Virus record (IMG/VR): IMGVR_UViG_3300029805_000004
Strand: one strand, 5' to 3'
DNA: 48,759 bases
Origin: a virus
Shown here: in pieces, positions 1 to 48,759 of the stretch
Layout of the letters: the number at the start of each line of letters is the position of its first letter
How positions within the stretch are numbered: the stretch's first letter is position 1
Program-made: the position numbers and the translations under genes
Notes under the pieces: model-generated
Databases searched by the model: none
What the model saw: the letters and a program-made list of their open reading frames with translations, nothing else
What the model was told of the DNA's origin: nothing

Positions 1-119
1 AATACAGCCGGGGTGAACTCAAGTGAAGATTGATTTGCCATTATTTATACCTCAGTAATTTTGACGTTTTGTGATACCAGACCGTAGCTGTCTTTCAGCT
101 TCATGCCAGTCTCACGACT
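1..119. repeat. Terminal direct repeat copy 1 (identical to 48641-48759); most likely a circular-assembly overlap
   Basis: Bases 1-119 (aatacagccggggtgaactc...catgccagtctcacgact) recur exactly at 48641-48759. The junction lies inside minus-strand coding sequence. Confidence 0.95.
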
Positions 120-290
120 GATGACCTGACACGCAGTGCCGTAGCCACCTACCCAGCCACCTGTATCAGCTTTTTTACAACCGATATATGAAGGTACGTT
201 CTTCTTGACGCTGTATACCTCAACGGTCACAACACGGTGTCCGTAACGGTTGGGCTTGCCATACTTTTCAGTGAATATAAAGTGTCTCAT
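45..290 (-). CDS. hypothetical early protein (81 aa)
   Basis: ATG at 290 preceded by AGGAGattgaa on the minus strand. Only a 3-nt gap to the upstream small ORF. No family recognised. Confidence 0.6.
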   Translation of the reverse strand: MRHFIFTEKYGKPNRYGHRVVTVEVYSVKKNVPSYIGCKKADTGGWVGGYGTACQVISRETGMKLKDSYGLVSQNVKITEV

Positions 291-302
291 TTCAATCTCC
301 TA

Positions 303-1163
303 TTAAAACCAGCGACCTTCACAGATTGGGCCAATACCAGCCGCAATACTTTTTGGGTCAGTTAATAATCTACCGCAACACATACACGTGCCGGTGTCTC
401 TACCGTATTCTTTTGCAGCTTCCAGTGGACTTGCAGCCAACTTGTCTAACGTGGCTTGTAGGTCCTCAGACGCGGTGCGCAATTTACGCAGTTCACCGTC
501 AGCAGTAATTTTGCCTGCGTACTCGCCATGGTCCTTAATATAAAGGCAACCAACATTTTTACCTGTAGGCGGTGCGATGGATATCACAAGTGAACCGATA
601 TGCAGGCGGGGTTTTTTCAAACCACTCTCACGTGCAGTATCAAATAAGGCATTGATTTTTGTTAAGTCGATGATCGGTGCAGACTTCTTAACTTCAGCTT
701 GCTTGGCGATGTGCTTGGTGTGCATTTTCTCAGCAGCAGCCAACTGGTTGTCAGTCAACGAACCATAATCAGATACACTGCGAAGCAATGACTCAGCAAA
801 CCCATTCCAACTGCACACTTTCTTCAGAAAAATATGCAACTCTTCGTGGGCCTCAATCCATACAGCAGCTTTAGCTTCCAACTCAGACTGCTTTTTAACA
901 GCAGCAGTGGCCTTGCGACCATCACGTGAGAGTTTAGCTTTGGCCCGGTCAGCAGCACTGGTCTTGAAATAGCCGCGACCATTACACACGAAGCAGTTAG
1001 CTTTGGGTTGGTGGATACGAACGCCACCATAGATGCCAGTACCGCCACACTTAGTGCAGGGATACTTGACACCGTCTTTACAAATAGCTTTGGTGCTGGC
1101 AATCAACTGACCTTCCCAATCACCTTCTAAATCGTCGAACCCATTGAATGTATCGTCACTCAT
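303..1163 (-). CDS. zinc-finger protein: N-terminal DnaJ-type CxxCxGxG pair, C-terminal CxxCGRxLTDxxSxxxGIGPxC (DUF6011-like) motif
   Basis: 286-aa ORF with AGGAG RBS. Contains CTKCGGTG and CFVCNGRG near the N-terminus. The C-terminus is TCMCCGRLLTDPKSIAAGIGPICEGRWF. Confidence 0.7.
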   Translation of the reverse strand: MSDDTFNGFDDLEGDWEGQLIASTKAICKDGVKYPCTKCGGTGIYGGVRIHQPKANCFVCNGRGYFKTSAADRAKAKLSRDGRKATAAVKKQSELEAKAAVWIEAHEELHIFLKKVCSWNGFAESLLRSVSDYGSLTDNQLAAAEKMHTKHIAKQAEVKKSAPIIDLTKINALFDTARESGLKKPRLHIGSLVISIAPPTGKNVGCLYIKDHGEYAGKITADGELRKLRTASEDLQATLDKLAASPLEAAKEYGRDTGTCMCCGRLLTDPKSIAAGIGPICEGRWF

Positions 1164-1174
1164 ATCAAGTCTCC

Positions 1175-1528
1175 TTAAAATTTACGTTTAGGGATTTTCA
1201 TAACGATTTCTGACACCTTCATTTCGCTGGCAGTATCAACAAGCTCACCACACGACTCTTCAAACTCTTGCATGGTATCGGCACCGCGAAAAACAAACTC
1301 CAAATTAATCTCGTCAGCATTAGGGTATGCAGTTCTGATGTAATCAATATGAGAGGCAAGGTTTGCTTTAGTCAGCGGTGACACTTCATGGTCAATGCCA
1401 TCATTCAAGCGCGTGTTTTTGCGGTCATATATATAAAGCAATGCTTCACAGCGAATGAAGGGGTAAACCTTCTTAGCTTCAGCGTAACCTTCTTTGCGAA
1501 GTTCTTTCAGTTGTTGAAGTAATGTCAT
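1175..1528 (-). CDS. hypothetical early protein (117 aa), first gene of the leftward arm
   Basis: ATG at 1528 preceded by GGAGattgaa. Lies downstream of the leftward promoter-like element. No family recognised. Confidence 0.6.
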   Translation of the reverse strand: MTLLQQLKELRKEGYAEAKKVYPFIRCEALLYIYDRKNTRLNDGIDHEVSPLTKANLASHIDYIRTAYPNADEINLEFVFRGADTMQEFEESCGELVDTASEMKVSEIVMKIPKRKF

Positions 1529-1566
1529 TTCAATCTCCGGGGTGGTGGTTTAATTAACTTAATGAC

Positions 1567-1595
1567 ACTATGCGCCTCCTGTCCGACACTGTCAA
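1567..1595 (-). promoter_or_regulatory. leftward sigma70-like promoter (TTGACA-17 nt-CATAGT)
   Basis: On the minus strand, TTGACA is the complement of 1590-1595 and CATAGT the complement of 1567-1572, with a 17-nt spacer. The spacer contains the operator GTGTCGGACAG. Confidence 0.5.
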
Positions 1596-1630
1596 CTTTA
1601 TCCGTTATTTACTTTAACGCTGTCGGACAG
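1579..1630. promoter_or_regulatory. operator pair: 10-bp inverted repeat CTGTCCGACA (1579-1588) / TGTCGGACAG (1621-1630)
   Basis: Read directly. The same TGTC-n-GACA / GACACTGTC motif recurs at 4532-4550, 8001-8019 and 47253-47305. Confidence 0.6.
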
Positions 1631-1659
1631 TTGACACACTTCTATAGCGGTAGTAGGGT
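1631..1659 (+). promoter_or_regulatory. rightward sigma70-like promoter (TTGACA-17 nt-TAGGGT)
   Basis: TTGACA at 1631-1636, a 17-nt spacer, then TAGGGT at 1654-1659. The operator copy at 1621-1630 abuts the -35. Confidence 0.45.
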
Positions 1660-1770
1660 TGTTGCTTGCTTTGGCTAGGTGATGAATAGCTGTCATCACT
1701 GAACGCTTCTTTCCGGGGAAGCTGCCACGGCCCCACTTACCGGGTGATATCGACGGAGGATATTATTAAA

Positions 1771-4236
1771 ATGCATCCAATAATAAGAATTAATAACGAC
1801 GAATTTCTACGCGGGATTTTCCGCGAAAATTATCTAACCACCCATGTCAACAGCTTTGCTTTTGATCCAAATAATATTCCCAATGACATGCGTGGTATTG
1901 CATGGGCTGGTGGCTATTATGAGAACACGCCGCTACGACCGGGAGAGAATCAATTTTTCTGCGTATCGCAGTTCATGATTGACTTCACCACGGGTCGAGC
2001 AGTCAGGCGTAAGGCCAACTTCCTTGCTACCTATCTAATCGTCGCTGATGACGTGGAAGAGAAGCTACCACTTGAGCAGGTCCAACGCTTGCCCAAGCCG
2101 AGCTACATACTCAGGACATCCAACTACTCATATCAATGGGGCTGGATTCTGGAAGTCCCGGAAACGAACATGGACCGGGTCAACAACTTACTGGACCAAC
2201 TGATTGCGAATGGTTTAGCACCTGACGGTACAGATCCGGGCATGAAAGGTGTCACCCGGTTGATACGCACACCTGATGGCTTCAACACCAAGGTCAAACG
2301 AATTGAAGAGAACGGTGGCGCGGCGCCACAGTGTGAAGTCACGCAGTGGAACCCGGAACTACGCTACACCATGGAACAGTTAGCCGAGCCCTTCAATGTT
2401 GAGCTCGACGCACCACGGTCTGACGGTCGAGTTGACGGTGCAGCCGATGTGCCTGACCACCCGGTGCTGCAACATCTAGCTATCAAATCCACCTTGAGTG
2501 CAGGCCGATACGACATCACCTGTCCATGGGTCGATACGCATACTGATAAAGACGACAGCGGTTCAGCCGTATTCACTAATGAAGATGGGACCGTTGGCTT
2601 CCAATGTCACCATGGTCACTGCCAAGAAAAGACAGCGGGTGACGTGCTCAACTTCCTGAACGTGACGGTCCCCGGCTTCTCGACGGTGTATTCAAACTGG
2701 AAGATGAACCGGGCTTTAGACACGTTGCCTGATATCCCAACGGCACCGCCATCAATGCAAGTACCGATACTCAGCTTCATGGGGGTGGCCCCGGTAAAGG
2801 AGGATGATAGCGGCATGGACGCGGCGATAGTAAAGCTGTCTCACATGGTCCCCGGTGATGAGCAGCGGGTATTCGCTGAAACATTACTGCACACCATCAA
2901 TGGTCTGAGCAATGAAATGTTGAAGATCACTTACAATGAAGATGTGCGACTCTCAATGGACTGGACCAAGTCTGAACTGACTAAAATTATCAAGGCCCTG
3001 CATCGCAGTCACGCGGTAGCGCATGGGGCCAACGATACAATGTGGCTACTCGACAACATCGTGCTGATGACTGAAGGTGCGGGTGGCTTCTATAATATCC
3101 ATCGCAACGTATTCCAGTCCGCGTTCTCACTCACTGCAACCTACGGTCACATGGTGCTAGGTGATGAGACACCCGCCAGCGTGATAGCCAACAATCCCAA
3201 CAAGCGAACAGCGGACCGTATAGGGTGGCACCCGACAGCGGAACAGACCTTCGACTACGATGGTCGGACCTACCTGAATACCTACTCACCACCACGCATG
3301 ATACCAATCCCCGGTGACGTCAGTCAGTGGCTACAACTCATGGACTTCCTATATAAAGAGCACGCACATCTACTCATTCAACACATGGCATTTACTTTGC
3401 AACGGCCCGACGTGAAAATTCGCTGGCAACCGTTGATTGGTGGTATCCCACGTAGCGGCAAGACAATGAGCATTAAACCATTGATAAAGATATTAGCCGG
3501 TAGTGCAGCCATGGTCAGTAATGATGACTTTGAAGCAGGATGGGGTGATGTCTTTAGTGAGAAGAAAGCGATTGCCTTTGAAGAAGTATGGCAACCAGAT
3601 AAGCGGCAGTTCAACAGGCTTAAAACGAAGTTGGCTAATGATGACATTGAAACGCTGAACATTAAGGGCCAAGGCTTGAAAACGCAGCGCAATCTATACA
3701 GTATCTATATGTTCACCAACCATCTTGATGCGCTTCAGTTTGATGATAATGAAGATAAGCTGCTGGTCATACGGTGCAATGAGCGCATGAGTGTGGAGTT
3801 CTACCGTGAGCTTGGCAACAAGATAGACTTTGATGCGAATTACATTGCCCACATCTATCATTACCTGCTGAATGTGGATCTCAGTACCTTTGATCATGGA
3901 CGTTTGCCAGTGCGTACACAGGCCATGTATGACATGGTAAAAGAGAGTCGTCCTGAGTATGAAACTTTAGCACTGGAATGGCTTGAAGATGAAGTGTTTA
4001 ATCCAGCCTGTTTTCGCATGGCAGATATGATGTCAAAACTACGAGATTGTACGACAGTCAGAAGCATGAAAAAGGTGGGGCAAATGTTGCATCGGGAAGG
4101 TTATATTTCTCATAAGGCCCAAAGAAAGGGCCATCCGGTAGTCAGGTTCTGGTCAAATGATGCTGCCTGCATTGATATGAAGCCGGTTGATTTGCACACT
4201 TACTACCACAAGATGCTCACAGCATCAATCCCATAA
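1771..4236 (+). CDS. DNA primase/helicase (AEP-type primase N-domain, Cys/His zinc module, SF3/D5-like NTPase)
   Basis: GGAGGA at 1755-1760, 10 nt before ATG 1771; the track start GTG 1744 is less likely. Primase-like LIVADDVE and TRLIRTPDGFNTK motifs. Zinc module CPWVDTHT...FQCHHGHC. Walker A is GGIPRSGKT. Confidence 0.8.
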   Translation: MHPIIRINNDEFLRGIFRENYLTTHVNSFAFDPNNIPNDMRGIAWAGGYYENTPLRPGENQFFCVSQFMIDFTTGRAVRRKANFLATYLIVADDVEEKLPLEQVQRLPKPSYILRTSNYSYQWGWILEVPETNMDRVNNLLDQLIANGLAPDGTDPGMKGVTRLIRTPDGFNTKVKRIEENGGAAPQCEVTQWNPELRYTMEQLAEPFNVELDAPRSDGRVDGAADVPDHPVLQHLAIKSTLSAGRYDITCPWVDTHTDKDDSGSAVFTNEDGTVGFQCHHGHCQEKTAGDVLNFLNVTVPGFSTVYSNWKMNRALDTLPDIPTAPPSMQVPILSFMGVAPVKEDDSGMDAAIVKLSHMVPGDEQRVFAETLLHTINGLSNEMLKITYNEDVRLSMDWTKSELTKIIKALHRSHAVAHGANDTMWLLDNIVLMTEGAGGFYNIHRNVFQSAFSLTATYGHMVLGDETPASVIANNPNKRTADRIGWHPTAEQTFDYDGRTYLNTYSPPRMIPIPGDVSQWLQLMDFLYKEHAHLLIQHMAFTLQRPDVKIRWQPLIGGIPRSGKTMSIKPLIKILAGSAAMVSNDDFEAGWGDVFSEKKAIAFEEVWQPDKRQFNRLKTKLANDDIETLNIKGQGLKTQRNLYSIYMFTNHLDALQFDDNEDKLLVIRCNERMSVEFYRELGNKIDFDANYIAHIYHYLLNVDLSTFDHGRLPVRTQAMYDMVKESRPEYETLALEWLEDEVFNPACFRMADMMSKLRDCTTVRSMKKVGQMLHREGYISHKAQRKGHPVVRFWSNDAACIDMKPVDLHTYYHKMLTASIP

Positions 4237-4303
4237 GCGTTAATGCTACTCTCAACACCAGTCGTGCTGGGAGTAGTAATGCTGTGAGCGTTGATACCCA
4301 CTT

Positions 4304-4523
4304 CAGTGACTACTTTTGCTATCTGACTACCTTTACTGACTACCTAAAAACTCTAATGAAAACAATAGTATATATATACTTTTAATAAAGGTAGTCAGGT
4401 AGTCACTACTACTAATACTTATACTTAACACTGTTATAAACGTTAATGTAAATTCTCAACGATTTACGTTTTCATCCTCTTACGGTATTAGTAGTCACAA
4501 ACTACTGACTACCGACTACCTTT
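4304..4523. other. putative replication origin: iteron array (cTGACTACCttt) in both orientations around an AT-rich core
   Basis: TGACTAC at 4307, 4324, 4337 and 4506, plus CGACTAC at 4513. The complement GTAGTCA is at 4391, 4399 and 4491. The core 4344-4390 is about 83% A+T and includes tatatatata. The region is non-coding. Confidence 0.55.
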
Positions 4524-4529
4524 GATTTG

Positions 4530-4559
4530 TTGACACTGTCGGACACTGTCTGCTAGTAT
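4530..4559 (+). promoter_or_regulatory. sigma70-like promoter with embedded operator (TTGACA-18 nt-TAGTAT)
   Basis: TTGACA at 4530-4535 and TAGTAT at 4554-4559. The spacer is CTGTCGGACACTGTCTGC, which carries two overlapping GACACTGTC copies (4532-4540 and 4542-4550). Confidence 0.55.
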
Positions 4560-4602
4560 CTTGGATGGGGCAATGTTGCCCGGTGTAAATGGAGTTTGAA
4601 AC

Positions 4603-4737
4603 ATGAGTAAATTCGACCATAAGAAAGTGCCTGAAGGAATGTTCTTTTGCCAAGGGTGTAGACAGCAACGACCTGTCGGTGATCGCACTGGTAAATACGG
4701 TAAGTCATGCAGCAAGTGCAACGGTGAATCATCATGA
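4603..4737 (+). CDS. 44-aa zinc-ribbon mini-protein (CxxC...CxxC)
   Basis: Below the ORF-track cutoff. GGAG lies 8 nt upstream of ATG 4603. Sequence MSKFDHKKVPEGMFFCQGCRQQRPVGDRTGKYGKSCSKCNGESS. ATGA overlap with the next gene. Confidence 0.55.
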   Translation: MSKFDHKKVPEGMFFCQGCRQQRPVGDRTGKYGKSCSKCNGESS

Positions 4738-4952
4738 GATTATCCATCGGTTTAGCAGTGGTTTTTCTTACCGGGATGTTTTTCAGCATCATGGCGTGGT
4801 ATTTGGATTTGCCCACGGTTGGACTTAATGACCGGCACGAATGTCAATGGGTGGAAGAAGCACCTGCGTTTGAACGACGTGACTGCCCAAAGGAATTACC
4901 AGACAGCTATCATCCAGTGTATGTGCACTATGATGACAGCAAAGGGGAATAA
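4734..4952 (+). CDS. small membrane protein (72 aa, N-terminal TM helix)
   Basis: ATGA-coupled start. Hydrophobic segment LSIGLAVVFLTGMFFSIMAWYL. Confidence 0.55.
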   Translation: MRLSIGLAVVFLTGMFFSIMAWYLDLPTVGLNDRHECQWVEEAPAFERRDCPKELPDSYHPVYVHYDDSKGE

Positions 4953-4954
4953 TC

Positions 4955-5086
4955 ATGCAAGACTTACTGCACGCTATCTTGGAAGAATTGAAGCGGAACA
5001 ATGAATTATTACAGCAGATGCTTGAGCAGCGGGATAAGGACCTTGACCTAGCTGATGAGCTTGAACGGGAGTTGAAGCGTGATTGA
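4955..5086 (+). CDS. 43-aa coiled-coil mini-protein
   Basis: AAGGGGA RBS before ATG 4955. Sequence MQDLLHAILEELKRNNELLQQMLEQRDKDLDLADELERELKRD. Fills the gap between neighbouring genes. Confidence 0.45.
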   Translation: MQDLLHAILEELKRNNELLQQMLEQRDKDLDLADELERELKRD

Positions 5087-5270
5087 CATTTTGTTGGAGA
5101 TAGCGACTGAGCGTAAATATGCCAAGGCCAGTATGGTAGCGGCACCACGTTGTTCGTCTTATGACGATGAGTGTGTGGACGTTACATCACCATCAAAATG
5201 CTGGATTGGTGATAACAAGACAGGACCGGCTGATGGCTACTGTCCATTGATGGGGCGAAGCAATGACTGA
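5079..5270 (+). CDS. hypothetical Cys-containing protein (63 aa, GTG start)
   Basis: GGGAG lies 7 nt upstream of GTG 5079. The ORF overlaps both neighbours by 8 nt. Confidence 0.45.
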   Translation: MIDILLEIATERKYAKASMVAAPRCSSYDDECVDVTSPSKCWIGDNKTGPADGYCPLMGRSND

Positions 5271-5430
5271 ATCACCGTGTTGTGAGGCACCGTTTGTATC
5301 GTTCAGATCGTTGAACATGAAGATGTGCGCTGACTGTTTACAAGAATTTCCATGGGACCTGAAGAAAGGTCAGAACCCATTGCTTACAGGCAGCAGAGAT
5401 AATTCAAAATTTGGAGAACATAATGACTAG
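5263..5430 (+). CDS. 55-aa Cys-rich mini-protein
   Basis: ATG 5263 overlaps the previous stop. Sequence MTESPCCEAPFVSFRSLNMKMCADCLQEFPWDL...; stop TAG at 5428-5430. Confidence 0.45.
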   Translation: MTESPCCEAPFVSFRSLNMKMCADCLQEFPWDLKKGQNPLLTGSRDNSKFGEHND

Positions 5431-6142
5431 ATGGACAATTAGTAATGGCGATAGACCAGTCAGTGACCACACGTTGATTAAAGTGGAATTTGATAATGGG
5501 ACCTTCAAGACTGACGAGTGCTACAAATTTGAGTGGCGTAAAATCATGCCGTCAGGTGGCAACATAGCGCGGTGGCAATTAGCTAAAGAGGAAGTCATTG
5601 ACAGCGGCGTCCTACACACTGTTGGGATTGTTGGTAAGCATCAATGGAATAAGGCGAAAGGTGTACCACCTAACGCGCACCACCTGCGAGTTGATGTAGA
5701 GTTTGAAGATGGTCACACCATAGAAAACACCCATATTTCAGATGTCAACTGGTACAAGGAAAGTTTGAACGCAGTGGTCAAGTGGCGATATTGTCAGACA
5801 CCACCCAAGCACACTGTTGAGTTTGAAGAAGAAGCGGCTAGTGTGAGTGAAGATACATGGGAGTCCTTAATCGTGCCTATACTGACCCAAGTCGGTAAAC
5901 AGGACCGTTACATGATTGGTGATGATAAAGACAAGATTGATATGTGGGCTGAACAACATCCCCATGATATCTTCAGGAAAATCATGTTTGCCATGATTGA
6001 CAAGTATGAGTGCAGGCTGGGTAGAAAGGATGACATAGTCAATGAGACTGCTAAAATGCTAGACTACATGAACCGCTGGCACAATTATGAATTGATATGG
6101 GCGAAAGAAGATGCTGAACAGCAGACAACGACGACGGCTTGA
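5423..6142 (+). CDS. hypothetical protein with duplicated N-terminal domain and DUF3310-like C-terminus
   Basis: GGAGA at 5413-5417 before ATG 5423; the track start is TTG 5411. Two similar segments: HTLIKVEFDNGTF...W and HHLRVDVEFEDGHT...W. The C-terminal IDKYECRLGRKDDIVNETAKMLDYM resembles the DUF3310 core as I remember it. Confidence 0.6.
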   Translation: MTRWTISNGDRPVSDHTLIKVEFDNGTFKTDECYKFEWRKIMPSGGNIARWQLAKEEVIDSGVLHTVGIVGKHQWNKAKGVPPNAHHLRVDVEFEDGHTIENTHISDVNWYKESLNAVVKWRYCQTPPKHTVEFEEEAASVSEDTWESLIVPILTQVGKQDRYMIGDDKDKIDMWAEQHPHDIFRKIMFAMIDKYECRLGRKDDIVNETAKMLDYMNRWHNYELIWAKEDAEQQTTTTA

Positions 6143-6251
6143 AGCCGAGTTGCACAATGCCAACATTGAGGCTGACAAGAAGCAGCGTTCAAAGTGGGCC
6201 ATACGTGCACTTCGTGAAGAGTTTAACAAAGGACGAGAAGGGACGATATGA
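6111..6251 (+). CDS. possible 46-aa basic coiled-coil mini-protein
   Basis: ATG 6111 lies inside the end of the previous gene. Its stop overlaps the terS ATG (ATGA). The RBS is weak. Confidence 0.3.
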   Translation: MLNSRQRRRLEAELHNANIEADKKQRSKWAIRALREEFNKGREGTI

Positions 6252-6694
6252 GTGACTTAGACTTCATGGGTACTGTTGATGAACTGCTATTGCCGATGGT
6301 GGGCAAGCAGGCCCCATTTGTCGAAGAATATCTTATTGACTTCAACGGAACACGTGCTGCAATCGCCGCTGGATACAGTGAAAAGACTGCAACATCAATG
6401 GCTTCGGAGAACCTTAGAAAACCACACATCATTGCTGCGATAACGGCTAAGTTGGAAGAATCAGCCATACGCAATGAAGTAACGATTGACAGCTTGACGA
6501 AGGATTTGCGTAGTGCTGTGAGGATTGGGAAGCAGGAAGGTCAGGCGTCAGGCGTCACTGGTGCGGTGATGGCGATGGCTAAGATCCATGGTTTTGCCAA
6601 CGACAAATCGACAATCATCCATAAAGGCGATGTGAATCTGCACCACACAATAGAATTTGTGACGCCTAGTGGCCCACCTACAAATACCGAGTAA
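6248..6694 (+). CDS. terS: terminase small subunit (Terminase_2/P27-type)
   Basis: APFVEEYLIDFNGTRAAIAAGYSEKTATSMASENLRKPHI matches the small-terminase HTH signature. Lies immediately upstream of terL. Confidence 0.85.
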   Translation: MSDLDFMGTVDELLLPMVGKQAPFVEEYLIDFNGTRAAIAAGYSEKTATSMASENLRKPHIIAAITAKLEESAIRNEVTIDSLTKDLRSAVRIGKQEGQASGVTGAVMAMAKIHGFANDKSTIIHKGDVNLHHTIEFVTPSGPPTNTE

Positions 6695-7997
6695 GCTGAA
6701 GCCCCTGTTCGCCGCCATACGCTACAAAATCATGTATGGGGGCCGAGGGGGTGGTAAGTCTCATTCAGTGGCCCAAGCACTGCTTATAACCGGCACAACC
6801 AAGCCAATGCGTATACTTTGTGCACGTGAAGTTCAGAAGTCCATCAAGCAATCGGTCCACCAGCTACTATGTGATTACATCGTCAAGCTGGAACTGACCA
6901 ACTTTTATGAAATCTTAGACAATGAAATACGTGGGGCCAACGGCACAACCTTCAACTTTGCTGGCCTTGCAGGTAGCACTGTAGACAGTATCAAGTCGTT
7001 TGAAGGTGCTGATGTCTGCTGGGTGGAAGAAGGTCAGACTGTCACCAAGCGAAGCTGGGACGTCCTGATACCCACCATTCGCGCACCGGGCAGTGAAATA
7101 TGGGTGACGTTCAATCCCCACACTGACCTTGATAACACTTACGTTCGCTTCGTGCTGCAACCACCACCAGACAGCGTGGTGATTAAGATCAACTACCCGG
7201 ATAACCCATGGTTCAGTGCAGAGCTTGAAGCGGAACGGCTGCACTGTTTAGCGACAGATCCAGACAACTACGCTAATATTTGGGAAGGTGAATGTCTGAG
7301 TGCCAGCGAAATGCAATTTATAACTACTGATTCAGTCCGTGAGTCCATGTCACGTCAAGCACGTTATCTTGGTGATGATCCACTGATTTGCGGTATCGAC
7401 TTGGCCCGTGGTGGTAATGATGACTGCTTCATCACCTTCAGACGCGGTAAGGATGCACGCAGCGAGAAAATCTACAAGATACCCGGCAAGAAATCACGTG
7501 ACTCAATGGTAGTCGTATCGTTGGTGACTAAAATATTGCAGGACCACCAGCCTGACCAAGTCAATGTAGATGAAGGAAGCATGGGTGGTCCTATCGTTGA
7601 TAGATTGAACCAGCTTGGTTGGAACGTCATGGGTGTCAGCTTTGGCAGTCGAGCTACCGATGACAAGCATTACAGCAACAAGGTCGCTGAAATGTGGGAT
7701 AGGATGCGCGTATGGATTGTCAACGGTGGTGCATTGCCTAACAATCCACGCTTGCTGACAGAATTAACATGCCGTGAGTTCAGCCACGATAATAAAGACA
7801 GACTGGTACTTGAGAGCAAGAAAGCGATGAAGTCAGGTCCAGATCCTAAGCCATCACCTGATTGGGCTGACTCAATCTGTCTGACGTTTGCCATTGATGT
7901 AGCACCGATTGAGCGTAAGGACCGTGATGATATTCATGGTATGCGTTTGCGCAGCACGCATGACGTTGACCCACTGGACGCAATGACCTTCAATTAA
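6669..7997 (+). CDS. terL: terminase large subunit (PBSX/Terminase_3-like)
   Basis: N-terminal RYKIMYGGRGGGKSHSVAQALL (Walker A) and VCWVEEGQ (Walker B). The GTG 6669 start is uncertain, but it must lie upstream of the RYK motif. Confidence 0.85.
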   Translation: MAHLQIPSKLKPLFAAIRYKIMYGGRGGGKSHSVAQALLITGTTKPMRILCAREVQKSIKQSVHQLLCDYIVKLELTNFYEILDNEIRGANGTTFNFAGLAGSTVDSIKSFEGADVCWVEEGQTVTKRSWDVLIPTIRAPGSEIWVTFNPHTDLDNTYVRFVLQPPPDSVVIKINYPDNPWFSAELEAERLHCLATDPDNYANIWEGECLSASEMQFITTDSVRESMSRQARYLGDDPLICGIDLARGGNDDCFITFRRGKDARSEKIYKIPGKKSRDSMVVVSLVTKILQDHQPDQVNVDEGSMGGPIVDRLNQLGWNVMGVSFGSRATDDKHYSNKVAEMWDRMRVWIVNGGALPNNPRLLTELTCREFSHDNKDRLVLESKKAMKSGPDPKPSPDWADSICLTFAIDVAPIERKDRDDIHGMRLRSTHDVDPLDAMTFN

Positions 7998-8000
7998 CGC

Positions 8001-8019
8001 TGTCCGACACTGTCCGACA
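8001..8019. promoter_or_regulatory. tandem operator TGTCCGACA-C-TGTCCGACA
   Basis: Read directly, immediately after the terL stop. The flanking TTAACGCTGTC is shared with the copy at 1614-1624. Confidence 0.6.
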
Positions 8020-8042
8020 AAATCCCCAATTAAAACAATAAG

Positions 8043-8071
8043 TTGGACAAGCCAAAACAATAAGTTATACT
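8043..8071 (+). promoter_or_regulatory. sigma70-like promoter of the virion operon (TTGGAC-17 nt-TATACT)
   Basis: TTGGAC at 8043-8048 and TATACT at 8066-8071. The 13-bp direct repeat AAAACAATAAGTT (8032-8044 and 8054-8066) overlaps both hexamers. Confidence 0.55.
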
Positions 8072-8098
8072 CCGTAAAACTATACAGGAGTGTGACCT

Positions 8099-8311
8099 AT
8101 GTGCGGCGGCGGACCTTCAACACCTAAACCACCAGCTATAGCACCCGTACTACCTGAAGCACCACAAGCGTCAGGTCGGGTTGAAGTAACCAAGAACAGT
8201 GATGATGACAGACGTCGTCGTTCTGGACATGCAGGCACCATCCTTACCGGGCCACGTGGTCTGACAAGTGACACCGGGGCTTCTCAATCTAAATCATTGT
8301 TGGGTGCATAG
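8099..8311 (+). CDS. small virion-module protein (70 aa), MCGGG N-terminus, C-terminal TILTGPRG...KSLLGA motif
   Basis: CAGGAG RBS 8 nt before the ATG. Pro-rich N-terminus and basic RRRR patch. In size, MC start and position it recalls T7 gp6.7-class proteins (weak). Confidence 0.6.
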   Translation: MCGGGPSTPKPPAIAPVLPEAPQASGRVEVTKNSDDDRRRRSGHAGTILTGPRGLTSDTGASQSKSLLGA

Positions 8312-8313
8312 AC

Positions 8314-8844
8314 ATGGCTAGTGGCGTACCTGCTGGCGGCAGATTGGTCAGTTCAAATTATGGACAGCCGTTTGCTCACATGAGGCAACCAGCCGGTGAT
8401 AAAGACTCCGACTTCAAGAAATTCAAGACACCGACATCCAACAACAGCGGCAAGACGTTCTGGCGTCGTAAAGGTCCGGGTGATGATGGTCATGATGACG
8501 TGTATCAATACAAGCGGTCCATCATTACCAGACCAGTGATGAGTAATAATCGTGGCCCGTTTGGAATGTTCCCACAGCAAGCAAGAGATACAGGACCGTT
8601 TAACACCGGCACTGGTCAACTGCTGTACTCACAAAGCATTAACTACAAAGAAGCAGGTCGTTTAGCCGGGTCCAGCAAGAACGGTGACAGGCAACCTGAA
8701 AAAGCCAAGCGTGCGAATGATCCACGGCTAGGCGGCAGCAGTACCAAACAGAACAAATCTAATCGTCGAAGCAGCACGATCTTAACGGGACCACGCGGCA
8801 AGCTAGGCGGGTCAACTACCACTAAATCACTATTGGGTGCATAA
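8314..8844 (+). CDS. disordered polar protein (176 aa) ending in the same TILTGPRG...KSLLGA motif
   Basis: The ORF fills the gap between the 70-aa gene and the portal gene. Its C-terminus NRRSSTILTGPRGKLGGSTTTKSLLGA parallels that of the previous gene. Confidence 0.6.
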   Translation: MASGVPAGGRLVSSNYGQPFAHMRQPAGDKDSDFKKFKTPTSNNSGKTFWRRKGPGDDGHDDVYQYKRSIITRPVMSNNRGPFGMFPQQARDTGPFNTGTGQLLYSQSINYKEAGRLAGSSKNGDRQPEKAKRANDPRLGGSSTKQNKSNRRSSTILTGPRGKLGGSTTTKSLLGA

Positions 8845-8845
8845 G

Positions 8846-10525
8846 ATGGCACGCGAAAAGAAGTCATACGACAAACGATTGGGAACCCTACGTGCAGAGC
8901 GTTCAGGGTTCATCGACTATTGGCGTGAGTTATCTGATATTCACCTTGCCCACCGGGGACGTTTCTTAACGTCTGACCGCAACAAGGGCCATAAACGTAA
9001 CACCAAACAATACAACAACACTTCACGTCTAGCAGTCAGAACGATTGCGTCAGGCATGATGGCAGGTATCACATCACCAGCACGACCATGGTTCAGATTG
9101 CGGACCAGTGATCCAGTGCTCAATGAGAGTGGCGCGGTGAAGGAATGGTTGCACGATGTTGAAGGAATGATGCGTGAAGTATTCAACTCATCCAACCTAT
9201 ACAACTCATTGCACGTGACCTACGCTGAACTGGCTGTGTTTGGTACTGCCAGCATGGGTGTATTCAGTGACTATGAGAATGTGATTTGGTGCAAACCTTA
9301 CACCGTGGGCAGCTATTCGCTGGGCATGAACGGTAAGAATATTGTTGACACTCAATACCGGGAATATGAATTGACCGTGGCCCAAATGGTTGATGAGTTT
9401 GGCCTTGAGTATTGCAGCAACCAAGTCAAGAACCATTGGAAGAAAGGCAGCACTGAAACATGGATCAAAGTGGTCCACGTCATTGAACCTAATGATGACC
9501 GGGATGCACTGAATCCCATGGCAAAACATAAGCGGTATCGCAGCGTCTACTATGAAGCAGCGCATACCATTGAGGACCAACATCAATTCTTGCGTGAGTC
9601 AGGCTTTGATGAGTTCCCAATACTGACACCACGCTGGGATGTAACGGGTGAAGATATCTATGGCACTGACTGTCCGGGGATGGTCGCGCTGGGTGATACC
9701 AAGACCTTACAACTGCAAGAGCGTCGTAAGTACCAAGCGATAGATAAAGTGGTTAATCCACCTGTTCAAGCACCATCATCACTACGCAACAAGATATCAG
9801 GCGGTAACTTGGTATCGGGTGAAATAGTGTTTGTGGATGACACGGCGAACGGTGGTGTTAAATCATTGTATGACTATCGACCAGACTTAGCTGCGATGCA
9901 GGCGTCTATCGACATTAACGAAGAGAGGATCAAGCGTTCGTTCTATGAAGATTTGTTCTTGATGCTGTCAAACAGTGACCGTCGTCAAATCACCGCACGT
10001 GAGATATCAGAGCGTCATGAAGAGAAGCTATTGATGCTCGGTCCTGTATTGGAACGTCTGCACACTGAGCTACTAGATCCACTCATCGACAGAACATTTA
10101 ACATCATGCAGCAAGCAGGAATACTGCCTGATCCACCTGAAGAATTGAAAGACAGTGTCATCAACGTCGAATATGTATCGGTACTGGCCCAAGCTCAAAT
10201 GATGGTCGGCATTGGTGCCTTGGAACGTACTGCACAGTTTGCTGGCAGCTTGGTCGAAATTTGGCCTGAAGCACGTCATAAGTTTGATGCACTGCAAGCG
10301 ATGGATGATTATTCAGAAGCCATGGGTGTCAGTCCTCACGTTGTCCGTAGTGATGATGAAGTGGCAGGCATTATGGATGCCGAGAAAGCAGCGGCCCAAG
10401 AACAGAAACAAGCAGAACAAGCAGCTATGGCAACTGACATGGCAGGCCAAGCCGCCAGCATGGATACCAGCGGTCAGAACGTATTGACTGATGTCATGCG
10501 TATGGCAGGGATACAACCAGAATGA
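8846..10525 (+). CDS. portal protein (T7 gp8 head-tail connector family)
   Basis: RSFYEDLFLMLSNSDRRQITAREISERHEEKLLMLGPVLERLHTELLDPLI aligns by eye with T7 gp8 RLSFAFMLNSAVQRTGERVTAEEIRYVASELEDTLGGVYSILSQELQLPLV. ATG 8846 is preferred over GTG 8837. Confidence 0.85.
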   Translation: MAREKKSYDKRLGTLRAERSGFIDYWRELSDIHLAHRGRFLTSDRNKGHKRNTKQYNNTSRLAVRTIASGMMAGITSPARPWFRLRTSDPVLNESGAVKEWLHDVEGMMREVFNSSNLYNSLHVTYAELAVFGTASMGVFSDYENVIWCKPYTVGSYSLGMNGKNIVDTQYREYELTVAQMVDEFGLEYCSNQVKNHWKKGSTETWIKVVHVIEPNDDRDALNPMAKHKRYRSVYYEAAHTIEDQHQFLRESGFDEFPILTPRWDVTGEDIYGTDCPGMVALGDTKTLQLQERRKYQAIDKVVNPPVQAPSSLRNKISGGNLVSGEIVFVDDTANGGVKSLYDYRPDLAAMQASIDINEERIKRSFYEDLFLMLSNSDRRQITAREISERHEEKLLMLGPVLERLHTELLDPLIDRTFNIMQQAGILPDPPEELKDSVINVEYVSVLAQAQMMVGIGALERTAQFAGSLVEIWPEARHKFDALQAMDDYSEAMGVSPHVVRSDDEVAGIMDAEKAAAQEQKQAEQAAMATDMAGQAASMDTSGQNVLTDVMRMAGIQPE

Positions 10526-10809
10526 GTGCGACTAAACAACAAAAAGCAAGAATGAGAGAGTTGGACGACGTGAAGATAGTTATGTCAACGGAAAATGGCA
10601 GACGATTTCTTTGGCGTCACTTGGTGGAATCGGGCATCTATGTATGCAGCTACACACCGGGGCAGCAGAGCGACCACACTGCGTTCAGAGAAGGTCAGCG
10701 AAATTCAGGGTTAAGGTTAATGGAAGAACTGCAACAGGCTTCACCTGAGTTATTCCTAACAATGATGGAGGAGAACCGCAATGAAATTGTGGAACGAGTT
10801 ACTAACTAG
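10522..10809 (+). CDS. small head-module protein, Bbp19-like (95 aa)
   Basis: ATGA overlap with the portal gene. In position and in the pattern (GRRFLWRHL...HTAFREGQRNSGLRLMEEL) it resembles the Bbp19 family of BPP-1-like phages, from memory. Confidence 0.5.
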   Translation: MSATKQQKARMRELDDVKIVMSTENGRRFLWRHLVESGIYVCSYTPGQQSDHTAFREGQRNSGLRLMEELQQASPELFLTMMEENRNEIVERVTN

Positions 10810-11452
10810 ATTACTGGACGAAGCAACTGACGGTGCCGATGGCGCGACTGATGGTGCTGCGTCTGAAACGAACACAGATGTAGATGACGCGGCGGCTGAT
10901 TCTGCGGGAAGTGAGTCTGATACTGATGGTGATGCAGCTAATGCTGACCCGGATGATAAAGGCGATGCTGACGATGGTAGCGATACTGATGGTGCACCAG
11001 AAAACTATGCCGACTTTGAACTGATTGATGGTCAAGAAATGGACACTGCAATGCTTGAAGCGTTCAGTCCTGAATTTAAGAAATTAGGACTAACTCAAGA
11101 GCAAGCGCAAGGTCTAGTGACTATTCAGGCGGGGATGGTTCAGGCTGGTCAACAGGCACAAATTGATGCTTTTTCGCAGCAGAATGAGGAATGGGCTACA
11201 GCAGCCAAGACTGACAAAGAGTACGGCGGGGACAAGTTTGATGAGTCCGTTAGCTTTGCTCAAAAAGCAGTTGAGACTTTTGGAACTCCTGAACTCAAAG
11301 AAGCATTGGATAGTACCGGGTTGGGCAACCATCCTGAACTTATCCGTTTGATGAATCGCGTGGGTCGTGCGCTGGGTGAGGATGTGCCGGGAGGTGGCAG
11401 CAACCTTACTTCAGAGAAGGACCAAGCGAGTCTTATGTATCCAACTACTTAA
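10781..11452 (+). CDS. scaffolding protein
   Basis: GGAGGAG RBS. Highly acidic, low-complexity N-terminal half and helical C-terminal half. Lies between the portal and major capsid genes. Confidence 0.65.
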   Translation: MKLWNELLTRLLDEATDGADGATDGAASETNTDVDDAAADSAGSESDTDGDAANADPDDKGDADDGSDTDGAPENYADFELIDGQEMDTAMLEAFSPEFKKLGLTQEQAQGLVTIQAGMVQAGQQAQIDAFSQQNEEWATAAKTDKEYGGDKFDESVSFAQKAVETFGTPELKEALDSTGLGNHPELIRLMNRVGRALGEDVPGGGSNLTSEKDQASLMYPTT

Positions 11453-11473
11453 CTAGAAAAAAGGGGCCTTATC

Positions 11474-12472
11474 ATGGCAACACTAGGTAACAACTTTTTT
11501 GACCTGATTGACTTATACAAGTCTAAAGATCCAGACGGTCAAATCGCAGTAGTCATCGAGATTTTGATGGAAATGAATCCGATCTTAGATGACGCAATCG
11601 CCGTGGAATGTAATAGTGGCACGAAGCACTTACATACCGTTCGTACAGGCTTACCACAGATTTCATGGGGTAAGTTGTATAAAGGTATTCCACAAGGTAA
11701 ATCAACTAAAGCACAAGTTGAAGATACAACTGGTTTCGCTGAAGGTCTTAGCACCATCGACGAACGCTTGTTGAAAATCTCAACGAACGAAGGTGCGGTC
11801 CGCTTAAGTGAAGCTAAAGCGTATCTGGAAGCAATGAGTCAAGAAGTAGCAAGCAAAATCTTCTACGGTAACTCAGCCAGTGCACCTGAAGAGTTCATGG
11901 GCTTGTCTCCACGCTACAACGATATGAGTGCTCAGAACGGCAATCAAATCATTGATGGTGGTGGTGCTGGTGCAGACAACACTTCAATTTGGTTCGTGTC
12001 ATGGGGTGATAACCAGACTCAACTGTTATACCCGCAAGGTACGCAGGCTGGTGTTCAACGTGAAGATAAAGGTTCACAACGCTTGCTGGATGGTGATGGC
12101 AATGCTTACTACGGTAAGGAAGAACTGTTCACATGGCATGTCGGTCTTGCGGTTAAAGATTGGCGTTACAACGCTCGTATTGCGAACATTGATATCAGCG
12201 AAGTTGAAGCCGGTACAGTGGACCTTTACGGCTTAATGCGTAAAGCCTACTGGAAACTTCAATCACGTCGCATTGCAGGTGGTAGTCAAGCTATCTACTG
12301 TAACCGTGACATCCTTGAAGGTCTTGATGCTTTGGCTACTAATGCCGGTGCAAGTGACTCGTTCATTCGTCTGAAGTCTACGGAAATTGAAGGTAAGGAA
12401 GTATTAACTTACCGTACCATTCCGTTGCGTGAAACGGATGCCCTTCTTAACACTGAAGGTTTAGTAACTTAA
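11474..12472 (+). CDS. major capsid protein (HK97-fold, podoviral type)
   Basis: 332 aa. It is immediately followed by a cement-protein gene and a strong terminator. N-terminus is MATLGNNFFDLIDLYK...NPILDD. Confidence 0.8.
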   Translation: MATLGNNFFDLIDLYKSKDPDGQIAVVIEILMEMNPILDDAIAVECNSGTKHLHTVRTGLPQISWGKLYKGIPQGKSTKAQVEDTTGFAEGLSTIDERLLKISTNEGAVRLSEAKAYLEAMSQEVASKIFYGNSASAPEEFMGLSPRYNDMSAQNGNQIIDGGGAGADNTSIWFVSWGDNQTQLLYPQGTQAGVQREDKGSQRLLDGDGNAYYGKEELFTWHVGLAVKDWRYNARIANIDISEVEAGTVDLYGLMRKAYWKLQSRRIAGGSQAIYCNRDILEGLDALATNAGASDSFIRLKSTEIEGKEVLTYRTIPLRETDALLNTEGLVT

Positions 12473-12494
12473 TCGCTGACTAGGAGAAATTGAA

Positions 12495-12926
12495 ATGATT
12501 TTATCAGCACAACAACTGTTCTCAGACCAACAAGCGATTACAGGTAATGCAGACTCTACCAACGTAATCGACACGGGCGTTCGTGGCACACCTTACGGTG
12601 CTGCTGCTGCCTTAGTTGGTGACTTAGGTCCCGGTAACAAGATCCCATTATTGGTTCAAGTTACTGAGGACTTCAACACTCTAACGTCGTTGACTATCAA
12701 AGTGTCAACGGGTGCAACTACTGCGCTGGGTACTGAAATCTTGTCACAAACAATTCTGCTTGCAGACTTGGTGGCAGGTAAACAGACCAGCTTTGATGTC
12801 GTACCTAACGATGTGACAGAGCGTTACTTGGGCATGGAGTATGTCGTCAATGGCACTAACCCTACAACGGGTAAAGTGACAGCCGGTATCTCAATGGGTA
12901 ATCAAACCAACGTCCACGGCGTATAA
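12495..12926 (+). CDS. capsid cement/decoration protein (Bbp16-like)
   Basis: 143 aa. The pattern STNVIDTG...GPGNKIPLLVQV...ERYLGMEY...GKVTAGI fits the BPP-1 cement protein family as I remember it. Strong RBS. Confidence 0.6.
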   Translation: MILSAQQLFSDQQAITGNADSTNVIDTGVRGTPYGAAAALVGDLGPGNKIPLLVQVTEDFNTLTSLTIKVSTGATTALGTEILSQTILLADLVAGKQTSFDVVPNDVTERYLGMEYVVNGTNPTTGKVTAGISMGNQTNVHGV

Positions 12927-12948
12927 CCGTCACGACGTTTAACTTAGT

Positions 12949-12980
12949 AAGTGGGGCTGTTATGCAGTCCCACTTCTTTT
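12949..12980 (+). terminator. rho-independent terminator after the capsid genes
   Basis: An 11-bp stem aagtggggctg / cagtcccactt (one G-U pair), a 5-nt loop, then cTTTT. Confidence 0.75.
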
Positions 12981-12997
12981 AACTAAAGGAAATTGAA

Positions 12998-13306
12998 ATG
13001 CCTACATATAAAACGTCAGAAAAGTGTTACATCGGTGATGTCGTGCGCGAAGCTGGCACTACCTTCACCCTTGAAAAAGCGTTGCCTAAAGTGCCAAAGT
13101 ATTTGAAGCAGATGGACCTTACACCGGGCCAAAAAGCAGCAGCTACCAAAGCAGCTAATAAAGCAGCAGCAGAAGCGCAGGCGTCACAAGATGCCATGGA
13201 TGCAGCTTCACCCACGTCGGCTGATGATGCAGAAGCTACCGATGATGAATCAAAATTGGATTTCACCGGCACAACCGGCACCACTGATGAACCGACAACT
13301 CTATAA
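12998..13306 (+). CDS. hypothetical Ala/Asp-rich protein (102 aa)
   Basis: AAAGGAaattgaaATG start. Low-complexity C-terminal half. Confidence 0.55.
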   Translation: MPTYKTSEKCYIGDVVREAGTTFTLEKALPKVPKYLKQMDLTPGQKAAATKAANKAAAEAQASQDAMDAASPTSADDAEATDDESKLDFTGTTGTTDEPTTL

Positions 13307-13316
13307 GGTTTAAGCC

Positions 13317-13985
13317 ATGACTAGTCAGGTTGAAATATGTAACATCGCACTGTCAAACATTCGTGCCAAGAGTATTAACAATATCAACGAAGCGAGTGTT
13401 AATGCGCAGTATTGCAAGTTGAAGTACGATTTAGTATTAGACTTCATGCTGCGTTCAAGTCCATGGAACTTCGCTAAAAAGCAGACGGCGTTGGCCTTGC
13501 TTGAAAGTGAACTGTTTGGGTGGATTTACGCCTATCAGTATCCAACAGATTGTCTACGCATAAACCGATTGATGAGTGCGGTAGACCAACTGGCCTTGAG
13601 TGATGACGGCTACGCATTTCGACCTGACTATTATTCTCATGATCCACTGCTTGACCATGCCAACCATCGGGTTGCCGTCAAGTATGAAGTGCTGACTTTC
13701 AGCAACAATAAAGTTATCGGTGTCAACCAGCCTGAAGTGTGGGTTGACTACCAGTTCAGTGTGACCGATCCAAACGAATACGACAGCAGCTTTATCATGG
13801 CCTTTGCGTGGTACTTGGCGGCTGAGATAGCCGTACCTGTTATCGGCGGTGATAACGGACGTGCAGAGCGCGGTGCAGCGTTACAAATGTATAAGGCAAC
13901 ACTTGCTGAAGCGATGGCAATGGATTCAAACGAGCAGAACAATGGTCCACCACGTGAAAGCGAATTTATATTAACTAGGAGTTAG
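13317..13985 (+). CDS. tail tubular protein A / adaptor (T7 gp11-like)
   Basis: 222 aa. The N-terminal ICNIALSNIRAKSINNINEAS...SSPWNF pattern resembles gp11-type adaptors. Position follows the T7 gene order. Confidence 0.65.
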   Translation: MTSQVEICNIALSNIRAKSINNINEASVNAQYCKLKYDLVLDFMLRSSPWNFAKKQTALALLESELFGWIYAYQYPTDCLRINRLMSAVDQLALSDDGYAFRPDYYSHDPLLDHANHRVAVKYEVLTFSNNKVIGVNQPEVWVDYQFSVTDPNEYDSSFIMAFAWYLAAEIAVPVIGGDNGRAERGAALQMYKATLAEAMAMDSNEQNNGPPRESEFILTRS

Positions 13986-13989
13986 CCTA

Positions 13990-16059
13990 ATGCCAGCGGT
14001 TTTGCAACGCAGTTTTACATCGGGTGAATTAGCACCGGGACTACGAGTACGGGCCGACCTTGGTAAATACGCCACGGGTCTGACCAAGATGAAGAACTTC
14101 ATGGTTGTATCACAAGGCGGTGCTTATTCCCGGCCCGGTATGCGCTATGTCGGTGAACTCGGTGACTCAAGCAAGCGTGGTCGGTTGGTATCCTTCGCGT
14201 TCAATGTTGAGCAGACCTACATCCTAGTGTTTGAACATCTTAAAATGCGCGTCGTTAAAGATGGCGGCTATGTGATGGATGGTGCCAATCCTTACGAGAT
14301 CACAACACTCTACACTGAAGCGATGTTGTCACGCATTGCGTTCACTCAATCTGCTGACGTGATGACCATAGTTCATCCTGATGTAGATCCACAAAATTTA
14401 AGCCGGTTGGCAGATGACAACTGGACCATTGCAGCAGTGGACTTCACACCTACCACATCAATACCCGGCAACATCGTCGGTGTGGCAACAGGTGAAGGTG
14501 GCGGTACTTACGATAAAACGTATGAGTACGTGGTCACAGCCGTAGGGGAAGATAACTCAGAATCATTGGCGTCAAGTGAAATCAGCATCACCTTGAGTTC
14601 ATTGTCAGGCACCTATGGAGTCAAGATAACGTGGGACGCTGTGACTGATGCGCAATACTACAAAATATATAAGTCTGACTCAGTCAACACCAGTGTGTAT
14701 GGCTGGATTGGCGAGTCGAAATCATTAGAGTTTAGTGACTTCAACATCGCACCAGACACCACCGTGTCACCACCTGAAGATAGAACACCGTTTGATGGTG
14801 CAAATAATAACCCCGGTGCTGTGAACTACTACCAGCAACGTCAGATATTCGGTAACACCATCGACGAACCACAGACATTGTGGACCACACAGACTTCCAA
14901 TTATGTATCGCTGAGAACATCCAGTCCTGCACGTGCTGATGATGCTGTCACGCTGACCATTGCAGGTCGTCAAGTGAATGAGATACGCCACATCATTGCC
15001 TTGGATGCGTTGATTGTAATGACGTCAGGCGGCGAGTGGTTGGTCACTGAAGGTCAAGATGAAGTGTTGGCACCTGATACAGTCGGTGTACGGATTCAAA
15101 CGTATAACGGTTCATCCTATGTACCACCTGTCGTTATCAATGACACCGTGGTGTATGTTCAGGAAAAAGGTGCCAAGGTGCGTGACTTAGGCTACACCTT
15201 CAGCAGCGATAAGTATCAAGGCAACGATTTATCCATCATGTCTGAGCACCTATTCAAAAATCATGAGATTGAAGAAATGGCTTATGCTGCTACACCGTAT
15301 GGCATATTGTGGTGTGTACGTGAAGATGGTGTTTTATTGGGCATGACCTACCAGCGTGAGCACGAAGTATGGGGGTGGCACCAACATGATACCCAAGGAA
15401 ATTTTGAATCCGTATCGTCCATCACTGAAGGTCAACGTGATGCAGTGTATGTGATTGTTAATCGAACGATTGATGGCAACACGGTCCGCTATATTGAACG
15501 CATTGAAGAACGTGAAGAGGATAATGCTGAAGATTGTTTCTATGTCGATAGTGGATTGAGCTATGAAGGTTCACCCGCCACTGTGATATCAGGACTGGAC
15601 CATCTTGAAGGTGAAGATGTTGTGGTACTGGCAGACGGTAATGAAGTGCCGGGTTTAACCGTGGTCAGTGGGACCATTACACTACCGCGTGCCGCCAGCA
15701 AGGTCCATGTCGGTCTGTACTATGAACCTGAATTGATCACCTTGGGAATTGATGATCCTAAAGAAGTTATCCGGGGTGCAAACAAATCGGTATCTGAAGT
15801 CACCATGGTGGTAGAAAACACACGTGGCGGCTGGGTTGGTCCTGTACTGGATGGTCAAACAGACTTAGATGCAGACATGCTTGAAATCAAACCGCGCTAT
15901 CCTGATGACGACTACGACACGATGAAACTCAGGTCTTTTGAGGAAGTCATCAACATTGCAGCAGGCTGGTCAGACGATGGTAGAATCCGTATCACTCAAC
16001 GTGCACCACTACCGATGGCTATTCTTGCATTAGTTCCAAACGTGGATATCGGTGGATGA
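13990..16059 (+). CDS. tail tubular protein B / nozzle (T7 gp12-like)
   Basis: 689 aa. The N-terminus RSFTSGELAPGLRVRADLGKYATGL...GGAYSRPG is typical of podoviral nozzle proteins. Follows the adaptor gene. Confidence 0.65.
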   Translation: MPAVLQRSFTSGELAPGLRVRADLGKYATGLTKMKNFMVVSQGGAYSRPGMRYVGELGDSSKRGRLVSFAFNVEQTYILVFEHLKMRVVKDGGYVMDGANPYEITTLYTEAMLSRIAFTQSADVMTIVHPDVDPQNLSRLADDNWTIAAVDFTPTTSIPGNIVGVATGEGGGTYDKTYEYVVTAVGEDNSESLASSEISITLSSLSGTYGVKITWDAVTDAQYYKIYKSDSVNTSVYGWIGESKSLEFSDFNIAPDTTVSPPEDRTPFDGANNNPGAVNYYQQRQIFGNTIDEPQTLWTTQTSNYVSLRTSSPARADDAVTLTIAGRQVNEIRHIIALDALIVMTSGGEWLVTEGQDEVLAPDTVGVRIQTYNGSSYVPPVVINDTVVYVQEKGAKVRDLGYTFSSDKYQGNDLSIMSEHLFKNHEIEEMAYAATPYGILWCVREDGVLLGMTYQREHEVWGWHQHDTQGNFESVSSITEGQRDAVYVIVNRTIDGNTVRYIERIEEREEDNAEDCFYVDSGLSYEGSPATVISGLDHLEGEDVVVLADGNEVPGLTVVSGTITLPRAASKVHVGLYYEPELITLGIDDPKEVIRGANKSVSEVTMVVENTRGGWVGPVLDGQTDLDADMLEIKPRYPDDDYDTMKLRSFEEVINIAAGWSDDGRIRITQRAPLPMAILALVPNVDIGG

Positions 16060-16520
16060 TTACACCACTTAACTTTGTGATACCCACCAGCGATATGTTG
16101 AGCATTATTGCTGACAACATGCGTCAAAGTGATATTGAAGAAGTCATTGCTGCTGGCAACGATACGCCATTGCAGGCATTGGAAGAGAGCGTTGAATATT
16201 CTAAGACATCGGTTGTGGCTTGCCATGGCGATGTGCCATTAGTTATCTACGGGTTGAGCAGACCAACAGTGTTGGGTAACGGGGTGATTTGGATGCTAGG
16301 CACCAATCAGTCTAAGAAGTTTCGCCGTGAGTTCATGCACTACACCCGGTTGGTGATAGCTGAAATGCTGACTGAGTGCTCAATGCTATATAATTATGTG
16401 CACGCAAGGAATACCGTCAGTATCCGCTGGCTGAAAGCATTAGGCTTTACCATTGAAGATGCCGAGCAACGTGGCCCGTATAACGAATTGTTTCACAAAT
16501 TTTACATAGAGAGGACCTAA
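16056..16520 (+). CDS. virion-module protein at the T7 gp13 position (possible GNAT-like fold)
   Basis: ATGA-coupled start. The C-terminal VHARNTVSIRWLKALGFTIED resembles the acetyltransferase N..a..lY..lGF motif. Identity is uncertain. Confidence 0.45.
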   Translation: MITPLNFVIPTSDMLSIIADNMRQSDIEEVIAAGNDTPLQALEESVEYSKTSVVACHGDVPLVIYGLSRPTVLGNGVIWMLGTNQSKKFRREFMHYTRLVIAEMLTECSMLYNYVHARNTVSIRWLKALGFTIEDAEQRGPYNELFHKFYIERT

Positions 16521-16522
16521 CT

Positions 16523-17077
16523 ATGTGCACCGTAGTAGCAGCAATAACAGTAGCGATGTCCCTGTACCAAGGGGTGCAGGAGAATAATCGGGCTAAAGAC
16601 CAAGCTGACTATACACAGCACGTTGCAGCCGTTAATAGTCGCAACCGTGAGAACGAAGCGACCAAGGTGCGTAACGTCGGTGTTGAAGAAGAGAATAAGC
16701 AACGTCGTATGACGGCTGAATTGCTGGGCAGACAACGTGCTCAACTCGGTGCCAACGGTGTGCAGCTTGATTCAGGTAGTGCCTTGAACCTGCAACAAGA
16801 TACGGTGTCATTGGGTGAAGAAGATGCACTGCGTATCCGGGGTAACTATGCAGACCAAGCAGATGCTTTAGATCAAGAGGCGTCTAACATCACGTATGAA
16901 GGTGACTTCCAATCATCCCAACTGAAAGCGTCAGGTAAGAGCGCATTGATTGGTGGTGTCCTGAACGCAGGTGCCGCTGCCTATCCTGTCGCAAGTAAGT
17001 GGTACACGGCGAAGAGTTCAGCGAACAGTAGTTTTGCTGCCAACAATCCTTCATATACGAAAGTAATGGGGGTATAA
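16523..17077 (+). CDS. internal virion protein (gp14 position), N-terminal TM helix
   Basis: MCTVVAAITVAMSLY hydrophobic start, followed by helical/charged sequence. Gene order supports the call. Confidence 0.55.
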   Translation: MCTVVAAITVAMSLYQGVQENNRAKDQADYTQHVAAVNSRNRENEATKVRNVGVEEENKQRRMTAELLGRQRAQLGANGVQLDSGSALNLQQDTVSLGEEDALRIRGNYADQADALDQEASNITYEGDFQSSQLKASGKSALIGGVLNAGAAAYPVASKWYTAKSSANSSFAANNPSYTKVMGV

Positions 17078-17079
17078 CC

Positions 17080-18711
17080 ATGAAAATTCAGCAGTATGGT
17101 CAGGCACAAGTTACGCGGCGGGTAGCCACTCAGCCTACGTTGCGGACCCAGCAGATTGCCGATACAACCACCCCTATTTTGAAAGGGTTAGCTAATATCG
17201 CTGGTGCCATGGATCTGCAAAAACGACAAGCAGATGACACGGCGGCTGAAGAAGCATTGATTGGCTTTGAACGTGACCAGAATGATTTGTTTTTCAATCC
17301 TGATAGTGGCTACTACAACACGCAAGGCAAGACTGCGTATGAAGGTGCTGACGTTGCGAATGAGTCATTGGCTAAACTGCAAAGTAATTACGCTGACGGC
17401 CTGAGTTCTCCTGATGCACGTCGTAAATTTATGACAGCGTCGAATACCCATGTCACTAGAAGTCAGGCGAACATTAGCAAACATTCAGCACAAGGTCTGA
17501 ACGACTACGAGACTGCGACAATATCGGCCCGTGTTGAGCAGAGTTTAGAAAGTGCCGCGCTGCACTACAATGACAATAATTCATTACAACTTCAGAACGC
17601 AGTGATGCGTACATCGGTGTCTGAACAAGCAGACCGTTTGGGGTTGGATGGCAAGGCCAAAGCTGAAATGATTCAGACTGCTGAATCAATTTTTGTAACG
17701 ACAACTATCAATGCAGCACTGGCCCAAAATGATATCAGTCGTGCGAATGAATTGATGGGTAGGTTTGGTAATCGACTTGAAGGTAAAGATGCACAGGTGG
17801 TGACAGCTAATCTCAACAAGGCCAACATTGCTGTTGACACGAACGCTGCTGCAACCAAGGTCGTCGGTGACGGTACTAAATCTTTAGGCGCCATGGTTGA
17901 CGAAGTTAATGAGATTGACGCGACCACACCTGAAGGTGCGGCAATGAAAACGGAAGTCATGCGTCTGGTTAAGAACCGTTACGCACTTGATAAAACAATC
18001 CGTCAGGAAGGTGAACGCAAGCTATATGAGAATTATGGCAGTCAGATCCAAGCGGGTGATTTAAGGGTGTCAAACATTCCCGGCAATGATTGGGATAACA
18101 TGACCGTTGCACAACACAGTGCCTTGATGAAGCTCGAAAAAGTGATGGCTAAAGGTGATGACGTCGTAACTAATGACGTGGTGTTATCCAACTTGTTGCT
18201 ATTACCTACGGCTGAGTTAGCCAAGGTTGACCCTACAGAATACTTTGACCGCGTTGGGGGTAGTGACCGCGATAAATTAAATGCAGCCGTTAAAGCGGCA
18301 CGCAAGCCTGCTTCAGCAAATGATGAATCCAACTCGGTACGTGCACGCTCAACCAGTGTGACAGCCACCTTGTTTCAACTCACAGGTAAAAAATCTAGCC
18401 GATACAACGATACTGATACTGAATTTGCTAATGCCTTTCATCGCATGGTCAATGTAGCGGTGCAGCAAGAAGAATTAGGTTTGGGTCGTAAGCTGAAACC
18501 AATAGAGTTTGACAACTTGCTTAAAGCGACGACACGCACTGCTGTGATGGAAGGTAGATTTTTTGGTGAAAACGAATATGACATTGATGATGTGCCAGCA
18601 GAATACATGGATGAAATCACTGAATCCTTGGTCAATCGTGGCATACCCGTTACAGGTGACAATATCACCCGCGCTTACATTAGGGCTGATCGTGCGGGGT
18701 TATTAGACTAA
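17080..18711 (+). CDS. internal virion / ejection protein (gp15 position)
   Basis: 543 aa, helical, Ala/Gln-rich. Gene order supports the call. Confidence 0.5.
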   Translation: MKIQQYGQAQVTRRVATQPTLRTQQIADTTTPILKGLANIAGAMDLQKRQADDTAAEEALIGFERDQNDLFFNPDSGYYNTQGKTAYEGADVANESLAKLQSNYADGLSSPDARRKFMTASNTHVTRSQANISKHSAQGLNDYETATISARVEQSLESAALHYNDNNSLQLQNAVMRTSVSEQADRLGLDGKAKAEMIQTAESIFVTTTINAALAQNDISRANELMGRFGNRLEGKDAQVVTANLNKANIAVDTNAAATKVVGDGTKSLGAMVDEVNEIDATTPEGAAMKTEVMRLVKNRYALDKTIRQEGERKLYENYGSQIQAGDLRVSNIPGNDWDNMTVAQHSALMKLEKVMAKGDDVVTNDVVLSNLLLLPTAELAKVDPTEYFDRVGGSDRDKLNAAVKAARKPASANDESNSVRARSTSVTATLFQLTGKKSSRYNDTDTEFANAFHRMVNVAVQQEELGLGRKLKPIEFDNLLKATTRTAVMEGRFFGENEYDIDDVPAEYMDEITESLVNRGIPVTGDNITRAYIRADRAGLLD

Positions 18712-20651
18712 TGGCTGAACAAAATAGATTTGATGCAATCATTGATGATTCATTCACGTCGGACCCGTTGCGTGCGACATTAAGTGAATCCATGAAGGAA
18801 AGCCCTGACAACCGGGCTAAAATTCTGGACCTGTCAAACAAGACTGGTATACCTGCTGAAGCAGTAGCACCTGATGTTGCAGGGGTGGAAGCACAGGCCA
18901 GATTTGATGCTGTTGATATCAAGGGTATGACGCTTCGTTCTCCTGTGACCAGCGACTTCCTGTCGAATTATGATAATGCGTCAGTCTCACATGATGACAT
19001 TGAAAACCTTGAGCAGACTGAGCATTTATTTTCAGGACTAGGTCGGGTCATATCATTACGATATCAAGACATTTTGGCAGGTACACAACTCAAAGCGATT
19101 GAAGAACGTCAACGACTTGGTATTGGGAGGTATCTGGCTGCTGAAGATTTGGACCCCATTACGCAGGATTTAATTGAGCGAAACATTAACGCTACTCAAG
19201 ATCGAACTGCTGAACTACTTGAAGGTATCCGCCAGCGTGGGGAAGATATCAATGCTTTAACACCACAAGATTTAAACATCCTTGAAGAAGGTGCAAGGGC
19301 TGGTGTTGAATCCTTATCAGTGATGCTACCAGCATTAGCTATTGGTGCTGCAACACGCACCGGGGTGACTGGCGTGCTGTCCTCAATCGGTGTCACCACC
19401 ATGGGGGCCAATTATGGTTCAGCACGTGAGAAAGGATTAGATCCTGACGAAGCACTATTGTATTCACAAATCCAAACCGTCATAGAAGTCGGTACTGAAC
19501 TGCTGCCTGTTAAGTCGCTGGTTGATATCGTGTCCAGTAAGACCCGATCCCAGCTTGGTAAGAACGTATTGCAATTCATAGTCCGTGAAATGGGTACTGA
19601 GCAGCTTGCTACGCTGGGTCAGACCATTACTGATTATGCGTTTGACCTTGATGAACAATTAAAAGCTGCTTCATCGGTTGGTGAAATGGCGGCTATCCAA
19701 GCACGTCGTCAAGCTGTGACAGCGATTGCTACTATTGTGGGTGGTGGTGCACAAGCCGGGATTGCTGCGACAATCAATGCAGGCGTGCAGGCGGTAAGCA
19801 AAGACGAACAGATGAAGGATGTCAAAGGTGAAGCCGAGCAATCATCCATAGATGACATCGTGGACTTGGCTGAACAATCCAAAGTTAAAGATCGCAGCAC
19901 TGAAACATTCCGACAATTTATAGAACAAGCTGCACCTAATGACGTGGTTTACATCGACGGACCACAGGCAGCATTGTACTTGCAGGAAGTGGGCGAGGTT
20001 GAAGGTGATCCAGTCTTGGAGGCCATCACTAAACAAATCGGTGAAGCAGCCGTGACGAATGGTGAAGTGGTTATCCCGGTTGCAGACTTTGCTGCTGACT
20101 TTGTGGGCAGTGAGCATTTTGAAGCGTTGCGTCCGCACATGACATTGAGTGCTGATACCGTATCACCGTTCAGAGCAGAATCCGAGAAGGAGGCCACCGA
20201 GAACTATACGCGGCGTCTGGTTGAAGAGGCGAATGAAAACGTATCTGAATATGCAGAGAACCAAGCGATATTTACTAACACGGTGGACCAGCTAGTTGCT
20301 ACCGGGCAGGTCAATAAGAAAGCGGCAAAGCAGATGGCCCTAATCGTACCCGCGTGGGCTACGGTGATGAGTCGTCACACAGGGATGCCGGTTGCAGAAC
20401 TGTATGCCAAGGTGGGCTTGACCATTGAAGGACCGTTTGAAGAACGTAAGGCGGCGGTGGCTGAAGGTGCTGCTGAGATAGGATTGATACTGGACCAGCA
20501 AGATTTCGGTGACGTTAGCTTTGATGAGCAACATACGCTTGCTGAGACTGGTGAAGCGATCACCGTCAAGAGGTCCGCACAGCGCGTGTTTGAACAAAAA
20601 CGAAAACAACGTACAATGACTCAAAACTTATTGGATTGTTTATATGGCTGA
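18711..20651 (+). CDS. internal virion / ejection protein (gp16 position); no lysozyme or transglycosylase motif seen
   Basis: TAATG-coupled start. 646 aa with a central hydrophobic Gly/Ala-rich segment (LPALAIGAATRTGVTGVLSSIGVTTMGA). Confidence 0.5.
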   Translation: MAEQNRFDAIIDDSFTSDPLRATLSESMKESPDNRAKILDLSNKTGIPAEAVAPDVAGVEAQARFDAVDIKGMTLRSPVTSDFLSNYDNASVSHDDIENLEQTEHLFSGLGRVISLRYQDILAGTQLKAIEERQRLGIGRYLAAEDLDPITQDLIERNINATQDRTAELLEGIRQRGEDINALTPQDLNILEEGARAGVESLSVMLPALAIGAATRTGVTGVLSSIGVTTMGANYGSAREKGLDPDEALLYSQIQTVIEVGTELLPVKSLVDIVSSKTRSQLGKNVLQFIVREMGTEQLATLGQTITDYAFDLDEQLKAASSVGEMAAIQARRQAVTAIATIVGGGAQAGIAATINAGVQAVSKDEQMKDVKGEAEQSSIDDIVDLAEQSKVKDRSTETFRQFIEQAAPNDVVYIDGPQAALYLQEVGEVEGDPVLEAITKQIGEAAVTNGEVVIPVADFAADFVGSEHFEALRPHMTLSADTVSPFRAESEKEATENYTRRLVEEANENVSEYAENQAIFTNTVDQLVATGQVNKKAAKQMALIVPAWATVMSRHTGMPVAELYAKVGLTIEGPFEERKAAVAEGAAEIGLILDQQDFGDVSFDEQHTLAETGEAITVKRSAQRVFEQKRKQRTMTQNLLDCLYG

Positions 20652-21000
20652 TCTAACGCAAGCTGAACTTCAATCACTGCTGGCAAGCGGTGCCACTGTT
20701 GAGCGCAACAATGTTCAAATATCTGTAGCCGGTATGGTGCAAATGTTGCGTCACATGGGGTCCATGGTTGAGACTAATAAGGCGATAGCCAGTAAAACGA
20801 ATGATGCCATGGTGGAGGCAGTGAACAAGCTGACTCACGCGGTGAAGGAGAAGTCATTCAAACCGCAAGACTTGAAACCGTTAATTGATTCACTGCTCAA
20901 TAATAATAAACCCGGCAAACCCATTGCTTATGATTTCAACATTGAACGTAACAGTCGTGGGGTTATGACCAAAGTTTCTGCTACACCTAAAGAGGAATAA
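20644..21000 (+). CDS. hypothetical virion-module protein (118 aa)
   Basis: ORF overlaps the preceding stop by 8 nt. Confidence 0.55.
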   Translation: MADLTQAELQSLLASGATVERNNVQISVAGMVQMLRHMGSMVETNKAIASKTNDAMVEAVNKLTHAVKEKSFKPQDLKPLIDSLLNNNKPGKPIAYDFNIERNSRGVMTKVSATPKEE

Positions 21001-21002
21001 TC

Positions 21003-21419
21003 ATGGCTACATTTAATAAGTTTAATCAATTTGTCGAAGATAAAAATCACGGCAAACATGACTTCAGTAACGATACGATTATGGTGGCGTTGACTAATAC
21101 GCTACCTGTCGCAGGCAATTCCATCTTGGCTAACATCACTCAGGTTAGTTACACCAATCTGTCATCGCGCGTGCTGTCATTAGACTCAAGCGGTCAGGCT
21201 GGCGGGGTGTATAAAGTATCCTTCGACGACTTAACCTTGTCTGCTTCAGGTGGTAGTGTAGGACCATTCCGTTACGCGGTGATTTACAACGACTCACAGG
21301 CCACACCAGCCAAGCCGTTAATCGGTTGGTATGATCGTACCGCGTCTGTAACATTAGGTGATGGTGAATCCATACTGCTTGACTTAGACCAAGTCAACGG
21401 TCTGTTCGACGATCAATAA
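21003..21419 (+). CDS. hypothetical virion-module protein (138 aa)
   Basis: GAGGAataatcATG start. No family named. Confidence 0.55.
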   Translation: MATFNKFNQFVEDKNHGKHDFSNDTIMVALTNTLPVAGNSILANITQVSYTNLSSRVLSLDSSGQAGGVYKVSFDDLTLSASGGSVGPFRYAVIYNDSQATPAKPLIGWYDRTASVTLGDGESILLDLDQVNGLFDDQ

Positions 21420-21431
21420 ATCGTTTGAACG

Positions 21432-23165
21432 ATGACCATATCACGGGTCGGCACTTCATCACAGAACACTAACAATGTCACCAGCATGTCTTTATCTGTT
21501 CCTGCTGGGACGGTTGATGATGATGTCATTCTGTTTTTTGGATCATGTGATGGCAATAACGGGTACAACTTACCGTCAGGCTTCACGACGATCCATAATG
21601 TCAATTCGCCGGGGACCCACAAAAACTTACTGGCCTATCGGGTCGCTTCGTCTGAACCCGGCAGCTACACTATCTCAGCATCCACGGGTGAACGTGGTAT
21701 AGGTATATTCGTCACCTACCGGGGTGTCGATACATCATCCCCAATCAATATATCCACCAGCAATACAGGCGGGTCAAACACCACAGGCGTATTGTCTGCC
21801 ATAACACCACTGATTGATGATTGTATGGTGGCAGTATTTGCCGGGTTGGAAAGTGGTAACAATGGAAGCCCTATTGCAACATCGTGGCCCAGCACAATTA
21901 CTGAACGTCTTGATAATGTCAACGGTCCTGCGGGTGGTGGTAGCGCATCTTCAGCCGGGGCCTTTGGTGATGTACTCCAAACCACTAAAGCAACGGTATC
22001 AGGCAACATTGGACTGACAGGTGGTAATTCTAATTGGGGTGTGATGTGCGTAGCCTTGGCACCGATAGTGGCGTCTGGTCCTGATTACACGTTGGAACTG
22101 GATAAGGGTGCGTTCACTACCAGTGGATATGCTGCTTCATTCTTACTACAACATGCCTTACAGCTTGCCAAAGGTAGTTTTGTCACCACAGGTCATAGTG
22201 CAGAATTTCTTCGTCAGTACGCCTTGTCGCTTGATAAGGGTGGATTTATCACCACGGGCCACGATGCTGACCTACTTTCTCAATATGTCTTGCAGATTGC
22301 CAAGGGTGGATTCACCACCACGGGCCACGATGCAGACTTACTTCTTCAGTACAGCATGGAACTTGCCAAAGGTAGCTTTGACACCACGGGCCATGATGCA
22401 ATCTTCAGCTTTCAATATCGTATGGCCCTTGCCAAAGGTAGTTTCGCGACTACCGGGTATGCTGCTGACTTTAGAAAACAATACAATTTACAACTCGCGA
22501 CAGGTAACTTTGCAACGTCAGGTCATGATGCAGAACTGCTTACTCAATACAGCTTACAGCTTGATGCTGGCAGTTTCACTACAACTGGATATGGTACTGA
22601 TTTGCTTACAAATTACAATTTACAGCTTGCTACAGGAAACTTCACTGAGGCGGGTTACGAAATGGGGTTCAAGCTGCAATACAGTTTAGAACTAGATACA
22701 GGACATTTTAATGAGGCGGGGTTTGGGATCTCGTTTATATTGCAAGAGTCAGTGCTTCAGGAAGCGTTACGCAAGCTGCATGAATATTGGCGGTTCATGG
22801 GTAATGATGTGGGCCATCCTGCTACACGTGGTCCGCAATATCACACGGGTGGTGCAGGCATTACGCTGGACGTTGTTGGTCAAGATGATGTCACGGTAAC
22901 GAGGGCTGAAGAGTCGTTGATTGATAAACCCGGTGGTGATGCTGAGACTTTAATGCTGATGATGATTAACGATATATGGCGTCGCGTTGGATTGGACCAT
23001 GAGAATCCATTAACGATATCAGCGGTACTTGAAATGGCAGGTGATGTGGCGATTGATTTGAGTGAGAACGCGGGCGTGGTAACATTGCAACGACAAAATA
23101 CATTTGTGGTGGACGAACTAGGCAATACCTTAGTTGATGAATTTGGCAATTTTGTGGTGGGATAA
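21432..23165 (+). CDS. tail fibre/spike-like protein with ten 22-aa tandem repeats
   Basis: 577 aa. N-terminal beta-rich domain, then 10 copies of YxLxLxKGxFxTTGHDAxLLxQ, then a C-terminal domain. Confidence 0.6.
   Translation: MTISRVGTSSQNTNNVTSMSLSVPAGTVDDDVILFFGSCDGNNGYNLPSGFTTIHNVNSPGTHKNLLAYRVASSEPGSYTISASTGERGIGIFVTYRGVDTSSPINISTSNTGGSNTTGVLSAITPLIDDCMVAVFAGLESGNNGSPIATSWPSTITERLDNVNGPAGGGSASSAGAFGDVLQTTKATVSGNIGLTGGNSNWGVMCVALAPIVASGPDYTLELDKGAFTTSGYAASFLLQHALQLAKGSFVTTGHSAEFLRQYALSLDKGGFITTGHDADLLSQYVLQIAKGGFTTTGHDADLLLQYSMELAKGSFDTTGHDAIFSFQYRMALAKGSFATTGYAADFRKQYNLQLATGNFATSGHDAELLTQYSLQLDAGSFTTTGYGTDLLTNYNLQLATGNFTEAGYEMGFKLQYSLELDTGHFNEAGFGISFILQESVLQEALRKLHEYWRFMGNDVGHPATRGPQYHTGGAGITLDVVGQDDVTVTRAEESLIDKPGGDAETLMLMMINDIWRRVGLDHENPLTISAVLEMAGDVAIDLSENAGVVTLQRQNTFVVDELGNTLVDEFGNFVVG
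22086..22745 (+). repeat. 10 x 66-bp in-frame tandem repeats (22-aa units) inside the fibre-like gene
   Basis: accacgggccacgatgc recurs at 66-bp spacing. Protein units run from YTLELDKGAFTTSGYAASFLLQ to YSLELDTGHFNEAGFGISFILQ. Confidence 0.9.
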
Positions 23166-23762
23166 ATGGAAATTAAAAAGCAGATATTAGATTTTACCGA
23201 CAAGCCTGTTCCTGATGATGATGATGCAATTCTGATTCAGGAACCCGGTGGTCTAACACTGCGCACAGCATTAGCTGCACTTCATAAAAGCAAAATAGGC
23301 TTCTTTCAGTACGGTGATTTAGCAACCGCGACTGTACCGTTTGCCGTACCGGGCGATAGCGTGTACCGCGCTTTGCCTAACGATGGTGAAGGTAACAGCA
23401 CGCTAGACCAAGCACCGACAGGTATGACGCTGCTATGGAATGTGGACACTGACCAGTTTGATTTTTCTGAATTAGCCATCGGTGACATGGTGGATATAGC
23501 CGTCAACCTTGAGATCACATCATCATCTAACAATCAGCAAGTGGCCTTAAAGATGGTGCTTGGCATTGGTGGTACAGAAACAGAATTGCCGTTTGATTAC
23601 ATTAACCACAAATCAGCGGAAACATTCTTGATTTTACGGTACAAAGGCTTTTTCATTAAGGATGCAAATATCCGTGATAACCCAGCCGAGCTACGCATTG
23701 CCAGTGATGGTACAGCAGACGTTAAAATACTAGGTTGGTACTGCAAGATAACAAGGCGATAA
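23166..23762 (+). CDS. hypothetical tail-associated protein (198 aa)
   Basis: TAAATG junction with the fibre-like gene. Confidence 0.55.
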   Translation: MEIKKQILDFTDKPVPDDDDAILIQEPGGLTLRTALAALHKSKIGFFQYGDLATATVPFAVPGDSVYRALPNDGEGNSTLDQAPTGMTLLWNVDTDQFDFSELAIGDMVDIAVNLEITSSSNNQQVALKMVLGIGGTETELPFDYINHKSAETFLILRYKGFFIKDANIRDNPAELRIASDGTADVKILGWYCKITRR

Positions 23763-23763
23763 G

Positions 23764-23970
23764 GTGATATCACCACGGGATATAGCGTCAGGCGGGTATC
23801 TTAATTCTCCTGTCAGTGTGGCGGCAAATGGTTACATAGCAGTAAGTGTGGATAGTGGCGGTGGTGGTGCGTATCCTGTGTTTGGTGCAGGTAGATTGCT
23901 GAAGCAGATCCAACAGGACGATGAAGAAATAATGGTAATACTAATGGCATTTATGGGGATGATTCGATGA
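23764..23970 (+). CDS. possible small protein (68 aa, GTG start)
   Basis: The only ORF filling this gap. ATGA-coupled to the giant gene. Weak RBS. Confidence 0.4.
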   Translation: MISPRDIASGGYLNSPVSVAANGYIAVSVDSGGGGAYPVFGAGRLLKQIQQDDEEIMVILMAFMGMIR

Positions 23971-26900
23971 GCTTACAGGACTGTCTGAGAAAAGCAGGGA
24001 AAGCGTTCAATGCTTCCGATGCCACGGTCATCAATGAAAATGTCGAACAGCTTGTCAGTAGCGGTGTAGAACGGGCCACGGCTGAGACTCAAGCGGTTGA
24101 GCAGTTTCTATCACAGCAGACCGATGAGCTTAATGACATCGCCACACAAGCTGAAGAACTCGGTGCTACCGTAGCACGTGAGGACTTGACGCAACCTGAC
24201 TATTTGGCAGACTTCACCGCGACGTCCGCTACTGATTTCCATGGCAGACTATCTGAAGCGATGTCAGCAAGCACCAACGCATTGTCGGTGAAGATATACG
24301 ACGTCAGTGAATATGAGAATATGCAACTGTTCTTAACCGATGATGGTAAGGCCGGGTTTGCATTAGAGTACGATGGTGGTTTAATATCCGTGTTTAAGCA
24401 CCCGGATTCGTCCATTGATGCAGCATTAGATGTCATCGTGCCAGCAGCCATTCAAGCTGGTGCTACGAAGCTGGAAGCGTTTGACGGTTTTTTAACCGCA
24501 CGATATAAAGAATTTGGATTTGTCGAAGTATTACGGGATGATTGGAACGACAATTATGCACCGGCTGGCTGGGATAAATCTGTATTAGGTACACCCGCTG
24601 TAGTGGCGATGGAATTGAAAGGAGTAGCGCAATATGAATACAATGAAGAAACCATTCCGTTCTCGGTTCAACACCCGGTTGGAGTACGACGAGGCGATGA
24701 GTCGTTACAACCAAGTGATGCAACACCTGACCAAAGGCGCACCACGGGGCGTGAGTCAGATGGAAGTCTCAACGGACTCCCACGGGAAGTAGGCAATTTC
24801 AATGCAGCCGCCAGCAGTAAGATTGCAGCGGTTGCTGAAAATTATGTAACTCAACTCGGACTGGAATACAGTCCACCCACCAATTACGCAACTGTCGATG
24901 TGGAACGTGCGCGAAGAATAGCTGAAGCGTATGAAGCTATGAAGCACGATCCAGAAAACCCTGAAGTTAAAGAAGCCTATGCCGCACTGACTGAAGAAGT
25001 CATTGCACAATACCAAGCTGCACTTGATGCCGGGTTGAAGGTTGAGTTTATCAACTTTGAACGTGATGGTGATCCGTATGCAGCTTCACCGCGCATGGTG
25101 ACGGATGACATCAACAACAACAATCACATGTGGGTGTTCAGCACACGTGACGGTTTTGGTTCAAGCGTCGAGATAGATGTATCAAACAATCCCTTATTAG
25201 CTGAGACAGACTTTGTCATATCCGGGCAGAAAGCACTGGTCAATGACTTATTCCGGGTGGTCCATGATTACTTTGGTCACGCTAAAGAAGGTGTCGGCTT
25301 CCGGGCCATCGGTGAAGAAAATGCGTGGCGTATTCATTCCGCTATGTTTTCACCATTAGCGCGACAAGCATTGACGACTGAAACACGCGGTCAGAACTCA
25401 TGGGTCAATTATGGTCCACATGGCGAGGCCAACCAGACAGCGACCAGCGATACCGTATTTGCAGATCAGAAAACAGGACTGCTACCACAATGGGTCGTCG
25501 ATGAAGGTCGTATTGACCAGCCTATATTCAACCAAGATATCAATCCCACAGCGGTCCGCAATGCGCTTGGCCTGCACAGTGCCGTCGAGCAAGCGGTGAT
25601 GGATACCGACTTACAGCAATGGTCCAAAAAAGCTGGCAACAATAATAAACAAGTCAAAGCATTAGACATAAAGATTGCTGAACTTCAGACCACTTACAAA
25701 GCGGAACAAGCTGAATTTGAAGCCGCTATGGATAGGTTAGAAGCTAATCCCGGAAACCAAGAGGCGATTGATAACTTAGAAGATAAGCTGTCAGACACCA
25801 CCGTGTCTAACGAGATATCAAAGTTGAAGTTTGAGCGTTCCAGAATTGCCAACAATCCCTTGGCACCGGGTGTTGAAATCTGGTCGAAGATATCTAAGAC
25901 TGCTGGCGTCAAGAAAGAAGAATTAACGTGGTTGGGATTAGAAGAATTTTTGAAGGTAGATCCTAAAGGAAAGTTCAGCCGGGAAACAGTTCTTAACTTC
26001 GTGCGTGCTAACGGCGTGGTGGTGGAAGAAACCATCGGTGATCAAGAGACATCATCGCGCAATGAACTTGAGTGGGATAGCGGCACCGTGTGGGACGAGG
26101 AAGAAGCCTACATGCACAACGTCGAAGATATGATGTATGAGTTCGACGCTGGTGATGATGACACGTCTTATATCAACATCGCTACCTTCATGGACAAGTG
26201 GATGCACGACAACATCGACACGGTGTTGGCAAATTACAAAACATCGCTGCCTGAAGGTGAGTTTGCTGAACTGACTGAACTGGACACGCCGGGTGATCAA
26301 ATTGTCTGGTTGGCTAACCACTACCCTGTCAATGAAGATATGCGCAGTGAGGCCCGTGAGGACTTTGAAGAAGCCGCCACAGCAGCAGCGCGTGAAGCCT
26401 ACTTGGATGATCCGACCTACATACATAAAGCCACCAACGTAGAAGATTTATACATCTTCGGTAGTGACGACTTGGGTTATGACATTCGCCATGGTGGGTG
26501 GGATAACGCTAAATACATGATTGACAACCAACTCCATATTGATTCTCTCAATGAGACTCAAATCCACGCATTTCATTATGCTATTGAAGAAGGATTGTTG
26601 GAACAAGTTGAGGACGTTAATGTTGCCAAGTGGGGCGATTACGTTATGGATGGTAGCTGGGATAACTACCGGGAAATCAAACTCATCCTACCTGATCTTG
26701 GCGGTCAAGACTTTGACTATGATATGCACTTTGAGGACTCCAACATCGTCGCGTTCCTACGGGTGGATGATAGAGATTTATCGACTGGTACTACAAGAGA
26801 ACAAAAGCGGACTGTTGAGAAAGAAGATTTTAATGAGTTTGATGACCCTAGTCGTCCACGTTACGGGGTTAAAGTTACGGTTGATGGAAAGGTCTACCGT

Positions 26901-29900
26901 AGTGATTACGATACTGCTGAAGAAAGGGATGCCAACTTCATACCGCTAAGTGATGCGGGTGGCAATCAAGTAGACAACGTAGCCAAAACATTCTTCATTG
27001 ATGAATTTCAATCTGACTGGCACCAACAAGGTCGTCAGGAAGGGTATAAATTCACAGAATCAGACCGCGTAGAGGCGCGTGCAAAAGCTGAAGTATTGAA
27101 GAAAGAACAACAAGACAACCTTGACAGCCTTGAAGAAAAATATGGTGAAGATTGGAAATGGATGTCGTCCCATGAAGAACGCAACGTCAATGTAGAACTA
27201 GGCGATAAAATAAGAAAGTTGCACGAACAAGCAGACGCGGTCCCTAATGCGCCATTCAAGGGTGATGCGTGGGTCAACTTAGGTTTGAAACGGGCCATCA
27301 TTGAAGCCGTTGATAATGGGTACGAGTCAATCGCGTGGCCTAACTCACAAGTGCTGGTGGACCGATGGAGTGAAATGTACCGGGAACTGTACGTTAATCA
27401 GTACGACAGGAAGATGGTCAAAGGTATCAAAAAATTGACTGGTCAAACACCAGTGCAGTTGGACCTTGAAGGTAATCCTTATCCTACGACCAGCGATGTG
27501 TTGAACGCTTTTGACCTAGTACCGTCAAGTGAATCAGGTAGATTTAATTTAAAACTAAAAAGCGGTCACAACACCATTGAAGCAATTCCTGTTAATGACG
27601 AAGGGATTGCCAGTACAGGTCGGTCCCTTGGTGAAGTAAGTAAGCTGACGTTTAGCAATGAAGGTCATGCAGTTGAATTTTTAAAAGATGTTGTCAAAAC
27701 AGAATCAACGCAAGGCTACTTCATCATCCCAATCACAGATGAGCTACGGGCAGATATCAAGAATGATGGCCTGACCTTATTCCAAAAACAAAGCGGTGAA
27801 GCACGTGGGTATTATGATCCGACGAACGTATTGATCCGATTGAACGAAGCAGCCAATCCTTCAACCTTCATTCATGAGTTTGCTCACTTCATGTATGACA
27901 TGGAACAAAAACTTAAAGGACCAAACCTTAATGCAATCAACAACTGGTATCACGGCAATGCTGAAGATATCGCTGCTGAAGCGTCTGAGCATTATGGACA
28001 CCTCATATCAGGGTTTGAAGTTGACCAATACTTAGACAACGGCACGACAGGTGATGTGGAAATAGATACAGCCATCTTGGTAGCCACGCATGAGCAGTTT
28101 GCCCGTGGGTTTGAGTCCTATGTGATGGAAGGTAAGGCACCAAGTATGGAATTGCGCAATGTATTCCGGGTGTTAGCGCGTATGCTGACAGCAGTTTACA
28201 AAGCCATCACAGGCGGTTTAAGCACTCCAAACGTCACAGACGATATGCGACAGGTGTTTGACCGATTGATTGCTACAGAGGAACAGATAGCCGCCAGCGA
28301 AGCACGTGACCGCGCAGCACCTTTGTTTACTGATGCTGCCATGGCGGGGATGACTGAAGAACAGTTCCAGAAATATCAAGAGCAGGCACGCAAAGCTACC
28401 GATAAATCCAACGAGACTTTACGCGACAAGGTGATGAAAGAATTAACCCGCGTGCAGCAGAAGTGGTGGGGTGATGAGCGTGATGACATCATTGATGAGC
28501 AAGAAGAAATCCTACGAACTGAACCTGTCTATGTGGCACGTGCTCGGTTGCGTAGTGGTGACGATCTGAAATTGGATTATGTCTCTACGATTGAAATCAT
28601 GGGTGTGAAAAATTTGATGGGTATCGTCCCGATGCGTGGCCTAACTGCAAAAGGTGGTCTAGGCACGCACCCGGATGAAGCTGCGAAAGTCTACGGGTTT
28701 GAAACCGGGGACCAGTTAATTGAAGCACTGATGACTGAACCCAAGTTGCAAGATAAAGCAGAGGCTAATGCTGATGCTGAAATGATTGAGCGTCACGGTG
28801 ACATCATGAACGATGGCACGCTGGAAAAACTAGCCGATGACATGGTCAGAAATGAGCAGCGCGGTACATTGCTGCTGACTGAAATTAAGGCATTGTCTAA
28901 GGGCCAGAACGTACCACTGATTGACAAGCAAACTATCAAGGCATTAGCGGCTGAGAACATCGGCAAGCTGGCATTGAAAGATATCCGTCCTGACCGTTAC
29001 CGCAAAGCTGAGATCCACAGTGCGCAGGAAGCAGCCATTGCATTATCTAAAGGGGACCAAGTAGCAGCATTAAGAGCTAAGACCCAGCAGGTGATGAACT
29101 TCTACTTATGGCGTGAAGCACGTGATGCACAACTCACGGGTGGCAAGGTGGCTACATACATGGCCCGGTTCAAGAAGAAGTCACTGCGTGAACGTATCGG
29201 TAAAGCTGGCAACAACTATCTGGAAAACATTGACCGTATTTTAGAACGGTTTGAGTTTAGGAAATCAGTGTCGTTCAAAAAACATGCTGAAGCACGTGAC
29301 TCATTGCAGGCATGGGTGGACCAGCAGGGCAGCGAGAGTGACATGATTGCCTTGAGCACTGAAGTATTAGATGAAACGTATGCGCGTCACTGGCGTGAGA
29401 TACCGATTGATGAGTTGGTGGGTATTCAGGAGTCAATCCAAAGCATTGAGAACAGTGCCAAGGCGTTGAACAACATCATCATCAATGAAGAGAAGTTGAC
29501 CTATGAGCAGACCATCACCCGGATGCTGAATCAGATGGGCCAACTTAAAGATAAAGTTTTCCCACAATATAAAGATTCTGTTGACAATGGTGGTGTGCGT
29601 CGCTGGACTGAAAACTTCCTGACTGAACAGGTCAAAATCCCATGGATGATGCGCTGGTTAGACAACGGTGAAGAAGTGGGGATCATGCACCAAACCATTA
29701 TGCAGCCGATGAACAACGCTTATGATGCTGAAGTGCGTATGTGGGACCGGGTTGGTAAGGTGGTGATGCAGGCCATCAATGGTCGTAGCAAGGATGATGT
29801 CAAACGTCACCAGCAAGAAATCAGCATCCCTGAAATTGCCAATACTGAAACCAAGCTGGAAGGTAAGCTGCTCGGTCATCAAATTATTGCGGTTGCATTG

Positions 29901-31583
29901 AACACAGGTAACGAAGGTAACTTGCGGAAGATGCTACTCGGTGAAGGATGGGCCACTACGGATGAAGAAGTCAGCATTGAGAATCCTAAACTCCAAGCCG
30001 TGTTGCAGCACATGAGCACGTCAGATTGGGACTTGGTTGAACTGATATGGGAACAGATTGGATCACTTAAAGCAGACTTAGCAGCCATCCATAAACGGGC
30101 CACTGGTATCACCATGGATGAAGTGAAACCCGTGTCGTTCGTACAGGATGGTCGCACCATTAAGGGTGGGTATTACCCGGTTAAGTACGATGCCAACCGT
30201 AGCGAGAAAGCACGTCTTAACGAAGAGAAAGCAGATGAACAGGCCGTGTCCATGTTGACGGCGGGTGGCTTTGTGCAGCCTGTCGCACGTACAGGTGCAC
30301 GCATCAATCGTACTGAGTTCGTAGGTCCTATCAAGTTCAGCTTGGATGTGGTGCCTAACCATATTCAGGAAGTTATCCACTTCATTACTCACTATGATGC
30401 GATTAAACAGGTGAATAAATTAACGGGTGATCCACGCATTGCCGCTGCCATCAAAACAAAATTGGGACCAGCACAATACGCATTGCTTAAACCTTGGCTG
30501 AACGATGTGGCTAAAGATGGCAAGGAAGCACCTATCAAGTCAGGTCTTGAATCACTGGCCCGTAGGTTAAGGTTTGGTACTACATACGGTGTAATGGGCT
30601 TCAAGGCGTCCACAGGCTTAATTCAAATCGCCGGTATCTTTAACACCGCTGCTGAAGTGGGCGTGGTTAGAACACTACGCGCAGTACGCACCGTGTTGGG
30701 TAGCGAGAAGTCCATACGTGAGACTTGGGAATTTGCCAAGGCCAACAGCAAGGTGCTTGAACATCGTCAGCAAACTATGGATAGGGAAATCAAGAACGCA
30801 TTGATAAGCCTGCAATCCAAACGCGGTCCGCTGGCAGTGGTACAGGAAGCTGCCATGATGCACATCGCTTTGGTCCAAACGTACACCGTTGACTTACCAT
30901 CATGGTATGCCGCCTATGCGAAGGGCATGGATAAATTTGAAGGTGATGAACAGCGTGCTTTCCAGTATGCAGATTGGGTAGTTGAGAACGTGCAGGGTAG
31001 TGGTCTGACAAAAGATATGTCATCCATCATGCGCAGCAAATCTGAACTGTACCGATTAGGCACCATGTTCATGACGTTCTTCAGTTCATTGTATAACCAT
31101 AATGCTGACGTGAAGCGTGCGGTGCAGGCGGGTCAACTTAGCATCCCGGCAGCAGTCGGCAAGCTGATGTTGTTGTGGACATTACCCGCGCTATTTGAAA
31201 CAGTGATGCGCGAAGGGTGGGGTGATGAGGACGATGAAGAAAGTTTGTTAGAGCGCACATTAGTCGGCACAGCCATGATGCCAATCACCACGGTGCCGTT
31301 CTTTAATCAGGTAGCGAACGGGGTGATATCAGGCTACGGTTACTCAGCATCACCTGTATTTCCGCTGGTCGAAGGTGGCGTTGAAGCCACACGTGCGCTG
31401 GCTGAAGGTGGGGAATTGACCAAGTACAAAATCAAACAAGCAAGTAAGGCGGTGGGCATTGCTTTTGCCATACCGGGTGTAAATCAGGCATGGATCACCG
31501 GGGAACATTTGTACGACTATGCAGTAGAAGGTGAAGATTTATCAATGCGTTACCTGCTTGTCACAACTAATAAAGACAAGTAG
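23967..31583 (+). CDS. giant 2538-aa polyvalent-type virion protein with zincin HExxH module and hydrophobic C-terminal region
   Basis: Uninterrupted 7.6-kb ORF. HEFAH at aa 1303-1307 (nt 27873-27887), then HEQFARGFESY at aa 1375. VHDYFGH motif at aa 432-438. FIDEFQSDWHQQGRQEGY segment. LARRLRFG at about aa 2197-2204, followed by hydrophobic segments. Confidence 0.8.
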   Translation: MSLQDCLRKAGKAFNASDATVINENVEQLVSSGVERATAETQAVEQFLSQQTDELNDIATQAEELGATVAREDLTQPDYLADFTATSATDFHGRLSEAMSASTNALSVKIYDVSEYENMQLFLTDDGKAGFALEYDGGLISVFKHPDSSIDAALDVIVPAAIQAGATKLEAFDGFLTARYKEFGFVEVLRDDWNDNYAPAGWDKSVLGTPAVVAMELKGVAQYEYNEETIPFSVQHPVGVRRGDESLQPSDATPDQRRTTGRESDGSLNGLPREVGNFNAAASSKIAAVAENYVTQLGLEYSPPTNYATVDVERARRIAEAYEAMKHDPENPEVKEAYAALTEEVIAQYQAALDAGLKVEFINFERDGDPYAASPRMVTDDINNNNHMWVFSTRDGFGSSVEIDVSNNPLLAETDFVISGQKALVNDLFRVVHDYFGHAKEGVGFRAIGEENAWRIHSAMFSPLARQALTTETRGQNSWVNYGPHGEANQTATSDTVFADQKTGLLPQWVVDEGRIDQPIFNQDINPTAVRNALGLHSAVEQAVMDTDLQQWSKKAGNNNKQVKALDIKIAELQTTYKAEQAEFEAAMDRLEANPGNQEAIDNLEDKLSDTTVSNEISKLKFERSRIANNPLAPGVEIWSKISKTAGVKKEELTWLGLEEFLKVDPKGKFSRETVLNFVRANGVVVEETIGDQETSSRNELEWDSGTVWDEEEAYMHNVEDMMYEFDAGDDDTSYINIATFMDKWMHDNIDTVLANYKTSLPEGEFAELTELDTPGDQIVWLANHYPVNEDMRSEAREDFEEAATAAAREAYLDDPTYIHKATNVEDLYIFGSDDLGYDIRHGGWDNAKYMIDNQLHIDSLNETQIHAFHYAIEEGLLEQVEDVNVAKWGDYVMDGSWDNYREIKLILPDLGGQDFDYDMHFEDSNIVAFLRVDDRDLSTGTTREQKRTVEKEDFNEFDDPSRPRYGVKVTVDGKVYRSDYDTAEERDANFIPLSDAGGNQVDNVAKTFFIDEFQSDWHQQGRQEGYKFTESDRVEARAKAEVLKKEQQDNLDSLEEKYGEDWKWMSSHEERNVNVELGDKIRKLHEQADAVPNAPFKGDAWVNLGLKRAIIEAVDNGYESIAWPNSQVLVDRWSEMYRELYVNQYDRKMVKGIKKLTGQTPVQLDLEGNPYPTTSDVLNAFDLVPSSESGRFNLKLKSGHNTIEAIPVNDEGIASTGRSLGEVSKLTFSNEGHAVEFLKDVVKTESTQGYFIIPITDELRADIKNDGLTLFQKQSGEARGYYDPTNVLIRLNEAANPSTFIHEFAHFMYDMEQKLKGPNLNAINNWYHGNAEDIAAEASEHYGHLISGFEVDQYLDNGTTGDVEIDTAILVATHEQFARGFESYVMEGKAPSMELRNVFRVLARMLTAVYKAITGGLSTPNVTDDMRQVFDRLIATEEQIAASEARDRAAPLFTDAAMAGMTEEQFQKYQEQARKATDKSNETLRDKVMKELTRVQQKWWGDERDDIIDEQEEILRTEPVYVARARLRSGDDLKLDYVSTIEIMGVKNLMGIVPMRGLTAKGGLGTHPDEAAKVYGFETGDQLIEALMTEPKLQDKAEANADAEMIERHGDIMNDGTLEKLADDMVRNEQRGTLLLTEIKALSKGQNVPLIDKQTIKALAAENIGKLALKDIRPDRYRKAEIHSAQEAAIALSKGDQVAALRAKTQQVMNFYLWREARDAQLTGGKVATYMARFKKKSLRERIGKAGNNYLENIDRILERFEFRKSVSFKKHAEARDSLQAWVDQQGSESDMIALSTEVLDETYARHWREIPIDELVGIQESIQSIENSAKALNNIIINEEKLTYEQTITRMLNQMGQLKDKVFPQYKDSVDNGGVRRWTENFLTEQVKIPWMMRWLDNGEEVGIMHQTIMQPMNNAYDAEVRMWDRVGKVVMQAINGRSKDDVKRHQQEISIPEIANTETKLEGKLLGHQIIAVALNTGNEGNLRKMLLGEGWATTDEEVSIENPKLQAVLQHMSTSDWDLVELIWEQIGSLKADLAAIHKRATGITMDEVKPVSFVQDGRTIKGGYYPVKYDANRSEKARLNEEKADEQAVSMLTAGGFVQPVARTGARINRTEFVGPIKFSLDVVPNHIQEVIHFITHYDAIKQVNKLTGDPRIAAAIKTKLGPAQYALLKPWLNDVAKDGKEAPIKSGLESLARRLRFGTTYGVMGFKASTGLIQIAGIFNTAAEVGVVRTLRAVRTVLGSEKSIRETWEFAKANSKVLEHRQQTMDREIKNALISLQSKRGPLAVVQEAAMMHIALVQTYTVDLPSWYAAYAKGMDKFEGDEQRAFQYADWVVENVQGSGLTKDMSSIMRSKSELYRLGTMFMTFFSSLYNHNADVKRAVQAGQLSIPAAVGKLMLLWTLPALFETVMREGWGDEDDEESLLERTLVGTAMMPITTVPFFNQVANGVISGYGYSASPVFPLVEGGVEATRALAEGGELTKYKIKQASKAVGIAFAIPGVNQAWITGEHLYDYAVEGEDLSMRYLLVTTNKDK

Positions 31584-31612
31584 AATTATCAAAACTTAAA
31601 GGACCACAAGTC

Positions 31613-34600
31613 ATGACTGTCAACACGACTAATATTGTTTCAGGCCCGTATACCGGCAACGGTGTGACCACTCAATTCAGTTATGGCTTCAGGGTTGACG
31701 ATAAAACGCAACTCGTTGTCTATGAAACCGATGACTTAGGTGTTGAAAGCGTGTTGGTCGTTGACGTTGACTACACGGTTAATAACGTGGGCGATGATGC
31801 TGGTGGCACGATTGACCGTATCGCAGGCGCGTTGCCTACCGACTACACGTGGTATATCCGTTCTAATTATCTGCATCTTCAGCTAACCGCGTTCGCCTCA
31901 CAGGGTGGATTCTTTCCAGACGTTCATGAAGCTGCGATGGATTTGCTGACGTTCTTATCCCAACAACAAGAGGACCGTATTGCACGCGCAATGCGATTCA
32001 ACGATTCATATTCAGGCGGTGCAGATCCAGAACTACCTGTACCTGAAGCCGACAAAGTATTGGTCTGGTCCTCGGATGCCTTAAACATCATCAACGGACC
32101 GAGTGAAGGTACGTTCATGGGTTGGGCTGACGCAGCAATCGCAGCAGCAGCAGCGGCGGTGATCAGTGCCGACGCAGCAGCCGCCAGCGCAGTAGCAGCA
32201 GACTTGAGTAAGATTGCCGCCGCGTTGAGTGAGACTAACGCAGGTGACGCAGCCAATGCAGCAATAGCAGCAGCAGCAGCAGCGGCGATAGATAAAGCAG
32301 CAGCAGCCGTCAGCGCAGCAGCAGCATTAGTCAGTCAAGGTGCTGCGTCAGACAGTGAGGCAGCAGCAGCAGCCAGTGCAGCAGCAGCCGCGATAGACCA
32401 GCTTGCAGCAGCAGCCAGTGCAGCAGCAGCATTAGTCAGTGAAGGTCTAGCAGAATATTGGGCCGGGGAAGCACAGACCGCTGCTGGTGCAAATGAAAAG
32501 ATTGCCGCACGTAACGCAGTACAAAACCAAGACGCAGTAAGCCAAGGTTTAGCACAACGGTCTGGTATGAGTTCAACTATCTACACAGGTAACGGTACAA
32601 GCCAAAGTATTATTACTGGCGTTGATATGTCCAGCGGCGATTTTGGTGGCTTTAACTGGATTAAAAATAGGGATGCTGCAATATCTCACGCCTTGACTGA
32701 TTCAGTCAGGGGCGACTTTAGGTTAGAGAGTGACACAACCGCCGCAGAGTCAGCCACTACAGCGGTAGCGCTAACGTCAACAGGGTTTGACTTGGTCACT
32801 GCAAGCAACAGATACAACCAAAATAGTGTTGATTATGTAGCTTGGTCATTCCAAACCAATAAGAAAGCGTCACGTAATATAGCGATATACCCTGAACAAT
32901 TTGATAATGCGGTATGGGCAAAATCGGCGGGCATAGTGGTTACACCTAACGCACAAATCGCACCTAATGGCTTTATGACAGCAGATGAATTGGCACATGA
33001 CGGAGTGAACAATCGCGCCGTAGTGCAATCACCCACAACCTTAAAGGCTAACACCACCTATACTTTTTCAATCTATTTAAAAATAATCTCCGGTAGTTTT
33101 ACCGAGAATAGTAAATGTCAATTAGCAATTTATGGCAGTGGCCTTGTAGCTACATCATCGGTGATTATTGGTGACGCACTTAACGGCGATTCTGAATGGC
33201 AGAGATTTGAAGCAACAGCGACAACAAACGGCGCACCGTCAGTAGCTAATTTCAGCATAAGGTGTGATGAGTTAGTCACCCTTGCTGAGTGGGGCGCACA
33301 GATTGAAGAAGGTAGCGCGGCAACCGATTATCAAAACGCAGAAACCAATCACGGCAAGCCTTACGAGTGTCACTACAATACTGAAATGGGCTTTAGTATT
33401 GTCGGCTATGAAGGTGATGAAGTCGCAGGCCATGAGATACCGCATCATCTAGGTGGCGAACCTGAATTAACAATCTATAAAAATAGAGAGAGCGTTTATT
33501 CTTGGATAGTAAAAGGGGCAATGTTTCAGGACGATGAGTTCTTATTCCTGAACGCCACTAATGCGCTGGCTACAGGTTATGTCAGTTCGCAAGATGATAC
33601 GACTTTAACCGTGGACGATACGGAGGAGTTAAATGAAGCAGGCATAAATATCATCGCCTACAACTTCCGTTCTATCGCGGGCGTATCAAAAATAGGCAAG
33701 TACATCGGCACAGCGGCAACGGGTAATTATGTCGATTGCGGCTTTATTCCGCGCTTTGTGATGTTGAAAACGCTTGATTCTGCTGGTGGATGGGCGATGT
33801 ATGACACTGCTAGGGGTATAGACCAAGTAGTAAATGCAGAGAGCAGTGACGCTGAAACTACTAACGTCAAGATTGAATTGACCGAGAATGGTTTTGTGCT
33901 TATTGGTACGTCATACAATGCACTTGACCAACAATATTTATTCATAACTTTTGCTGAAACTGACAGCGATGCCAACAAGTCATGGACGGATTACGACTAC
34001 GCCGTTGATAAAGACGTTTTAGTTATTGAGCAAGATACCTTGGTGAGCTTTGCTAATGGCTTCTCAGAAACAGGCCAAGTCGATACGCAATTCAATGTCG
34101 GCAGTGGCGTGACCTACAGCGAGAAAGGCGATGAGCTGGTAACTAATGGCACGTTTGATACTGATACCGATTGGAATAAAGGCGCAGGCTGGTCTATTGG
34201 TTCTGGTGTTGCAACCTCGGATGGTGCTAATGGAAACCAAGCGCTCAATCAAATTGTCAACCTTGTTGAAGGCGATACTTACCAAGTCTCTTTTGAGGTT
34301 ACTGCCTATACTGCTGGTTTATTACAACTAGAGTTGATTGCTACGACAACCGTAGCCGCAATAAATGTCAATGCTACTGGCGTGTATACCGTTACTTATG
34401 TTGCCGAAGCTGACACCTCTATGATAGTTGTTTTTAGAAGCAATGCTAGCTCTCCTTTTGCTGGCGGTGTTGATAACGTATCGGTCAAAGTAGTAGTCAG
34501 CACACCTAAGAAACTCTACCTGTTCATGGACAAGACCGGCTTGCTTGGTTCAACTGAGTTCAGACCTTTGGTTGGCCTGTCACGTGACGAGGCCGATTTT

Positions 34601-36007
34601 TGGGGTGTTGAGTCACCGCTTGACCCTAGCCTTAGAACAGCGGCGCATCACTTTGATTATGAAAGTAGTACAGGTGTGGCGAGTGCCAGCATTGAAGAAT
34701 CCAATGCCGTAGCTTGGGAGGCGGTAGCTGAACATGCGAATGAAATAGTGGCAGACCGCCGCTGGTTGGCATTAACTAATACGCTATGTTGGTGGCAGTA
34801 CAAAGGTACTGAGAAACGCATCTTAAAATCATGGCGTATACGTGCGGCTAATATAGGTCGCTTACCACAGCGGTTTACCATTGAAGGTAGTAATGACGGG
34901 CTGAATTGGACAGCGATTGATTCAACTTATACTAATAGCGACTTCAATATCGGGGGCAGTAATCTTTGGGGCGACTTAGAAGATACGTCAGCCAATACAA
35001 CGGCTTACCTTTACCATCGGATAAACATTACCGCTAATGGCAGTGACCCTTCATTAACAGGGTTTGCCAGCATGGAGTTCAACACCGAATTGCCGTCCGA
35101 CTATTACCTAATCCCACAGGGTGAAATGTTTGCCTATCGTGGTGATGAAGTGGTGGTTAATGGCACGTTTGATGTTAATACAGACGGTTGGAGTCCTAAA
35201 GATGGTGACGCTGAATTAACCGTAGTAAATCAAACCCTGCGCATCACTAACGGTGCGGCAAATGGGGCTTGGGCTAATCAGGCATTAACAGGTTTAATCG
35301 TTGGTGAGACTTACGAGGGTAGCGTACAAGGTGTCGGCGGCGATGCAGGCGCATCACGATTTACTTGTGGTAGTTCTGTAGGTGGCAGTGACTATTCAGG
35401 GTCGGGTGCTGATAATCTATTTGGCCTTGATGGAAAAACTTACACGTTTAGATTTGTAGCAGTAGCCACAACAGCTTGGTTTAGAGTGTCCAACGCTACG
35501 GCACTTCTTGGTGCTTACTATGACTACGACAACATCACCGTCAAACAGGTCGGCGTACAAATTGAACGCACCTACCTTGCTGAGTTCACAACCGACAGCG
35601 ATGGCGATGTAAGTTCATTCAAAAACCTTACGCCAGCCAAGCAGTACGAAACTGAAATGGAAGTGCTGAAAACCTTAACTGTGCGGGGTGAGATTCACAA
35701 TCCGCAAGTGGCGACAGCATGGGGTGATGTTGATGGTACGGTAGCACCACCGCTGGTAAGTGTTGAGCATAATATAGCGGCAATTGTCGGCTTAGACGCA
35801 GGTAGTTATTATGTTGAGTTTAACGAACCTATGGACACTAAAAGCTATGTGGTGGTGGCGACAATAGTCAGCCTTAATACCAACCATAACAGGATTGTTA
35901 AAACAGGTAATAAGACTGTCAGGGGGTTTGAATTGTTGGCGCAAACCACAGGAAGCGTACCGGCTGATGCCGTCCTATCATTTGCAGTATTTGGAGGGAA
36001 AGACTAA
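31613..36007 (+). CDS. 1464-aa receptor-binding tail fibre (Ala-rich coiled region, repeated YTGNG/GF domains, CBM-like jelly rolls, discoidin-like domain)
   Basis: N-terminus SGPYTGNGVTTQFSYGFRV is typical of podoviral fibres. Ala-rich region at nt ~32125-32490. Two GDE(L/V)V.NGTFD...DN(V/I)(S/T)VK modules. WRIRAANIGRLPQRFTIEGSNDGLNWTAID is discoidin-like. Confidence 0.75.
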   Translation: MTVNTTNIVSGPYTGNGVTTQFSYGFRVDDKTQLVVYETDDLGVESVLVVDVDYTVNNVGDDAGGTIDRIAGALPTDYTWYIRSNYLHLQLTAFASQGGFFPDVHEAAMDLLTFLSQQQEDRIARAMRFNDSYSGGADPELPVPEADKVLVWSSDALNIINGPSEGTFMGWADAAIAAAAAAVISADAAAASAVAADLSKIAAALSETNAGDAANAAIAAAAAAAIDKAAAAVSAAAALVSQGAASDSEAAAAASAAAAAIDQLAAAASAAAALVSEGLAEYWAGEAQTAAGANEKIAARNAVQNQDAVSQGLAQRSGMSSTIYTGNGTSQSIITGVDMSSGDFGGFNWIKNRDAAISHALTDSVRGDFRLESDTTAAESATTAVALTSTGFDLVTASNRYNQNSVDYVAWSFQTNKKASRNIAIYPEQFDNAVWAKSAGIVVTPNAQIAPNGFMTADELAHDGVNNRAVVQSPTTLKANTTYTFSIYLKIISGSFTENSKCQLAIYGSGLVATSSVIIGDALNGDSEWQRFEATATTNGAPSVANFSIRCDELVTLAEWGAQIEEGSAATDYQNAETNHGKPYECHYNTEMGFSIVGYEGDEVAGHEIPHHLGGEPELTIYKNRESVYSWIVKGAMFQDDEFLFLNATNALATGYVSSQDDTTLTVDDTEELNEAGINIIAYNFRSIAGVSKIGKYIGTAATGNYVDCGFIPRFVMLKTLDSAGGWAMYDTARGIDQVVNAESSDAETTNVKIELTENGFVLIGTSYNALDQQYLFITFAETDSDANKSWTDYDYAVDKDVLVIEQDTLVSFANGFSETGQVDTQFNVGSGVTYSEKGDELVTNGTFDTDTDWNKGAGWSIGSGVATSDGANGNQALNQIVNLVEGDTYQVSFEVTAYTAGLLQLELIATTTVAAINVNATGVYTVTYVAEADTSMIVVFRSNASSPFAGGVDNVSVKVVVSTPKKLYLFMDKTGLLGSTEFRPLVGLSRDEADFWGVESPLDPSLRTAAHHFDYESSTGVASASIEESNAVAWEAVAEHANEIVADRRWLALTNTLCWWQYKGTEKRILKSWRIRAANIGRLPQRFTIEGSNDGLNWTAIDSTYTNSDFNIGGSNLWGDLEDTSANTTAYLYHRINITANGSDPSLTGFASMEFNTELPSDYYLIPQGEMFAYRGDEVVVNGTFDVNTDGWSPKDGDAELTVVNQTLRITNGAANGAWANQALTGLIVGETYEGSVQGVGGDAGASRFTCGSSVGGSDYSGSGADNLFGLDGKTYTFRFVAVATTAWFRVSNATALLGAYYDYDNITVKQVGVQIERTYLAEFTTDSDGDVSSFKNLTPAKQYETEMEVLKTLTVRGEIHNPQVATAWGDVDGTVAPPLVSVEHNIAAIVGLDAGSYYVEFNEPMDTKSYVVVATIVSLNTNHNRIVKTGNKTVRGFELLAQTTGSVPADAVLSFAVFGGKD

Positions 36008-36435
36008 TGAGCTTTGTAAGACAAATAGAAAACAAGCCGTTGGAGATATGTGCGGTGCAACTGGATGGCTTTGTTGAAGCTGAATTGCCCGAAGATACTA
36101 CCCATCGTAGCGCATGGCGATTGGTCGGCGGCGTTGTGGTGATTGATAAGCCAGCCAAGGCGGTCATTGATAAAGATATCGGCAAGCAAGACTTGAACAG
36201 TGAGCTGCACGATATGACCTATACCTATGCCGATGGGCGGGTGATTCAAACCAGACCAGCCGACTTGACCAATATTGAGATTGCCATCGCTCAAGGTGCA
36301 GATCGCAAGTGGATCATGAACGATGATACCGTTGAGCTACTAACCGTGGCAGAACTAACCGAGGCGCGCAATGCCAGTATCGGTACAGGTACGGACCACT
36401 GGAACACTTACGTTGATTTGGTGGAGGCATTGTAA
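36007..36435 (+). CDS. hypothetical protein (142 aa) downstream of the fibre gene
   Basis: TAATG-coupled to the fibre gene. Could be a fibre chaperone by position only. Confidence 0.55.
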   Translation: MSFVRQIENKPLEICAVQLDGFVEAELPEDTTHRSAWRLVGGVVVIDKPAKAVIDKDIGKQDLNSELHDMTYTYADGRVIQTRPADLTNIEIAIAQGADRKWIMNDDTVELLTVAELTEARNASIGTGTDHWNTYVDLVEAL

Positions 36436-36584
36436 TGAAGTGCATAGTGATAGTCATCTTCGCTGCATTGATAGTGGTACTGGCGGGATGCAGTCCTACT
36501 TACATCGACGTGCATAATAATTCTGGTGATGTAGTTATTGATGCGTCCAAAACCTTTCCTGTAAATGCTAAAGCTGGATTATGA
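36435..36584 (+). CDS. 49-aa lipoprotein (signal peptide plus LAGC lipobox)
   Basis: Below the track cutoff. GGAGG lies 6 nt before ATG 36435. Sequence MKCIVIVIFAALIVVLAGCSPTYIDVHNNSGDVVIDASKTFPVNAKAGL. Coupled by TAATG upstream and ATGA downstream. Confidence 0.65.
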   Translation: MKCIVIVIFAALIVVLAGCSPTYIDVHNNSGDVVIDASKTFPVNAKAGL

Positions 36585-36925
36585 ACCTTACATCCTCACA
36601 GACCTATAAGGACGCGACACCAGCAGAGCGTGACGCTGTCTGCAACGGCTGTGGTAGCAAAGGGTTTGGTGGCTGGGTGATACCTGACACTATTTACTTC
36701 CTGAGTATAAAGGATGTCTGTGATATCCACGATTGGGATTACGGTGAAGGTGTGACGCTGGCAGATAAAGGCGCGGCTGACCGACGAATGTATAACAACA
36801 TGCTGCGTAAGATTGAAGTGTCCGCTAAGTGGCTTAGACCAGCACGAAGGTGGCGTGCTAATACCTATTATGTAGCAGTCAAAAAACTAGGCGGACCCGC
36901 TTATTGGGAGGGTAAAGATGGATGA
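36581..36925 (+). CDS. phospholipase A2-like (HDxxY) protein, 114 aa
   Basis: CDIHDWDYGEG, AADRRMYNNM and TYYVAVKKLGG parallel the CxRHDFGYxN / D..F..DM / YY.AV..G pattern of prokaryotic/group XIV PLA2 as I recall it. A DUF1353-type HDxxY family is an alternative. Confidence 0.5.
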   Translation: MNLTSSQTYKDATPAERDAVCNGCGSKGFGGWVIPDTIYFLSIKDVCDIHDWDYGEGVTLADKGAADRRMYNNMLRKIEVSAKWLRPARRWRANTYYVAVKKLGGPAYWEGKDG

Positions 36926-37091
36926 CATGCAGCAAAAGCAAATCATTATTGAACCTACTATTATTATAAAAAATAATACTGAAGCAGGTTTGTTTGAGTG
37001 GACGGCATGGATTCTTATTCCACTGCTAACCCTGTACGTTACGTGGCGCTTGTTTCATAAGAAGCATAACGACAAAGACAAAGGTGAGTGA
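36918..37091 (+). CDS. 57-aa single-TM protein, holin candidate
   Basis: Below the track cutoff. TM segment WTAWILIPLLTLYVTWRLF followed by a charged tail HKKHNDKDKGE. Overlaps both neighbours and lies directly upstream of the endolysin. Confidence 0.5.
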   Translation: MDDMQQKQIIIEPTIIIKNNTEAGLFEWTAWILIPLLTLYVTWRLFHKKHNDKDKGE

Positions 37092-37462
37092 TGGGTGACA
37101 TGACAAAAAATTTATCCCGCAAAGAGATAGCCTGCAAGTGTGGTTGTGGCTTCGACACCATTGACCATGAGACTGCACGCATTTTGCAGGAGACTTGCAA
37201 CCACTACGCGAACGTCATGGGTATCAAGAAAGTGGTGGTCAGTATCGGTAGCGGTTGCCGCTGTGAGGACCACAACAAAGCAGTAGGTGGTGGTAAAAAT
37301 TCCCAGCATCTAAAAGGACGAGCAATAGATTTCACAATCTCAGGAGTTAATTCAGAGTTAGTGTATAAATATTTGAATGAAAAATACCCGGACCAATACG
37401 GCATGGGTCGTTATACTAGCTTCACCCACTTTGATTCAAGACCAGTCAAAGCACGTTGGTAA
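37091..37462 (+). CDS. endolysin, peptidase M15 (zinc D-Ala-D-Ala carboxypeptidase-like) family
   Basis: SGCRCEDHNKAVGGGKNSQHLKGRAIDF...FTHFD matches the M15 H-x6-D ... H signature. No signal peptide. Confidence 0.85.
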   Translation: MGDMTKNLSRKEIACKCGCGFDTIDHETARILQETCNHYANVMGIKKVVVSIGSGCRCEDHNKAVGGGKNSQHLKGRAIDFTISGVNSELVYKYLNEKYPDQYGMGRYTSFTHFDSRPVKARW

Positions 37463-37481
37463 TAATAATAAAGGATTGACA

Positions 37482-37820
37482 ATGGCTTCACCTGAAGAGT
37501 GCCTTACGTTTAAGCAGCAGCTTAATGATCTGACAACTCATATAGAAAAAAGGTACACCGCTGTGCATGAACACATACGTGAATTGCGTGAAGATTTCAG
37601 TGACCATCTTGAGATTCAGGAAGATCGTCATCGTGAGAACATGGCGTCACGTGCTCATAACACCAAGGCCATTGAGACTTTGACGGACAACACGAAGGGT
37701 ATGGTCGATGCGTGGAAAACGATTGCCAACTTGGTTAAGTTTGTTGTGGTTATCGCAACCGTGTTGGGTTCAACAGCCGCTATCCATACCGCGCTGCAAC
37801 ACTTCAATCTGATTACATGA
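37482..37820 (+). CDS. coiled-coil protein with C-terminal TM anchor (112 aa), last gene of the rightward arm
   Basis: AAGGA lies 6 nt before ATG 37482; the track start 37377 overlaps the endolysin. C-terminal LVKFVVVIATVLGSTAAIHTAL. Confidence 0.55.
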   Translation: MASPEECLTFKQQLNDLTTHIEKRYTAVHEHIRELREDFSDHLEIQEDRHRENMASRAHNTKAIETLTDNTKGMVDAWKTIANLVKFVVVIATVLGSTAAIHTALQHFNLIT

Positions 37821-39294
37821 AGGTTAGTTCAGCACTGGCCTGACCATCCCGGTAACGCTGGATAGAATCCTTCAATCCTTTCTCATCGTCAGCCTTACGC
37901 ATGATGGCGTCAGCGACAGCCATATCCAGTGAGTCATTGACTAAAATTCTAATGATGCTGACCGGGTTGGATTGACCGTTGCGATCTAATCGTCCGTTCA
38001 TTTGCAGGTACAATTCCAGTGACCAGTTCAGGCCAAACCAGACGATGATAGATCCACTGTCTTGCAGTCCATCAATACCATGGCCCATGCTGGCGGGATG
38101 ACCTATCAACAATTTGATTTTCCCCGCGTTCCAATTATCAATTATCTTCGCGGTGTGACTACTCTTCTCAGCCGTCAGGTTCACAGGTTTGTACTTCTTG
38201 AACCGGGTCATGATACGTTCAGCGTCAGCCTTGTACGCATACGATAACAGCACCGGCTGACCACCCACTTCTTCAAGGATATCTTCAAGCGCATCCAGCT
38301 TGGCGTCATGCAGTTTTTCCCACGTGCCATCCAAGTCGGTGTACGGTGAACCGTTACATATCTGCAAACACTTATTGCCTACGCTGGCCTTGGTGAATAC
38401 TTCAAGCTCGGTCCCGCTGTCCAACTCGGTGAACATCTTGGCTTCCATTTCTTCATAGTGCTTCCGGGCCTTGGCTGGTAGGTCCACCATGATGTTAGTC
38501 TCACGTACAGGCGGCAGGTCCAAGTAATCTTTACTGTCCATCTTCACGGTGATGTCAGATATCTTGTGCTCAATCCACTGCTTACCGATGGGTGTCACTG
38601 AGTAGCCGTAGCCATTGTAGTTACCAGCGAAGTAAGCATCCCGGTAGTGGGTGACAAATTTCCCCAAGCGTTCACCGCCATCAATGGCAAGGTACTGACC
38701 AAACAAATCTATGTAGCCGTTGCTTGCCGGGGTCCCGGTTAAGCCGGTGCTGTAGGCAAACAGGTCCATGATTTTACGCCAGCCAATTACCTTGACCATG
38801 GTCGTTTCTTCAGTGCGCTTGTCTTTGACTTCACGCTTGCCACCTTTCATACGCATGGACTCAGAATTTTTTAGCTTGGTGACTTCATCATAGACTGCCA
38901 TTTGAAATGGGATGGGCTTACCCTGCTTGATGTAATAGGTCTGCAAGACTTCCACCAACCAGTTCATATTCTCATAGTTGCACAGGTAGATATCTGCTTC
39001 CCGGAACAACTTACGCTTGCGGGTCGCTGGTGTACCACTGAGCACCATGCAGCGAAGATGCTCAGTATGGGTCCACTTCTTTGATTCGCGTTCCCATACG
39101 GCATTGATGACACGCTTGGGGCCAAAGATTAAGGTCTTATGTACCAGACCTGCACGCATCCTATCGACGATGGTGGTCAGGGTGATGACAGTTTTGCCAA
39201 GGCCAACACCTAACCACAACATTGAATCCGGGTGGATCAGTTGATGGTTGATGGCTGCTTTCTGGTAGTCGTATAACTCTTGTGGTCTAAGCAT
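37813..39294 (-). CDS. SNF2-family helicase
   Basis: GVGLGKTV (motif I), YDEVTKL (II), LTGTPASNGYIDLF (III) and QMNGRLDRNGQ (VI). Confidence 0.85.
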   Translation of the reverse strand: MLRPQELYDYQKAAINHQLIHPDSMLWLGVGLGKTVITLTTIVDRMRAGLVHKTLIFGPKRVINAVWERESKKWTHTEHLRCMVLSGTPATRKRKLFREADIYLCNYENMNWLVEVLQTYYIKQGKPIPFQMAVYDEVTKLKNSESMRMKGGKREVKDKRTEETTMVKVIGWRKIMDLFAYSTGLTGTPASNGYIDLFGQYLAIDGGERLGKFVTHYRDAYFAGNYNGYGYSVTPIGKQWIEHKISDITVKMDSKDYLDLPPVRETNIMVDLPAKARKHYEEMEAKMFTELDSGTELEVFTKASVGNKCLQICNGSPYTDLDGTWEKLHDAKLDALEDILEEVGGQPVLLSYAYKADAERIMTRFKKYKPVNLTAEKSSHTAKIIDNWNAGKIKLLIGHPASMGHGIDGLQDSGSIIVWFGLNWSLELYLQMNGRLDRNGQSNPVSIIRILVNDSLDMAVADAIMRKADDEKGLKDSIQRYRDGQASAELTFM

Positions 39295-39850
39295 TTTTCA
39301 TTTCATCCCGGTTGACCCATGATAAACGTGTGACACTATCTTCACTGAAGGGGTTGAACACCACGAAGCAGGACCCGCGTGTGTTGCCTGATATCTCATC
39401 ACCTATCTCAATGTGCTTGTCAGGCTTACCCTTCTTACCTTTGACGGTGAAATCTTCAGGTGCGATGAATGATAAGCGACCATTGATGAAGATGATTTCA
39501 TGCGCTTTGCCAAAGATATATTCCCGGTACGCATCTTCACCATTAGGTGTGGGCAGCAGGAACACAGTAGCAAAACCCAGCAGTGATTCAGCATAGGCTT
39601 TTTCTAACCACGGCTTCACGTTTGAATAGGGTGGATTGCACCAGCCGGTATCACCCAGCGTATGCCAGTCTTGCTTCAGGCCATCCATCGCTTCATCAAA
39701 ATGTAACATGCACTTGCTTGATATGACGTCAGCGGCAAGGTCGATGTTAAATTTATACGTGCCATCAATCCAGTCGAATACATATTGCGGTGTGCGCAGG
39801 CGGTCCCGCAATGACAATGGGGTGTTGCTTGATTGCTGCTGACTAGCCAT
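39287..39850 (-). CDS. dam: phage-type DNA N6-adenine methyltransferase (Dam family)
   Basis: TPQYVFDWI...FNIDLAA...WCNPPYS...FINGRLSF. ATG 39850 lies 1 nt after the upstream stop and is preferred over 39883. Confidence 0.8.
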   Translation of the reverse strand: MASQQQSSNTPLSLRDRLRTPQYVFDWIDGTYKFNIDLAADVISSKCMLHFDEAMDGLKQDWHTLGDTGWCNPPYSNVKPWLEKAYAESLLGFATVFLLPTPNGEDAYREYIFGKAHEIIFINGRLSFIAPEDFTVKGKKGKPDKHIEIGDEISGNTRGSCFVVFNPFSEDSVTRLSWVNRDEMKNA

Positions 39851-39851
39851 A

Positions 39852-40064
39852 TTATCTTTCCCCATGCTGAAGTTTATCGACATACGCAGCCTTGGTCCTA
39901 CCTACTGCTCGGCATGAGAAGCACCGTACTGTCGAGTAGTCTGAGGACTCGCCACCATATCGAACGAAGGTGCTGTTATTCCACTTGTACGTTAGGATGA
40001 ACCAGTTCCGTTTCGTCACCGGCTTCTTCCTTTCTGGACATTTACAATTAAAAGCATTAGCCAT
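39852..40064 (-). CDS. 70-aa Cys-containing (zinc-ribbon-like) protein
   Basis: CKCP...CFSC. Overlaps the VRR-NUC stop by 8 nt. Confidence 0.55.
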   Translation of the reverse strand: MANAFNCKCPERKKPVTKRNWFILTYKWNNSTFVRYGGESSDYSTVRCFSCRAVGRTKAAYVDKLQHGER

Positions 40065-40338
40065 TTTTTAATCCTTCAATAAACTTATCGACACCGAGCT
40101 TGCCAGCCACCCATGTGACGTTCGCACCGGCTGCACGAAGCCTGCTCATTTCACGCATTTGATGATCTTCAGGTACGTTACCCAGCGTCTTGACTTCAAC
40201 GAACCAGACGTCACCAAGGATAACTATCTGGTCGGTGACGCCGGGGTGTCCGGGGCTGGTCCACTTGCGAGTGATGCCACCGAGCTTTTCAACTTCAGTA
40301 GACAGATATCTTTCAACCGTGTTTTCAGCTTTACCCAT
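40057..40338 (-). CDS. VRR-NUC domain nuclease
   Basis: ERYL...GGITRKWTSPGHPGVTDQIVIL...FVEVKT...Q...LRAAG is the PD-(D/E)xK VRR-NUC pattern. ATG 40338 with a GGGGA RBS is preferred over TTG 40359. Confidence 0.75.
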   Translation of the reverse strand: MGKAENTVERYLSTEVEKLGGITRKWTSPGHPGVTDQIVILGDVWFVEVKTLGNVPEDHQMREMSRLRAAGANVTWVAGKLGVDKFIEGLKNG

Positions 40339-41257
40339 TGTCAAATTCCCCGGCTGCAAGTTTGTCTTTTATGGTATCCCAATGCTCATGCAATCCACCG
40401 AGCGCATTAGATACATCACTCTCTTCAGCCTCAACATCTTCCCAAATACTATGGTCAATGCAACTGCGAATTTCATCGGTGATTAAATCGGTCATCACAT
40501 CTAAGTCCAAGGCGTCTAACTCCCAAGAACTGTGACCATGTTCTGCGATGTAATCTTGAGCGCGACTGTCTGTTAATTTAGTCGGGTTAGGTGGTGGATC
40601 ATACTGGTCAATCTGGTCACGGTTTAATGCGATGCGACGGACTTCAATTTCACCGGGGCCAGCACGACTTAACAACTGAAGTCTGTCAGCATTGTCGCGG
40701 GTCATATCAATACCACTTGGGTCATGATCACCAAGGTGAATAAGAACACAGTCCTTACCTTCAGCAATCTTATCTTCAAAGCGTTGACCCGCACGCCATG
40801 CTTCCGATGCTGACAGATATCCTTTGCAACTCATGTGCGGTACAAGCCATGGTTCACACGCTTTAGCGATGACGTTACCGAGTGCTTCTTTCTCGACCCA
40901 CACTTCAACATAGTAGGATTGACGTTCCCACTGGTCAAAGCGTATGTAGTTTGGAAGGTTGGCAATTAAACCGTACTCATCTTCCCGCGTCCAGAACGTG
41001 TTGTGTTCCCGGTTGCGATCTTCAATAGCTTCCCATGACACCATGCCTGCAAGTCGTGCCTTGGTGATGAGCGTGCCTAAATTTTTATAACTGCGCTCAG
41101 TATTAGGAATGATGTCTCGCGCTACGAACTGGTAGTAAAGCTGACGCAGTGTGAGCGTGAATCCTTTGATGGAATACTCAGCGATTATAGCGTTAGCTGC
41201 ATCAACAAGGTCCTGACTCTTTTGTGTGGGACTCCAATCTTTATAATGTATTTTCAT
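40331..41257 (-). CDS. Topo VI subunit A / Spo11-like protein (5Y-CAP plus Toprim), 'Mini-A'-type
   Basis: LTLRQLYYQFV (Arg and Tyr of the 5Y-CAP), VWVEKEAL (Toprim Glu) and LGDHDPSG (DxD). ATG 41257 is ATGA-coupled to the upstream mini-ORF; an alternative start is 41272. Confidence 0.65.
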   Translation of the reverse strand: MKIHYKDWSPTQKSQDLVDAANAIIAEYSIKGFTLTLRQLYYQFVARDIIPNTERSYKNLGTLITKARLAGMVSWEAIEDRNREHNTFWTREDEYGLIANLPNYIRFDQWERQSYYVEVWVEKEALGNVIAKACEPWLVPHMSCKGYLSASEAWRAGQRFEDKIAEGKDCVLIHLGDHDPSGIDMTRDNADRLQLLSRAGPGEIEVRRIALNRDQIDQYDPPPNPTKLTDSRAQDYIAEHGHSSWELDALDLDVMTDLITDEIRSCIDHSIWEDVEAEESDVSNALGGLHEHWDTIKDKLAAGEFDNG

Positions 41258-41406
41258 GTCACCCGGTCCCATACATGATTCAAAATGTAAGACTCATTTT
41301 CTGACAGTGGACCAGTCAGGTTTTCCACAAACTTTAATTCCCAATCCGTCAGGTCATGCTTACGGTTGATGCAGTCATCAATCATCACTTCATGTTCTTC
41401 GTTCAC
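41254..41406 (-). CDS. 50-aa mini-protein (GTG start)
   Basis: AGGAG lies 6 nt before GTG 41406, just after the polymerase stop. Sequence MNEEHEVMIDDCINRKHDLTDWELKFVENLTGPLSENESYILNHVWDRVT. Confidence 0.45.
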   Translation of the reverse strand: MNEEHEVMIDDCINRKHDLTDWELKFVENLTGPLSENESYILNHVWDRVT

Positions 41407-41407
41407 T

Positions 41408-43408
41408 TCACTCTCCTCTTAATGGCAACACTAACTTGTTCGCCTTATTGATGTAGTAATCGTAGTTGATACTTAACCCGTTGAGCATTTGGATATCATT
41501 GCAGATGGTCACAAGGAAGCCAGCTTCAACGGCACCGCGCCGGGTTGAGTAGACACTTTTGTTCTTGGTGTGAACACGTTCATCCCATACACCCTGTCCT
41601 ATCTCATCAATTACTTCCTGATAGATAGCGTCAGTCAGACCGTTGGCACGCTTAAACTGCCCTTCAGGTCCCGCTGGCGGCATAATTTTATTCAAAGGTT
41701 TACCGTCAGTGGTGACGACATACCGCACAATGTTTGGGACCGGCACATCAAGACCTTCAACCGACAGGGCCAGTGCTGCTGACCGTGGCACCTTGGTGTT
41801 GATCATGAAGTCACTGATATCAGAATGGTTACGGATGAAATCTTCAACGTCCTGACCATCGACCAGCGCAGCTTCAGCAGCCTTGGCAATTACCTGACTG
41901 GAAAAATTTTGATTCCAGTCGAAGTCATCACCGTAGCAGTACGTGCCTTTGCGCTTGAGTCCACCACCCTCATACTCAGCGATGTAGTTGTTGACGTTCA
42001 GGATCATCATGCGTGAGTACAGCACTTCTTCCAGTTCTAATTGAGTGACACCTTCCCACCATCCACACACACTGCGTAGGTGCTCAAGATATCCGCGTGG
42101 ACACTTGACGGTCATGCCATCGGTGTTGACTTGGATCATGGTCAGGCCGGGTATCTTAATCAGTTGTTCTGCCAGCATACATAGCATCAACTGACCGTTG
42201 ACCGTCGTCCCCATGGTGTACTTCGTATCATAGAAAGGACTGTACTTTGAATTGCTATCCCCGTACACCGAGTTCAGGGCCAACTTGAGCATCGCGTTCT
42301 CAGGTGTACCCTTCTTATATTTGCGACGTTCTTCATACACTTCAGTGTAGATATCACAGAAAATTTCAGGCAGATGTTCAGGCTTCATTCTGGTTTTCAT
42401 CGGTATGCGCGGGTAGTAACTTGCCACATCAACGTCCACTAATTGATACTCTTCATCACTGGTGACGGTGGTAGCGGTGATGCTGCCATGGATACCACCA
42501 AGACCAAAGTCATATTGGAAGCCATCCACTATGCAGTTGATATCTTCAAACACACCCTTAGTTTCAGTGATGCGCTGGGACCTGAACCATGCCACCATGC
42601 GTTGAAATTCTGGATGCTCAAGTTGCACGTAGTCGAAGATGACATCACCAAGGTCTACATACTCACGCTTGGTCTGACGGATGACGCGCTTGCCTGATGT
42701 CATATCGTAGCAGCATCCCGGCACCGCTTCTTCCAGCTTCATGATGAAGAAGTCCTTGCCTATCTTGCCGTCGTTATGATTGATGAAATTTTTGCCATAC
42801 TTCTCGGTCAGTTCTTCCCGGAATTTTATGGCGGGTAATGTTTCAAAGTAGAACATTTCAGTGGCGTTGATGTCATACCAATTATAGACAATCAAGACAT
42901 CCATTTGTGCGTCAGTCAGGATGGTGCCGACTGGAAACGGTAGGTCCTCAACGCGGTCCATACCCATGTTAATTTCTAAAGTTTTCAGGCTGGTGGCCCG
43001 ACTGACATTATCAAAGTGGTGGATCTTAAACAGGTCCACTTGCTCAACGATGCAGTCATGGTCCCGGATGATATGTCTGAAGCGTTGGTTGTAGTGACCA
43101 TTGATGATCGACATCGCTTTTTCATATATCTCAGACACCGCTACAGCGATACCTTTTTCCATGATGTAATGCAGGACCGGGTAATCAAAACCGATTGAAT
43201 TGAAGCCGACGAAGCGACTTTTATAATCACTTATCGCTTCTACGAAATCCATCAACTGCACCACGTCATTGCGTCGCGTGCTGATTTCAAATAGGTATTG
43301 CTGACCAGTCTTAGGATTGCGAAAGGCAGCGGTGTAGATGTTGGGGTATGTTTCTTCATCCCATATCCAGTCACGCGGGTCAGCTATATCGGGGTACATG
43401 AAGTTCAT
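41408..43408 (-). CDS. family B DNA polymerase with 3'-5' exonuclease domain
   Basis: Exo I WDEET, Exo II FNSIGFDYPVL, Exo III YNWYDINA. Pol motif A is DVASYYP, motif B is KLALNSVYG, and motif C is VNTDGM. Confidence 0.85.
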   Translation of the reverse strand: MNFMYPDIADPRDWIWDEETYPNIYTAAFRNPKTGQQYLFEISTRRNDVVQLMDFVEAISDYKSRFVGFNSIGFDYPVLHYIMEKGIAVAVSEIYEKAMSIINGHYNQRFRHIIRDHDCIVEQVDLFKIHHFDNVSRATSLKTLEINMGMDRVEDLPFPVGTILTDAQMDVLIVYNWYDINATEMFYFETLPAIKFREELTEKYGKNFINHNDGKIGKDFFIMKLEEAVPGCCYDMTSGKRVIRQTKREYVDLGDVIFDYVQLEHPEFQRMVAWFRSQRITETKGVFEDINCIVDGFQYDFGLGGIHGSITATTVTSDEEYQLVDVDVASYYPRIPMKTRMKPEHLPEIFCDIYTEVYEERRKYKKGTPENAMLKLALNSVYGDSNSKYSPFYDTKYTMGTTVNGQLMLCMLAEQLIKIPGLTMIQVNTDGMTVKCPRGYLEHLRSVCGWWEGVTQLELEEVLYSRMMILNVNNYIAEYEGGGLKRKGTYCYGDDFDWNQNFSSQVIAKAAEAALVDGQDVEDFIRNHSDISDFMINTKVPRSAALALSVEGLDVPVPNIVRYVVTTDGKPLNKIMPPAGPEGQFKRANGLTDAIYQEVIDEIGQGVWDERVHTKNKSVYSTRRGAVEAGFLVTICNDIQMLNGLSINYDYYINKANKLVLPLRGE

Positions 43409-43581
43409 TTATTTTCCACCACCATTTCAAATCCCAAAGGCAATAAGGCATTAACATCCTTCACGGTCAGGACCTTGTTCTGGTACAGGATTTCAATCAA
43501 TTCGCTGACACTGATTTGGTCATTGACATGGCTGAGATCGTATTGACGATGTCCGTCATCGGTATAGGTTTGAATATTCAT
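43405..43581 (-). CDS. 58-aa hypothetical protein
   Basis: GAGGAGattaaaATG at 43581; the track start TTG 43605 is less likely. ATGA overlap with the polymerase start. Confidence 0.5.
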   Translation of the reverse strand: MNIQTYTDDGHRQYDLSHVNDQISVSELIEILYQNKVLTVKDVNALLPLGFEMVVENK

Positions 43582-43662
43582 TTTAATCTCCTCTCTTAAT
43601 AGCAATGGCAGCTAAGACTTTACACAAAAAGGATGCCAATCCCGTCCTAACTACCATTACTA

Positions 43663-43917
43663 TTATTTGTGGACCACCCAATTGCCGCCATCTAAATTTT
43701 TAACCATCACAAAAGGCACCTTGCTATTGGTGTCGTGGCCCGTGAGCACTATTTGATTTTCACCATTGCCGGTGTATCTCACTACTTGCCAGTCATCGTT
43801 AATGGCAACGTCGAATGAAGTGATTTTCTCCTCAACTAATTCCGCGACCTTGGTCTTGGCTAGTATTGGTAGTGATATCACCCCCAGCAAACCACCTAAA
43901 AATGAACGTCTTTTCAT
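43663..43917 (-). CDS. small exported protein with twin-arginine-like signal peptide (84 aa)
   Basis: MKRRSFLGGLLGVISLPILA-KT. GGGGGA RBS. ATGA-coupled to the upstream membrane-protein gene. Confidence 0.6.
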   Translation of the reverse strand: MKRRSFLGGLLGVISLPILAKTKVAELVEEKITSFDVAINDDWQVVRYTGNGENQIVLTGHDTNSKVPFVMVKNLDGGNWVVHK

Positions 43918-44144
43918 GAGTTGTATCCCCCAAGTTGTTCTGCATACCATTCAAAGGCAACGGTAATGAGATTATCAAAAGCAGCGTAGACACCACGCAT
44001 CACGAACAGCACTGCGTACCATTCAACGATTGCCATTTCTGGATCATCATTCAGATGGATATCAAACAGCATCACAATCACCAGCGGCGTCATGAAAAAC
44101 ATGGCGTAGAACAGTAAAATAAATGCGTGCTTTTGACTAATCAT
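43914..44144 (-). CDS. small membrane protein (76 aa, two predicted TM helices)
   Basis: FILLFYAMFFMTPLVIVMLF and AIVEWYAVLFVMRGVYAAF. TAATG-coupled. Confidence 0.55.
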   Translation of the reverse strand: MISQKHAFILLFYAMFFMTPLVIVMLFDIHLNDDPEMAIVEWYAVLFVMRGVYAAFDNLITVAFEWYAEQLGGYNS

Positions 44145-44308
44145 TACCTTCTCCTAGTGGTTATCAGTTTCACCCGGTTGGCTGCTTCAGGCATACCGTA
44201 CCGCGTGATGTATAAGTACATGGTGGAAACTCCAACATTGAGAATGATGGACAAATCTAACGTGTCCACACTCTCGCCGTTGTAGTCATACAGGACCGTG
44301 TTGGTCAT
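44144..44308 (-). CDS. 54-aa helix-turn-helix protein
   Basis: Below the track cutoff. TAATG-coupled at both ends. LDLSIILNVGVSTMYLYITRYG resembles an HTH. Confidence 0.5.
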   Translation of the reverse strand: MTNTVLYDYNGESVDTLDLSIILNVGVSTMYLYITRYGMPEAANRVKLITTRRR

Positions 44309-45108
44309 TACGCGAAGCTAGGGGCCATCATCATGCCGTTGGTCACTAGCGTTTCATCGGTCCAACCTGCTGCAATCATTGCATCATACGTTGCGCCTTG
44401 TGCCGCTGCTGTCATGATACGAGCAGGTGCCACAGGTGCAGCTACAGGTGCAGCCACAGGTGGTGGTGCCATCGCTGGTGCCATTGCCACAGGTGCCGCA
44501 ACAACTGGTGCAGCTACTACAGGTGCCGCTGCTACCATGGGTGGTGCACCGGGTGTTGCCATGCCTGCAACGGCTGGTGCTGCTGTACCACCGGGTAGGC
44601 CAGTCAACATTTGGTCCACACTTGGACGTGATGATAATAGCTCAATCGGGATAGGACCTTTTTCACCTGTTGCCATGGTGACATTCAGGTAAGTCTTAAC
44701 ACCTTGTTGTGGTGCAGTATAAGCAAGGGTATTACCCACCACCCATACAACATCACCGGGTTGGATACCAGCAGGATCAAGCAACGGCTGACGTTGGATA
44801 TCCACTACAGGCGGCTGACCTTGAGCTTCAGCTTGGCGTAGTGTCAATGCCATGTAACCAGCAAGTGCCACGTTGGTAGGGTCAGTCACCGCTAAGTCGT
44901 TCCAGCAAGTACGCGCACCGGCTGGCAAGCCTGTCGGATAGCGTTCAGCAATGGCTGCGTTAATAGCATTAGTCACTGCTGTCACTTGTGCAACGTCAGT
45001 CTTGTCCACCAAAATCTGAATACTGTAGCTGCGTTCTGTCGCACCTTGAGCAGCAGATGGTGTGAAGATGTGCGGATATCTGACGATACCTTTTAGTTTA
45101 ATTTCCAT
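44308..45108 (-). CDS. ssDNA-binding protein, DUF2815-like, with Ala/Pro/Val-rich linker
   Basis: The N-terminus MEIKLKGIVRYPHIFTPSAA...YSIQILVDK fits DUF2815 phage SSBs. Lies beside a DUF2800-like gene, as is usual for this pair. Confidence 0.65.
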   Translation of the reverse strand: MEIKLKGIVRYPHIFTPSAAQGATERSYSIQILVDKTDVAQVTAVTNAINAAIAERYPTGLPAGARTCWNDLAVTDPTNVALAGYMALTLRQAEAQGQPPVVDIQRQPLLDPAGIQPGDVVWVVGNTLAYTAPQQGVKTYLNVTMATGEKGPIPIELLSSRPSVDQMLTGLPGGTAAPAVAGMATPGAPPMVAAAPVVAAPVVAAPVAMAPAMAPPPVAAPVAAPVAPARIMTAAAQGATYDAMIAAGWTDETLVTNGMMMAPSFA

Positions 45109-45127
45109 AATATTTCCTATAATTAAG

Positions 45128-45256
45128 TTAAGAATTGTCGATGTCTAATTCGACTTCTTCAGCAGTTGTACCACAGTCACCACAGTATTTTTCAAACTCG
45201 GTCCAGTGTTCTGCTAAGAAATCTTTGATTACAATTTTAGACGTTTCATTCATCAT
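45128..45256 (-). CDS. 42-aa mini-protein (CGDCG motif)
   Basis: AAGGAaaatATGATG start. Fills the gap between the nuclease and SSB genes. Confidence 0.4.
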   Translation of the reverse strand: MMNETSKIVIKDFLAEHWTEFEKYCGDCGTTAEEVELDIDNS

Positions 45257-45263
45257 ATTTTCC

Positions 45264-46622
45264 TTACATAAATGAGATAGGTGCGTCAGCAGCAGGTGCT
45301 TCAGCGGGTTGATTTTCTAATGCTTTCTGATTTGCAGCTAATGCTTCAGACGCATCAATGGCTGCAACTCCCGATGCTATAGCAGCAAGATCGGGACCTT
45401 CAGTACCCTGCAACATTTGTTCAGCACTCGGTTGTTCTGGTATATAGACCGCTTTCAACGTGTCCTTGCCAGCAACGGTAGTGATTAACTTTTGCATGTT
45501 CTTTTTCTGAACTTCAGTTAATTTATCCAACTTCTCAGCACCAGATGGTGACAACAAAGTGGCTGGGTAGTAGTCCGATTGAGTCAGCTTCATGGCCTTG
45601 AACTTCTTAACCATGACTTTCTCTTCTTCATTCCACACGCGGGTTGCTTTACCCGGTGCTAACGTGAAGCCGGGTACATCATGGCCCGTGGAAATTCGAC
45701 GCACTGCTTCAGCGCGTGCATCTTTAAAGGCGTCTTTATATGCTTTCTCGACGGACAAAATTTTAGCAAGGTCTACCGGGACCATCGACGGCAAGTGATT
45801 CATCACCTGTTCGATAATTCCCATGTGACCGATAATAGAATCAGTCATGTCATTCTCCTCAATTATTTGATTCTTACGAGCACTGCAATTTTTCTTATGT
45901 GAACAAAACTCATTGCAATGCTTTCCGGGGGTTAATGGCGCGTCAGGTGCGTCAGTTAATATGGCGGCTGCTGCTAATTTATCTGCTTCAGCTTGCAGGT
46001 CCACTATATTGATTAACTGGCTGCGCTGGGGCGTCTTGGTCTTGGGTTGAAAAATAGTCATCATGCCGGTGTAGCAGGTAATCAGACCAAAGGTTTTGCC
46101 ATGGAGATACGATATCAACTGCGTGTTGAATTTCTCACTGACATAGCGACGACCATCTTTATAGTCAATCACTTCAACGAAGATGATGTCATCCTTAGAA
46201 TCCTTGACAACGATGGTGATGTCACACGTTCCCCACCAGTCATCACGACCATAGGCTTCACCGGGATTAGATATCGTTTCAGCGGTAACTGTAACGGTAC
46301 ACGGATCATCTTCTTTATCGTACTGCATCCCAAGTTCATAGATGCGTTGCTCAACATAATCCAAACATGATTGAACACGATCAACACGGTCCTGTTGAAT
46401 GAACCATCCCATAGGATTCTCTTCATCATCAACACCTATGGTTTGGCCCAAGTATGCTTCAGCACGAACGCCATGGATCAGACACGCTTCAAGCAGCAAG
46501 TGGGAACCTGTACCATCAATCGCCGCTGGACTTGTAGTATCCGGGTAGGCCGCTTCTTCACGGATGCTGCCCGGACATTTAGGCCAGCGTTTATTTGATG
46601 GTCCTAGCCTTGCGTGGGCCAT
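45264..46622 (-). CDS. DUF2800-like PD-(D/E)xK (Cas4-like) nuclease
   Basis: The N-terminus HARLGPSNKRWPKCPGS...IDGTGSHLLLE and the C-terminal Cys cluster HCNEFCSHKKNC are typical of DUF2800 as I remember it. Confidence 0.7.
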   Translation of the reverse strand: MAHARLGPSNKRWPKCPGSIREEAAYPDTTSPAAIDGTGSHLLLEACLIHGVRAEAYLGQTIGVDDEENPMGWFIQQDRVDRVQSCLDYVEQRIYELGMQYDKEDDPCTVTVTAETISNPGEAYGRDDWWGTCDITIVVKDSKDDIIFVEVIDYKDGRRYVSEKFNTQLISYLHGKTFGLITCYTGMMTIFQPKTKTPQRSQLINIVDLQAEADKLAAAAILTDAPDAPLTPGKHCNEFCSHKKNCSARKNQIIEENDMTDSIIGHMGIIEQVMNHLPSMVPVDLAKILSVEKAYKDAFKDARAEAVRRISTGHDVPGFTLAPGKATRVWNEEEKVMVKKFKAMKLTQSDYYPATLLSPSGAEKLDKLTEVQKKNMQKLITTVAGKDTLKAVYIPEQPSAEQMLQGTEGPDLAAIASGVAAIDASEALAANQKALENQPAEAPAADAPISFM

Positions 46623-47029
46623 TACAATGCAGCCATTCTTTCATTGAAAGTAGCAAATTGTGCTTGCGGTAACGCTGCAAAACCATTGACACCAAACTCA
46701 GTCAGCAAGTTGCGCACTGCTGCACCGCTATCACCTAACCGGGTTGCGGCTGCTATGGCTGCTGCGTTCAAAGTCTCAGCCGTGATGGTCGTGGCTGCTG
46801 GTGGTGTTGGTGCTACGGCTGCTGCTGCTACGGGTGCTGCTGCTGCAACTGCTGGTGCTGGCACGCTGGTCAACACGGGTGCCGCTGCAACTGGTGCCGC
46901 TGCTGCTACCACTGGTGTTTCAACCTGACCGACTGTTTCAACAGACAGACCTGCTACCAACGCTGTTAATAAGGCCACCATTTGTTCATTAGTGGCTGCG
47001 ATTTTTTCTAAATTTTGTTCAATTGACAT
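46622..47029 (-). CDS. hypothetical protein with central Ala/Pro/Val-rich linker (135 aa)
   Basis: TAATG-coupled to the nuclease gene. Two small helical ends are joined by PVVAAAAPVAAAPVLTSVPAPAVAAAAPVAAAAVAPTPPAA. Confidence 0.55.
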   Translation of the reverse strand: MSIEQNLEKIAATNEQMVALLTALVAGLSVETVGQVETPVVAAAAPVAAAPVLTSVPAPAVAAAAPVAAAAVAPTPPAATTITAETLNAAAIAAATRLGDSGAAVRNLLTEFGVNGFAALPQAQFATFNERMAAL

Positions 47030-47225
47030 CGTATAATTCTCCAGATGTTTTCATAGTTTTAAGTTGTTCAGCAGTCGGGGTAATTTTCAATCTACCTTCG
47101 CTGGCGGCAACCATCATTTCACGGAATAGGTCATTGTGATCCTTCCCGTAAATCTCTTTGGACTTCTCCTTGAAAGTTTCAAGTTCGTCCTCATCCACAC
47201 GTATGTGAAATCGCATACTTCCCAT
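47019..47225 (-). CDS. ribbon-helix-helix (CopG/Arc/MobC-like) DNA-binding protein, 68 aa
   Basis: RFHIRVDEDELETFKEKSKEIYGKDHNDLFREMM is a beta-strand plus two helices, the RHH pattern. AGGAGG RBS. The operator cluster lies directly upstream. Confidence 0.6.
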   Translation of the reverse strand: MGSMRFHIRVDEDELETFKEKSKEIYGKDHNDLFREMMVAASEGRLKITPTAEQLKTMKTSGELYDVN

Positions 47226-47252
47226 GGCTATCTACCTCCTATAAGTGGGAAT

Positions 47253-47305
47253 GACAGTGTACCCTATCTGTCGGACACTGTGTTACTTAATTGTGACACT
47301 GTCAC
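47253..47305. promoter_or_regulatory. operator cluster: GACAGTGT (47253-60), TGTCGGACACTGTG (47269-82), palindrome GTGACACTGTCAC (47293-305)
   Basis: Read directly in the 81-nt gap between two minus-strand genes. The minus strand also carries a TAGGGT hexamer like the -10 at 1654-1659. Confidence 0.6.
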
Positions 47306-47306
47306 T

Positions 47307-47534
47307 CTACTTTTGAGTATCACTTCCAAACACTTCATCCTTATGGGTCAAGTGGTAAATCCTTGCAGCAAGGAATATCGCCATGGTTATGAACATCAAC
47401 GTGCCACCAGCGAAAGCCCACCAATCAGATTCAAGCCAGTTCAAGTACATGATCCGCATCCCCAATACCGCTAATATCGCTAAGATTGGCACGTCGTCAT
47501 GGGCCATTTTTATACCTGATTCTCTTTCAGTCAT
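47307..47534 (-). CDS. small membrane protein (75 aa, two TM helices)
   Basis: GGAGaataaaATG at 47534; the track start is TTG 47546. TM segments VPILAILAVLGMRIMYL and AFAGGTLMFITMAIFLAARIY. Confidence 0.55.
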   Translation of the reverse strand: MTERESGIKMAHDDVPILAILAVLGMRIMYLNWLESDWWAFAGGTLMFITMAIFLAARIYHLTHKDEVFGSDTQK

Positions 47535-47549
47535 TTTATTCTCCAATCT

Positions 47550-47909
47550 CTACTTTTGAACAGGGTGGATTGGGGGATTGCCCATACTTAATGCAGCACG
47601 TGTTTCATAAAGCAATGTTTCCACCTTATCAAGTCGCTCGTTCATCACTTCAAGCTCATCCATCAAGGTTGCTACCTTTTTAGATGGCTGCTTGCCAGTG
47701 CTAGGACGACGCCATTTCAGTAGTTTATATTTCTTAGCATTGAGCATGGATGATTCGCTGATTGGGACCCCAACCTTTTCACTCAAGGTCTTACAGATAT
47801 CTTCATTAGGTACACCGTTAAGAGCACCGTCAGCAGCCATCAATACCAACTCGTCACAGACCTGACAATACTGGTTGTTTGTAATACGAAGTCGTATAAT
47901 TTTATCCAT
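47550..47909 (-). CDS. HTH plus coiled-coil DNA-binding protein candidate (119 aa)
   Basis: GGAGaatatcATG at 47909. NEDICKTLSEKVGVPISESSMLNAKK is HTH-like, followed by a basic patch and then a helical C-terminus. Confidence 0.5.
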   Translation of the reverse strand: MDKIIRLRITNNQYCQVCDELVLMAADGALNGVPNEDICKTLSEKVGVPISESSMLNAKKYKLLKWRRPSTGKQPSKKVATLMDELEVMNERLDKVETLLYETRAALSMGNPPIHPVQK

Positions 47910-47922
47910 GATATTCTCCAAT

Positions 47923-48054
47923 TTATAGTAAATAAGTTTTCACATCACCGTAGCTAAATAGCGTGATGATGTACTTGTGGTTGTTCTTGTAAACTTTATA
48001 GTGCTGCTTGGTGCTATCCCATACGGCATAGCAAGTACGGCCCCGGTGCATCAT
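47923..48054 (-). CDS. possible 43-aa mini-protein
   Basis: Fills the gap between neighbouring genes. Sequence MMHRGRTCYAVWDSTKQHYKVYKNNHKYIITLFSYGDVKTYLL. Weak RBS. Confidence 0.35.
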   Translation of the reverse strand: MMHRGRTCYAVWDSTKQHYKVYKNNHKYIITLFSYGDVKTYLL

Positions 48055-48056
48055 AA

Positions 48057-48239
48057 TTAGTCATCCTTGTTTAACGTGCAGCGGTCATAACACACACCTG
48101 TTCCAGATAAAAAATACACCGCACCAGTTAAATCAACCTTGACTGCTGCCAATAGATGCTTTCTGAAAATACCGTTGCCTAGATAACACCGCTTGCCGAT
48201 AGCCGGTGAAAATAAATAGGTTAAAAATTCATTGTTCAT
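48057..48239 (-). CDS. hypothetical early protein (60 aa)
   Basis: ATGA-coupled to the upstream gene. Confidence 0.5.
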   Translation of the reverse strand: MNNEFLTYLFSPAIGKRCYLGNGIFRKHLLAAVKVDLTGAVYFLSGTGVCYDRCTLNKDD

Positions 48240-48502
48240 TTCTCACTTTCCCTTAGTAAGTTTTTAACAACTTCAGTGTAGTCAGTGCCTTTGTAGTTGA
48301 TAAATTTGATCTGGTTATAACCGTTAAATGTAATGGTCCAATCTGAATCAACACCTTCACCGAAAATCTCTTCAGACATATCACGAATAAATTGTTTGAC
48401 CATGTTTACCTTCACGTCACTTACCGTTCTATGTTTAAAGTTTGCTGAAATGAAACATTCCAACGGGTTGAATTTTAGAGTTCTAGTTATTGTGTATTTC
48501 AT
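48236..48502 (-). CDS. hypothetical early protein (88 aa)
   Basis: TAATG-coupled to the upstream gene. Confidence 0.55.
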   Translation of the reverse strand: MKYTITRTLKFNPLECFISANFKHRTVSDVKVNMVKQFIRDMSEEIFGEGVDSDWTITFNGYNQIKFINYKGTDYTEVVKNLLRESEK

Positions 48503-48681
48503 TACTCACCACCTTTGAACACGTTTTCAAGGTGCTCAATTAAATACTTAGCATAGCCAACGACTAGCTCAACATCGTCAAACATGAATGTTTCATCACC
48601 ACGCTCGACGCACTTTTTATACTCAACTTTCAACCGGGCCAATACAGCCGGGGTGAACTCAAGTGAAGATTGATTTGCCAT
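48502..48681 (-). CDS. hypothetical early protein (59 aa) spanning the repeat boundary
   Basis: Below the track cutoff. Sequence MANQSSLEFTPAVLARLKVEYKKCVERGDETFMFDDVELVVGYAKYLIEHLENVFKGGE. The same ATG appears at 39-41, which shows the two ends are contiguous. Confidence 0.5.
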   Translation of the reverse strand: MANQSSLEFTPAVLARLKVEYKKCVERGDETFMFDDVELVVGYAKYLIEHLENVFKGGE

Positions 48682-48759
48682 TATTTATACCTCAGTAATT
48701 TTGACGTTTTGTGATACCAGACCGTAGCTGTCTTTCAGCTTCATGCCAGTCTCACGACT
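48641..48759. repeat. Terminal direct repeat copy 2 (identical to 1-119)
   Basis: Exact 119-bp identity with the window start. Confidence 0.95.

Follow-up and report, generated by a model that had tools for sequence, protein, structure and literature searches.

The window, by which we mean the whole 48,759-nt stretch of DNA analysed here, is a circularly assembled phage contig with a GC content of 47%, in which bases 1-119 recur at 48641-48759. The phage is uncultured and of Vibrio type: in a capsid search, its major capsid protein was 75% identical to those of Vibrio phages 1.185.O, 1.021.A, PS25B.1 and MZH0603. At the nucleotide level, the first 8.2 kb had no Megablast match among GenBank phages, and a terminase search was uninformative. 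The plus strand carries the primase gene (1744-4236), small genes, and the terminase, structural and lysis genes, to about 37820. Genes on the minus strand run from 1528 leftwards over the contig junction to 37813, small early genes coming first and a replication module after them. This module comprises, in order, a 68-aa predicted ribbon-helix-helix (RHH) protein (47019-47225, minus strand), a 135-aa protein, a DUF2800 nuclease, an Enc34-type SSB, DNA polymerase, VRR-NUC, Dam and an SNF2 helicase. An earlier sequence-only reading had held that this phage encodes no RNA polymerase. Consistent with that claim, 30 window proteins compared with Pfam, which included the 2538-aa and 1464-aa proteins and left out most structural proteins, contained no RNA polymerase, integrase, other lysogeny domain or other DNA-binding domain.

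The features of interest are palindromes of alternating TGTC and GACA half-sites separated by 1-nt spacers. Non-coding DNA makes up about 2% of the genome (963 nt), and six intergenic gaps are at least 50 nt long. Four of these six hold the motif together with sigma70-like promoters; the other two (12927-12997 and 43606-43662) hold terminator-like hairpins with T-runs and no motif. A promoter scan of positions 1-9000 returned six best matches at 10 of 12 consensus positions, three of which sit on the motif. Sites and promoters are as follows.

1564-1572: site A' (degenerate, 7/9), GACACTATG; overlaps the leftward -10 (CATAGT, 1572-1567, minus strand) and lies 21 bp centre-to-centre from the GACACTGTC of site A
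1580-1593: site A, TGTC-C-GACA-C-TGTC, TGTCCGACACTGTC; its final half-site belongs to the leftward -35 (TTGACA, 1595-1590, minus strand) and the remainder occupies the spacer
1595-1567, minus strand: leftward promoter, TTGACA-17-CATAGT, 10/12 in the scan
1621-1629: site B, TGTCGGACA; with the following G (1621-1630) it forms a 10-bp inverted repeat with 1579-1588
1631-1659, rightward: primase promoter, TTGACA-17-TAGGGT (-35 at 1631-1636, 1 nt past the end of site B; -10 at 1654-1659, too weak for the scan)
4426-4436: weak extra palindrome, TAACACTGTTA, with the core ACACTGT inside; overlaps a promoter-like TTAACA-18-TAAATT
4530-4559: promoter TTGACA-18-TAGTAT (-35 at 4530-4535, -10 at 4554-4559), 10/12 in the scan
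4532-4550: site C, GACACTGTCgGACACTGTC (TTGACACTGTCGGACACTGTCTGCTAGTAT in the comparison with L208), two GACACTGTC palindromes in 10-bp tandem; extends over GACA in the -35 and over 15 of the 18 nt of spacer
8001-8019: site D, TGTCCGACAcTGTCCGACA, which is TGTCCGACA twice in 10-bp tandem; begins 4 nt past the stop codon of terL, with 23 nt between its end and the late -35
8043-8071: late promoter, TTGGAC-17-TATACT (-35 at 8043-8048, -10 at 8066-8071), listed by the scan as TGGACA-16-TATACT, 8044-8071
47253-47261: site E1, GACAGTGTA, centre 47257; within the leader, 27 nt ahead of the ATG of the RHH gene
47269-47282: site E2, TGTCGGACACTGTG, centre 47278; over a -10-like CACAGT (minus strand)
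47295-47303: site E3, GACACTGTC, centre 47299; over a -35-like GTGACA (minus strand), at 17-nt spacing from the -10-like hexamer
47253-47305: site E promoter, 8 of 12 consensus positions, below the scan threshold

The three E elements have centres 21 bp apart and lie immediately upstream of the RHH gene, the first of the replication operon, 28-80 nt before its start codon. Every copy that the sequence-only reading had listed (A, the inverted repeat with B, C, D and three E elements) is present in the window. The sigma70-like promoters that it had named are there as well: three are listed by the scan, and TTGACA-17-TAGGGT is found in the sequence. Two sites lie apart from core promoter hexamers: E1, and D, which is upstream of its promoter and not over it.

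Motif counts in coding and non-coding DNA

With half-sites of 4 nt, and with TGTC and GACA each present about 200 times genome-wide, some clustering of the palindrome might arise by chance or as a by-product of composition. We therefore compared motif counts with expectation. The pattern TGTCNGACA had eight matches where 1.18 were expected, and none of 100 shuffles got to eight. With a C or G spacer, six of six matches were intergenic; the two coding matches (5792 and 25789) have an A spacer. Cores of the form ACA[CG]TGT fell in non-coding DNA in 8 of 13 cases against 0.12 expected (P = 1e-12), all eight in the four promoter-bearing gaps, and GTC[CG]GAC cores did so in six of nine cases against 0.10 expected (P = 1e-9). 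The sequence-only reading would have been undermined by many good copies inside genes, but coding copies are at background only (5 against 6.1 expected for ACA[CG]TGT, 3 against 4.8 for GTC[CG]GAC). In a de novo count of intergenic 8-mers, the motif was the top family.

The exact 9-mer GACACTGTC occurs on the plus strand at 1585, 4532, 4542, 8006 and 47295, the five copies already reported, and a sixth, overlooked copy lies on the minus strand at 10151-10159, within the portal gene. The six TGTC[CG]GACA nine-mers are all non-coding, and the claim that the motif is found only in non-coding DNA has one exception, at 10151. The motif is a real, non-random element, enriched in promoter-bearing intergenic regions. 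Chance clustering can be set aside as having next to no probability, being refuted by these statistics together with the conservation of the motif at four equivalent boundaries of a diverged relative, described below.

Several known kinds of element did not account for the motif. Rfam and tRNA matches are absent, the palindromes are too short for hairpins, and the region of sites A and B lies between divergent predicted transcription starts, so we rejected a known RNA element. E3 had been flagged as terminator-like on the plus strand; the surrounding called genes are all on the minus strand, where no T-run follows the hairpin. A host SOS (LexA) box, CTGT-N8-ACAG, has a gap of 8 nt between half-sites, not the 1 nt seen here, and related Vibrio phages lack the motif. 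Literature searches found nothing on the motif or on the RHH protein, and 9-mer queries gave primer sequences only.

A small, predicted ribbon-helix-helix protein and the motif in related phages

The 68-aa protein encoded next to site E has the sequence pattern of an RHH protein. An N-terminal strand (M4-RFHIRV-10) is followed by DEDELETFKEKSKEIYG and then by KDHNDLFREMMVAA, giving an alternating polar/hydrophobic strand, helix A, a Gly turn and helix B. An AF2 monomer model (pLDDT 85.6, above 90 over residues 11-50) has an extended segment at 1-11, helices at 12-26 and 30-42, and a C-terminal helix at 52-62; the extended N-terminus is what would be expected of an RHH monomer, because the strand pairs only in the dimer. 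In a Foldseek search of the PDB with the model, the top seven matches, and 10 of the 15 listed, were RHH proteins (DinJ, AtaR, Rv0300, NikR), all with E of at least 0.87. In BFVD, a 'Ribbon-helix-helix domain' entry (probability 0.99, E = 0.28) came behind two unnamed family members.

Sequence searches placed the protein in a family of its own. It had no family match in Pfam or in PHROGs. An exhaustive phmmer search gathered 44 family representatives, mostly of 59-108 aa; the 40 that were aligned keep the strand-helix-Gly-helix pattern, with R9, F18, R35 and E36 invariant or nearly so, and the family shares a C-terminal tail, GRLKITPT..Q..ELY. Members gave subthreshold matches to RHH_1, DUF6290, NikA-like, BrnA and CopG_antitoxin, the family profile matched no PDB sequence, and hhalign aligned the family with Arc in register at E = 0.002 and a probability of 13%. 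We take the RHH fold of the 68-aa protein as well supported; homology to any named RHH family is not demonstrated.

A word-indexed protein search with the RHH protein returned only itself, its other contigs being the same phage, and scans of viral contigs with the single RHH and DUF2800 proteins gave no matches. In the alignment of 40 RHH sequences, divergence was too great for search patterns to be built; the DUF2800 and portal alignments were usable. Scanning with the DUF2800 alignment gave 52 related loci sharing the replication module, of which 42 have a member of the RHH family as the first gene of the replication operon. In the loci examined, this gene is usually divergent from the primase gene. 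The closest relatives, with the beta-strand RFMIRV where the window has RFHIRV, are the Logan contig L124 and IMGVR_UViG_3300030412_000381, which appears here as loci L156 and L208. Proteins of the latter phage are 56% (RHH), 59% (DUF2800), 61-63% (primase), 69% (DNA polymerase), 72% (TerL), 70% (portal) and 80% (capsid) identical to those of the window.

The sequence-only reading would also have been undermined by absence of the motif from the equivalent boundaries of related genomes, a test that it passes. In L156 and L208, palindromes of the form (G/T)ACAnTGT(C/A) occur at four of four such boundaries, though the surrounding intergenic DNA has diverged.

L156, divergent boundary of primase and early genes (window A, A' and B): palindromes at 1412 (TGTCTGACAGTGTC, counterpart of B), 1450 (TTGACAATGTCA, over a -35) and 1470 (GTACACTGTG, over the -10, counterpart of A'), the last two 20 bp apart; site A is kept as TTGACAATGTCATACA
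L156, upstream of the RHH gene (window E): palindromes at 4246 and 4256; TACACTGTCATT is identical to window E1
L208, downstream of primase (window C): 1576 (TTGACATTGTATGACGGTGTAGTAT); motif at 1579, over a TTGACA
L208, just past the terL stop codon (window D): 4422-4445, five alternating half-sites

The dyad symmetry is kept in L156 and L208 even where single bases have changed. L156 has an extra tandem pair (9736-9754) over a TTGACA after the DNA polymerase gene, and seven of its nine ACAnTGT cores lie in about 470 nt of intergenic DNA, where by our own estimate about 0.1 would be expected. The terL array of L208 ends 22 nt upstream of a conserved TTGGACA...TATACT promoter, against 23 nt in the window, so the distance between site D and its promoter (22-23 nt) is conserved between two phages with diverged surroundings. 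The gap from terL to the next gene in four more distant relatives showed no obvious promoter or array, and site D with its promoter therefore appears confined to the motif-bearing lineage. L124 has a pair of GTACAnTGTC sites at a distance of 20 bp from each other, in the stretch 25-54 nt before the start codon of its RHH gene, and one, GTACAgTGTC, is at the same position as window E1. The window, L156 and L124 all have their densest cluster of sites immediately ahead of the RHH gene.

The presence of the motif follows the beta-strand of the RHH protein. Upstream of the RHH gene, the motif co-occurs with the strand RF[HM]IRV (window, L156 and L124). By the same exact count that gives two copies in the window, no more than one copy is found there in any of the 47 relatives whose beta-strand differs, and these have different repeats. 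The related Vibrio phages L120 and L121, whose strand is LRMRIA, contain neither 9-mer in 43-44 kb. Inspection by eye of distant RHH groups brought out only suggestive repeats, such as GTTGCA...TGCAAC around a promoter (the TFLTVRL group) and TACACAtttGTGTA in L126. These repeats are too weak to claim covariation of operator and beta-strand beyond the RF[HM]IRV group.

Which factor binds the arrays

We propose that the TGTC/GACA arrays are probably the operators of the 68-aa RHH protein acting as a phage repressor, with binding and repression inferred from position, conservation and pattern. The sequence-only reading had suggested RHH and HTH proteins of the phage as binders. By profile, position and fold prediction, the RHH protein is the best candidate. 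Nothing supports the HTH suggestion: searches of the small proteins brought out no HTH domain, and the motif-bearing relative shares none of the window's early genes other than that for the RHH protein.

The comparison with relatives also bears on whether the operators might serve another factor, either a different early protein of the phage (for example the 123-aa protein at 47550-47921 or the 54-aa protein at 44144-44308) or a host (Vibrio) protein. The assignment to the RHH protein is drawn from sequence, and that protein has no significant family match, which leaves some room for such a binder. However, L156 and L124 lack homologues of all the window's small early genes, those for the 123-aa and 117-aa proteins among them; common to these phages are the RHH protein, the adjacent 135-aa protein and the replication enzymes. 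The phylogenetic profile thus singles out the RHH protein, next to whose gene the densest cluster lies in all three genomes, and searches of the window's other small proteins found no DNA-binding domain. The absence of the motif from L120 and L121 argues against a general Vibrio host factor.

We also looked for similar arrays outside this lineage. Viral contigs scanned for arrays of four half-sites (16 specified bases) yielded 29 loci, five with multiple arrays (L136, L145, L146, L154 and L155). None of these five encodes a member of the window's RHH family, and in L136, L145, L146 and L154 no RHH gene stands beside the arrays, a point in favour of another binder; the surroundings of L155 were compared with the A1 profile only. 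Small RHH-like ORFs do begin beside arrays in L133, L134, L147, L152 and L069, the last of which came from a 14-mer scan and was judged by eye to have two divergent RHH-like ORFs flanking two arrays. Compared with Pfam, the ORFs of L133, L134, L147 and L152 match RHH_1, RHH_5, PutA RHH or TacA1, all under the curated cut-offs (at best 20.2 bits against 20.5). The strand of several array-side ORFs has the basic-x-x-x-Arg pattern of the window protein (RLSARV and KLSARL, compared with RFHIRV). This association of arrays with RHH genes in unrelated phages is suggestive only.

The exact 14-mer of site A, TGTCCGACACTGTC, had more than 119 mostly single-copy matches in viral contigs, dominated by two unrelated phage lineages, and is uninformative alone. 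In about 17 unrelated contigs of one lineage it lies 21 nt upstream of an HTH-like ORF. Since the same 14-mer precedes an HTH-like gene, TGTC palindromes are not RHH-specific, and this too favours a different binder. Weighing these observations, we regard a binder other than the RHH protein as unlikely.

The motif might instead be no repressor site at all, and represent a lineage-specific, extended -35/-10 consensus for the host RNA polymerase, possibly in a phage-modified form. The hexamer TTGACA ends in GACA, and xACAsT resembles a -10 hexamer, so that palindrome pairs 21 bp apart coincide with both hexamers; that spacing is the spacing of -35 and -10. L120, moreover, repeats TTTGACACT boxes that resemble plain promoters. 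Four observations weigh on the other side. Sites B, D and E1 lie outside promoter hexamers; the 10-bp tandem palindromes of C and D go beyond anything that a sigma70 element needs; the dyad symmetry survives base changes in L156 and L208; and like arrays adjoin RHH genes in unrelated phages. We consider a promoter consensus of this kind improbable.

A predicted repressor circuit and its precedents

If the RHH protein is the binder, its action can be outlined from the geometry of the sites. RHH dimers would insert their paired N-terminal beta-strands, with R5, H7 and R9 toward the DNA, into the major groove and recognise the 9-bp palindrome (G/T)ACA-n-TGT(C/A). Spacings of 10 bp (C and D) or 21 bp (A'/A and E1/E2/E3) would place dimers on one face of the helix, making cooperative binding possible. 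The putative operators coincide with core elements of the leftward early, 4530 and RHH/replication promoters, and one abuts the primase -35, so that bound repressor would exclude host RNA polymerase from these promoters. Because most sites overlap a -35, a -10 or both, repression and autoregulation are predicted: as the RHH protein accumulates, its own replication operon would come under negative autoregulation and early transcription would be damped or shut down.

Some features sit uneasily with this outline. Both registers, ACAsTGT and GTCsGAC, are enriched, and this counts against a symmetric dimer, which should centre on one only. Sites D and E1 miss the core promoter hexamers, and the site E promoter agrees with the consensus at 8 of 12 positions only.

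Site D, 22-23 nt upstream of the late -35, may work differently. Activation would fit the conserved distance, and a roadblock after terL or repression from upstream is equally possible. A fuller scheme, in which the RHH protein is a complete temporal switch that represses the early and replication promoters and activates the late one from site D, through a 5-bp-phased half-site grammar shared with unrelated RHH proteins, seems doubtful to us. The interpretation given in the sequence-only reading is largely reasonable, but its suggestion that one regulator gates all major promoters is not established.

The closest parallels to the proposed circuit are found among small RHH regulators of phages and plasmids. 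Arc and Mnt, of the immI region of phage P22, are small phage RHH proteins with operators over the -35 and -10 of divergent promoters. Arc is produced from the promoter Pant, which it then shuts off, and one Arc operator takes two dimers, which sit on a single face of the DNA at a distance of about one helical turn. The window protein aligns with Arc in register through the strand (RFHIRV and QFNLRW), the G-x-x-x-N loop and helix B. It differs in having no significant sequence relationship to Arc (the hhalign probability of 13% given above), a different operator sequence and the extra conserved C-terminal tail. Further, sites in the window are spread across at least five promoter regions, whereas those of P22 lie in one immunity region of a temperate phage.

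MetJ and omega of pSM19035 are RHH proteins whose dimers recognise 8-bp and 7-bp units, respectively, in arrays of 2-10 copies, head-to-tail or inverted, at several promoters of a regulon. The window resembles these systems in its 9-10-bp units, tandem at C and D, and in a copy number that varies by promoter, and departs from them in its 10-bp unit with a half-site period of 5 bp and in the absence of corepressor evidence.

Mycobacteriophage stoperators (L5 gp71 and Bxb1 gp69) also distribute many copies of a short site over a phage genome, mostly in short intergenic regions, for one phage repressor. They are asymmetric sites of 13-14 bp, 20-30 per genome, oriented with transcription and bound by an HTH immunity repressor that blocks elongation. 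The sites in the window are, in contrast, palindromic, number about a dozen and lie at promoters, with eight cores in four promoter-bearing gaps and coding copies at chance; we therefore rejected stoperators as a description of them.

CopG of pMV158 and Reg576 of pLS20 (PMC6294495) are likewise small RHH proteins encoded by the first gene of a replication or establishment operon whose promoter they autoregulate. They differ from the window protein in replicon type and operator sequence, and no homology was detected.

By analogy, the 68-aa system may work like circuits of the Arc/Mnt and CopG types, with tandem short units as in MetJ and omega. The circuit would be of a textbook kind for phage control, a small repressor with operators over promoters; it is the protein family that is unannotated. 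The proposal would give a likely function to a small protein family unnamed in Pfam and PHROGs. It supplies a testable regulatory map, in which a single candidate regulator is set against five promoter regions with defined operator bases, for a large clade of marine podophage-like genomes, uncultured and with unannotated control regions. Pairs of operator and beta-strand, such as RF[HM]IRV with (G/T)ACAnTGT(C/A) and [RK]LSAR[VL] near similar arrays, may in turn feed an RHH recognition code.

TGTC/GACA half-site arrays in other viral contigs

Arrays of alternating TGTC and GACA half-sites with 1-nt spacers also occur in viral contigs unrelated to the window, and they are especially dense in five of these:

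L145, 8495-8767: 13 nine-mers in about 280 nt
L136, 6419-6472: a perfect 54-nt run of (GACAATGTCG)n
L154, 59-903: the same 19-mer ahead of each of three successive start codons, at a distance of 22-23 nt
L146, 2507-4546: dense arrays
L155, 5877-6239: dense arrays

No ribbon-helix-helix (RHH) gene of the window's family was found in these five array-dense contigs. In a further five unrelated contigs, a small RHH-like open reading frame starts beside or within an array whose half-site grammar is the same as that of the window:

L069, 457-554
L133, 1984-2051
L134, 9272-9298
L147, 1649-1732
L152, 3564-3582

A Pfam scan took in four of these five contigs (all except L069), and the reading frames of L133, L134, L147 and L152 matched RHH_1, RHH_5, PutA RHH or TacA1, in each case below the curated cut-offs. 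Several of the array-adjoining reading frames share an [RK]-L-S-A-R beta-strand.

In L027, L038, L043, L051 and about 13 further loci, which are near-identical viral contigs representing one lineage, a 69-aa HTH-like reading frame (MTGKKQADLAEVLGMSSKQ...) is preceded, 21 nt upstream, by the 14-mer TGTCCGACACTGTC. Association with TGTC palindromes is thus not restricted to RHH genes. The TGTC/GACA motif is absent from the related Vibrio phages L120 and L121; their non-coding early regions carry copies of TTTGACAC(T), five in L120 (42993-43190) and four in L121 (31636-34927), putatively these phages' own repeated promoter or operator box.

Putative promoter, origin and terminator elements of the window

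At site B, by the primase promoter, and site D, upstream of the late promoter, the motif is lengthened on one side by TTAACGC, giving a common 16-mer, TTAACGCTGTCsGACA (1614-1629 and 7994-8009; 15 of 16 positions identical). The TAA within the site D copy is the stop codon of terL. The -35 element of the late promoter is flanked on both sides by a direct repeat, AACAATAAGTT (8034-8044 and 8055-8065), the first copy of which is kept as AACAATGAGTT in the motif-bearing relative L208.

Directly 3' of the primase gene (4300-4525), (C)TGACTAC(C) occurs at least eight times, in both orientations, on either side of an AT-rich core (4350-4385). Comparable iterons occupy the equivalent location in L208 (1380-1570), and window 4300-4525 is probably the replication origin. 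Another non-coding element lies 3' of the gene that follows the major capsid gene:

12946-12978: intrinsic-terminator-like hairpin, AAGTGGGG...CCCACTT, then CTTTT

Window 1-119 is identical to 48641-48759, and the window is therefore a circular assembly. It follows that the gene at 48502-48681 spans the junction and that 1-44 is not intergenic.

The C-terminal tail of the RHH family

Beyond the DNA-binding fold, the RHH family keeps a C-terminal tail, GRLKITPT..Q...ELY (residues 43-68 of the window protein, gene 47019-47225), in which Y65 is invariant and R45, I48 and Q54 are nearly so. This tail may offer a contact surface, either for cooperativity or for a binding partner.

Follow-up and report, generated by a model that had tools for sequence, protein, structure and literature searches.

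A candidate replication origin directly downstream of the primase-helicase gene in an uncultured tailed phage

Repeat-based origins and their initiators

In iteron plasmids such as pSC101, RK2, R6K and F, initiation depends on a dimeric winged-helix protein, the dedicated Rep, and on the host proteins DnaA and DnaB-DnaC. The origin repeats of P4 are octamers (TGTTCACC) in both orientations, and P4 replication also requires a second, distant repeat region known as crr. The P4 alpha protein contains a primase, an SF3 helicase and a C-terminal winged helix in one polypeptide and binds the origin repeats (summarised in PMC4234260). The primase of P4 is of the bacterial Toprim type (PMC4234260). 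In pRN1, an essential cis element is found at most 166 bp downstream of the gene encoding ORF904 and adopts a stem-loop fold of about 100 nt; the authors state that it has no iteron structure (PMC4234260).

The Rep proteins of SaPIs are self-loading initiators that read the iterons through a C-terminal winged-helix domain (PMC9371898). The SaPI origin contains 6-12 iterons directly downstream of rep, with an A+T-rich centre and at least two opposed iterons on each side, and no host initiator is required (PMC9371898).

The DNA analysed here (the window) is the whole 48,759-nucleotide stretch of the IMG/VR virus record IMGVR_UViG_3300029805_000004. The region at about 4300-4520 of the window is probably the replication origin of this phage, and the primase-helicase encoded upstream of it is probably the self-loading initiator.

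The primase-helicase gene, the iteron array and the adjacent promoter

The features of the locus, with their coordinates in the window, are the following:

1771-4236, plus strand: primase-helicase gene, 821 aa (start codon ATG at 1771, as in database protein P0001)
4018-4155, plus strand: coding region of the predicted C-terminal winged helix, modelled with two helices (helix-turn-helix) plus a beta hairpin
4137-4145, minus strand: extra iteron copy GGTAGTCAG inside the primase-helicase gene, in the P-V-V-R codons of the wing strand
4246-4276, plus strand: imperfect 13-bp hairpin just past the stop codon (inverted repeats; also seen in the single-stranded DNA fold)
4307-4344, plus strand: left iteron set, three direct copies facing the core (TGACTAC at 4307; TGACTACC at 4324 and 4337)
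4345-4389, no strand: first A+T-rich stretch, about 83% A+T, with TATATATATA (composition and stability)
4390-4405, minus strand: central tandem iteron pair GGTAGTCAGGTAGTCA with 8-bp spacing, the most conserved element
4406-4490, no strand: second A+T-rich stretch, 72% A+T, 85 bp, between the inner and the promoter-proximal iterons
4491-4520, both orientations: right iteron set (GTAGTCA at 4491, minus; tandem TGACTACC at 4506 and CGACTACC at 4513, plus)
4530-4559, plus strand: sigma-70-type rightward promoter of the small-gene, terminase and structural operon
4603-4737, plus strand: first gene after the gap, 44 aa with two CxxC pairs, preceded by GGAG

From the N-terminus onward, the primase-helicase comprises an AEP primase, a zinc-binding motif, a D5-type SF3 helicase and, at the C-terminus, a predicted winged helix. 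Its identification as an AEP primase/SF3 helicase beside the gap, made earlier from the sequence, is upheld by the family, profile and structure searches. The Pfam matches were DUF5906 and RepB_primase (AEP-type, E = 8e-4), both below the curated cut-off, and the PHROGs matches were DNA primase families. A profile search against the PDB retrieved the C-terminal region of the NrS-1 replicase (6k9c, E = 9e-29). The structure model of the helicase and C-terminal region (pLDDT 92) matched NrS-1 (E = 4e-19, TM 0.63) and the SaPI5 primase-helicase 7ola (E = 2e-10, TM up to 0.60, identity 12-14%) in Foldseek, and also PriRep1 on double-stranded DNA (7pds), poxvirus D5/E5 and ASFV PrimPol, the matches reaching down to 1e-7. 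No SaPI chain was retrieved by phmmer or by profile search of the PDB, and the likeness is at the level of the fold only; the protein is an analogue or a distant relative of SaPI Rep, not a member of its sequence family. No P4 alpha chain was found in the PDB by protein or family-profile search or among the top fold matches, and the protein gave no match to a Toprim domain.

The last 152 residues were modelled with AlphaFold2 at pLDDT 90. Foldseek matches of the winged helix in the PDB were weak (E 0.018 or worse throughout); the top ranks were mostly winged-helix DNA binders (PadR, HxlR/MarR, DnaD-N and Orc1/Cdc6), with some unrelated folds at lower ranks. The wing tip, Q-R-K, is encoded at about 4120-4128. 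Genes for a DNA polymerase, a single-strand-binding protein, an exonuclease and an SNF2 helicase are also present in the phage, the first three on the leftward arm.

The gap after the gene (4237-4602, 366 bp) had been described as the largest of the genome, and it is indeed the largest between plausible genes on an approximate longest-ORF map, which is not a gene-finder annotation. No open reading frame of at least 40 residues is present within 4237-4508. All eight repeat copies listed in the preliminary description (five direct and three inverted) were re-located: TGACTAC at 4307, 4324, 4337 and 4506 and CGACTAC at 4513 on the plus strand, and the complement of TGACTAC, GTAGTCA, at 4391, 4399 and 4491. 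Together with the intragenic copy, the array comprises nine motif copies in 384 bp in both orientations. The membership of GGTAGTCAG is uncertain; this copy may be a chance occurrence because L003 and L004 encode the same residues by other codons, without the motif. The fuller repeat unit is about 11 bp long (TGACTACCTTT / AAAGGTAGTCA), and two tandem iteron pairs are present, GGTAGTCAGGTAGTCAC with 8-bp spacing and CTGACTACCGACTACC with 7-bp spacing.

TGACTAC occurs 17 times in the whole window against 5.9 expected, a count reached in none of 100 shuffles. Eight of the 17 are inside 4138-4512, whereas about 0.05 would be expected per span of that size (Poisson P of about 1e-15, by our own arithmetic from the motif count); the nine elsewhere are near chance level. 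The word GACTACC occurs 12 times against 3.6 expected, with seven of these within 4137-4520. Genome-wide, the array is the strongest cluster of short words save a coding CAG repeat near 32.1 kb.

From left to right, the locus contains three plus copies, the A+T-rich core, two minus copies, the second A+T-rich stretch, and one minus and two plus copies. The core, placed earlier at 4344-4390, has the composition then reported for it (83% A+T) and includes the TATATATATA run. The first A+T-rich stretch is the centre of a 17-nt inverted repeat with 94% match (4319-4335 / 4386-4402), and in the second stretch a further motif, ATAAACGTTAATG, occurs once (4436-4448), with a weak promoter-like site also present at 4425. 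The genome-wide minimum of duplex stability (48,640 positions) is inside the array at window sizes of 40, 60, 100, 150 and 200 bp. At 40 bp the least stable segment genome-wide is 4354-4393, and at 100 bp it is 4354-4453, which covers parts of both A+T-rich stretches. Seven relatives were examined over their fetched loci, and in six of them the stability minimum at 60 and at 100 bp likewise falls within the gap after the primase-helicase gene.

In the single-stranded DNA fold, the inverted iterons form a 100-nt hairpin (-15.9 kcal/mol, z -4.6), and Rfam on 3900-4900 returned only sub-threshold microRNA-precursor matches, which reflect the hairpin. The smaller hairpin at 4246-4276 is bracketed by a perfect 11-bp inverted repeat (4215-4225 / 4279-4289) and is not a canonical terminator because it has no T-run. 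No terminator was called in the gap by prediction; L003 has a canonical one at the equivalent position. No DnaA box (TTATCCACA, up to two mismatches), IHF consensus or GATC was detected in 4100-4650, which fits a self-sufficient initiator.

Cumulative GC skew, proposed in the preliminary description as a check on the origin, was computed and proved uninformative, the site not being singled out. The lowest value is reached at 3408, within a flat part of the curve (1250-4500), and the highest at 37768, where genes converge. Per gene, the skew follows the coding strand, and the skew at third codon positions (-0.03 +/- 0.11) is patternless; the skew therefore cannot decide the position of the origin.

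The operator-containing promoter reported at 4530-4559 is real and is composed of the hexamers TTGACA and TAGTAT, 18 bp apart, the second of them preceded by TG. Overlapping it are two GACACTGTC operators in tandem (4532-4540 and 4542-4550). This palindrome, GACAnTGTC, recurs at other promoters of the genome, and L003 and L004 also have an operator-like tandem repeat across the promoter. The right iteron set ends 9 bp before the first hexamer, while the last iteron is found 10 bp before TTGACA in L003 (GTGGTTACCTGACTACC) and 11 bp before TTGACG in L004 (GGTTACC), so that a distance of 9-11 bp is conserved in three lineages.

This conserved distance would also be explained if the array served to regulate the rightward late promoter. 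In that case a transcription factor, possibly the primase-helicase itself, would bind the repeats and switch the operon from 4603, and the A+T-rich DNA would serve as an upstream promoter element or a bending region. The gap does lie at the boundary between an early gene, for replication, and the operon for terminase and structural proteins. However, the promoter already has its own operator, and the GGTAGTC motif is present at no other promoter. Copies are also found at distances above 200 bp upstream and surround the least stable duplex genome-wide, an unusual arrangement for an operator, and L130 and L165 keep their arrays though the next gene is convergent and no such promoter is present. 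A purely regulatory function is accordingly considered improbable.

A little less improbable, though still doubtful, is a double function in which the origin also acts as a replication-coupled late-gene switch. The terminase and structural operon could be gated by the primase-helicase as it occupies or fires the origin; a separate repressor that binds GACAnTGTC would act on the same promoter, and the second conserved motif of the gap, (A/G)CGTTAAT, would mark a further factor. The coupling of transcription to the origin that the preliminary description attributed to the promoter is conjecture, since the promoter fires away from the array. The 44-aa CxxC protein encoded next has homologues in L003 and L004; none was found in L055 or L130, which makes it an unlikely iteron binder.

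Conservation of the array across lineages

Nine lineages of the primase-helicase subfamily were compared (the window, L003/L118, L004, L055/L152, L130, L163, L164, L165 and L167). A repeat array with an A+T-rich core is present directly after the gene in all nine. The arrays are built from five kinds of motif (GGTAGTCA, GGTAACCA, CTGGTGGG/CCGGTGG, GGGGTTGCA and GTTTCAA), and the tandem iterons are often spaced by 8-9 bp; CTGGTGGG is the motif of L164 and GTTTCAA that of L167. The central pair of the window corresponds to GGTAGTCAGGTAACCAC in L003, GGTAGTCAGGTAGAC in L055 and GGTACCCAGGTAACCACC in L163. In L130, the contig of which carries only a C-terminal fragment of the primase-helicase, with 39% identity, the 17-mer at the central pair is identical and the same three-copy left set is found with spacings of 16 and 13 bp.

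All five lineages with the GGTAGTC motif share the wing tip Q-(R/K)-K, despite identities down to 39%; in the lineages with other motifs it is QCK, EHQ, QVH or NRK. Within these nine lineages only, the sequences suggest that the wing tip co-varies with the iteron motif. Melting, domain make-up and the nine-lineage comparison thus agree with the earlier proposal of iterons in both orientations around an unwinding element beside the gene for the likely initiator.

The genes downstream of the array differ among the lineages and include a Terminase_3 operon, Terminase_6N and convergent genes (L130 and L165). In the fetched contig parts, the window and L055 have only the primase-helicase and the large terminase in common, and between their genes at the position of the small terminase no alignment was obtained, with E allowed up to 100. 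Across these changes of downstream neighbours the array remains linked to the primase-helicase gene, which argues against a packaging site or a late-promoter operator.

A packaging site (pac or cos-type) for the small terminase subunit would nevertheless be compatible with the position of the gap: in the window, L003 and L004 the small terminase gene follows it at a distance of 1.0-1.7 kb, and in L055 the large terminase gene follows after about 1 kb. Moreover, in the unrelated lambda-like prophage L150, a Nu1-like small terminase gene is directly preceded by five GGTAGTC repeats, so such arrays can serve packaging. In the window, however, the small terminase gene lies 1.65 kb from the array, with five or six small genes in between, and the GGTAGTCAGGTAG core is kept in L055, in which the gene at the small-terminase position is unlike that of the window. 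Arrays are also found beside the Terminase_6N of L163 and the convergent genes of L130 and L165, and the motif tracks the wing of the primase-helicase. Packaging is therefore regarded as a very unlikely function of the array.

Repeats in both orientations around A+T-rich DNA also mark centromere-like sites and the arms of attP, and the array might be a cis site of this other type, for partition, recombination or attachment. No integrase, ParA or ParB was found among the scanned proteins, about a dozen small open reading frames being without a family assignment, and the array is linked to the primase-helicase gene in every one of the nine lineages. Such a site appears marginally less probable even than a packaging site.

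The position of the array is not universal. No array follows the primase-helicase in L005 (42% identical) or L006 (48%), in which genes follow directly, or in Vibrio phages with a different C-terminal type, and a comparable word cluster is present nowhere in the whole genome of Vibrio phage 1.021.A.

Near-identical phages were found neither by DNA search nor by a single-protein scan of IMG/VR. The 14-mer AAGGTAGTCAGGTA gave mostly chance matches in IMG/VR, from which L055 and L118 were retained by a primase-homology filter; L152 was added by a later scan. Scanning of a genome collection gave chance matches only, and a literature search for the motif returned only primers and unrelated sequences. 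Among plasmids, one partial match was obtained, and the array thus does not belong to a plasmid replicon family. L077 proved to be a coding repeat and was set aside. L150 and a second high-G+C prophage with GGTAGTC repeats, L146, are unrelated to the window genes, and the shared motif was treated as coincidence.

Proposed mechanism and comparison with known systems

In the proposed origin function, the winged helix of the C-terminal domain, at about residues 735-821, would bind the iterons of 8-11 bp (AAAGGTAGTCA). The opposed iterons would set helicase rings on either side of the A+T-rich stretches at 4345-4389 and 4406-4490, and the rings would melt both. Primers would be laid by the N-terminal AEP domain, after which the phage DNA polymerase, single-strand-binding protein and exonuclease would take over.

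An origin and initiator pair is thereby proposed for uncultured, probably marine podoviruses with head genes like those of the Bordetella phage BPP-1, the replication of which was previously unstudied. If the array is an origin, the nine lineages, with five motifs and matching wing tips, constitute a natural specificity series for an SF3 self-loading helicase. In practical terms, a fragment of roughly 230 bp and one gene could act as a minimal replicon or as a phage-resistance decoy.

Of the solved structures, the replicase of the deep-sea vent phage NrS-1, a primase-polymerase/helicase (6k9c, 6k9e and 6lrb), comes closest to the helicase and C-terminal region, and it likewise belongs to a tailed phage. 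No NrS-1 origin is described in the literature searched, and this phage therefore provides no precedent for the DNA element. In Bordetella phage BIP-1, no array was seen in the stretch after the rep gene, which contains a G+C-rich hairpin and a convergent gene.

[quoted passage not shown] The locus resembles the iteron plasmids in having initiator repeats and an A+T-rich unwinding element near the initiator gene. It differs from them in that the gap contains no DnaA box or IHF site and the proposed initiator has its own helicase and primase.

The layout had been called classic for plasmid and P4-type origins. Its elements (iterons, A+T-rich core and initiator gene) stand, whereas the closest precedent is the SaPI origin; P4 alpha, with a Toprim primase where that of the window is an AEP, counts only as an analogue. 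Furthermore, the above-chance copies are all in one locus (4137-4520), unlike the ori and crr regions of P4.

Like the SaPIs, the phage has an SF3 helicase as its proposed initiator, fused to a primase as in SaPI5 and with a predicted C-terminal winged helix. Eight iterons are present in 4307-4520, the first of them 71 bp past the stop codon, with one more in the 3' end of the gene, and the A+T-rich centre is flanked by at least two iterons per side in opposite directions. Unlike a SaPI, which is a satellite, the element is a 48.6-kb tailed phage with its own polymerase; its iterons are of 8-11 bp, whereas those of SaPIs are of 5-6 bp, and a promoter with its own operator abuts the array. The comparison suggests that the SaPI-type arrangement, in which the initiator gene is followed directly by the origin, is also found in autonomous tailed phages of Gram-negative hosts. 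The SaPI origin is the closest known system and P4 a looser analogue; the locus would be a new, well-supported and unsurprising example of a known design, and for that reason it leaves the understanding of origins unchanged.

Genome layout and the iteron array

The first 119 bp of the window (1-119) recur as an exact direct repeat at its end (48641-48759), so the window most likely represents a 48,640-bp phage genome assembled as a circle, and the repeat is probably assembly overlap. The repeat is uninformative on the physical ends of the genome. By gene order, the gap 4237-4602 has the single early replication gene that runs rightward on one side and the operon of packaging and structural genes on the other.

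Main gene blocks of the window
1771 to about 37.1 kb, + strand: rightward genes; primase-helicase first, then small genes, small and large terminases; after the terminases a T7-type portal, BPP-1-like head genes and two giant proteins (2538 and 1464 residues)
4603-4737: gene of a 44-aa protein with two CxxC pairs, first gene past the promoter
about 1528 across the junction to about 37.0 kb, - strand: leftward genes, including DUF2800 exonuclease, Enc34-type single-strand-binding protein, DNA polymerase, Dam methylase and SNF2 helicase

The 44-aa protein, a possible zinc ribbon from its sequence, has homologues in the related contigs L003 and L004; none was found in the relative L055. The 1464-residue protein contains carbohydrate-binding and DUF7483 domains, and in its gene CAG/CTG trinucleotides are densely repeated (about 20 copies in 300 bp, window about 32141-32440), presumably encoding a low-complexity linker.

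Each repeat copy listed for the gap in the preliminary description was found again at its position, as was the promoter. The complete iteron unit is about 11 bp (TGACTACCTTT / AAAGGTAGTCA).

Elements of the array region
4137-4145: ninth iteron copy, within the primase-helicase gene
4307, 4324 and 4337, + strand: three left iterons
between left iterons and central pair: first A+T-rich stretch, 45 bp, about 83% A+T
4390-4406, - strand: central tandem iteron pair GGTAGTCAGGTAGTCAC
after the central pair: second A+T-rich stretch, 85 bp, 72% A+T
4491, - strand: single right iteron
4506-4520, + strand: right tandem iteron pair
4530-4559: promoter (TTGACA, 18 bp, TAGTAT; TG precedes the second hexamer), 9 bp beyond the last iteron

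The window contains 17 copies of the core TGACTAC where 5.9 are expected, and no shuffle out of 100 gave as many; eight of the 17 copies lie inside 4138-4512. By chance a span of this length should have only about 0.05 copies, which puts the Poisson probability of the clustering near 1e-15; outside the array the motif is at chance level across the rest of the genome. GACTACC occurs 12 times (3.6 expected), with seven copies inside 4137-4520. In an unbiased screen of 7- and 8-mers for clustering, the array ranked behind only the coding CAG repeat genome-wide. The ninth copy may be fortuitous, because L003 and L004 have the same P-V-V-R residues at this site and encode them with different codons.

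Nearest-neighbour stacking energies placed the least stable duplex of the genome within the array at windows of 40, 60, 100, 150 and 200 bp, the least stable 100-bp window being 4354-4453. In six of the seven relatives tested, the duplex of the entire fetched locus was likewise weakest in the gap, at window sizes of 60 and 100 bp. As the iterons are inverted repeats, the single-stranded DNA folds into a 100-nt hairpin (-15.9 kcal/mol, z -4.6). The gap contains no DnaA box (up to two mismatches allowed), IHF consensus or GATC, and an Rfam search of the array region gave no meaningful match. The cumulative GC skew, proposed earlier as a check, was computed and proved uninformative, since its minimum (3408) falls on a flat stretch and the skew is a coding-strand property that is not seen at third codon positions.

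The primase-helicase and its relatives

The primase-helicase (1771-4236) has 821 residues; Pfam matches it weakly to RepB_primase (AEP type) and DUF5906, and PHROGs of phage primases match as well. With the family profile, a match to the phage NrS-1 replicase was obtained over its helicase region (E 9e-29). A structural model of residues about 430-830 (pLDDT 92) also gave NrS-1 as best match (E 4e-19, TM 0.63), and it matched the primase-helicase of the staphylococcal pathogenicity island SaPI5 (7ola; E 2e-10, TM up to 0.60 over 428 columns); dsDNA-bound PriRep1, poxvirus D5/E5 and ASFV PrimPol were further top matches. A separate model of the C-terminal 152 residues (pLDDT 90) has two helices and a beta hairpin as its last elements. 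For this model Foldseek ranks mostly winged-helix DNA-binding domains at the top and some unrelated folds further down, all with weak scores (best E 0.018).

No near-identical phage was found in GenBank. Protein database and pattern scans yielded eight more lineages with the window-type helicase and C-terminal region. All eight have a non-coding gap directly 3' of the gene, with short repeats in both orientations and an A+T-rich stretch between them.

Main repeats in related contigs (identity to the window protein)
L003 / L118 (62%): TGGCTACC, TGGTTACC, GGTAGTCAGGTAACCAC, GTGGTTACCTGACTACC
L004 (61%): GGTAGTCAC, GTGACTAC, GGTAGTCTCTGACTAC
L055 / L152 (39%): GTGGCTACC, GGTAGTCAGGTAGAC
L130 (39%, C-terminal fragment only): three direct CTGACTAC-type copies, spacing 16 and 13 bp, then a 17-mer identical to the window's GGTAGTCAGGTAGTCAC, then TATATATA
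L163 (36%): GGTAACC, including GGTACCCAGGTAACCACC
L164 (33%): CTGGTGGG / CCCACCAG, and CCGGTGG
L165 (39%): GGGGTTGCA / TGCAACCCC, flanking a (TTA)n stretch
L167 (47% over the primase domain, 28% over helicase and C-terminal part): about 12 GTTTCA-type copies (counted from sequence), three in tandem with 8-bp spacing adjoining TATAAATATAATATATA

Members of the wider protein family do not all have the array, and none was seen 3' of the genes in L005 (42% identical) and L006 (48%). In an alignment of the C-terminal domain, the first residues of the wing loop follow the DNA motif, in nine lineages, too few for a formal test. The five lineages that carry GGTAGTC iterons all have Q-(R/K)-K, even L055 and L130, which are 39% identical to the window protein, whereas QCK, EHQ, QVH and NRK accompany GGTAACC, CTGGTGGG, GGGGTTGCA and GTTTCA, respectively. 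The array-less L005 and L006 have QMR and AKT, though both are closer overall. Such a pattern would be expected if the wing contacts the iterons.

The genes downstream of the array vary. In the window, L003 and L004 the promoter leads into small genes and a Terminase_3 operon; L055 has small genes and a large terminase, and a comparable promoter was not seen there. L163 is a Terminase_6N phage with cI/Cro-like genes upstream, the neighbour in L164 is a small subunit of Terminase_2 type, and in L130 and L165 the neighbouring genes are convergent. Of all the window proteins tested against L055, just two have homologues there, the primase-helicase and the large terminase, and the L055 gene at the small-terminase position shows no similarity to the window small terminase. 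The primase-helicase is thus the sole gene that constantly accompanies the array. This weighs against the array being a packaging site or an operator of the late promoter.

GGTAGTC repeats also occur in two unrelated high-G+C prophage contigs, L150 (five same-strand copies, 2575-2640) and L146 (three, about 7838-7870). The L150 repeats lie immediately 5' of a Nu1-like small terminase gene, which is followed by a lambda-type large terminase and a portal. These repeats are likely cosB-type terminase sites that share the motif by chance.

Accessory motifs and the probable operator palindrome

A second motif, ATAA(G/A)CGTTAATG, is present in the array gap at 4233-4245 and 4436-4448, and in L004 (4076-4190) and L003 (about 4285). 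The related AACGTTAA has one copy in the whole window and at least five in L004, in the part of the gap that separates the stop codon from the iterons. The primase-helicase stop codon and a hairpin of 13 bp lie between the arms of a perfect inverted repeat of 11 bp (GCTCACAGCAT / ATGCTGTGAGC, window 4215-4289); in L130 (reverse strand) the entire array is enclosed by TCTCACAGG ... CCTGTGAGA. Two 32-bp direct repeats (TAACGTGTAAATTTTTAACAGGTTTTG...) in L164 (5776-5847), between the stop codon and the CTGGTGGG iterons, are a further lineage-specific element within the putative origin region.

The palindrome GACAnTGTC (exact form GACACTGTC) occupies several promoter-like and intergenic sites.

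Copies of GACAnTGTC and the adjoining 68-aa reading frame
1585-1593: overlaps the first hexamer of the leftward promoter, divergent region
4532-4550: two tandem copies over the 4530 promoter
8006-8014: between the large terminase gene and the next gene
10151-10159: within the portal gene
47253-47303: three copies, 21-bp spacing, upstream of the 68-aa gene
47019-47225, - strand: 68-aa reading frame (MGSMRFHIRVDEDELETFKEKSK...), directly downstream of the three copies

The palindrome is probably the operator of one phage regulator. The argument lies in placement and not in number, because the 20 copies with one mismatch (12.8 expected) were reached in 3 of 100 shuffles. The 68-aa product, which has no Pfam match and resembles ribbon-helix-helix repressors by eye, is a candidate for the regulator.

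The putative origin and known replication systems

The origin proposed in the preliminary description is well supported, as array statistics, melting, protein fold and relatives agree; the array region is quite probably a replication origin with the adjacent primase-helicase as initiator. We infer a mechanism in which winged-helix domains of the primase-helicase subunits would bind the iterons, whose opposed orientations would set helicase rings at both flanks of the A+T-rich DNA. The helicase would melt this DNA, the AEP domain would prime synthesis, and the phage polymerase, single-strand-binding protein and exonuclease would carry replication on, probably in both directions. The promoter points away from the array, and its first hexamer lies 9, 10 and 11 bp from the last iteron in the window, L003 and L004, respectively; this spacing hints at a cross-talk, still conjectural, between origin occupancy and late transcription.

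The layout was earlier likened to plasmid and P4-type origins, with which it shares iterons, an A+T core and an adjacent gene for the likely initiator, but the SaPI origin matches better. Classical iteron plasmids depend on DnaA, whereas DnaA sites are missing from the gap. Phage P4 alpha, a functional analogue, also uses a second, distant repeat region, which has no counterpart in the window. The P4 primase is of the Toprim type (PMC4234260), whereas that of the window is of the AEP type. The plasmid pRN1 has an essential cis element downstream of its AEP-SF3-winged-helix gene, but this element is a stem-loop without iterons (PMC4234260). BIP-1 was proposed as similar to pRN1 (PMC4234260); only a G+C-rich hairpin and a convergent gene follow its rep gene.

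The SaPI Rep proteins are SF3 helicases, fused to a primase in SaPI5, that recognise iterons by a C-terminal winged-helix domain and do not require a loader (PMC9371898). Their origins have 6-12 iterons immediately 3' of the rep reading frame and an A+T-rich centre with at least two iterons per side in opposite directions (PMC9371898). These features of origin layout are all found in the window. The fold similarity between SaPI Rep and the window protein is significant, whereas homology at the sequence level is undetectable; the two are therefore treated as the same kind of system, the window protein lying outside the SaPI Rep sequence family.

Follow-up and report, generated by a model that had tools for sequence, protein, structure and literature searches.

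Bbp10 of phage BPP-1 was identified as the IVP-D homologue of that phage by Hardies et al. (2016; PMC4819975, Table 2), who described IVP-D proteins as extensively alpha-helical, linked them to T7 gp16 through stepwise HMM-HMM matching, and proposed IVPs as vehicles for "passenger domains for intracellular function" (PMC4819975). The relatives of Bbp10 (PHROG 9880), among them Vibrio phage 1.021.A gp18, PS25B.1 p0017, Pseudomonas phage AF gp16, and Octadecabacter virus OANV1 gp16, are single polypeptides with a median length of 2080 aa in which an LPD22 module is followed by cargo and then by a conserved C-terminal module, here called D; they are often annotated as "crystallin beta/gamma motif-containing protein" or "lysin". 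A case in which packaging and injection were shown by experiment, cited in Iyer 2017 and Hardies 2016 (PMC4819975), is the virion RNA polymerase of N4, gp50, in which an intracellular enzyme precedes an HExxH region and a long helical C-terminal domain. There is also a precedent for one gene versus two in giants of the IVP-D type: between Pseudomonas phage F116 and H66 gp60, the homologue of one phage is split over two big genes in a close relative (Hardies 2016, PMC4819975). Finally, the polyvalent proteins of phages and conjugative elements (Iyer, Burroughs, Anand, de Souza, and Aravind 2017) are late gene products that combine many unrelated modules with a zincin hub. The gene described below has features of all of these and is probably the counterpart of T7 gp16 with an enzyme-like passenger train fused at its front; the strategy is the known one of polyvalent proteins, here present as a split gene with a common, still unnamed domain.

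The window is the whole of IMG/VR record IMGVR_UViG_3300029805_000004, 48,759 nucleotides; all coordinates refer to it, and every feature given with coordinates lies on the plus strand. Its termini carry an exact 119-bp direct repeat, and the genome is therefore complete; it is that of a marine podovirus of the epsilon15/BPP-1 lineage. The giant ORF, an ATG-to-stop reading frame of 2538 aa with the stop included (23967-31583), takes up 15.6% of the 48.8-kb genome and lies among late/virion genes. The original prediction placed it correctly, and all of the motifs that it quoted are present: LFLTDDGKAGF... (aa 121-143), GATKLEAF...GFVEV (aa 165-188), VHDYFGH (aa 432-438), FIDEFQSDWHQQGRQEGY (aa 1010-1027), PFKGDAW...IAWP (aa 1096-1125), HEFAH (aa 1303-1307), HEQFARGFESY (aa 1375-1385), and LARRLRFG (aa 2197-2204). 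At 90% identity, the protein clusters with no other in a collection of 15 billion. Judged by homology, it is the product of a real gene and not of a chance reading frame, because its C-terminal half matches PHROG 9880 and its N-terminal half has 945 homologues at E <= 0.001 among 8000 candidates scored. The two halves are distinct: aa 1-1264 comprise a leader and the shuffling modules A, B, and C, and aa 1265-2531 are the C-terminal module of the Bbp10 family. The leader, A, B, C, the putative zincin, and the helical carrier are each delimited by an independent set of homologues.

Module D, the Bbp10-type carrier at the IVP-D position (aa 1265-2538; 27759-31583), matched PHROG 9880 with E = 2.7e-240 over aa 1265-2519. 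Its homology to the family runs end to end over about 1270 residues. Across aa 1265-2531, identity is 48% with the proteins of Vibrio phages PS25B.1 and 1.021.A (blastp E = 0) and 27% with Bbp10 itself (blastp E = 1e-104), and the family also has the same invariant HExxH...E, RLRxG motif, and place in the genome. The family comprises 291 clusters, whose members usually have LPD22, PBECR1, or ART-PolyVal between the conserved N-module and D; GGDEF, GNAT, Zeta, or RadC also occur there. In a confident AlphaFold model of aa 1265-2464 (pLDDT 81.8), D was nearly all alpha-helical by DSSP, and every one of its 81 fold matches in BFVD was a C-terminal piece of a giant phage protein, with ART-PolyVal, MuF-C, LPD, and "structural protein" entries among them. 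The giant resembles T7 gp16 in being extensively alpha-helical and in lying downstream of gp13-, gp14-, and gp15-like genes and ahead of the fibre, but it has no N-terminal lytic transglycosylase, with no SLT or lysozyme match in Pfam, NCBIfam, or PDB, and T7 gp16 in turn lacks an HExxH module. With single-sequence templates and the tools used, neither T7 gp16 nor epsilon15 gp17 showed detectable similarity in sequence or profile; hhalign and hmmsearch of D against these two and the C-terminus of N4 gp50 gave E = 0.36-4.9 (for T7 gp16 and epsilon15 gp17, 0.43 and 0.36 by hhalign and 4.9 by hmmsearch), and the kinship of D with these proteins is taken from the literature and from synteny.

The LARRLRFG motif (30555-30578) stands at the start of a less polar C-terminal region and corresponds to a family consensus, RLRxGxTxGxMGFKAxTG, in which R and G are nearly invariant. 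Its suggested kinship with PLxRFG found no backing: the C-terminal piece matched nothing in Pfam (E <= 10) or NCBIfam (E <= 0.1), libraries from which the relevant model may be missing, and tblastn at E <= 1 returned no Klebsiella or Lastavirus record, the PLxRFG giants being those of Lastavirus podophages. The following ~330 residues had been called largely hydrophobic, which is an overstatement, although they are indeed less polar than the rest (mean Kyte-Doolittle hydropathy -0.06 for aa 2205-2538 versus -0.55 for the remainder). Just two weak peaks resemble transmembrane segments (aa 2216-2234 and 2391-2414), and these are what would speak for membrane insertion of the giant.

At the N-terminal end of D lies the predicted core of a zincin-like metallopeptidase (aa ~1280-1400; 27804-28166), with HEFAH at 27873-27887 and HEQFARGFESY at 28089-28121. 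Residues H1303, E1304, H1307, E1376, and E1383 were invariant in 51 of 51 relatives. The AlphaFold model predicts the order strand-strand-helix(HExxH)...helix(HE...E), the HExxH lying in one helix (model residues 34-51) and both downstream glutamates in another (model residues 100-123), and E1376 and E1383 are candidates for the third zinc ligand of a gluzincin-type enzyme. The best profile matches, all sub-threshold, were zincins: DUF6782 (E = 0.006-0.009), Spartan SprT (E = 0.015), the HExxH region of N4 gp50 (E = 0.076), thimet oligopeptidase (E = 0.22), and lethal factor (E = 0.35). The alignment with N4 gp50, in which passenger, HExxH region, and helical C-terminal domain follow in the order seen in the giant, covers the strand-HExxH segment, and overall similarity to that protein, whose passenger is an RNA polymerase where that of the giant is not, was not significant. 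Pfam gave no significant match, and the MPTase-PolyVal model did not match. Foldseek likewise gave no significant fold match, but the query was the whole 1200-aa model of module D and the search was uninformative. The earlier claim of a zincin is probably right, given the invariant HExxH and downstream glutamates, the order of strands and helices, and the sub-threshold zincin profiles; the weak profile matches point towards zincins of the SprT type. Some relatives have insertions of 200-400 aa separating the HExxH helix from the Glu helix, an uncommon feature in a compact catalytic domain.

Gene order in the window is portal, capsid, tubular tail B-like, a T7 gp13-like gene (16056-16520; Pfam Phage_T7_Gp13), a T7 gp14-like gene (16523-17077; Pfam T7_gp14), a 543-aa ORF at the gp15 position (17080-18711; 33% identical to a Vibrio phage gene of equal length), a 646-aa ORF (18711-20651), the giant, and a tail fibre (31613-36007), which marks the downstream limit of the ejection-protein block. 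In Vibrio phages 1.021.A and PS25B.1, a single gene of 2057-2222 aa sits at the position of the giant. The 646-aa ORF carries LPD22 at aa 26-113 (Pfam E = 1.6e-17), aligns with positions 258-696 of PHROG 9880, and shares 42% identity with the single Vibrio-phage gene over aa 24-596 of the latter; on this alignment evidence, it is the detached N-terminal module of the ancestral gene of the giant, a part that had been overlooked. The gp14/15/16-position proteins had also been regarded as separate from the giant, but its C-terminal 1270 aa are themselves the gp16-position module. About 3.3 kb with five ORFs lies between the 646-aa ORF and the giant: a 118-aa ORF (20644-21000) conserved in four of four split-type loci; a variable block of 138-aa, 577-aa, and 198-aa ORFs (21003-23762) that differs among the split-type relatives; and a 68-aa ORF (23764-23970) with the conserved C-terminus ..DDEEIMVILMAFMGMIR, whose stop overlaps the ATG of the giant (ATGA). 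The same layout, with LPD22 on a separate ORF rather than in the giant and two conserved small accessory ORFs in each contig, was found in the metagenomic contigs L005, L009, and L010, and the split is therefore not an assembly artefact. The F116/H66 gp60 precedent belongs to another homology group, and its description mentions no conserved leader, no intervening variable block, and no small accessory ORFs. The giant was originally placed between two fibre genes. The downstream gene is indeed a fibre (T7-gp17-like N-terminus, CBM4_9, DUF7483); the presumed upstream one is the 577-aa ORF (21432-23165), which has ten 22-residue repeats and for which homology to fibres was not demonstrated. Moreover, the immediate upstream neighbour of the giant is the 68-aa ORF, previously unlisted, and before it comes the 198-aa ORF.

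Where the Bbp10 family has its LPD22 module and cargo, the giant has a new leader and modules A, B, and C. The leader (aa 1-76, MSLQDCLRKAGK...; 23967-24194) is acidic and helical, is 67% identical to aa 1-76 of homologue P0123, and is also N-terminal in homologues P0124, P0142, P0171, P0032, P0001/2, and P0122; when compared with the start of the 646-aa protein, it scored no higher than shuffled controls. Module A (aa ~100-225; 24264-24641; PHROG 2563) is a small passenger with nine homologues. It had been thought possibly GNAT-like, which the searches did not bear out: no GNAT family was among the Pfam matches of nine members at E <= 1, the best PDB matches were unrelated with one GNAT-like integron protein only at E = 1.6, and there was no similarity to GNAT-like gp13 proteins. 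Between modules B and C, an acidic, partly coiled linker (aa ~531-884; 25557-26618) has hardly any homologues in the coverage map, and Asp/Glu density reaches 22-27 per 100 aa across aa 701-1000. Module C (aa ~885-1264, core 1005-1135; 26619-27758), with 41 homologues, is a divergent copy of a shuffling passenger module; the family consensus is LHVEElQSDWgQeGR / PYNTQhWTDLALK / GGxGMKgYYD, and with the last of these conserved motifs lost, the copy in the giant may be inactive. The C-D junction of homologue P0171 is the same as in the giant, and elsewhere the order and position of A, B, and C differ among giants.

Module B (aa ~250-530; 24714-25556; PHROG 3170), with the motifs VHDYFGH, GEENAW, and ETRGQNSW, was present in all of the 120 N-half matches listed, at 52-69% identity (about 60%), with 62 invariant columns in the alignment. 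At E <= 1e-3 it was found in 5,177 clusters (50% identity), the largest protein that contains it having 4,713 aa. From this conservation we consider it an enzyme-like passenger domain. Its AlphaFold model is confident (pLDDT 88, pTM 0.85), and no PDB entry matched the fold (best E = 0.55). None of A, B, and C is in Pfam, module A also gave no PDB signal in profile searches, and for module C the same Pfam result held for its homologues. That the protein is of polyvalent type was upheld: its passenger modules recur, shuffled, in hundreds of large proteins with ART-PolyVal, MuF, LPD22/38/39, InPase, DdrB-ParB, Zeta toxin, or M15 peptidase, and the D family itself carries LPD22, PBECR1, and ART-PolyVal. 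Neither the passengers nor the zincin of the giant match the Pfam models from Iyer 2017, although some LPDs never entered Pfam and module B was set apart from the domains of that study through these models.

The giant is probably the C-terminal gene of a split ejection protein of the Bbp10 type, the T7 gp16 (IVP-D) counterpart, loaded with passengers. What we infer of packaging, ejection, proteolysis, and the roles of the passengers is as follows. Synthesis of the protein would be late, and it would join the gp14-like, gp15-position, and 646-aa LPD22 proteins in the capsid core, to be ejected through the tail at infection. Helical module D, with its less polar C-terminal ~330 residues, may form part of a trans-envelope conduit, and the acidic N-terminal 1264 residues (leader, A, B, and C) may enter the cell as early effectors; the putative zincin, at the exact junction of passengers and carrier, would most likely cut the polypeptide before packaging or after ejection, freeing the passengers. 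No virion proteomics of a close relative was found in the accessible literature. This lack of proteomic evidence, and that of a Pfam virion-structural domain in the giant, would suit a protein that is absent from the virion, a late cytoplasmic multi-enzyme for superinfection exclusion or anti-defence, for example, whose gene just happens to sit in the structural operon. Such a role is very improbable, however: the gene is flanked by internal-virion genes and the tail fibre, the ATGA overlap couples its start to the ORF before it, the last 1270 aa form the conserved module of the protein that all relatives have in the IVP-D slot, and no further IVP-D candidate was found in the genome. That the giant is an ordinary structural repeat protein of the tail or fibre, as its size and the adjoining fibre gene could suggest, was effectively refuted: it has no tandem repeats and no fibre or tail matches in PHROG or Pfam, its C-terminal half is helical rather than beta-rich, and the conservation of module B is enzyme-like.

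Two further alternatives accept that the protein is delivered. In one, the passengers act in the periplasm or cell wall, B or C supplying a virion-associated muralytic or envelope-modifying activity that is otherwise seemingly missing from the phage: Pfam shows neither lysozyme nor SLT in the gp13-, gp14-, gp15-, and 646-aa-position proteins, BPP-1 Bbp11 and epsilon15 gp15 have SLT domains at that position, and B and C are often found in proteins with M15 peptidoglycan peptidases. We regard this as unlikely. Modules B and C also accompany ART-PolyVal, MuF, InPase, and Zeta, which are expected to be cytoplasmic; no similarity to a muralytic fold or profile was significant (MltE only at E = 7); and in the Vibrio relatives B and C are absent and so is an SLT, and therefore B and C fill no lineage-wide gap. 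The other alternative, to which we give some weight while thinking it the poorer account, is that the HExxH is a structural or metal-binding relic without protease activity and that the polypeptide is delivered uncleaved; ArdC and TraC1, plasmid polyvalent proteins with C-terminal MPTases, are transferred full length (Iyer et al. 2017), and both the absence of a significant zincin fold match and the large insertions in relatives fit this. Against it, the H, E, H, E, and E are absolutely invariant in relatives down to 23% identity, which argues for catalysis, and both Spartan and the metallopeptidase region of N4 gp50 can be aligned to the strand-HExxH arrangement.

If the giant is indeed a passenger-bearing podoviral ejection protein, it would deliver ready-made proteins directly, ahead of gene expression, and its passengers are therefore candidate anti-defence or host-takeover effectors. 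A bolder reading, which we offer tentatively and do not favour, is that module B represents an undescribed family of enzymes, probably dependent on metal, whose fold is unrepresented in the PDB, that it is among the commonest injected passengers, and that the split lineage is a dedicated effector-loading system; were this so, that lineage, with its leader and accessory ORFs of ~120 aa and ~65 aa, would load exchangeable effector trains onto an ejection-protein carrier. Module B, being abundant, conserved, and confidently modeled, with neither a Pfam entry nor a PDB fold match, is in any case a priority for biochemistry and structure. The locus also offers a natural experiment, in that the carrier is fused in the Vibrio phages and BPP-1 and split in the source genome and its three metagenomic relatives, the cargo differing from case to case, and the comparison helps to define the parts for packaging (leader and small ORFs), processing (junction zincin), and conduit formation. 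At 2538 aa, the giant is longer than all 122 D-family proteins retrieved, the largest of which has 2230 aa; OANV1 gp16, which also contains module B, is longer still at 2986 aa.

An exact 119-bp direct repeat at both termini (positions 1-119 and 48641-48759) identifies the window as a complete genome; the repeat may be either a true terminal repeat or the assembly overlap of a circular map. The giant gene runs from ATG to stop at 23967-31583 (+), encodes 2538 aa and takes up 15.6% of the 48,759 bp. The ORF in the original prediction is real and was correctly described, and all motifs quoted from it were located at the residues given. The protein, which is of metagenomic origin, forms a cluster of its own at 90% identity among 15 billion collected proteins. 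Megablast against 50,697 phage records returned no nucleotide-level relative of the ORF, and the whole protein found nothing meaningful in Pfam, NCBIfam, or PDB sequence searches.

The giant lies among podoviral structural genes in T7 order, a module of the epsilon15/BPP-1 lineage. This module comprises a portal (PF12236), an epsilon15-gp7-type capsid protein sharing 75% identity with its counterparts in Vibrio phages PS25B.1 and 1.021.A, a tubular-tail-B-like protein, Pfam matches to T7 gp13 (16056-16520) and gp14 (16523-17077), a 543-aa gene in the gp15 position, a 646-aa ORF (18711-20651, +) matching Pfam LPD22, five more ORFs, and the giant itself, 3' of which lies a fibre of 1464 aa whose N-terminus is T7-gp17-like. 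BPP-1 Bbp11 and epsilon15 gp15 carry a lysozyme/transglycosylase domain, whereas none was detected in the gp13-, gp14-, gp15-, and LPD22-position proteins of the window (16056-20651). The N-terminal 266 aa of the 543-aa protein match only PHROGs labelled "endolysin", without a Pfam muralytic domain.

The C-terminal half of the giant (module D, aa 1265-2538) matches PHROG 9880 with E = 2.7e-240, is 48% identical over 1270 aa to the single giant gene that the Vibrio phages have in this place, and is 27% identical both to Bordetella phage BPP-1 Bbp10 and to OANV1 gp16. A database search yielded 291 clusters of this D family, whose members are mostly 2000-2200 aa long and combine an N-terminal LPD22 with variable central ART-PolyVal, GGDEF, GNAT, Zeta, PBECR, and RadC domains; Bbp10 has the architecture LPD22 + PBECR1 + D. 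The family is already linked in the literature to IVP-D carriers (internal virion protein D) that bear passenger domains: Hardies et al. 2016 (PMC4819975) identified Bbp10 as the BPP-1 homologue of IVP-D (T7 gp16), and concluded of podoviral internal virion proteins that they "host ... passenger domains for intracellular function", taking N4 gp50 as the model case. By single-sequence hhalign and hmmsearch, the D-family profile gave no significant match to T7 gp16, epsilon15 gp17, or the N4 gp50 C-terminus, and epsilon15 gp16 gave a borderline match (domain E = 0.039) to the LPD22-module part of the profile; homology of D to T7 gp16, epsilon15 gp17, and N4 rests on synteny and the literature. 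No usable virion proteomics of the BPP-1, AF, or UFJF_PfDIW6 giants was found in the accessible literature.

The AlphaFold model of aa 1265-2464 (51 sequences; pLDDT 81.8, pTM 0.67) is confident and nearly all helical. Foldseek found only non-significant helical bundles and transporters as PDB neighbours of this 1200-aa model, which is too large to expose a zincin core of ~120 aa. In BFVD the model has 81 neighbours (E <= 1e-3), and those listed are all C-terminal pieces of giant phage proteins, named as LPD-, ART-PolyVal-, MuF-C-, nuclease-, or crystallin-motif-containing, or as "structural protein". The RLRxG motif is conserved in the D family. Its resemblance to PLxRFG is putative; neither a domain-model match nor similarity to the "PLxRFG" giants of Lastavirus was found. 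Calling the C-terminal region largely hydrophobic was an overstatement, as it is only relatively less polar. One Caudoviricetes genome, BK063671.1 (hit H114), encodes a region that matches the last 310 aa of D at 31.6% identity (E = 2e-27), and its listed host, Methanomicrobiales, is unexpected for a podoviral carrier module.

The Vibrio phages and BPP-1 have one gene after the gp15-position gene. In the window, the 646-aa ORF corresponds to aa 24-596 of the single Vibrio-phage gene (42% identity), and giant aa 1265-2531 to aa 766-2051 of the same gene. Between the two halves lie, in order, a 118-aa ORF, a variable block (ORFs of 138, 577, and 198 aa), and an ORF of 68 aa. A matching layout was found on three other metagenomic contigs, and the split is thus a lineage trait rather than an artefact: an LPD22 ORF comes first, then a conserved ORF of ~120 aa, variable ORFs, a second conserved ORF of ~65 aa (..EDEEI..MAFMGM), and an ORF consisting of leader, cargo, and D. 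The D-bearing proteins differ in cargo: P0123 on L005, whose D is 76% identical, carries ART-PolyVal, P0124 on L009 has only leader and D, and P0171 on L010, a contig labelled TARA, has leader, C, and D. The leader, MSLxDCxKKAGK..., marks D genes without LPD22. This recurrent split-gene organization, with its leader and accessory ORFs, is new; epsilon15 also has two genes at this position (gp16, 634 aa, and gp17, 918 aa), and a broken IVP-D gene has a published precedent in F116 versus H66 (Hardies et al. 2016, PMC4819975).

The 118-aa ORF (20644-21000, +) directly follows the LPD22 ORF with an 8-nt overlap and is kept in all four split-type contigs. The 68-aa ORF (23764-23970, +), previously unlisted, has a GTG start, and its stop overlaps the ATG of the giant (ATGA); its C-terminus, ..QQDDEEIMVILMAFMGMIR, is kept in ORFs of 64-67 aa at the matching place on the three other contigs and is absent from the fused-type phages examined. 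Because the ORFs following the 118-aa ORF differ among split-type contigs, the DNA separating the two halves forms a hypervariable block; composition and GC3 gave no sign of a recent foreign insertion of this block or of the N-terminal half of the giant. The detached LPD22 ORF of L010 (2965-6081) is 1038 aa long and has its own ART-PolyVal domain, so cargo can reside in either half of the split gene. The 577-aa protein upstream of the giant (21432-23165, +) had been taken for a fibre; it contains about 10 tandem 22-residue repeats (LxLxKGxFxTTGHxAxLLxQY, aa ~213-435), and TRF reports a 66-nt period at 22236-22400 within its gene, but it matched no fibre or tail family. Over its first 209 aa, this protein shares 47% identity with a hypothetical protein encoded by Maribacter phage Panino.

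At the junction of the two halves of the giant, the HExxH region of D is probably a zincin, as originally proposed. Residues H1303, E1304, H1307, E1376, A1379, E1383, Y1385, and P1392 are invariant in a 51-sequence alignment reaching down to 23% identity, and AlphaFold places two short strands before the HExxH helix and the HE...E motif on a later helix. The best PDB matches to the profile of the region are zincins, led by Spartan SprT (E = 0.015) and followed by thimet oligopeptidase, anthrax lethal factor, and a zinc metallohydrolase; weak Pfam matches are to the putative metallopeptidase families DUF6782, DUF4344, M78, and M3, as well as to LPD1. The strand-HExxH segment also aligned (E = 0.076) with the region of N4 gp50 that Iyer et al. 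2017 (PMC5512222) assigned to zincins. The assignment is rated probable rather than proven because none of the SprT, Pfam, and N4 matches is significant alone, and that the HExxH is non-catalytic is a minority reading, though one of some weight. An oddity is that in some D-family proteins (among them P0142, P0148, P0177, and P0206; alignment A3), insertions of 200-400 aa, aligned to aa 1308-1375, separate the HExxH and HEQFARGFE helices, so cargo can insert within the putative zincin; one of them contains an ART-PolyVal-like "VYHGT..F..F" signature.

Most likely, the giant is packaged alongside the rest of the internal virion proteins and leaves the virion when infection starts; module D would then help form a trans-envelope channel, the acidic passenger train would enter the cell, and the junction zincin would free it. 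The passenger half (23967-27758) has a net charge of -114 versus -25 for the carrier half, Asp plus Glu far exceeding Lys plus Arg, with 22-27 acidic residues per 100 across aa 701-1000. That the passengers act instead in the periplasm is unlikely, that the giant is a non-virion cytoplasmic enzyme is somewhat less likely still, and a fibre-like protein would be very surprising.

By BLAST against retrieved homologues, aa 1-1264 fall into five parts. The 76-aa leader is followed by modules A (aa ~100-225) and B (aa ~250-530), then by a linker that is acidic, partly coiled, and almost without homologues, and last by module C (aa ~885-1264). The copy of C here is divergent, and its family motif GGxGMKxYYD is lost. 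None of A, B, and C, homologues included, is in Pfam, and this cargo set is new. The three vary in position and order in other large proteins, alongside ART-PolyVal, MuF, LPD38/39, InPase, DdrB-ParB, Zeta toxin, and M15 peptidase domains. Such shuffling typifies polyvalent proteins (Iyer et al. 2017, PMC5512222), and the polyvalent reading of the giant was correct. Sequence tests gave no support to a GNAT-like module A, which showed no similarity to T7-gp13-type GNAT-like proteins.

Module B is newly recognized as an enzyme-like domain that is abundant and unnamed and has no known fold. Its homologues (alignment A1) have ~60% mean identity over 290 residues; 62 columns are invariant, with many His, Asp, Glu, Arg, Asn, and Gln among them. 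An exhaustive HMMER search gave 5,177 clusters at 50% identity, 3,299 of them with E <= 1e-30, and the module occurs at any position in proteins reaching 4,713 aa in length, as well as in solo proteins of 285-500 aa. The AlphaFold model is confident (pLDDT 88, pTM 0.85), but Foldseek found no PDB fold match (best E = 0.55, tryptophan hydroxylase, TM ~0.15), nor was there a PDB sequence-profile match. Two readings, VHDYFGH as the iron site (H-E-x-x-G-H) of aromatic amino-acid hydroxylases and an HD domain, were rejected on this TM and on the lack of Biopterin_H and HD Pfam signals in 26 members, four of which gave a weak YdjC match (E = 0.005). The core of the module (giant aa ~338-520) also stands alone as a small hypothetical protein (31% identity, E ~1e-12), namely gp104 of the cluster C Mycobacterium phage Bxz1 and its like in 198 other records of Mycobacterium phages.

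Follow-up and report, generated by a model that had tools for sequence, protein, structure and literature searches.

A phospholipase A2-type protein and its lipoprotein neighbour in a phage lysis cassette: candidates for an outer-membrane disruption step

Genes of the cassette

The window, i.e. the whole stretch of 48,759 nucleotides analysed here, carries at the end of its late operon a gene whose 114-aa product had been proposed in an initial annotation to resemble secreted phospholipases A2 (PLA2) (Table 1). The sequence elements quoted in support of this proposal, VCDIHDWDYGEG, AADRRMYNNM and ANTYYVAVKKLGG, are all present exactly as given, and the hydrophilic N-terminus contains no hydrophobic segment in a hydropathy scan, in line with the claim that a signal peptide is lacking. 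The described layout of the cassette was likewise found: the ATG of the PLA2 gene (36581) overlaps the TGA of the lipoprotein gene (ATGA), its stop and the ATG (36918) of the holin-like open reading frame (ORF) share an 8-nt overlap, and the stop of the latter overlaps the start of the M15 endolysin gene (GTG 37088 or ATG 37091). Given that this chain of stop/start overlaps continues backwards via the 142-aa ORF into the tail-fibre gene, the coupling points to one late operon and by itself to no lysis function. The PLA2 gene is, however, co-oriented and contiguous with holin-like and endolysin genes, recurs in such surroundings in related phages and is thus a component of the phage lysis cassette.

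Table 1. Genes of the lysis cassette and adjoining region in the window
Feature	Coordinates	Strand	Description
142-aa protein	36007..36435	+	Between tail fibre and lipoprotein genes, overlaps both
Prelipoprotein	36435..36584	+	49 aa; lipobox LAGC, Cys19, Ser at +2, mature ~31 aa; ATGA-coupled to PLA2 gene
PLA2-superfamily protein	36581..36925	+	114 aa; H50-D51 and D67 predicted catalytic, N73 invariant, Cys24-Cys47, CNGCG loop
Holin-like protein, by architecture alone	36918..37091	+	57 aa; one transmembrane (TM) segment (~residues 25-46), basic charged C-terminal tail; hydropathy scan
M15 (Peptidase_M15_3) endolysin	37088..37462	+	124 aa, without signal sequence
112-aa protein	37482..37820	+	N-terminal coiled-coil region, C-terminal TM (hydropathy scan); last gene of the late operon

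The endolysin was identified by matches to Pfam PF08291 (E 1.7e-23), the PHROG 894 endolysin family (3e-33) and an NCBIfam MepK-like model (1e-7), while the 57-aa protein has no significant family match in Pfam, PHROG or NCBIfam. The start codon of the 112-aa protein (ATG 37482) is preceded by an AAGGA ribosome-binding site 6 nt upstream. This protein gave weak matches only, e.g. to the PHROG 689 holin family (E 0.037), and proteins of similar build recur beside PLA2 and endolysin genes in four related loci (L074, L078, L051 and L003). It may be a second holin, an antiholin or a lysis regulator. A role as i-spanin was ruled out because the hydropathy scan places its TM segment at the C-terminus. 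At the other end of the cassette, the 142-aa protein shows a weak DUF4376 match only (E 0.035) and no match in a PHROG search; it is possibly fibre-associated and probably lies outside the lysis module.

Family, fold and active site of the 114-aa protein

A word-indexed homolog search with the single sequence returned five relatives only, and a profile with exhaustive search was needed to see the family. The profile built from the ORF and these five relatives retrieved 1,832 representative clusters (defined at 50% identity) at E<=1e-3 and 827 at E<=1e-10, and the ORF at 36581-36925 is therefore not a chance reading frame. The single sequence compared with the PDB by phmmer gave a lone dioxygenase match, which was dismissed as spurious, and the cassette, compared with phage genomes at the nucleotide level, gave no relevant match. 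The genomic homologs come almost exclusively from diderm hosts. Few relatives carry TM anchors, and in one member of 475 aa (P0080) the PLA2 domain forms part of a hydrophobic, Gly-rich protein.

For this family, no model of Pfam or NCBIfam and no named PHROG reaches threshold, and the window protein has no match in NCBIfam. Against PF09056 (Phospholip_A2_3) it scores 13.0 bits (E 0.16), below the gathering cutoff of 29.4, and against PF07087 (DUF1353) there is no match at E<=1. The two Pfam families proposed initially were the right ones in that both are matched by relatives at sub-threshold level, Phospholip_A2_3 by 32/107 at E<0.01 (best 2.3e-5) and DUF1353 by 46/107 (best 1.4e-5). As judged by these profile matches, the family appears to sit between the two and to be a sister family of DUF1353, not a member.

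In a comparison of the 107-sequence family profile with the PDB, only four microbial secreted PLA2 structures were significant, namely 1faz (E 1.9e-7), 4aup (6.5e-6), 7ygk (2.5e-5) and 8k1w (1.3e-4). The same four entries were the top Foldseek hits in the PDB for an AF2 model of the 114-aa protein (pLDDT 90.9), with a probability of 0.98-1.0 and TM scores of 0.56-0.64; the next match had a probability of 0.20. A three-helix core fold is common to the model and the solved PLA2 structures. In a viral structure library the model matched phage proteins labelled 'phospholipase A2' (TM 0.91), followed by parvovirus and densovirus VP1. The best profile and structure matches are thus all PLA2s and none falls into a non-lipase family. 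By profile and predicted fold, there is solid support for assigning the 114-aa product to the PLA2-type enzymes.

The order of group XIV motifs given in the initial annotation proved correct: the actual 1faz sequence contains CARHDFGYRN, IDSAFYEDM and YYQAVKIFG in register with C47-H50-D51-Y54, D67 and Y96-Y97-V100-G104 of the window protein. H50, D51 and D67 align with H64, D65 and D85 of this Streptomyces enzyme. H50, D51 and N73 are invariant (219/219 sequences) and D67 is found in 213/219, and such conservation over 219 diverse sequences is the pattern of a selected active site, from which PLA2 activity of the 114-aa protein would be expected. A C-N-G-C-G loop is also conserved (N22 in 196/219, G23 in 212/219 and G25 in 216/219). 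This region does not align in sequence with D43-L44-C45 of 1faz, and the pLDDT of the model is lower there (66-75); N22 would presumably stand where the Streptomyces enzyme has an Asp ligand in its Ca2+ site. The unalignable Ca2+ loop, the putative replacement of the Asp ligand and the failure of every Pfam model to reach threshold would also fit a catalytically inactive PLA2-fold protein acting as a lipid- or membrane-binding scaffold. We consider this extremely unlikely in view of the invariance of H50, D51 and N73 and near-invariance of D67, and because TtaP, a more divergent protein discussed below, is active.

The Cys24/Cys47 pair is kept in 197/216 sequences, and the two residues co-occur or are jointly missing (both in 197, one alone in 1 and 1, neither in 17; p 4.5e-23). 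C47 aligns with C61 of 1faz, and C24 is presumably equivalent to C45. The covariation points to a putative Cys24-Cys47 disulfide, which would tie the Ca2+-loop region to the catalytic helix, and hence probably to an active state outside the cytoplasm.

Among characterized enzymes, the group XIV PLA2s (Streptomyces violaceoruber 1faz/1lwb and Tuber borchii TbSP1 4aup; PF09056) share the fold as well as H64, D65, D85, Y68, the YY..V...G helix and Cys61 in register with the window protein. They differ in that identity is ~22-26%, with the window protein under the Pfam gathering score and its N-terminal half, including the Ca2+ loop, unalignable. Furthermore, the window protein has no secretion signal or propeptide and one predicted disulfide instead of two, and its family is phage-encoded and found in lysis cassettes. 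Parvovirus VP1u PLA2 (Phospholip_A2_4) is likewise a viral PLA2 with an HDxxY motif and a weak but recognisable fold similarity, which is far weaker than that of the microbial secreted PLA2s; in contrast to the window protein, it is a capsid-protein domain free of disulfides and serves endosomal escape at entry.

The only characterised relative is TtaP (STY1887) of Salmonella Typhi, the founding PLA2 of the DUF1353 class, which has no signal peptide and whose measured PLA2 activity is abolished by D85A (Gartly et al., J Biol Chem 2024, PMC11525133). Compared via the DUF1353 model and the published description, both proteins are standalone PLA2 folds of ~115-125 aa without signal peptide, with a His/Asp dyad and an adjacent Asp, and both are distant homologs of the group XIV PLA2s. 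TtaP is encoded beside the phage-type endolysin TtsA in a spanin-less islet derived from a phage lysis cassette. In contrast to the window family with its covarying Cys24-Cys47, TtaP has no disulfide cysteines, its gene lies in a chromosomal toxin islet with no adjoining lipoprotein, and the DUF1353 model that defines it does not match the window protein at E<=1.

Endolysins, lipoproteins and spanins at related loci

The gene context was compared across 69 non-redundant viral loci, a set found with a 6-sequence alignment and thus biased to closer relatives; genes were called with a dynamic-programming caller, and the rules for gene calling, lipoboxes and TM segments were home-made. Endolysins of at least seven types lie at most three genes away in at least 28/69 loci (random placement ~10%), and small TM proteins occupy 25% of the positions within two genes compared to a background of 8% (p 2e-11). 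Lambdoid-type loci repeatedly carry, as an upstream neighbour of their PLA2 gene, a gene for a protein of ~195 aa (cluster cA195); this protein matches nothing in Pfam or PHROG and was left out of the endolysin count. Several observations count against a lysis role: ~60% of the related loci have no recognised endolysin within three genes, and in some the surroundings look structural or early. In one phage (L001) the PLA2 gene is flanked by TerL and the head adaptor, with the M15 peptidase of this phage 12 kb away, and in another locus (L005) it stands among small genes.

A lipobox ORF directly adjoins the PLA2 gene in 25/69 loci (26 observed vs. 0.85 expected, P ~1e-29). In the complete 48.6-kb genome of the window, a plausible lipobox is found in the 49-aa ORF alone, the sole other match being a 33-aa antisense ORF within the tail-fibre gene. 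Its product matches the LPAM_1 and YgdI/YgdR lipoprotein models weakly; identification as a colicin lysis protein or Rz1 homolog was rejected, as no such match was found in Pfam, PHROG or NCBIfam. The PLA2-adjoining lipoproteins are diverse, with a median mature length of ~67 aa, and only one of them has Asp at +2; by the Lol rule of E. coli, absence of this residue indicates sorting to the outer membrane. In 13 lipoprotein-PLA2 pairs the gap is 0 or the genes overlap by 3-7 nt, and this frequent overlap coupling, which occurs in either gene order, suggests that the two proteins work jointly. The lipoprotein appears to be a family-wide partner of the PLA2 and no incidental neighbour, and we propose that the 49-aa lipoprotein acts as its outer-membrane partner.

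Two T7-like loci, L082 and L084, read TM protein, TerS, lipoprotein, PLA2 and TerL; T7 itself reads holin, TerS, Rz/Rz1 spanins and TerL. The TerL of L084 is 48% identical to T7 gp19; its TerS gave no BLASTP alignment with T7 gp18 and was assigned from PHROG 891 only. In these T7-like phages the lipoprotein and PLA2 pair occupies the slot of the T7 Rz/Rz1 spanins. Over the dozens of related phages compared, the gene context suggests that the pair contributes to rupture of the outer membrane at lysis. The similarity to spanins (lambda Rz/Rz1; T7 gp18.5/gp18.7) thus comprises the TerS-TerL slot, a cassette shared with holin and endolysin, a small outer-membrane lipoprotein as one component and the outer-membrane disruption step, which we propose for the pair. 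There is, however, no homology, the window module lacks an inner-membrane-anchored coiled-coil partner and nested genes, and its proposed mechanism is enzymatic lipid hydrolysis instead of membrane fusion.

The initial claim that no canonical i-spanin/o-spanin pair is evident proved right for the complete window genome as searched by simple home-made rules. By hydropathy scan, the late operon encodes no protein with an N-terminal TM and a periplasmic coiled coil, the genome contains neither an embedded Rz1-like ORF nor a nested lipobox ORF, and the 49-aa lipoprotein is the only spanin candidate under these rules. No embedded Rz1-like ORF was found near any family member. Simple replacement of spanins is, however, not universal, since the PLA2 homolog of a Thiohalocapsa phage coexists with an annotated Rz-like spanin ~4 kb away. 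In lambdoid-type loci, N-terminal-TM coiled-coil proteins (clusters c736 and c25899) are encoded near lipoprotein and PLA2; these could be i-spanins with the 'partner' lipoprotein as o-spanin, in which case the lipoprotein adjacency would merely reflect closeness to spanin genes. In L085 the order is PLA2, lipoprotein and then a 97-aa N-terminal-TM coiled-coil protein.

These cases, as well as the lack of an envelope or secretion phenotype upon deletion of TtaP (PMC11525133), would be explained if the PLA2 were a non-essential lysis accessory beside unrecognised spanins, with the lipoprotein as o-spanin or part of a non-canonical spanin and the enzyme speeding or completing membrane breakdown or recycling host lipid. 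We regard this as rather unlikely, given that the window genome encodes nothing of the i-spanin type (the TM of the 112-aa protein being C-terminal), that the T7-like loci hold lipoprotein and PLA2 alone in the spanin slot, and that the adjoining lipoproteins are not Rz1-like in their diversity and length, that of the window not being proline-rich. The overlap coupling in both gene orders also argues for cooperation within the pair.

A virion-borne entry factor was considered as well, in which a packaged or tail-associated PLA2 hydrolyses host membrane lipid locally at genome delivery, as in parvovirus VP1u. The window gene does lie downstream of the tail fibre and the possibly fibre-associated ORF in continuous overlap coupling, but T7-type holin and lysis genes normally come after the tail-fibre gene anyway. 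In L049, L051, L052/53 and L082/84 the homologs come after very large proteins of fibre-like or virion character, and in an N4-like Vibrio phage the homolog is found between TerL and the head adaptor; the family as a whole, however, associates most strongly with endolysins, small TM proteins and lipoproteins rather than with virion proteins. The Gly-rich hydrophobic P0080 with its PLA2 domain is reminiscent of ejected proteins and the fold is like that of parvovirus and densovirus VP1, whereas the window protein is standalone and soluble without an evident virion-attachment domain, and its gene stands apart from the T7-like internal-virion-protein block with its own lysozyme domain. Although a disulfide-bonded Ca2+-dependent enzyme would work extracellularly too, a Sec/Lol-exported lipoprotein partner makes little sense in a virion component. 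The comparative context favours an outer-membrane breach at lysis, and an entry factor seems improbable to us.

Some loci are neither lysis nor structural in context, and the gene of the Llp lipoprotein of T5 is located after the tail-fibre region, as is the lipoprotein gene here. A host-modifying or exclusion module apart from lysis could therefore be imagined, with the lipoprotein blocking superinfection in the manner of T5 Llp or of Cor-type lipoproteins, whose genes neighbour those of receptor-binding proteins, and the PLA2 remodelling host membranes or vesiculation, as proposed for TtaP in toxin export. TtaP is indeed made by living, non-lysing Salmonella and remains cell-associated. Such a module is nevertheless very unlikely, since the PLA2 gene stands at the end of the late operon in overlap with holin-like and endolysin genes, endolysin adjacency is strong over the whole family, and the lipoprotein-PLA2 pairing is far more specific than two independent morons would predict.

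A possible enzymatic third step of lysis

Lysis by phages of Gram-negative bacteria is taught as a sequence of three steps, performed by holin, endolysin and spanin. We propose that a holin-released, Ca2+-dependent PLA2 disrupts the outer membrane at lysis together with its lipoprotein partner, a reading to which we give about an even chance; what we infer here is the enzymatic activity, its gating by Ca2+ and redox state, escape of the enzyme via lesions made by the holin, the choice of the outer membrane as target and the lipoprotein partnership. A small PLA2 of the secreted type (His/Asp, Ca2+-dependent) would be made in the cytoplasm late in infection together with the lysis cassette, and would be inactive there, given that free Ca2+ is sub-micromolar and no disulfide can join Cys24 to Cys47. 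Permeabilisation of the inner membrane by the holin-like protein would let the 13-kDa PLA2 out along with the signal-less M15 endolysin, and the PLA2 would become active in the oxidising, Ca2+-rich periplasm. After cleavage of the murein it would hydrolyse phospholipids at their sn-2 ester bond, in the outer membrane's inner leaflet and probably in the inner membrane too. The resulting lysophospholipids and free fatty acids would destabilise the outer membrane, i.e. perform the third step of Gram-negative lysis, which is normally that of spanins. The co-translated lipoprotein may recruit or activate the PLA2 at the outer membrane, or may itself perturb the membrane.

Our literature search found no direct report of a phage PLA2 in lysis cassettes. 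Several known systems share parts of this scheme. In bacteriocin release, colicin lysis lipoproteins (mature ~30 residues) and phospholipase A (PldA) make the envelope leaky; the lipase there, however, is the host beta-barrel OMPLA, and the 49-aa lipoprotein has no Pfam match to the colicin lysis family. LysB of mycobacteriophages is a lipolytic enzyme of the lysis cassette that follows endolysin action by detaching or disrupting the outer (myco)membrane (PMC5707550), but it has a serine esterase/cutinase-like fold, cleaves the mycolyl-arabinogalactan ester and acts on mycolata, not on classical Gram-negatives. About 15% of phages have no spanin genes, and the 'disruptin' gp28 of the spanin-less podophage phiKT is a non-spanin outer-membrane disruptor (bioRxiv 10.1101/515445). 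In contrast to the window protein, gp28 is a cationic, non-enzymatic protein resembling antimicrobial peptides, and it lacks a lipoprotein partner.

In its widest form, the proposal would be that the lipoprotein and the holin-released, Ca2+- and disulfide-gated PLA2 form a self-contained two-gene module for an enzymatic outer-membrane lysis step, which replaces spanins in a sizeable share of 'spanin-less' phages and is ancestral to the TtsA/TtaP pair of the Salmonella typhoid-toxin type 10 secretion islet. We put this forward as a tentative and still doubtful possibility. The phiKT gp28 peptide is the sole alternative to spanins described (bioRxiv 10.1101/515445), and the PLA2 family is large (1,832 clusters) and almost unannotated. 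If the proposal is true, PLA2s that travel with endolysins and lipoproteins and stand in the spanin slot of T7-like phages would represent an enzymatic route to the third lysis step, and the PLA2s of the DUF1353/TtaP class, among them the product of the so far unexplained fifth gene in the typhoid-toxin islet, would gain a first biological rationale. The protein would furthermore be a candidate outer-membrane permeabiliser for use with endolysins against Gram-negative bacteria, and its family may provide annotation pipelines with a new marker of lysis cassettes.

Fold and active site of the 114-aa protein

The motifs quoted in the initial annotation (VCDIHDWDYGEG, AADRRMYNNM and ANTYYVAVKKLGG) are all present in the 114-aa product, and its phospholipase A2 (PLA2) reading is supported as far as sequence analysis reaches. 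Searched alone, the protein matched PHROG 6098 (function unknown), had no match in NCBIfam and scored 13 bits against Pfam Phospholip_A2_3 (PF09056), below the cutoff of 29.4; a single-sequence PDB match was spurious. With a profile of the protein and five relatives, three secreted PLA2s headed the PDB list, and an exhaustive search with the same profile gave matches at E<=1e-3 in 1,832 representative clusters, of which most are standalone proteins 110-140 aa long. A 107-sequence profile significantly matched four microbial secreted PLA2 structures, namely 1faz from Streptomyces violaceoruber (1.9e-7), 4aup (6.5e-6), 7ygk (2.5e-5) and 8k1w (1.3e-4), and nothing else in the PDB. The same four were the best PDB folds for a confident AlphaFold2 model (pLDDT 90.9, pTM 0.85), with probabilities of 0.98-1.0 and TM scores of 0.56-0.64 along almost the whole chain; for the match ranked next the probability fell to 0.2. 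Among viral models, a 'phospholipase A2 domain protein' of Vibrio phage 1.097.O ranked first (TM 0.91), followed by other phage proteins and then by parvovirus and densovirus VP1.

The protein thus belongs to the PLA2 superfamily, with predicted activity, and we regard its enzyme identity as secure with high confidence. The comparison with Phospholip_A2_3 and DUF1353 was divided: the protein itself stayed below threshold for both, whereas its relatives match both, scattered between them (DUF1353 in 46 and Phospholip_A2_3 in 32 of the 107 family members, a few PLA2G12 and Phospholip_A2_4, none at threshold). The threshold tests failed for both families, and the enzyme is a sister to PF09056 and DUF1353 and a member of neither. 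The fold assignment as such has precedents, as some homologs already carry the label 'phospholipase A2' in GenBank and UniProt.

When the family HMM is used to align the protein with the verified sequence of 1faz, residues P35, C47 (three residues ahead of the catalytic His), H50, D51, Y54, D67, Y96-Y97, V100 and G104 are in register with P49, C61, H64, D65, Y68, D85, Y114-Y115, V118 and G122, respectively. In 219 distinct family sequences H50, D51 and N73 are invariant and D67 is kept in 213, a conservation pattern that, read from the alignment, is that of an active enzyme; that the fold persists as an inactive scaffold appears very improbable to us. Cys24 and Cys47 are both present in 197 sequences, both absent in 17 and split in 2 (p 4.5e-23), and such joint loss is what a disulfide would predict. 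Cys21 occurs in 18 of 18 sequences missing this pair and in only about half elsewhere, so a subfamily marked by the motifs CNGAG and ANIHD may arrange its cysteines differently. His/Asp PLA2s are Ca2+-dependent as a class, and the protein studied here presumably is as well. We infer that a disulfide-stabilised, Ca2+-dependent PLA2 would lack activity in the cytoplasm, which is reducing and low in Ca2+, and would gain it outside.

Late operon and genome of the window

Nucleotides 1-120 of the window recur exactly at 48640-48759; it therefore holds an entire podovirus genome of about 48.6 kb, which either was assembled as a circle or is terminally redundant. Its structural module resembles that of T7: besides portal and tubular tail proteins it includes an internal virion protein carrying a lysozyme domain and a fibre whose N-terminal adaptor is of the T7 type. 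The lysozyme-like domain lies at the N-terminus of the 543-aa protein (compare T7 gp16), and PHROG 9880 (function unknown) is matched by two further proteins, one of 646 aa and a giant one of 2538 aa. In the early region, a 95-aa ORF is followed by a strongly hydrophobic 76-aa ORF (hydropathy maximum 2.47), and both possibly encode exported or membrane proteins.

The gene arrangement described initially holds throughout. The ATG of the PLA2 gene overlaps the TGA of the lipoprotein ORF, its stop shares 8 nt with the ATG region of the 57-aa holin-like ORF, an M15 endolysin follows, and no signal peptide was found in a hydropathy scan of the PLA2. The 112-aa protein gene starts 19 nt past the M15 gene behind an AAGGA ribosome-binding site, and the strand changes after it. 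Upstream, overlaps link the lipoprotein ORF to a 142-aa ORF and, beyond it, to the tail-fibre gene (1464 aa), so the cassette block closes a single late operon; in a scan for promoter-like and terminator-like sites none rose above shuffled expectation.

Features of the window and of related loci (L handles denote loci with family homologs)
Feature	Position	Strand	Remarks
543-aa protein	17080-18711	+	
646-aa protein	18711-20651	+	
2538-aa protein	23967-31583	+	
49-aa lipoprotein ORF	36435-36584	+	textbook lipoprotein signal MKCIVIVIFAALIVVLAG directly before C, Ser at +2
PLA2, 114 aa	36581-36925	+	
57-aa ORF	downstream of PLA2, overlapping its stop		one TM segment, basic tail
124-aa Peptidase_M15_3 protein	start overlapped by 57-aa ORF		Pfam 1.7e-23; PHROG endolysin 3e-33
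112-aa protein	37482-37820	+	N-terminal coiled-coil region, C-terminal TM segment
95-aa early ORF	43663-43950	-	twin-arginine-like signal peptide KRRSFLGGLLGVISLPILA
Lipoprotein and PLA2 pair, T7-like loci	L082:5717-6348; L084:5724-6357; also L058		
112-aa-type proteins beside PLA2 and endolysin genes	L074:6528-6815; L078; L051; L003		unrelated loci
DksA/TraR-type gene	+1 or +2 after PLA2: L008, L012, L017, L029, L032, L034, L038, L042, L045		
cA195 protein	-1 to -3 of PLA2: L012, L032, L037, L038, L042, L045		191-240 aa
TPMD03_52	L002:4944-5363		Thiohalocapsa phage homolog

Neighbourhood of the family and the spanin position

The window, 80 viral loci and five others were reduced to 69 non-redundant loci, in which genes were predicted with our own dynamic-programming caller. 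Endolysins (GH108, M15, Amidase_2, lysozyme-like and others) are the most common annotated neighbours on both sides; at least 28 of the 69 loci carry one no more than three genes away from the PLA2, against a random expectation of about 10% for one endolysin placed among about 60 genes. Small TM proteins fill 25% of positions within two genes of the PLA2 versus 8% elsewhere (p 2e-11). An ORF with a lipobox abuts the PLA2 gene in 25 of the 69 loci when all ORFs are scanned (26 observed, where the lipobox density in the rest of these loci predicts 0.85; P ~1e-29). Thirteen pairs, those of the window and of the cultured Vibrio phage among them, are joined with a gap of 0 or a 3-7-nt overlap in either gene order. 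These lipoproteins are mutually unrelated in sequence and not Rz1-like, and 24 of the 26 ORFs, as well as all loci but one, lack Asp at +2.

Lambdoid loci frequently show the order Q-like late activator, endolysin, (lipoprotein), PLA2, DksA/TraR zinc finger, N-terminal-TM coiled-coil protein, TerS, TerL and portal, which places the PLA2 at the lambda lysis position. The DksA/TraR-type C4 zinc-finger gene (about 70 aa; PF01258, 5e-11), located between lysis and terminase genes, adjoins the PLA2 downstream in at least nine such loci. The neighbour-protein cluster cA195, without a match in Pfam or PHROG, occupies the slot expected for the endolysin and could be an unrecognised endolysin family. 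Among known holin and spanin families none matched the small proteins of the 112-aa type (the top hit was PHROG 689 holin, E 0.037), which may represent an unrecognised type of lysis protein.

In three T7-like loci (the TerL of L084 is 48% identical to T7 gp19, E 4e-162) the order is internal virion lysozyme protein, large protein, single-TM protein (72-81 aa), TerS (by PHROG 891), lipoprotein (48-67 aa), PLA2 and TerL. T7 itself has gp16, fibre, holin, TerS, the Rz-like and Rz1-like spanins (gp18.5/18.7) and TerL; the pair therefore sits exactly at the T7 spanin position. The absence of a canonical spanin pair from the window was likewise upheld: the complete genome holds no credible lipoprotein besides the 49-aa ORF, and none of its late proteins has i-spanin architecture. 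That the PLA2 is an accessory acting alongside unrecognised spanins seems unlikely to us. Two observations count against the lysis mechanism proposed below: lambdoid loci have, close to the pair, N-terminal-TM coiled-coil proteins that could be i-spanins, and in a Thiohalocapsa phage an annotated Rz-like spanin lies about 4 kb downstream of the PLA2 homolog. Around the family members, no lipobox ORF was seen nested inside a gene for an N-terminal-TM protein. GenBank lists the Thiohalocapsa homolog (phage LS06-2018-MD03) as 'DNA binding protein', apparently in error.

Chromosomal and metagenome-bin homologs are almost all from diderms (Desulfobacterota, Gammaproteobacteria, Campylobacterota, Bdellovibrionota, Kiritimatiellales). 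The exceptions, close homologs on 42-46-kb contigs of a Methanoperedens MAG (L086, archaeon) and a Dehalococcoidia MAG (L091, Chloroflexota), are doubtful bins, probably mis-binned phage contigs rather than real hosts.

A possible role in outer-membrane disruption

We propose that late transcription would yield the lipoprotein, the PLA2, the endolysin and two small inner-membrane proteins. The lipoprotein would be exported and sorted to the outer membrane, while PLA2 and endolysin would stay cytoplasmic until holin triggering released both. As the PLA2 has no signal peptide, the holin lesion would be its simplest exit, the same path required by the signal-less M15 endolysin. Once outside, it would oxidise and bind Ca2+ and, after the murein is breached, attack the phospholipid inner leaflet of the outer membrane, which the resulting lysophospholipids and fatty acids would destabilise; the lipoprotein would recruit, activate or assist it. 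A lysis role is plausible from gene context, and we give this mechanism about an even chance. Against it, a recognised endolysin is missing from the surroundings of the PLA2 in about 60% of loci, and the pair of Vibrio phage 1.097.O lies between TerL and a head adaptor, 12 kb from the M15 peptidase of that phage. A host-modification or exclusion module seems improbable to us. A further counterpoint is the family member P0080 (475 aa), in which the PLA2 domain is set in a long hydrophobic, Gly-rich sequence that recalls ejected or internal virion proteins; a virion entry factor is, in our view, a doubtful reading of the family. N- or C-terminal TM anchors occur in a few members (P0080, P0151, P0018, P0061).

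The one characterised protein in the neighbourhood of the family is TtaP of Salmonella Typhi, a 125-aa DUF1353 protein without signal peptide whose PLA2 activity is lost in D85A (PMC11525133). In contrast to the present family with its covarying pair, it lacks Cys24/Cys47-type cysteines (PMC11525133). Its authors speculated that TtaP might supply the outer-membrane perturbation required after the TtsA muramidase, but its deletion had no phenotype (PMC11525133), which also speaks against the lysis mechanism proposed here. A 2026 paper derives Salmonella type 10 secretion systems from phage lysis cassettes, without spanins, and does not mention TtaP. Known non-spanin solutions are the phiKT gp28 peptide (bioRxiv 10.1101/515445) and the LysB esterases of mycobacteriophages (PMC5707550), and our literature search found no paper giving a phage PLA2 a lysis role. 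New here are the lipoprotein partnership across the family, its covarying cysteine pair, its endolysin association and the pair in the spanin slot. If the lysis role is true, the lysis cassette of these phages would carry out its outer-membrane step enzymatically, with a lipoprotein as partner.

Follow-up and report, generated by a model that had tools for sequence, protein, structure and literature searches.

Introduction

Mini-A proteins were described by Takahashi et al. (2019/2020, NAR Genom Bioinform; PMC7671362) as stand-alone homologues of the type IIB topoisomerase A subunit, ~300 aa in length, that lack the N-terminal portion of the 5Y-CAP domain through which Top6B is bound, carry an R-x-x-Y/F-Y motif, a Toprim glutamate and a DxDxxG motif, have no B subunit encoded nearby and reside in a virus or provirus. 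The sequence xWELDAL in the T2BI box, for which the published consensus is R/K-x-E-x-x-A/S, was said to separate Mini-A from Topo VI and Topo VIII (PMC7671362). The family is not new, having been named in 2019 and being routinely annotated since. Clustering at 50% identity divides it into ~11,000 clusters, and 84 records of cultured phages contain a member, among them tractable phages of Pseudomonas (such as NP1/PaMx25), Salmonella (SPN19/Chi-like), Xylella and Roseobacter (RDJL Phi 1).

A known relative is Top6A of archaeal, bacterial and plant Topo VI (1D3Y, 2ZBK, 9O8P/9O0G), which presents, in the same order as Mini-A, a winged helix with R-x-x-x-Y, a Toprim domain with its Glu and DxD, and a T2BI glutamate. 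In M. jannaschii Top6A, E340 forms hydrogen bonds with R99 and Y103, and in M. mazei Top6A the R102–E342 clasp restrains cleavage, with the E342Q mutant being hyper-cleaving. Spo11 is likewise an A-subunit homologue with the same catalytic tyrosine and Toprim residues, used for breakage rather than topology, and mutations in its T2BI box affect break formation in yeast. Spo11 still acts together with a partner resembling Top6B and with numerous accessory proteins; for mouse SPO11, poor dimerisation in isolation has been predicted. Topo VIII, a plasmid-borne fused B–A type IIB topoisomerase, shares with Mini-A its confinement to mobile elements but has a GHKL/transducer region in the same polypeptide or in a split gene. 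JetD/MksG of Wadjet and GajA of Gabija are dimeric Toprim DNA-cleaving modules related to Top6A that act as hydrolytic effectors in ATPase-containing defence complexes.

Here we analyse a Mini-A gene in the virus record IMGVR_UViG_3300029805_000004, the whole 48,759-nt stretch of which is referred to as the window. The original prediction, made from the nucleotide sequence, held that the gene encodes a Top6A/Spo11-like protein in a replication module that lacks a B subunit, that the function of the family was untested and that the setting suggested programmed DNA breakage. In reviews and preprints through 2026 the function is still given as unknown, and none of them reports a biochemical activity for any Mini-A.

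Results

The Mini-A gene and its start codon

The Mini-A coding sequence occupies positions 40331..41257 of the minus strand and encodes a stand-alone type IIB topoisomerase A-subunit homologue of 308 aa; the strand had been left unstated in the original prediction. The open reading frame extends over 40331..41272 on the minus strand, and reading the plus strand over this interval gives a translation riddled with stops. The ATG at 41257, which gives a product with the N-terminus MKIHYKD, is preferred to an alternative in-frame ATG at 41272, which would add five residues, because homologues also open with MKI, because the database gene call P0001 (308 aa) is 100% identical to this product, and because this ATG shares the tetranucleotide ATGA with the stop codon of a 50-aa ORF upstream. 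At least 8,000 homologues were found, the best 120 of which are 59–70% identical to the window protein, and the gene is therefore far beyond chance. Promoter and terminator scans of 37.5–48.8 kb yielded nothing exceeding shuffled expectation.

Catalytic motifs and residue conservation

All of the motifs on which the original prediction was based are present in the 308-aa protein. In AF2 models, residues 12–83 (41009..41224, minus strand) form an N-terminal winged-helix, 5Y-CAP-like domain with the topology α1-β-α2-α3-β and a pLDDT >90 over most of the domain, and both R38 and Y42 are located on α2. These two residues belong to the motif T36-L-R38-Q-L-Y41-Y42 (41132..41152, minus strand), which aligns on K-R-E-A-Y-Y of Top6A. 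Within the longer string LTLRQLYYQFV, the codons of R38 and Y42 lie at 41144–41146 and 41132–41134, respectively; Y42 is the candidate for the catalytic tyrosine, preceded at a distance of four residues by R38, a conserved arginine. The Toprim domain (residues 112–232; 40562..40924, minus strand), supported by hhalign of this half against Top6A, contains the acidic motif VWVEKEAL (40880..40903, minus strand), in which E122 (codon 40892–40894) is predicted to bind metal or to act as general base, and the DxDxxG motif LGDHDPSG (D177, D179 and G182; 40712..40735, minus strand), which aligns on D-G-D-P-Y-G of Top6A. The T2BI box carries the Mini-A signature WELDAL (residues 245–250 in S-W245-E-L-D-A-L250; 40508..40525, minus strand), and E246 is the predicted 'clasp' glutamate. 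This signature was absent from the motif list of the original prediction. The protein is fully covered by winged helix and Toprim, with no ATPase or zinc-binding domain.

Among 77 diverse Mini-A sequences with identities down to 25%, R38, Y42, E122, K123, D177, G182 and E246 are invariant (77/77), D179 and A249 are near-invariant (76/77 each), and Y41 is variable (Y/F/H/W). In the homologue P0229, an intein sits one residue ahead of the Toprim glutamate equivalent to E122. Strict invariance and the position of the intein together favour a working active site, and the catalytic residues of the window protein are intact, with all type IIB cleavage-religation residues kept.

Relationship to Top6A

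Profile-profile comparison (hhalign) with 57 Top6A sequences gave a Prob of 79% and an E of 1.6e-5 over 244 co-linear columns, pairing RQLYY with REAYY and GDHDPSG with DGDPYG, whereas reversed controls scored 13–16 against 46 and were not significant (E 0.3–0.7). The full-length Top6A set was recovered from genome loci; a query with the 81-aa 1D3Y fragment gave short Top6A fragments only. The Toprim half alone matched Top6A with a Prob of 88% and an E of 2.8e-6, and the winged-helix/5Y-CAP half alone was not significant (E 0.054). When the N-terminal domain was predicted alone and compared with the PDB by Foldseek, the best E was 1.8, and 2ZBK_A appeared only at rank 21. The 5Y-CAP assignment thus draws on co-linearity, motif match and residue invariance, and we do not claim it as structurally proven.

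With the full-length model, the three best Foldseek matches in the PDB were all M. mazei Top6A (prob 0.97–0.99, 305 columns), with marginal E values (1e-3 to 8e-3), a low TM (0.28–0.34) and an r.m.s.d. of 16–18 Å, which probably reflects a different pose of the two domains relative to each other. A Foldseek comparison with BFVD was not informative. A PDB search with a profile of divergent Mini-A members ranked Top6A (1D3Y) first with both catalytic motifs aligned, while searches with the single protein and with a narrow profile returned only noise. Top6A is therefore the best PDB match by fold as well as by profile, and the clasp residues are conserved between the two. The expected order of 5Y-CAP followed by Toprim is thus supported by hhalign, by Foldseek and by a match to PHROG 6247 ('DNA topoisomerase') at an E of 3e-104.

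Pfam, NCBIfam and PADLOC gave no match to the window protein, with TP6A_N, the family to which the original prediction had pointed, and PF21180 both silent. Across six divergent Mini-A members, PF21180 was touched by one and DUF2399 by two (E 1.6e-4). An alternative Toprim family, which would have undermined the original prediction, was not assigned by any of these three resources; an OLD-family nuclease (including GajA) and a DnaG-type primase were rejected, given the lack of an ATPase domain, of a zinc-binding domain and of any Pfam, NCBIfam or PADLOC match.

The T2BI box requires separate consideration. WELDAL was not placed by hhalign on the R-A-E-Q-Q-A-L box of Top6A; its Trp was paired instead with an upstream Trp across a length difference of ~20 residues. 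The equation of E246 with the clasp glutamate of Top6A therefore rests on the published alignment and on the E-x-x-A pattern.

Membership of the Mini-A family

The window gene is almost certainly a typical Mini-A member. The protein has 308 aa, and hhalign places its residue 7 opposite residue 35 of a Top6A of 334 aa, over HMM columns 111–397 of 410. It is ~50–60 residues shorter than Top6A, without the Top6B-binding N-terminus and with a shorter stretch ahead of the T2BI box. R38-Q-L-Y41-Y42 corresponds to R-x-x-Y/F-Y, E122 followed by D177-H-D179-P-S-G182 to the Toprim motifs, and S-W245-E-L-D-A-L250 to xWELDAL. The carrier is a closed viral genome with T7-type podoviral structural genes and no GHKL gene at Pfam sensitivity. 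A record named 'Topo Mini-A' is homologous to the window protein (E 3e-19), in line with the original prediction, which had referred to Mini-A as a group described bioinformatically. In size, motifs, the missing Top6B-binding part, viral location and the lack of a nearby B subunit, the protein resembles the described Mini-A and PHROG 6247 members; nothing essential differs, and what is particular here is the carrier, a T7-type podovirus that is uncultured and has the gene in a PolB/VRR-NUC/Dam/SNF2 operon. When the region was compared with cultured phages by megablast, none proved closely related.

The distribution of the homologues is broader than first described. The original paper called Mini-A virus-associated (PMC7671362), but close relatives of the window protein also occur on plasmids, including a 66% identical homologue from Vibrio, whose plasmid neighbourhood consists of umuDC, methylases and tiny ORFs. 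On an 8.8-kb archaeal plasmid, Mini-A is the only recognisable DNA enzyme. One phage record labels a homologue 'DNA binding protein'.

Genomic setting

The first and last 119 nt of the window are identical, indicating that the genome is closed and complete, and its T7-type structural genes identify it as that of a podovirus. The Mini-A gene lies within a chain of minus-strand genes that begins upstream with a divergent family-B DNA polymerase (PolB; 41408..43408), followed by the 50-aa ORF (41254..41406), whose stop overlaps the Mini-A start and which other phages do not conserve beside their Mini-A genes. Downstream, a 93-aa VRR-NUC-type PD-(D/E)XK nuclease (40057..40338) has an ATG that overlaps the Mini-A stop by 8 nt and matches the stand-alone nuclease structure 4QBN (E 1e-14). 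Then come an orphan Dam-family N6-adenine methyltransferase (39287..39883), which matches PF05869, and a SNF2-family helicase (37813..39294), the last gene of the overlapping chain. The labels given to these four neighbours in the original prediction hold, as does the translational chaining, to which we add two genes, the 50-aa ORF that separates polymerase from Mini-A and another of 70 aa that separates VRR-NUC from Dam. Neighbouring genes meet at a 1-nt gap, at one ATGA overlap and, in three cases, at overlaps of 8 nt. Nearby, the phage encodes a DUF2800 exonuclease and an SSB/annealase of the Gp2.5 type; it also encodes a primase-helicase.

Search for a partner

No GHKL ATPase or transducer was detected at Pfam sensitivity in the Mini-A protein or in the 44 ORFs scanned, none of which belongs to a HATPase or Topo-VIb family, in agreement with the original prediction. 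A Topo VI holoenzyme and Topo VIII are excluded on the same grounds. Across 80 IMG/VR loci, no neighbour of Mini-A was conserved and no family was present in more than 13 of the 80; the adjacent genes fall in no common cluster, which argues against a hidden 'Mini-B'. The small upstream ORF was also rejected for this part, since the 50-aa ORF, NP1 gp50 and SPN19 gp25 are mutually unrelated.

An Mre11/Rad50 (SbcCD-like) pair lies beside Mini-A in two loci (L093 and L094), and an SMC-like gene lies near Mini-A in a Bacteroides phage. Such Mre11/Rad50-like pairs fit an enzyme that makes breaks but are not general, and jackhmmer found none in the 80 IMG/VR loci, so that Mre11/Rad50 was dismissed as a general partner.

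Discussion

By analogy with the structures and biochemistry of Top6A, Mini-A would act as a homodimer in which one subunit supplies Y42 for the attack on DNA and the Toprim domain of its partner supplies the Mg site. The attack would produce a 5'-phosphotyrosyl link in the form of either a nick or a staggered double-strand break that could be resealed, and cleavage would need no ATP. In the resting protein, cleavage may be restrained by an R38–E246 clasp, to be released by substrate geometry, such as bent or supercoiled DNA, or by another protein. Since Mini-A lacks a Top6B (GHKL-transducer) subunit, ATP-gated strand passage in its known form is impossible. We consider covalent, tyrosine-mediated cleavage chemistry probable. 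The fuller account, in which a self-restrained homodimer carries out Mg-dependent, ATP-free cutting and rejoining on replicating phage DNA, is the best explanation that we have and lies just on the favourable side of even.

The co-translation of Mini-A with PolB, a resolvase-type VRR-NUC, Dam and SNF2, and the nearby SSB/annealase and exonuclease, make replicating phage DNA the likeliest target. In this context, Mini-A may introduce breaks, or resolve them, in the service of recombination-dependent replication or of the processing of concatemers, although a specific role of this kind is tentative and, on balance, doubtful. The programmed-breakage role put forward in the original prediction likewise derives from gene context, which is not conserved across the family; because the context varies, as in the Vibrio plasmid homologue, a replication-linked role may not apply family-wide. 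A bolder version, which we regard as unlikely, is that Mini-A makes breaks in the manner of Spo11, self-sufficiently and independently of ATP. As a clasp-restrained homodimer it would introduce double-strand breaks with covalently 5'-linked protein while phage or plasmid DNA replicates, and the DUF2800 exonuclease, Gp2.5-type SSB/annealase, VRR-NUC and SNF2 would process them, thereby seeding recombination-dependent replication. Mini-A would differ from Spo11 in that no partner was detected.

Other functions can be weighed against the same observations. That Mini-A initiates replication is the one hypothesis found in the literature, where it was put forward for skuldviruses because they have no other replication protein; the enzyme would nick a specific origin site and stay on the 5' end in the manner of an HUH Rep, starting rolling-circle or sigma-mode synthesis. 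The 8.8-kb archaeal plasmid with its single recognisable DNA enzyme fits such a role, as does the position of the gene after that of the DNA polymerase with just a 50-aa ORF between, but this phage already has a primase-helicase, PolB, SSB and exonuclease and would not need a nicking initiator, and the T2BI/clasp architecture with a Top6A-like dimer predicts paired cuts rather than one site-specific nick, which leaves initiation improbable here. A true topoisomerase, relaxing or decatenating replicating phage DNA either ATP-free or with a phage or host ATPase that has escaped recognition and takes the part of 'Mini-B', seems to us quite unlikely as well. The retained cleavage-religation residues and the very high full-length conservation (59–70% between unrelated elements) would suit such a multi-state enzyme, an SMC/Rad50-like ATPase adjoins Mini-A in some loci, and eukaryotic TOPOVIBL (PMC9665070) illustrates that B subunits can diverge past sequence detection. 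However, the Top6B-binding N-terminal segment is missing, the 80 loci have neither a conserved neighbour nor, by jackhmmer, an SbcC-like ATPase, and type II strand passage without an ATP-operated gate is unprecedented in the IIB family.

The remaining readings dispense with the covalent intermediate. Mini-A could cut DNA by hydrolysis, as a Toprim endonuclease of the JetD/MksG or GajA kind, degrading host or competitor DNA or acting in counter-defence, a reading prompted by the two of six divergent members that match DUF2399, a JetD-type Toprim, by the close homologue whose plasmid surroundings include umuDC, orphan methylases and numerous small ORFs, and by the orphan Dam two genes from Mini-A in the window. 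We judge it very improbable, as Mini-A, unlike JetD/MksG and GajA, retains the catalytic tyrosine and arginine, and R38 and Y42, invariant at the exact Top6A catalytic positions, would be superfluous for pure hydrolysis. JetD operates within the JetABC complex, genes for which are absent here; membership of Wadjet JetD/MksG was rejected because PADLOC gave no match even at E 10 and the window has no SMC or kleisin genes. That Mini-A has kept the fold and lost the chemistry, serving as a DNA-binding or architectural protein, would accord with the 'DNA binding protein' annotation of one phage homologue and with the lack of a reported activity, but is hardly credible given that the Tyr, the Arg, E122, D177 and the clasp Glu persist in 77/77 sequences and D179 in 76/77 down to 25% identity, and that one homologue has an intein at its Toprim Glu.

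Beyond the 2019 description, our analysis adds the strict invariance of the R38/E246 clasp, which leads to a gain-of-function prediction for E246Q, the lack of a conserved neighbour across 80 loci, and plasmid-borne close homologues. Within the Top6A/Spo11 superfamily, Mini-A stands out as the one branch that apparently works without any B subunit. Its function bears on how an A subunit is licensed to cut without an ATPase, which is relevant to the control of Spo11, on a possible viral, stand-alone origin of type IIB topoisomerases, and on which step of phage or plasmid DNA metabolism needs programmed protein-linked breaks; these questions are no more testable from this window than from the cultured phages that already carry Mini-A. 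If Mini-A does make breaks in the manner of Spo11, it would be a viral counterpart, and possibly an ancestor, of the meiotic double-strand break machinery and of type IIB topoisomerases.

Results

The gene at 40331–41257 (minus strand) encodes a typical member of a known family, Mini-A, that is already labelled by phage annotation pipelines; the original prediction of a stand-alone Top6A/Spo11-like protein is correct but not new. PHROG 6247 ('DNA topoisomerase') matches the protein end to end (E 3e-104), and at least 8000 homologues share words with it, the top 120 being 59–70% identical. An exhaustive profile search returned 10,970 clusters (50% identity) at E ≤ 1e-3 and 2,166 at E ≤ 1e-30. 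With tblastn, the gene was found in 84 cultured phage records, the majority annotated 'DNA topoisomerase', and carriers include Pseudomonas phages of the NP1/PaMx25 type, Xylella phages Sano and Salvo, Roseobacter phage RDJL Phi 1, Salmonella phage SPN19 and the archaeal virus HCIV-1. Takahashi et al. characterised Mini-A proteins by a size of ~300 aa, RxxY/FY, E plus DxDxxG and an xWELDAL T2BI signature, together with loss of the Top6B-binding N-terminus, lack of a B subunit and a viral location (PMC7671362). All of these features are found in the window protein, and its family identity is firm. The Pfam search proposed with the original prediction (TP6A_N, Toprim) returned no match for the protein, and neither did NCBIfam or PADLOC.

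The ORF spans 40331–41272 on the minus strand and gives 313 aa when counted from the first ATG, while the plus-strand translation over 40331–41257 is riddled with stops, placing the coding on the minus strand. A second ATG at 41257 yields a 308-aa protein (N-terminus MKIHYKD) and is the better start, because homologues begin MKI, because an identical database protein from a 48,759-bp contig (P0001) has 308 aa and because this ATG overlaps the stop of the upstream 50-aa ORF (ATGA). The three motifs of the prediction were all located in this translation: LTLRQLYYQFV (R38, Y42), VWVEKEAL (E122) and LGDHDPSG (D177, D179), in 308-aa numbering. A fourth, S-W-E-L-D-A-L at residues 244–250, was absent from its list.

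Some homologues have additional segments. DUF1643 is fused to the N-terminus of P0206, and P0130, P0142 and P0199 have C-terminal extensions of ~150 aa that end in very acidic tails and have no Pfam match. P0035 (415 aa) has a repeated Toprim segment, which either arose by tandem duplication or is an artefact of assembly.

Relationship to Top6A and Spo11

A confident AF2 model of Mini-A built from a 30-sequence alignment (pLDDT 83.9, pTM 0.76) had the M. mazei Topo VI A subunit as its top three PDB matches in Foldseek (9O8P_A, 9O0G_A and 9O0G_C; 305 columns, probability 0.97–0.99), but with E-values of only 1e-3 to 8e-3, TM scores of 0.28–0.34 and an r.m.s.d. of ~17 Å, which suggests that matching domains adopt a different relative pose in the model. 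When a profile of six divergent Mini-As (26–42% identity) was searched against the PDB, M. jannaschii Top6A (1D3Y) ranked first at E 0.41, with co-linear stretches that place TlRqlyY on TLREAYY and GDfdpSG on TDGDPYG. Among these six proteins, one touched PF21180 (TOP6A-Spo11 Toprim) and two touched DUF2399 (JetD Toprim).

Comparison by hhalign of 77 diverse Mini-As with 57 full-length Top6A proteins recovered from reference genomes gave a probability of 79% and an E-value of 1.6e-5 over 244 co-linear columns, with a score of 46 versus 13 and 16 for reversed-sequence controls. The Toprim half alone aligned at 88% probability (E 2.8e-6), whereas the N-terminal half alone was not significant (E 0.054), with RQLYY still falling on REAYY. 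Modelled separately by AF2, residues 1–113 adopt a winged-helix topology (a1-b-a2-a3-b) in which a2 carries R38 and Y42; Foldseek with this model returned nothing significant, and in its weak list of winged-helix proteins S. shibatae Top6A ranked 21st. These results support Toprim homology and an overall architecture relating Mini-A to Top6A/Spo11, while the 5Y-CAP assignment of the N-terminal half, the other part of the prediction, is plausible and in line with the literature.

Active site and clasp

Conservation was scored over the 77 Mini-As, whose identity to the window protein falls to 25%. R38, Y42, E122, K123, G146, S149, D177, G182 and E246 are invariant, and D179 and A249 are each present in 76 of the 77. 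Because position 41 varies (Y/F/H/W) and Y42 does not, Y42 is the candidate catalytic Tyr, in agreement with the predicted choice of the second Tyr in RQLYY. In the 653-aa homologue P0229, an intein of 361 residues (Hint plus LAGLIDADG homing endonuclease; residues 121–481) separates EVW from CEKDAL and lies one residue ahead of the Toprim catalytic Glu; this position lends independent support to the importance of the Glu site.

The T2BI box follows the consensus R/K-x-E-x-x-A/S, and the Glu of this box in M. jannaschii Top6A (E340) forms hydrogen bonds with R99 and with the catalytic tyrosine, Y103. In a cryo-EM study from 2026, the equivalent pair of M. mazei Topo VI, R102–E342, forms an 'electrostatic clasp' that holds Y106 apart from the Toprim acidic residues of the partner. 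In that study, E342Q was hyper-cleaving and clasp release was normally coupled to ATP-driven Top6B closure. Although it lacks Top6B, Mini-A retains the two residues of the clasp, and its Arg and Tyr have the same R(i)/Y(i+4) spacing; it may thus be a self-restrained Top6A-like homodimer released by a signal other than an ATPase. The T2BI boxes of Mini-A and Top6A were left unaligned by hhalign because Top6A has ~20 extra residues just ahead of the box.

Genome and operon

The first 119 nt of the window (1–119) are identical to the last 119 nt (48641–48759), which shows that it is a closed, complete genome; the identity represents either a circular assembly overlap or the short direct terminal repeat of a T7-type podovirus. 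The structural genes resemble those of T7-like podoviruses and encode a head-tail connector, a GP7 capsid, gp13/gp14-like proteins and the two terminase subunits. A Pfam scan of 44 ORFs (10 replication-module and 34 further ORFs) detected neither a HATPase/GHKL nor a Topo VI-B transducer family, and the predicted lack of a B subunit holds at Pfam sensitivity, which a more diverged B subunit would escape.

The scan also detected an LPD22 (large polyvalent protein) domain, in an ORF that the family table does not specify. Two giant structural ORFs lie on the plus strand at 23967–31583 (2538 aa) and 31613–36007 (1464 aa, with a long, Ala-rich, low-complexity N-terminal region), and a 286-aa protein at 303–1163 (minus strand; PHROG 4046) with a C-terminal DUF6011 motif is encoded near the primase-helicase gene.

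Mini-A sits within a chain of overlapping minus-strand genes (37813–43408). The chain begins with a divergent family-B DNA polymerase (41408–43408; PHROG 1252, weak Pol II and archaeal PolB matches), followed after a 1-nt gap by the 50-aa ORF that overlaps Mini-A. The end of Mini-A overlaps by 8 nt a 93-aa VRR-NUC-type nuclease (PDB 4QBN, E 1e-14), whose stop is overlapped by 8 nt by a 70-aa Cys-rich ORF (39852–40064; CKCP...C..C) that has no Pfam match and may be a zinc-ribbon protein. Dam (PF05869) follows, and its end overlaps by 8 nt the SNF2 helicase, the last gene. A Gp2.5/Enc34-type SSB and a DUF2800 PD-(D/E)XK exonuclease are encoded upstream on the same strand, and the primase-helicase (1744–4236) on the other. 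The recurring 8-nt start/stop overlaps (ATGGGTAA, ATGGCTAA and ATGCTTAG), together with the one ATGA overlap, constitute an unusually regular translational-coupling chain. Promoter and terminator scans gave nothing exceeding shuffled expectation.

Neighbourhoods in phages and plasmids

In cultured phages, the genes around Mini-A are in every case those of replication, recombination or nucleotide metabolism, yet their identity varies: RDJL Phi 1 has a DNA polymerase, NP1 a ligase and Sak4, and SPN19 ThyX. The small ORFs directly upstream are mutually unrelated, which rules them out as a conserved neighbour. BLAST clustering of 1631 ORFs within ±8 kb of Mini-A at 80 IMG/VR loci gave 13 loci as the maximum for any neighbour family (tyrosine integrase, 13; SNF2, 11; ResIII/DEAD helicase, 11; primase-helicase, 10; PolA, 8; DUF2800, 7; Enc34-type SSB, 5), and positions −2 to +2 were almost never occupied by the same family.

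At two metagenomic phage contigs (L093, 1285–4732; L094, 6396–9637), an SbcD/Mre11-like and SbcC/Rad50-like pair directly flanks Mini-A, an adjacency that is suggestive because of the way in which Spo11 adducts are removed. Such a pair was absent from all 80 IMG/VR loci by jackhmmer, and it was rejected as a family trait. Bacteroides phage C1_85S2P encodes a 'condensin/DNA repair protein' ~3 kb upstream of Mini-A.

Whereas the Mini-A of the 2019 paper is virus-associated, a 66%-identical homologue is found on 142 Vibrio contigs (loci L004–L007 include V. parahaemolyticus contigs) and on the ~96-kb V. campbellii plasmid pLMB96 (NZ_CP019298.1, 41552–42460). There it lies outside any phage replication module, within a long series of tiny ORFs on one strand that includes umuDC, MazE, BrxR-type WHD proteins, orphan Dcm and Dam methylases and integrases. 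Streptomyces plasmids commonly carry distant homologues (~25% identity; matches H42–H70, and locus NZ_CP029542.1, 531–1394), which lie mostly within a few percent of the record end on large plasmids and, in one linear plasmid of 45.8 kb, form the second gene from the end; one record holds two copies. This placement could reflect linear-replicon arms, linear phage-plasmids or a telomere-related role. With such varied neighbours and plasmid homologues, Mini-A behaves like a module that stands alone, moves horizontally and has no obligate genetic partner.

Discussion

The best-supported mechanism is that Mini-A would break and rejoin DNA through Tyr42 in an Mg-dependent, ATP-independent reaction, a chemistry predicted from the invariant residues. 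As a clasp-restrained homodimer, it would target replicating phage DNA, and in the window phage it would be co-expressed with the polymerase, a resolvase-type nuclease, Dam and SNF2. We infer this biological role from a genomic context that is not conserved.

There are four rival readings. Mini-A could be a nicking replication initiator, and the Asgard-virus papers, which state that its functions 'remain unknown', propose for it a possible role in the initiation of skuldvirus rolling-circle replication. It could also be a true topoisomerase that works with an unseen partner, a reading to be weighed with both the Pfam-level absence of Top6B and the varied neighbourhoods. Readings as a hydrolytic nuclease or a non-catalytic binder are to be set beside the invariant residues on which the predicted breakage-rejoining through Tyr42 is based.

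A literature search that included 2025–2026 work found no experimental characterisation of Mini-A, and a December 2024 review calls its role 'still an unexplored topic'. For work on the function of the Mini-A family, the cultured phages that carry the gene are better systems than the window phage.
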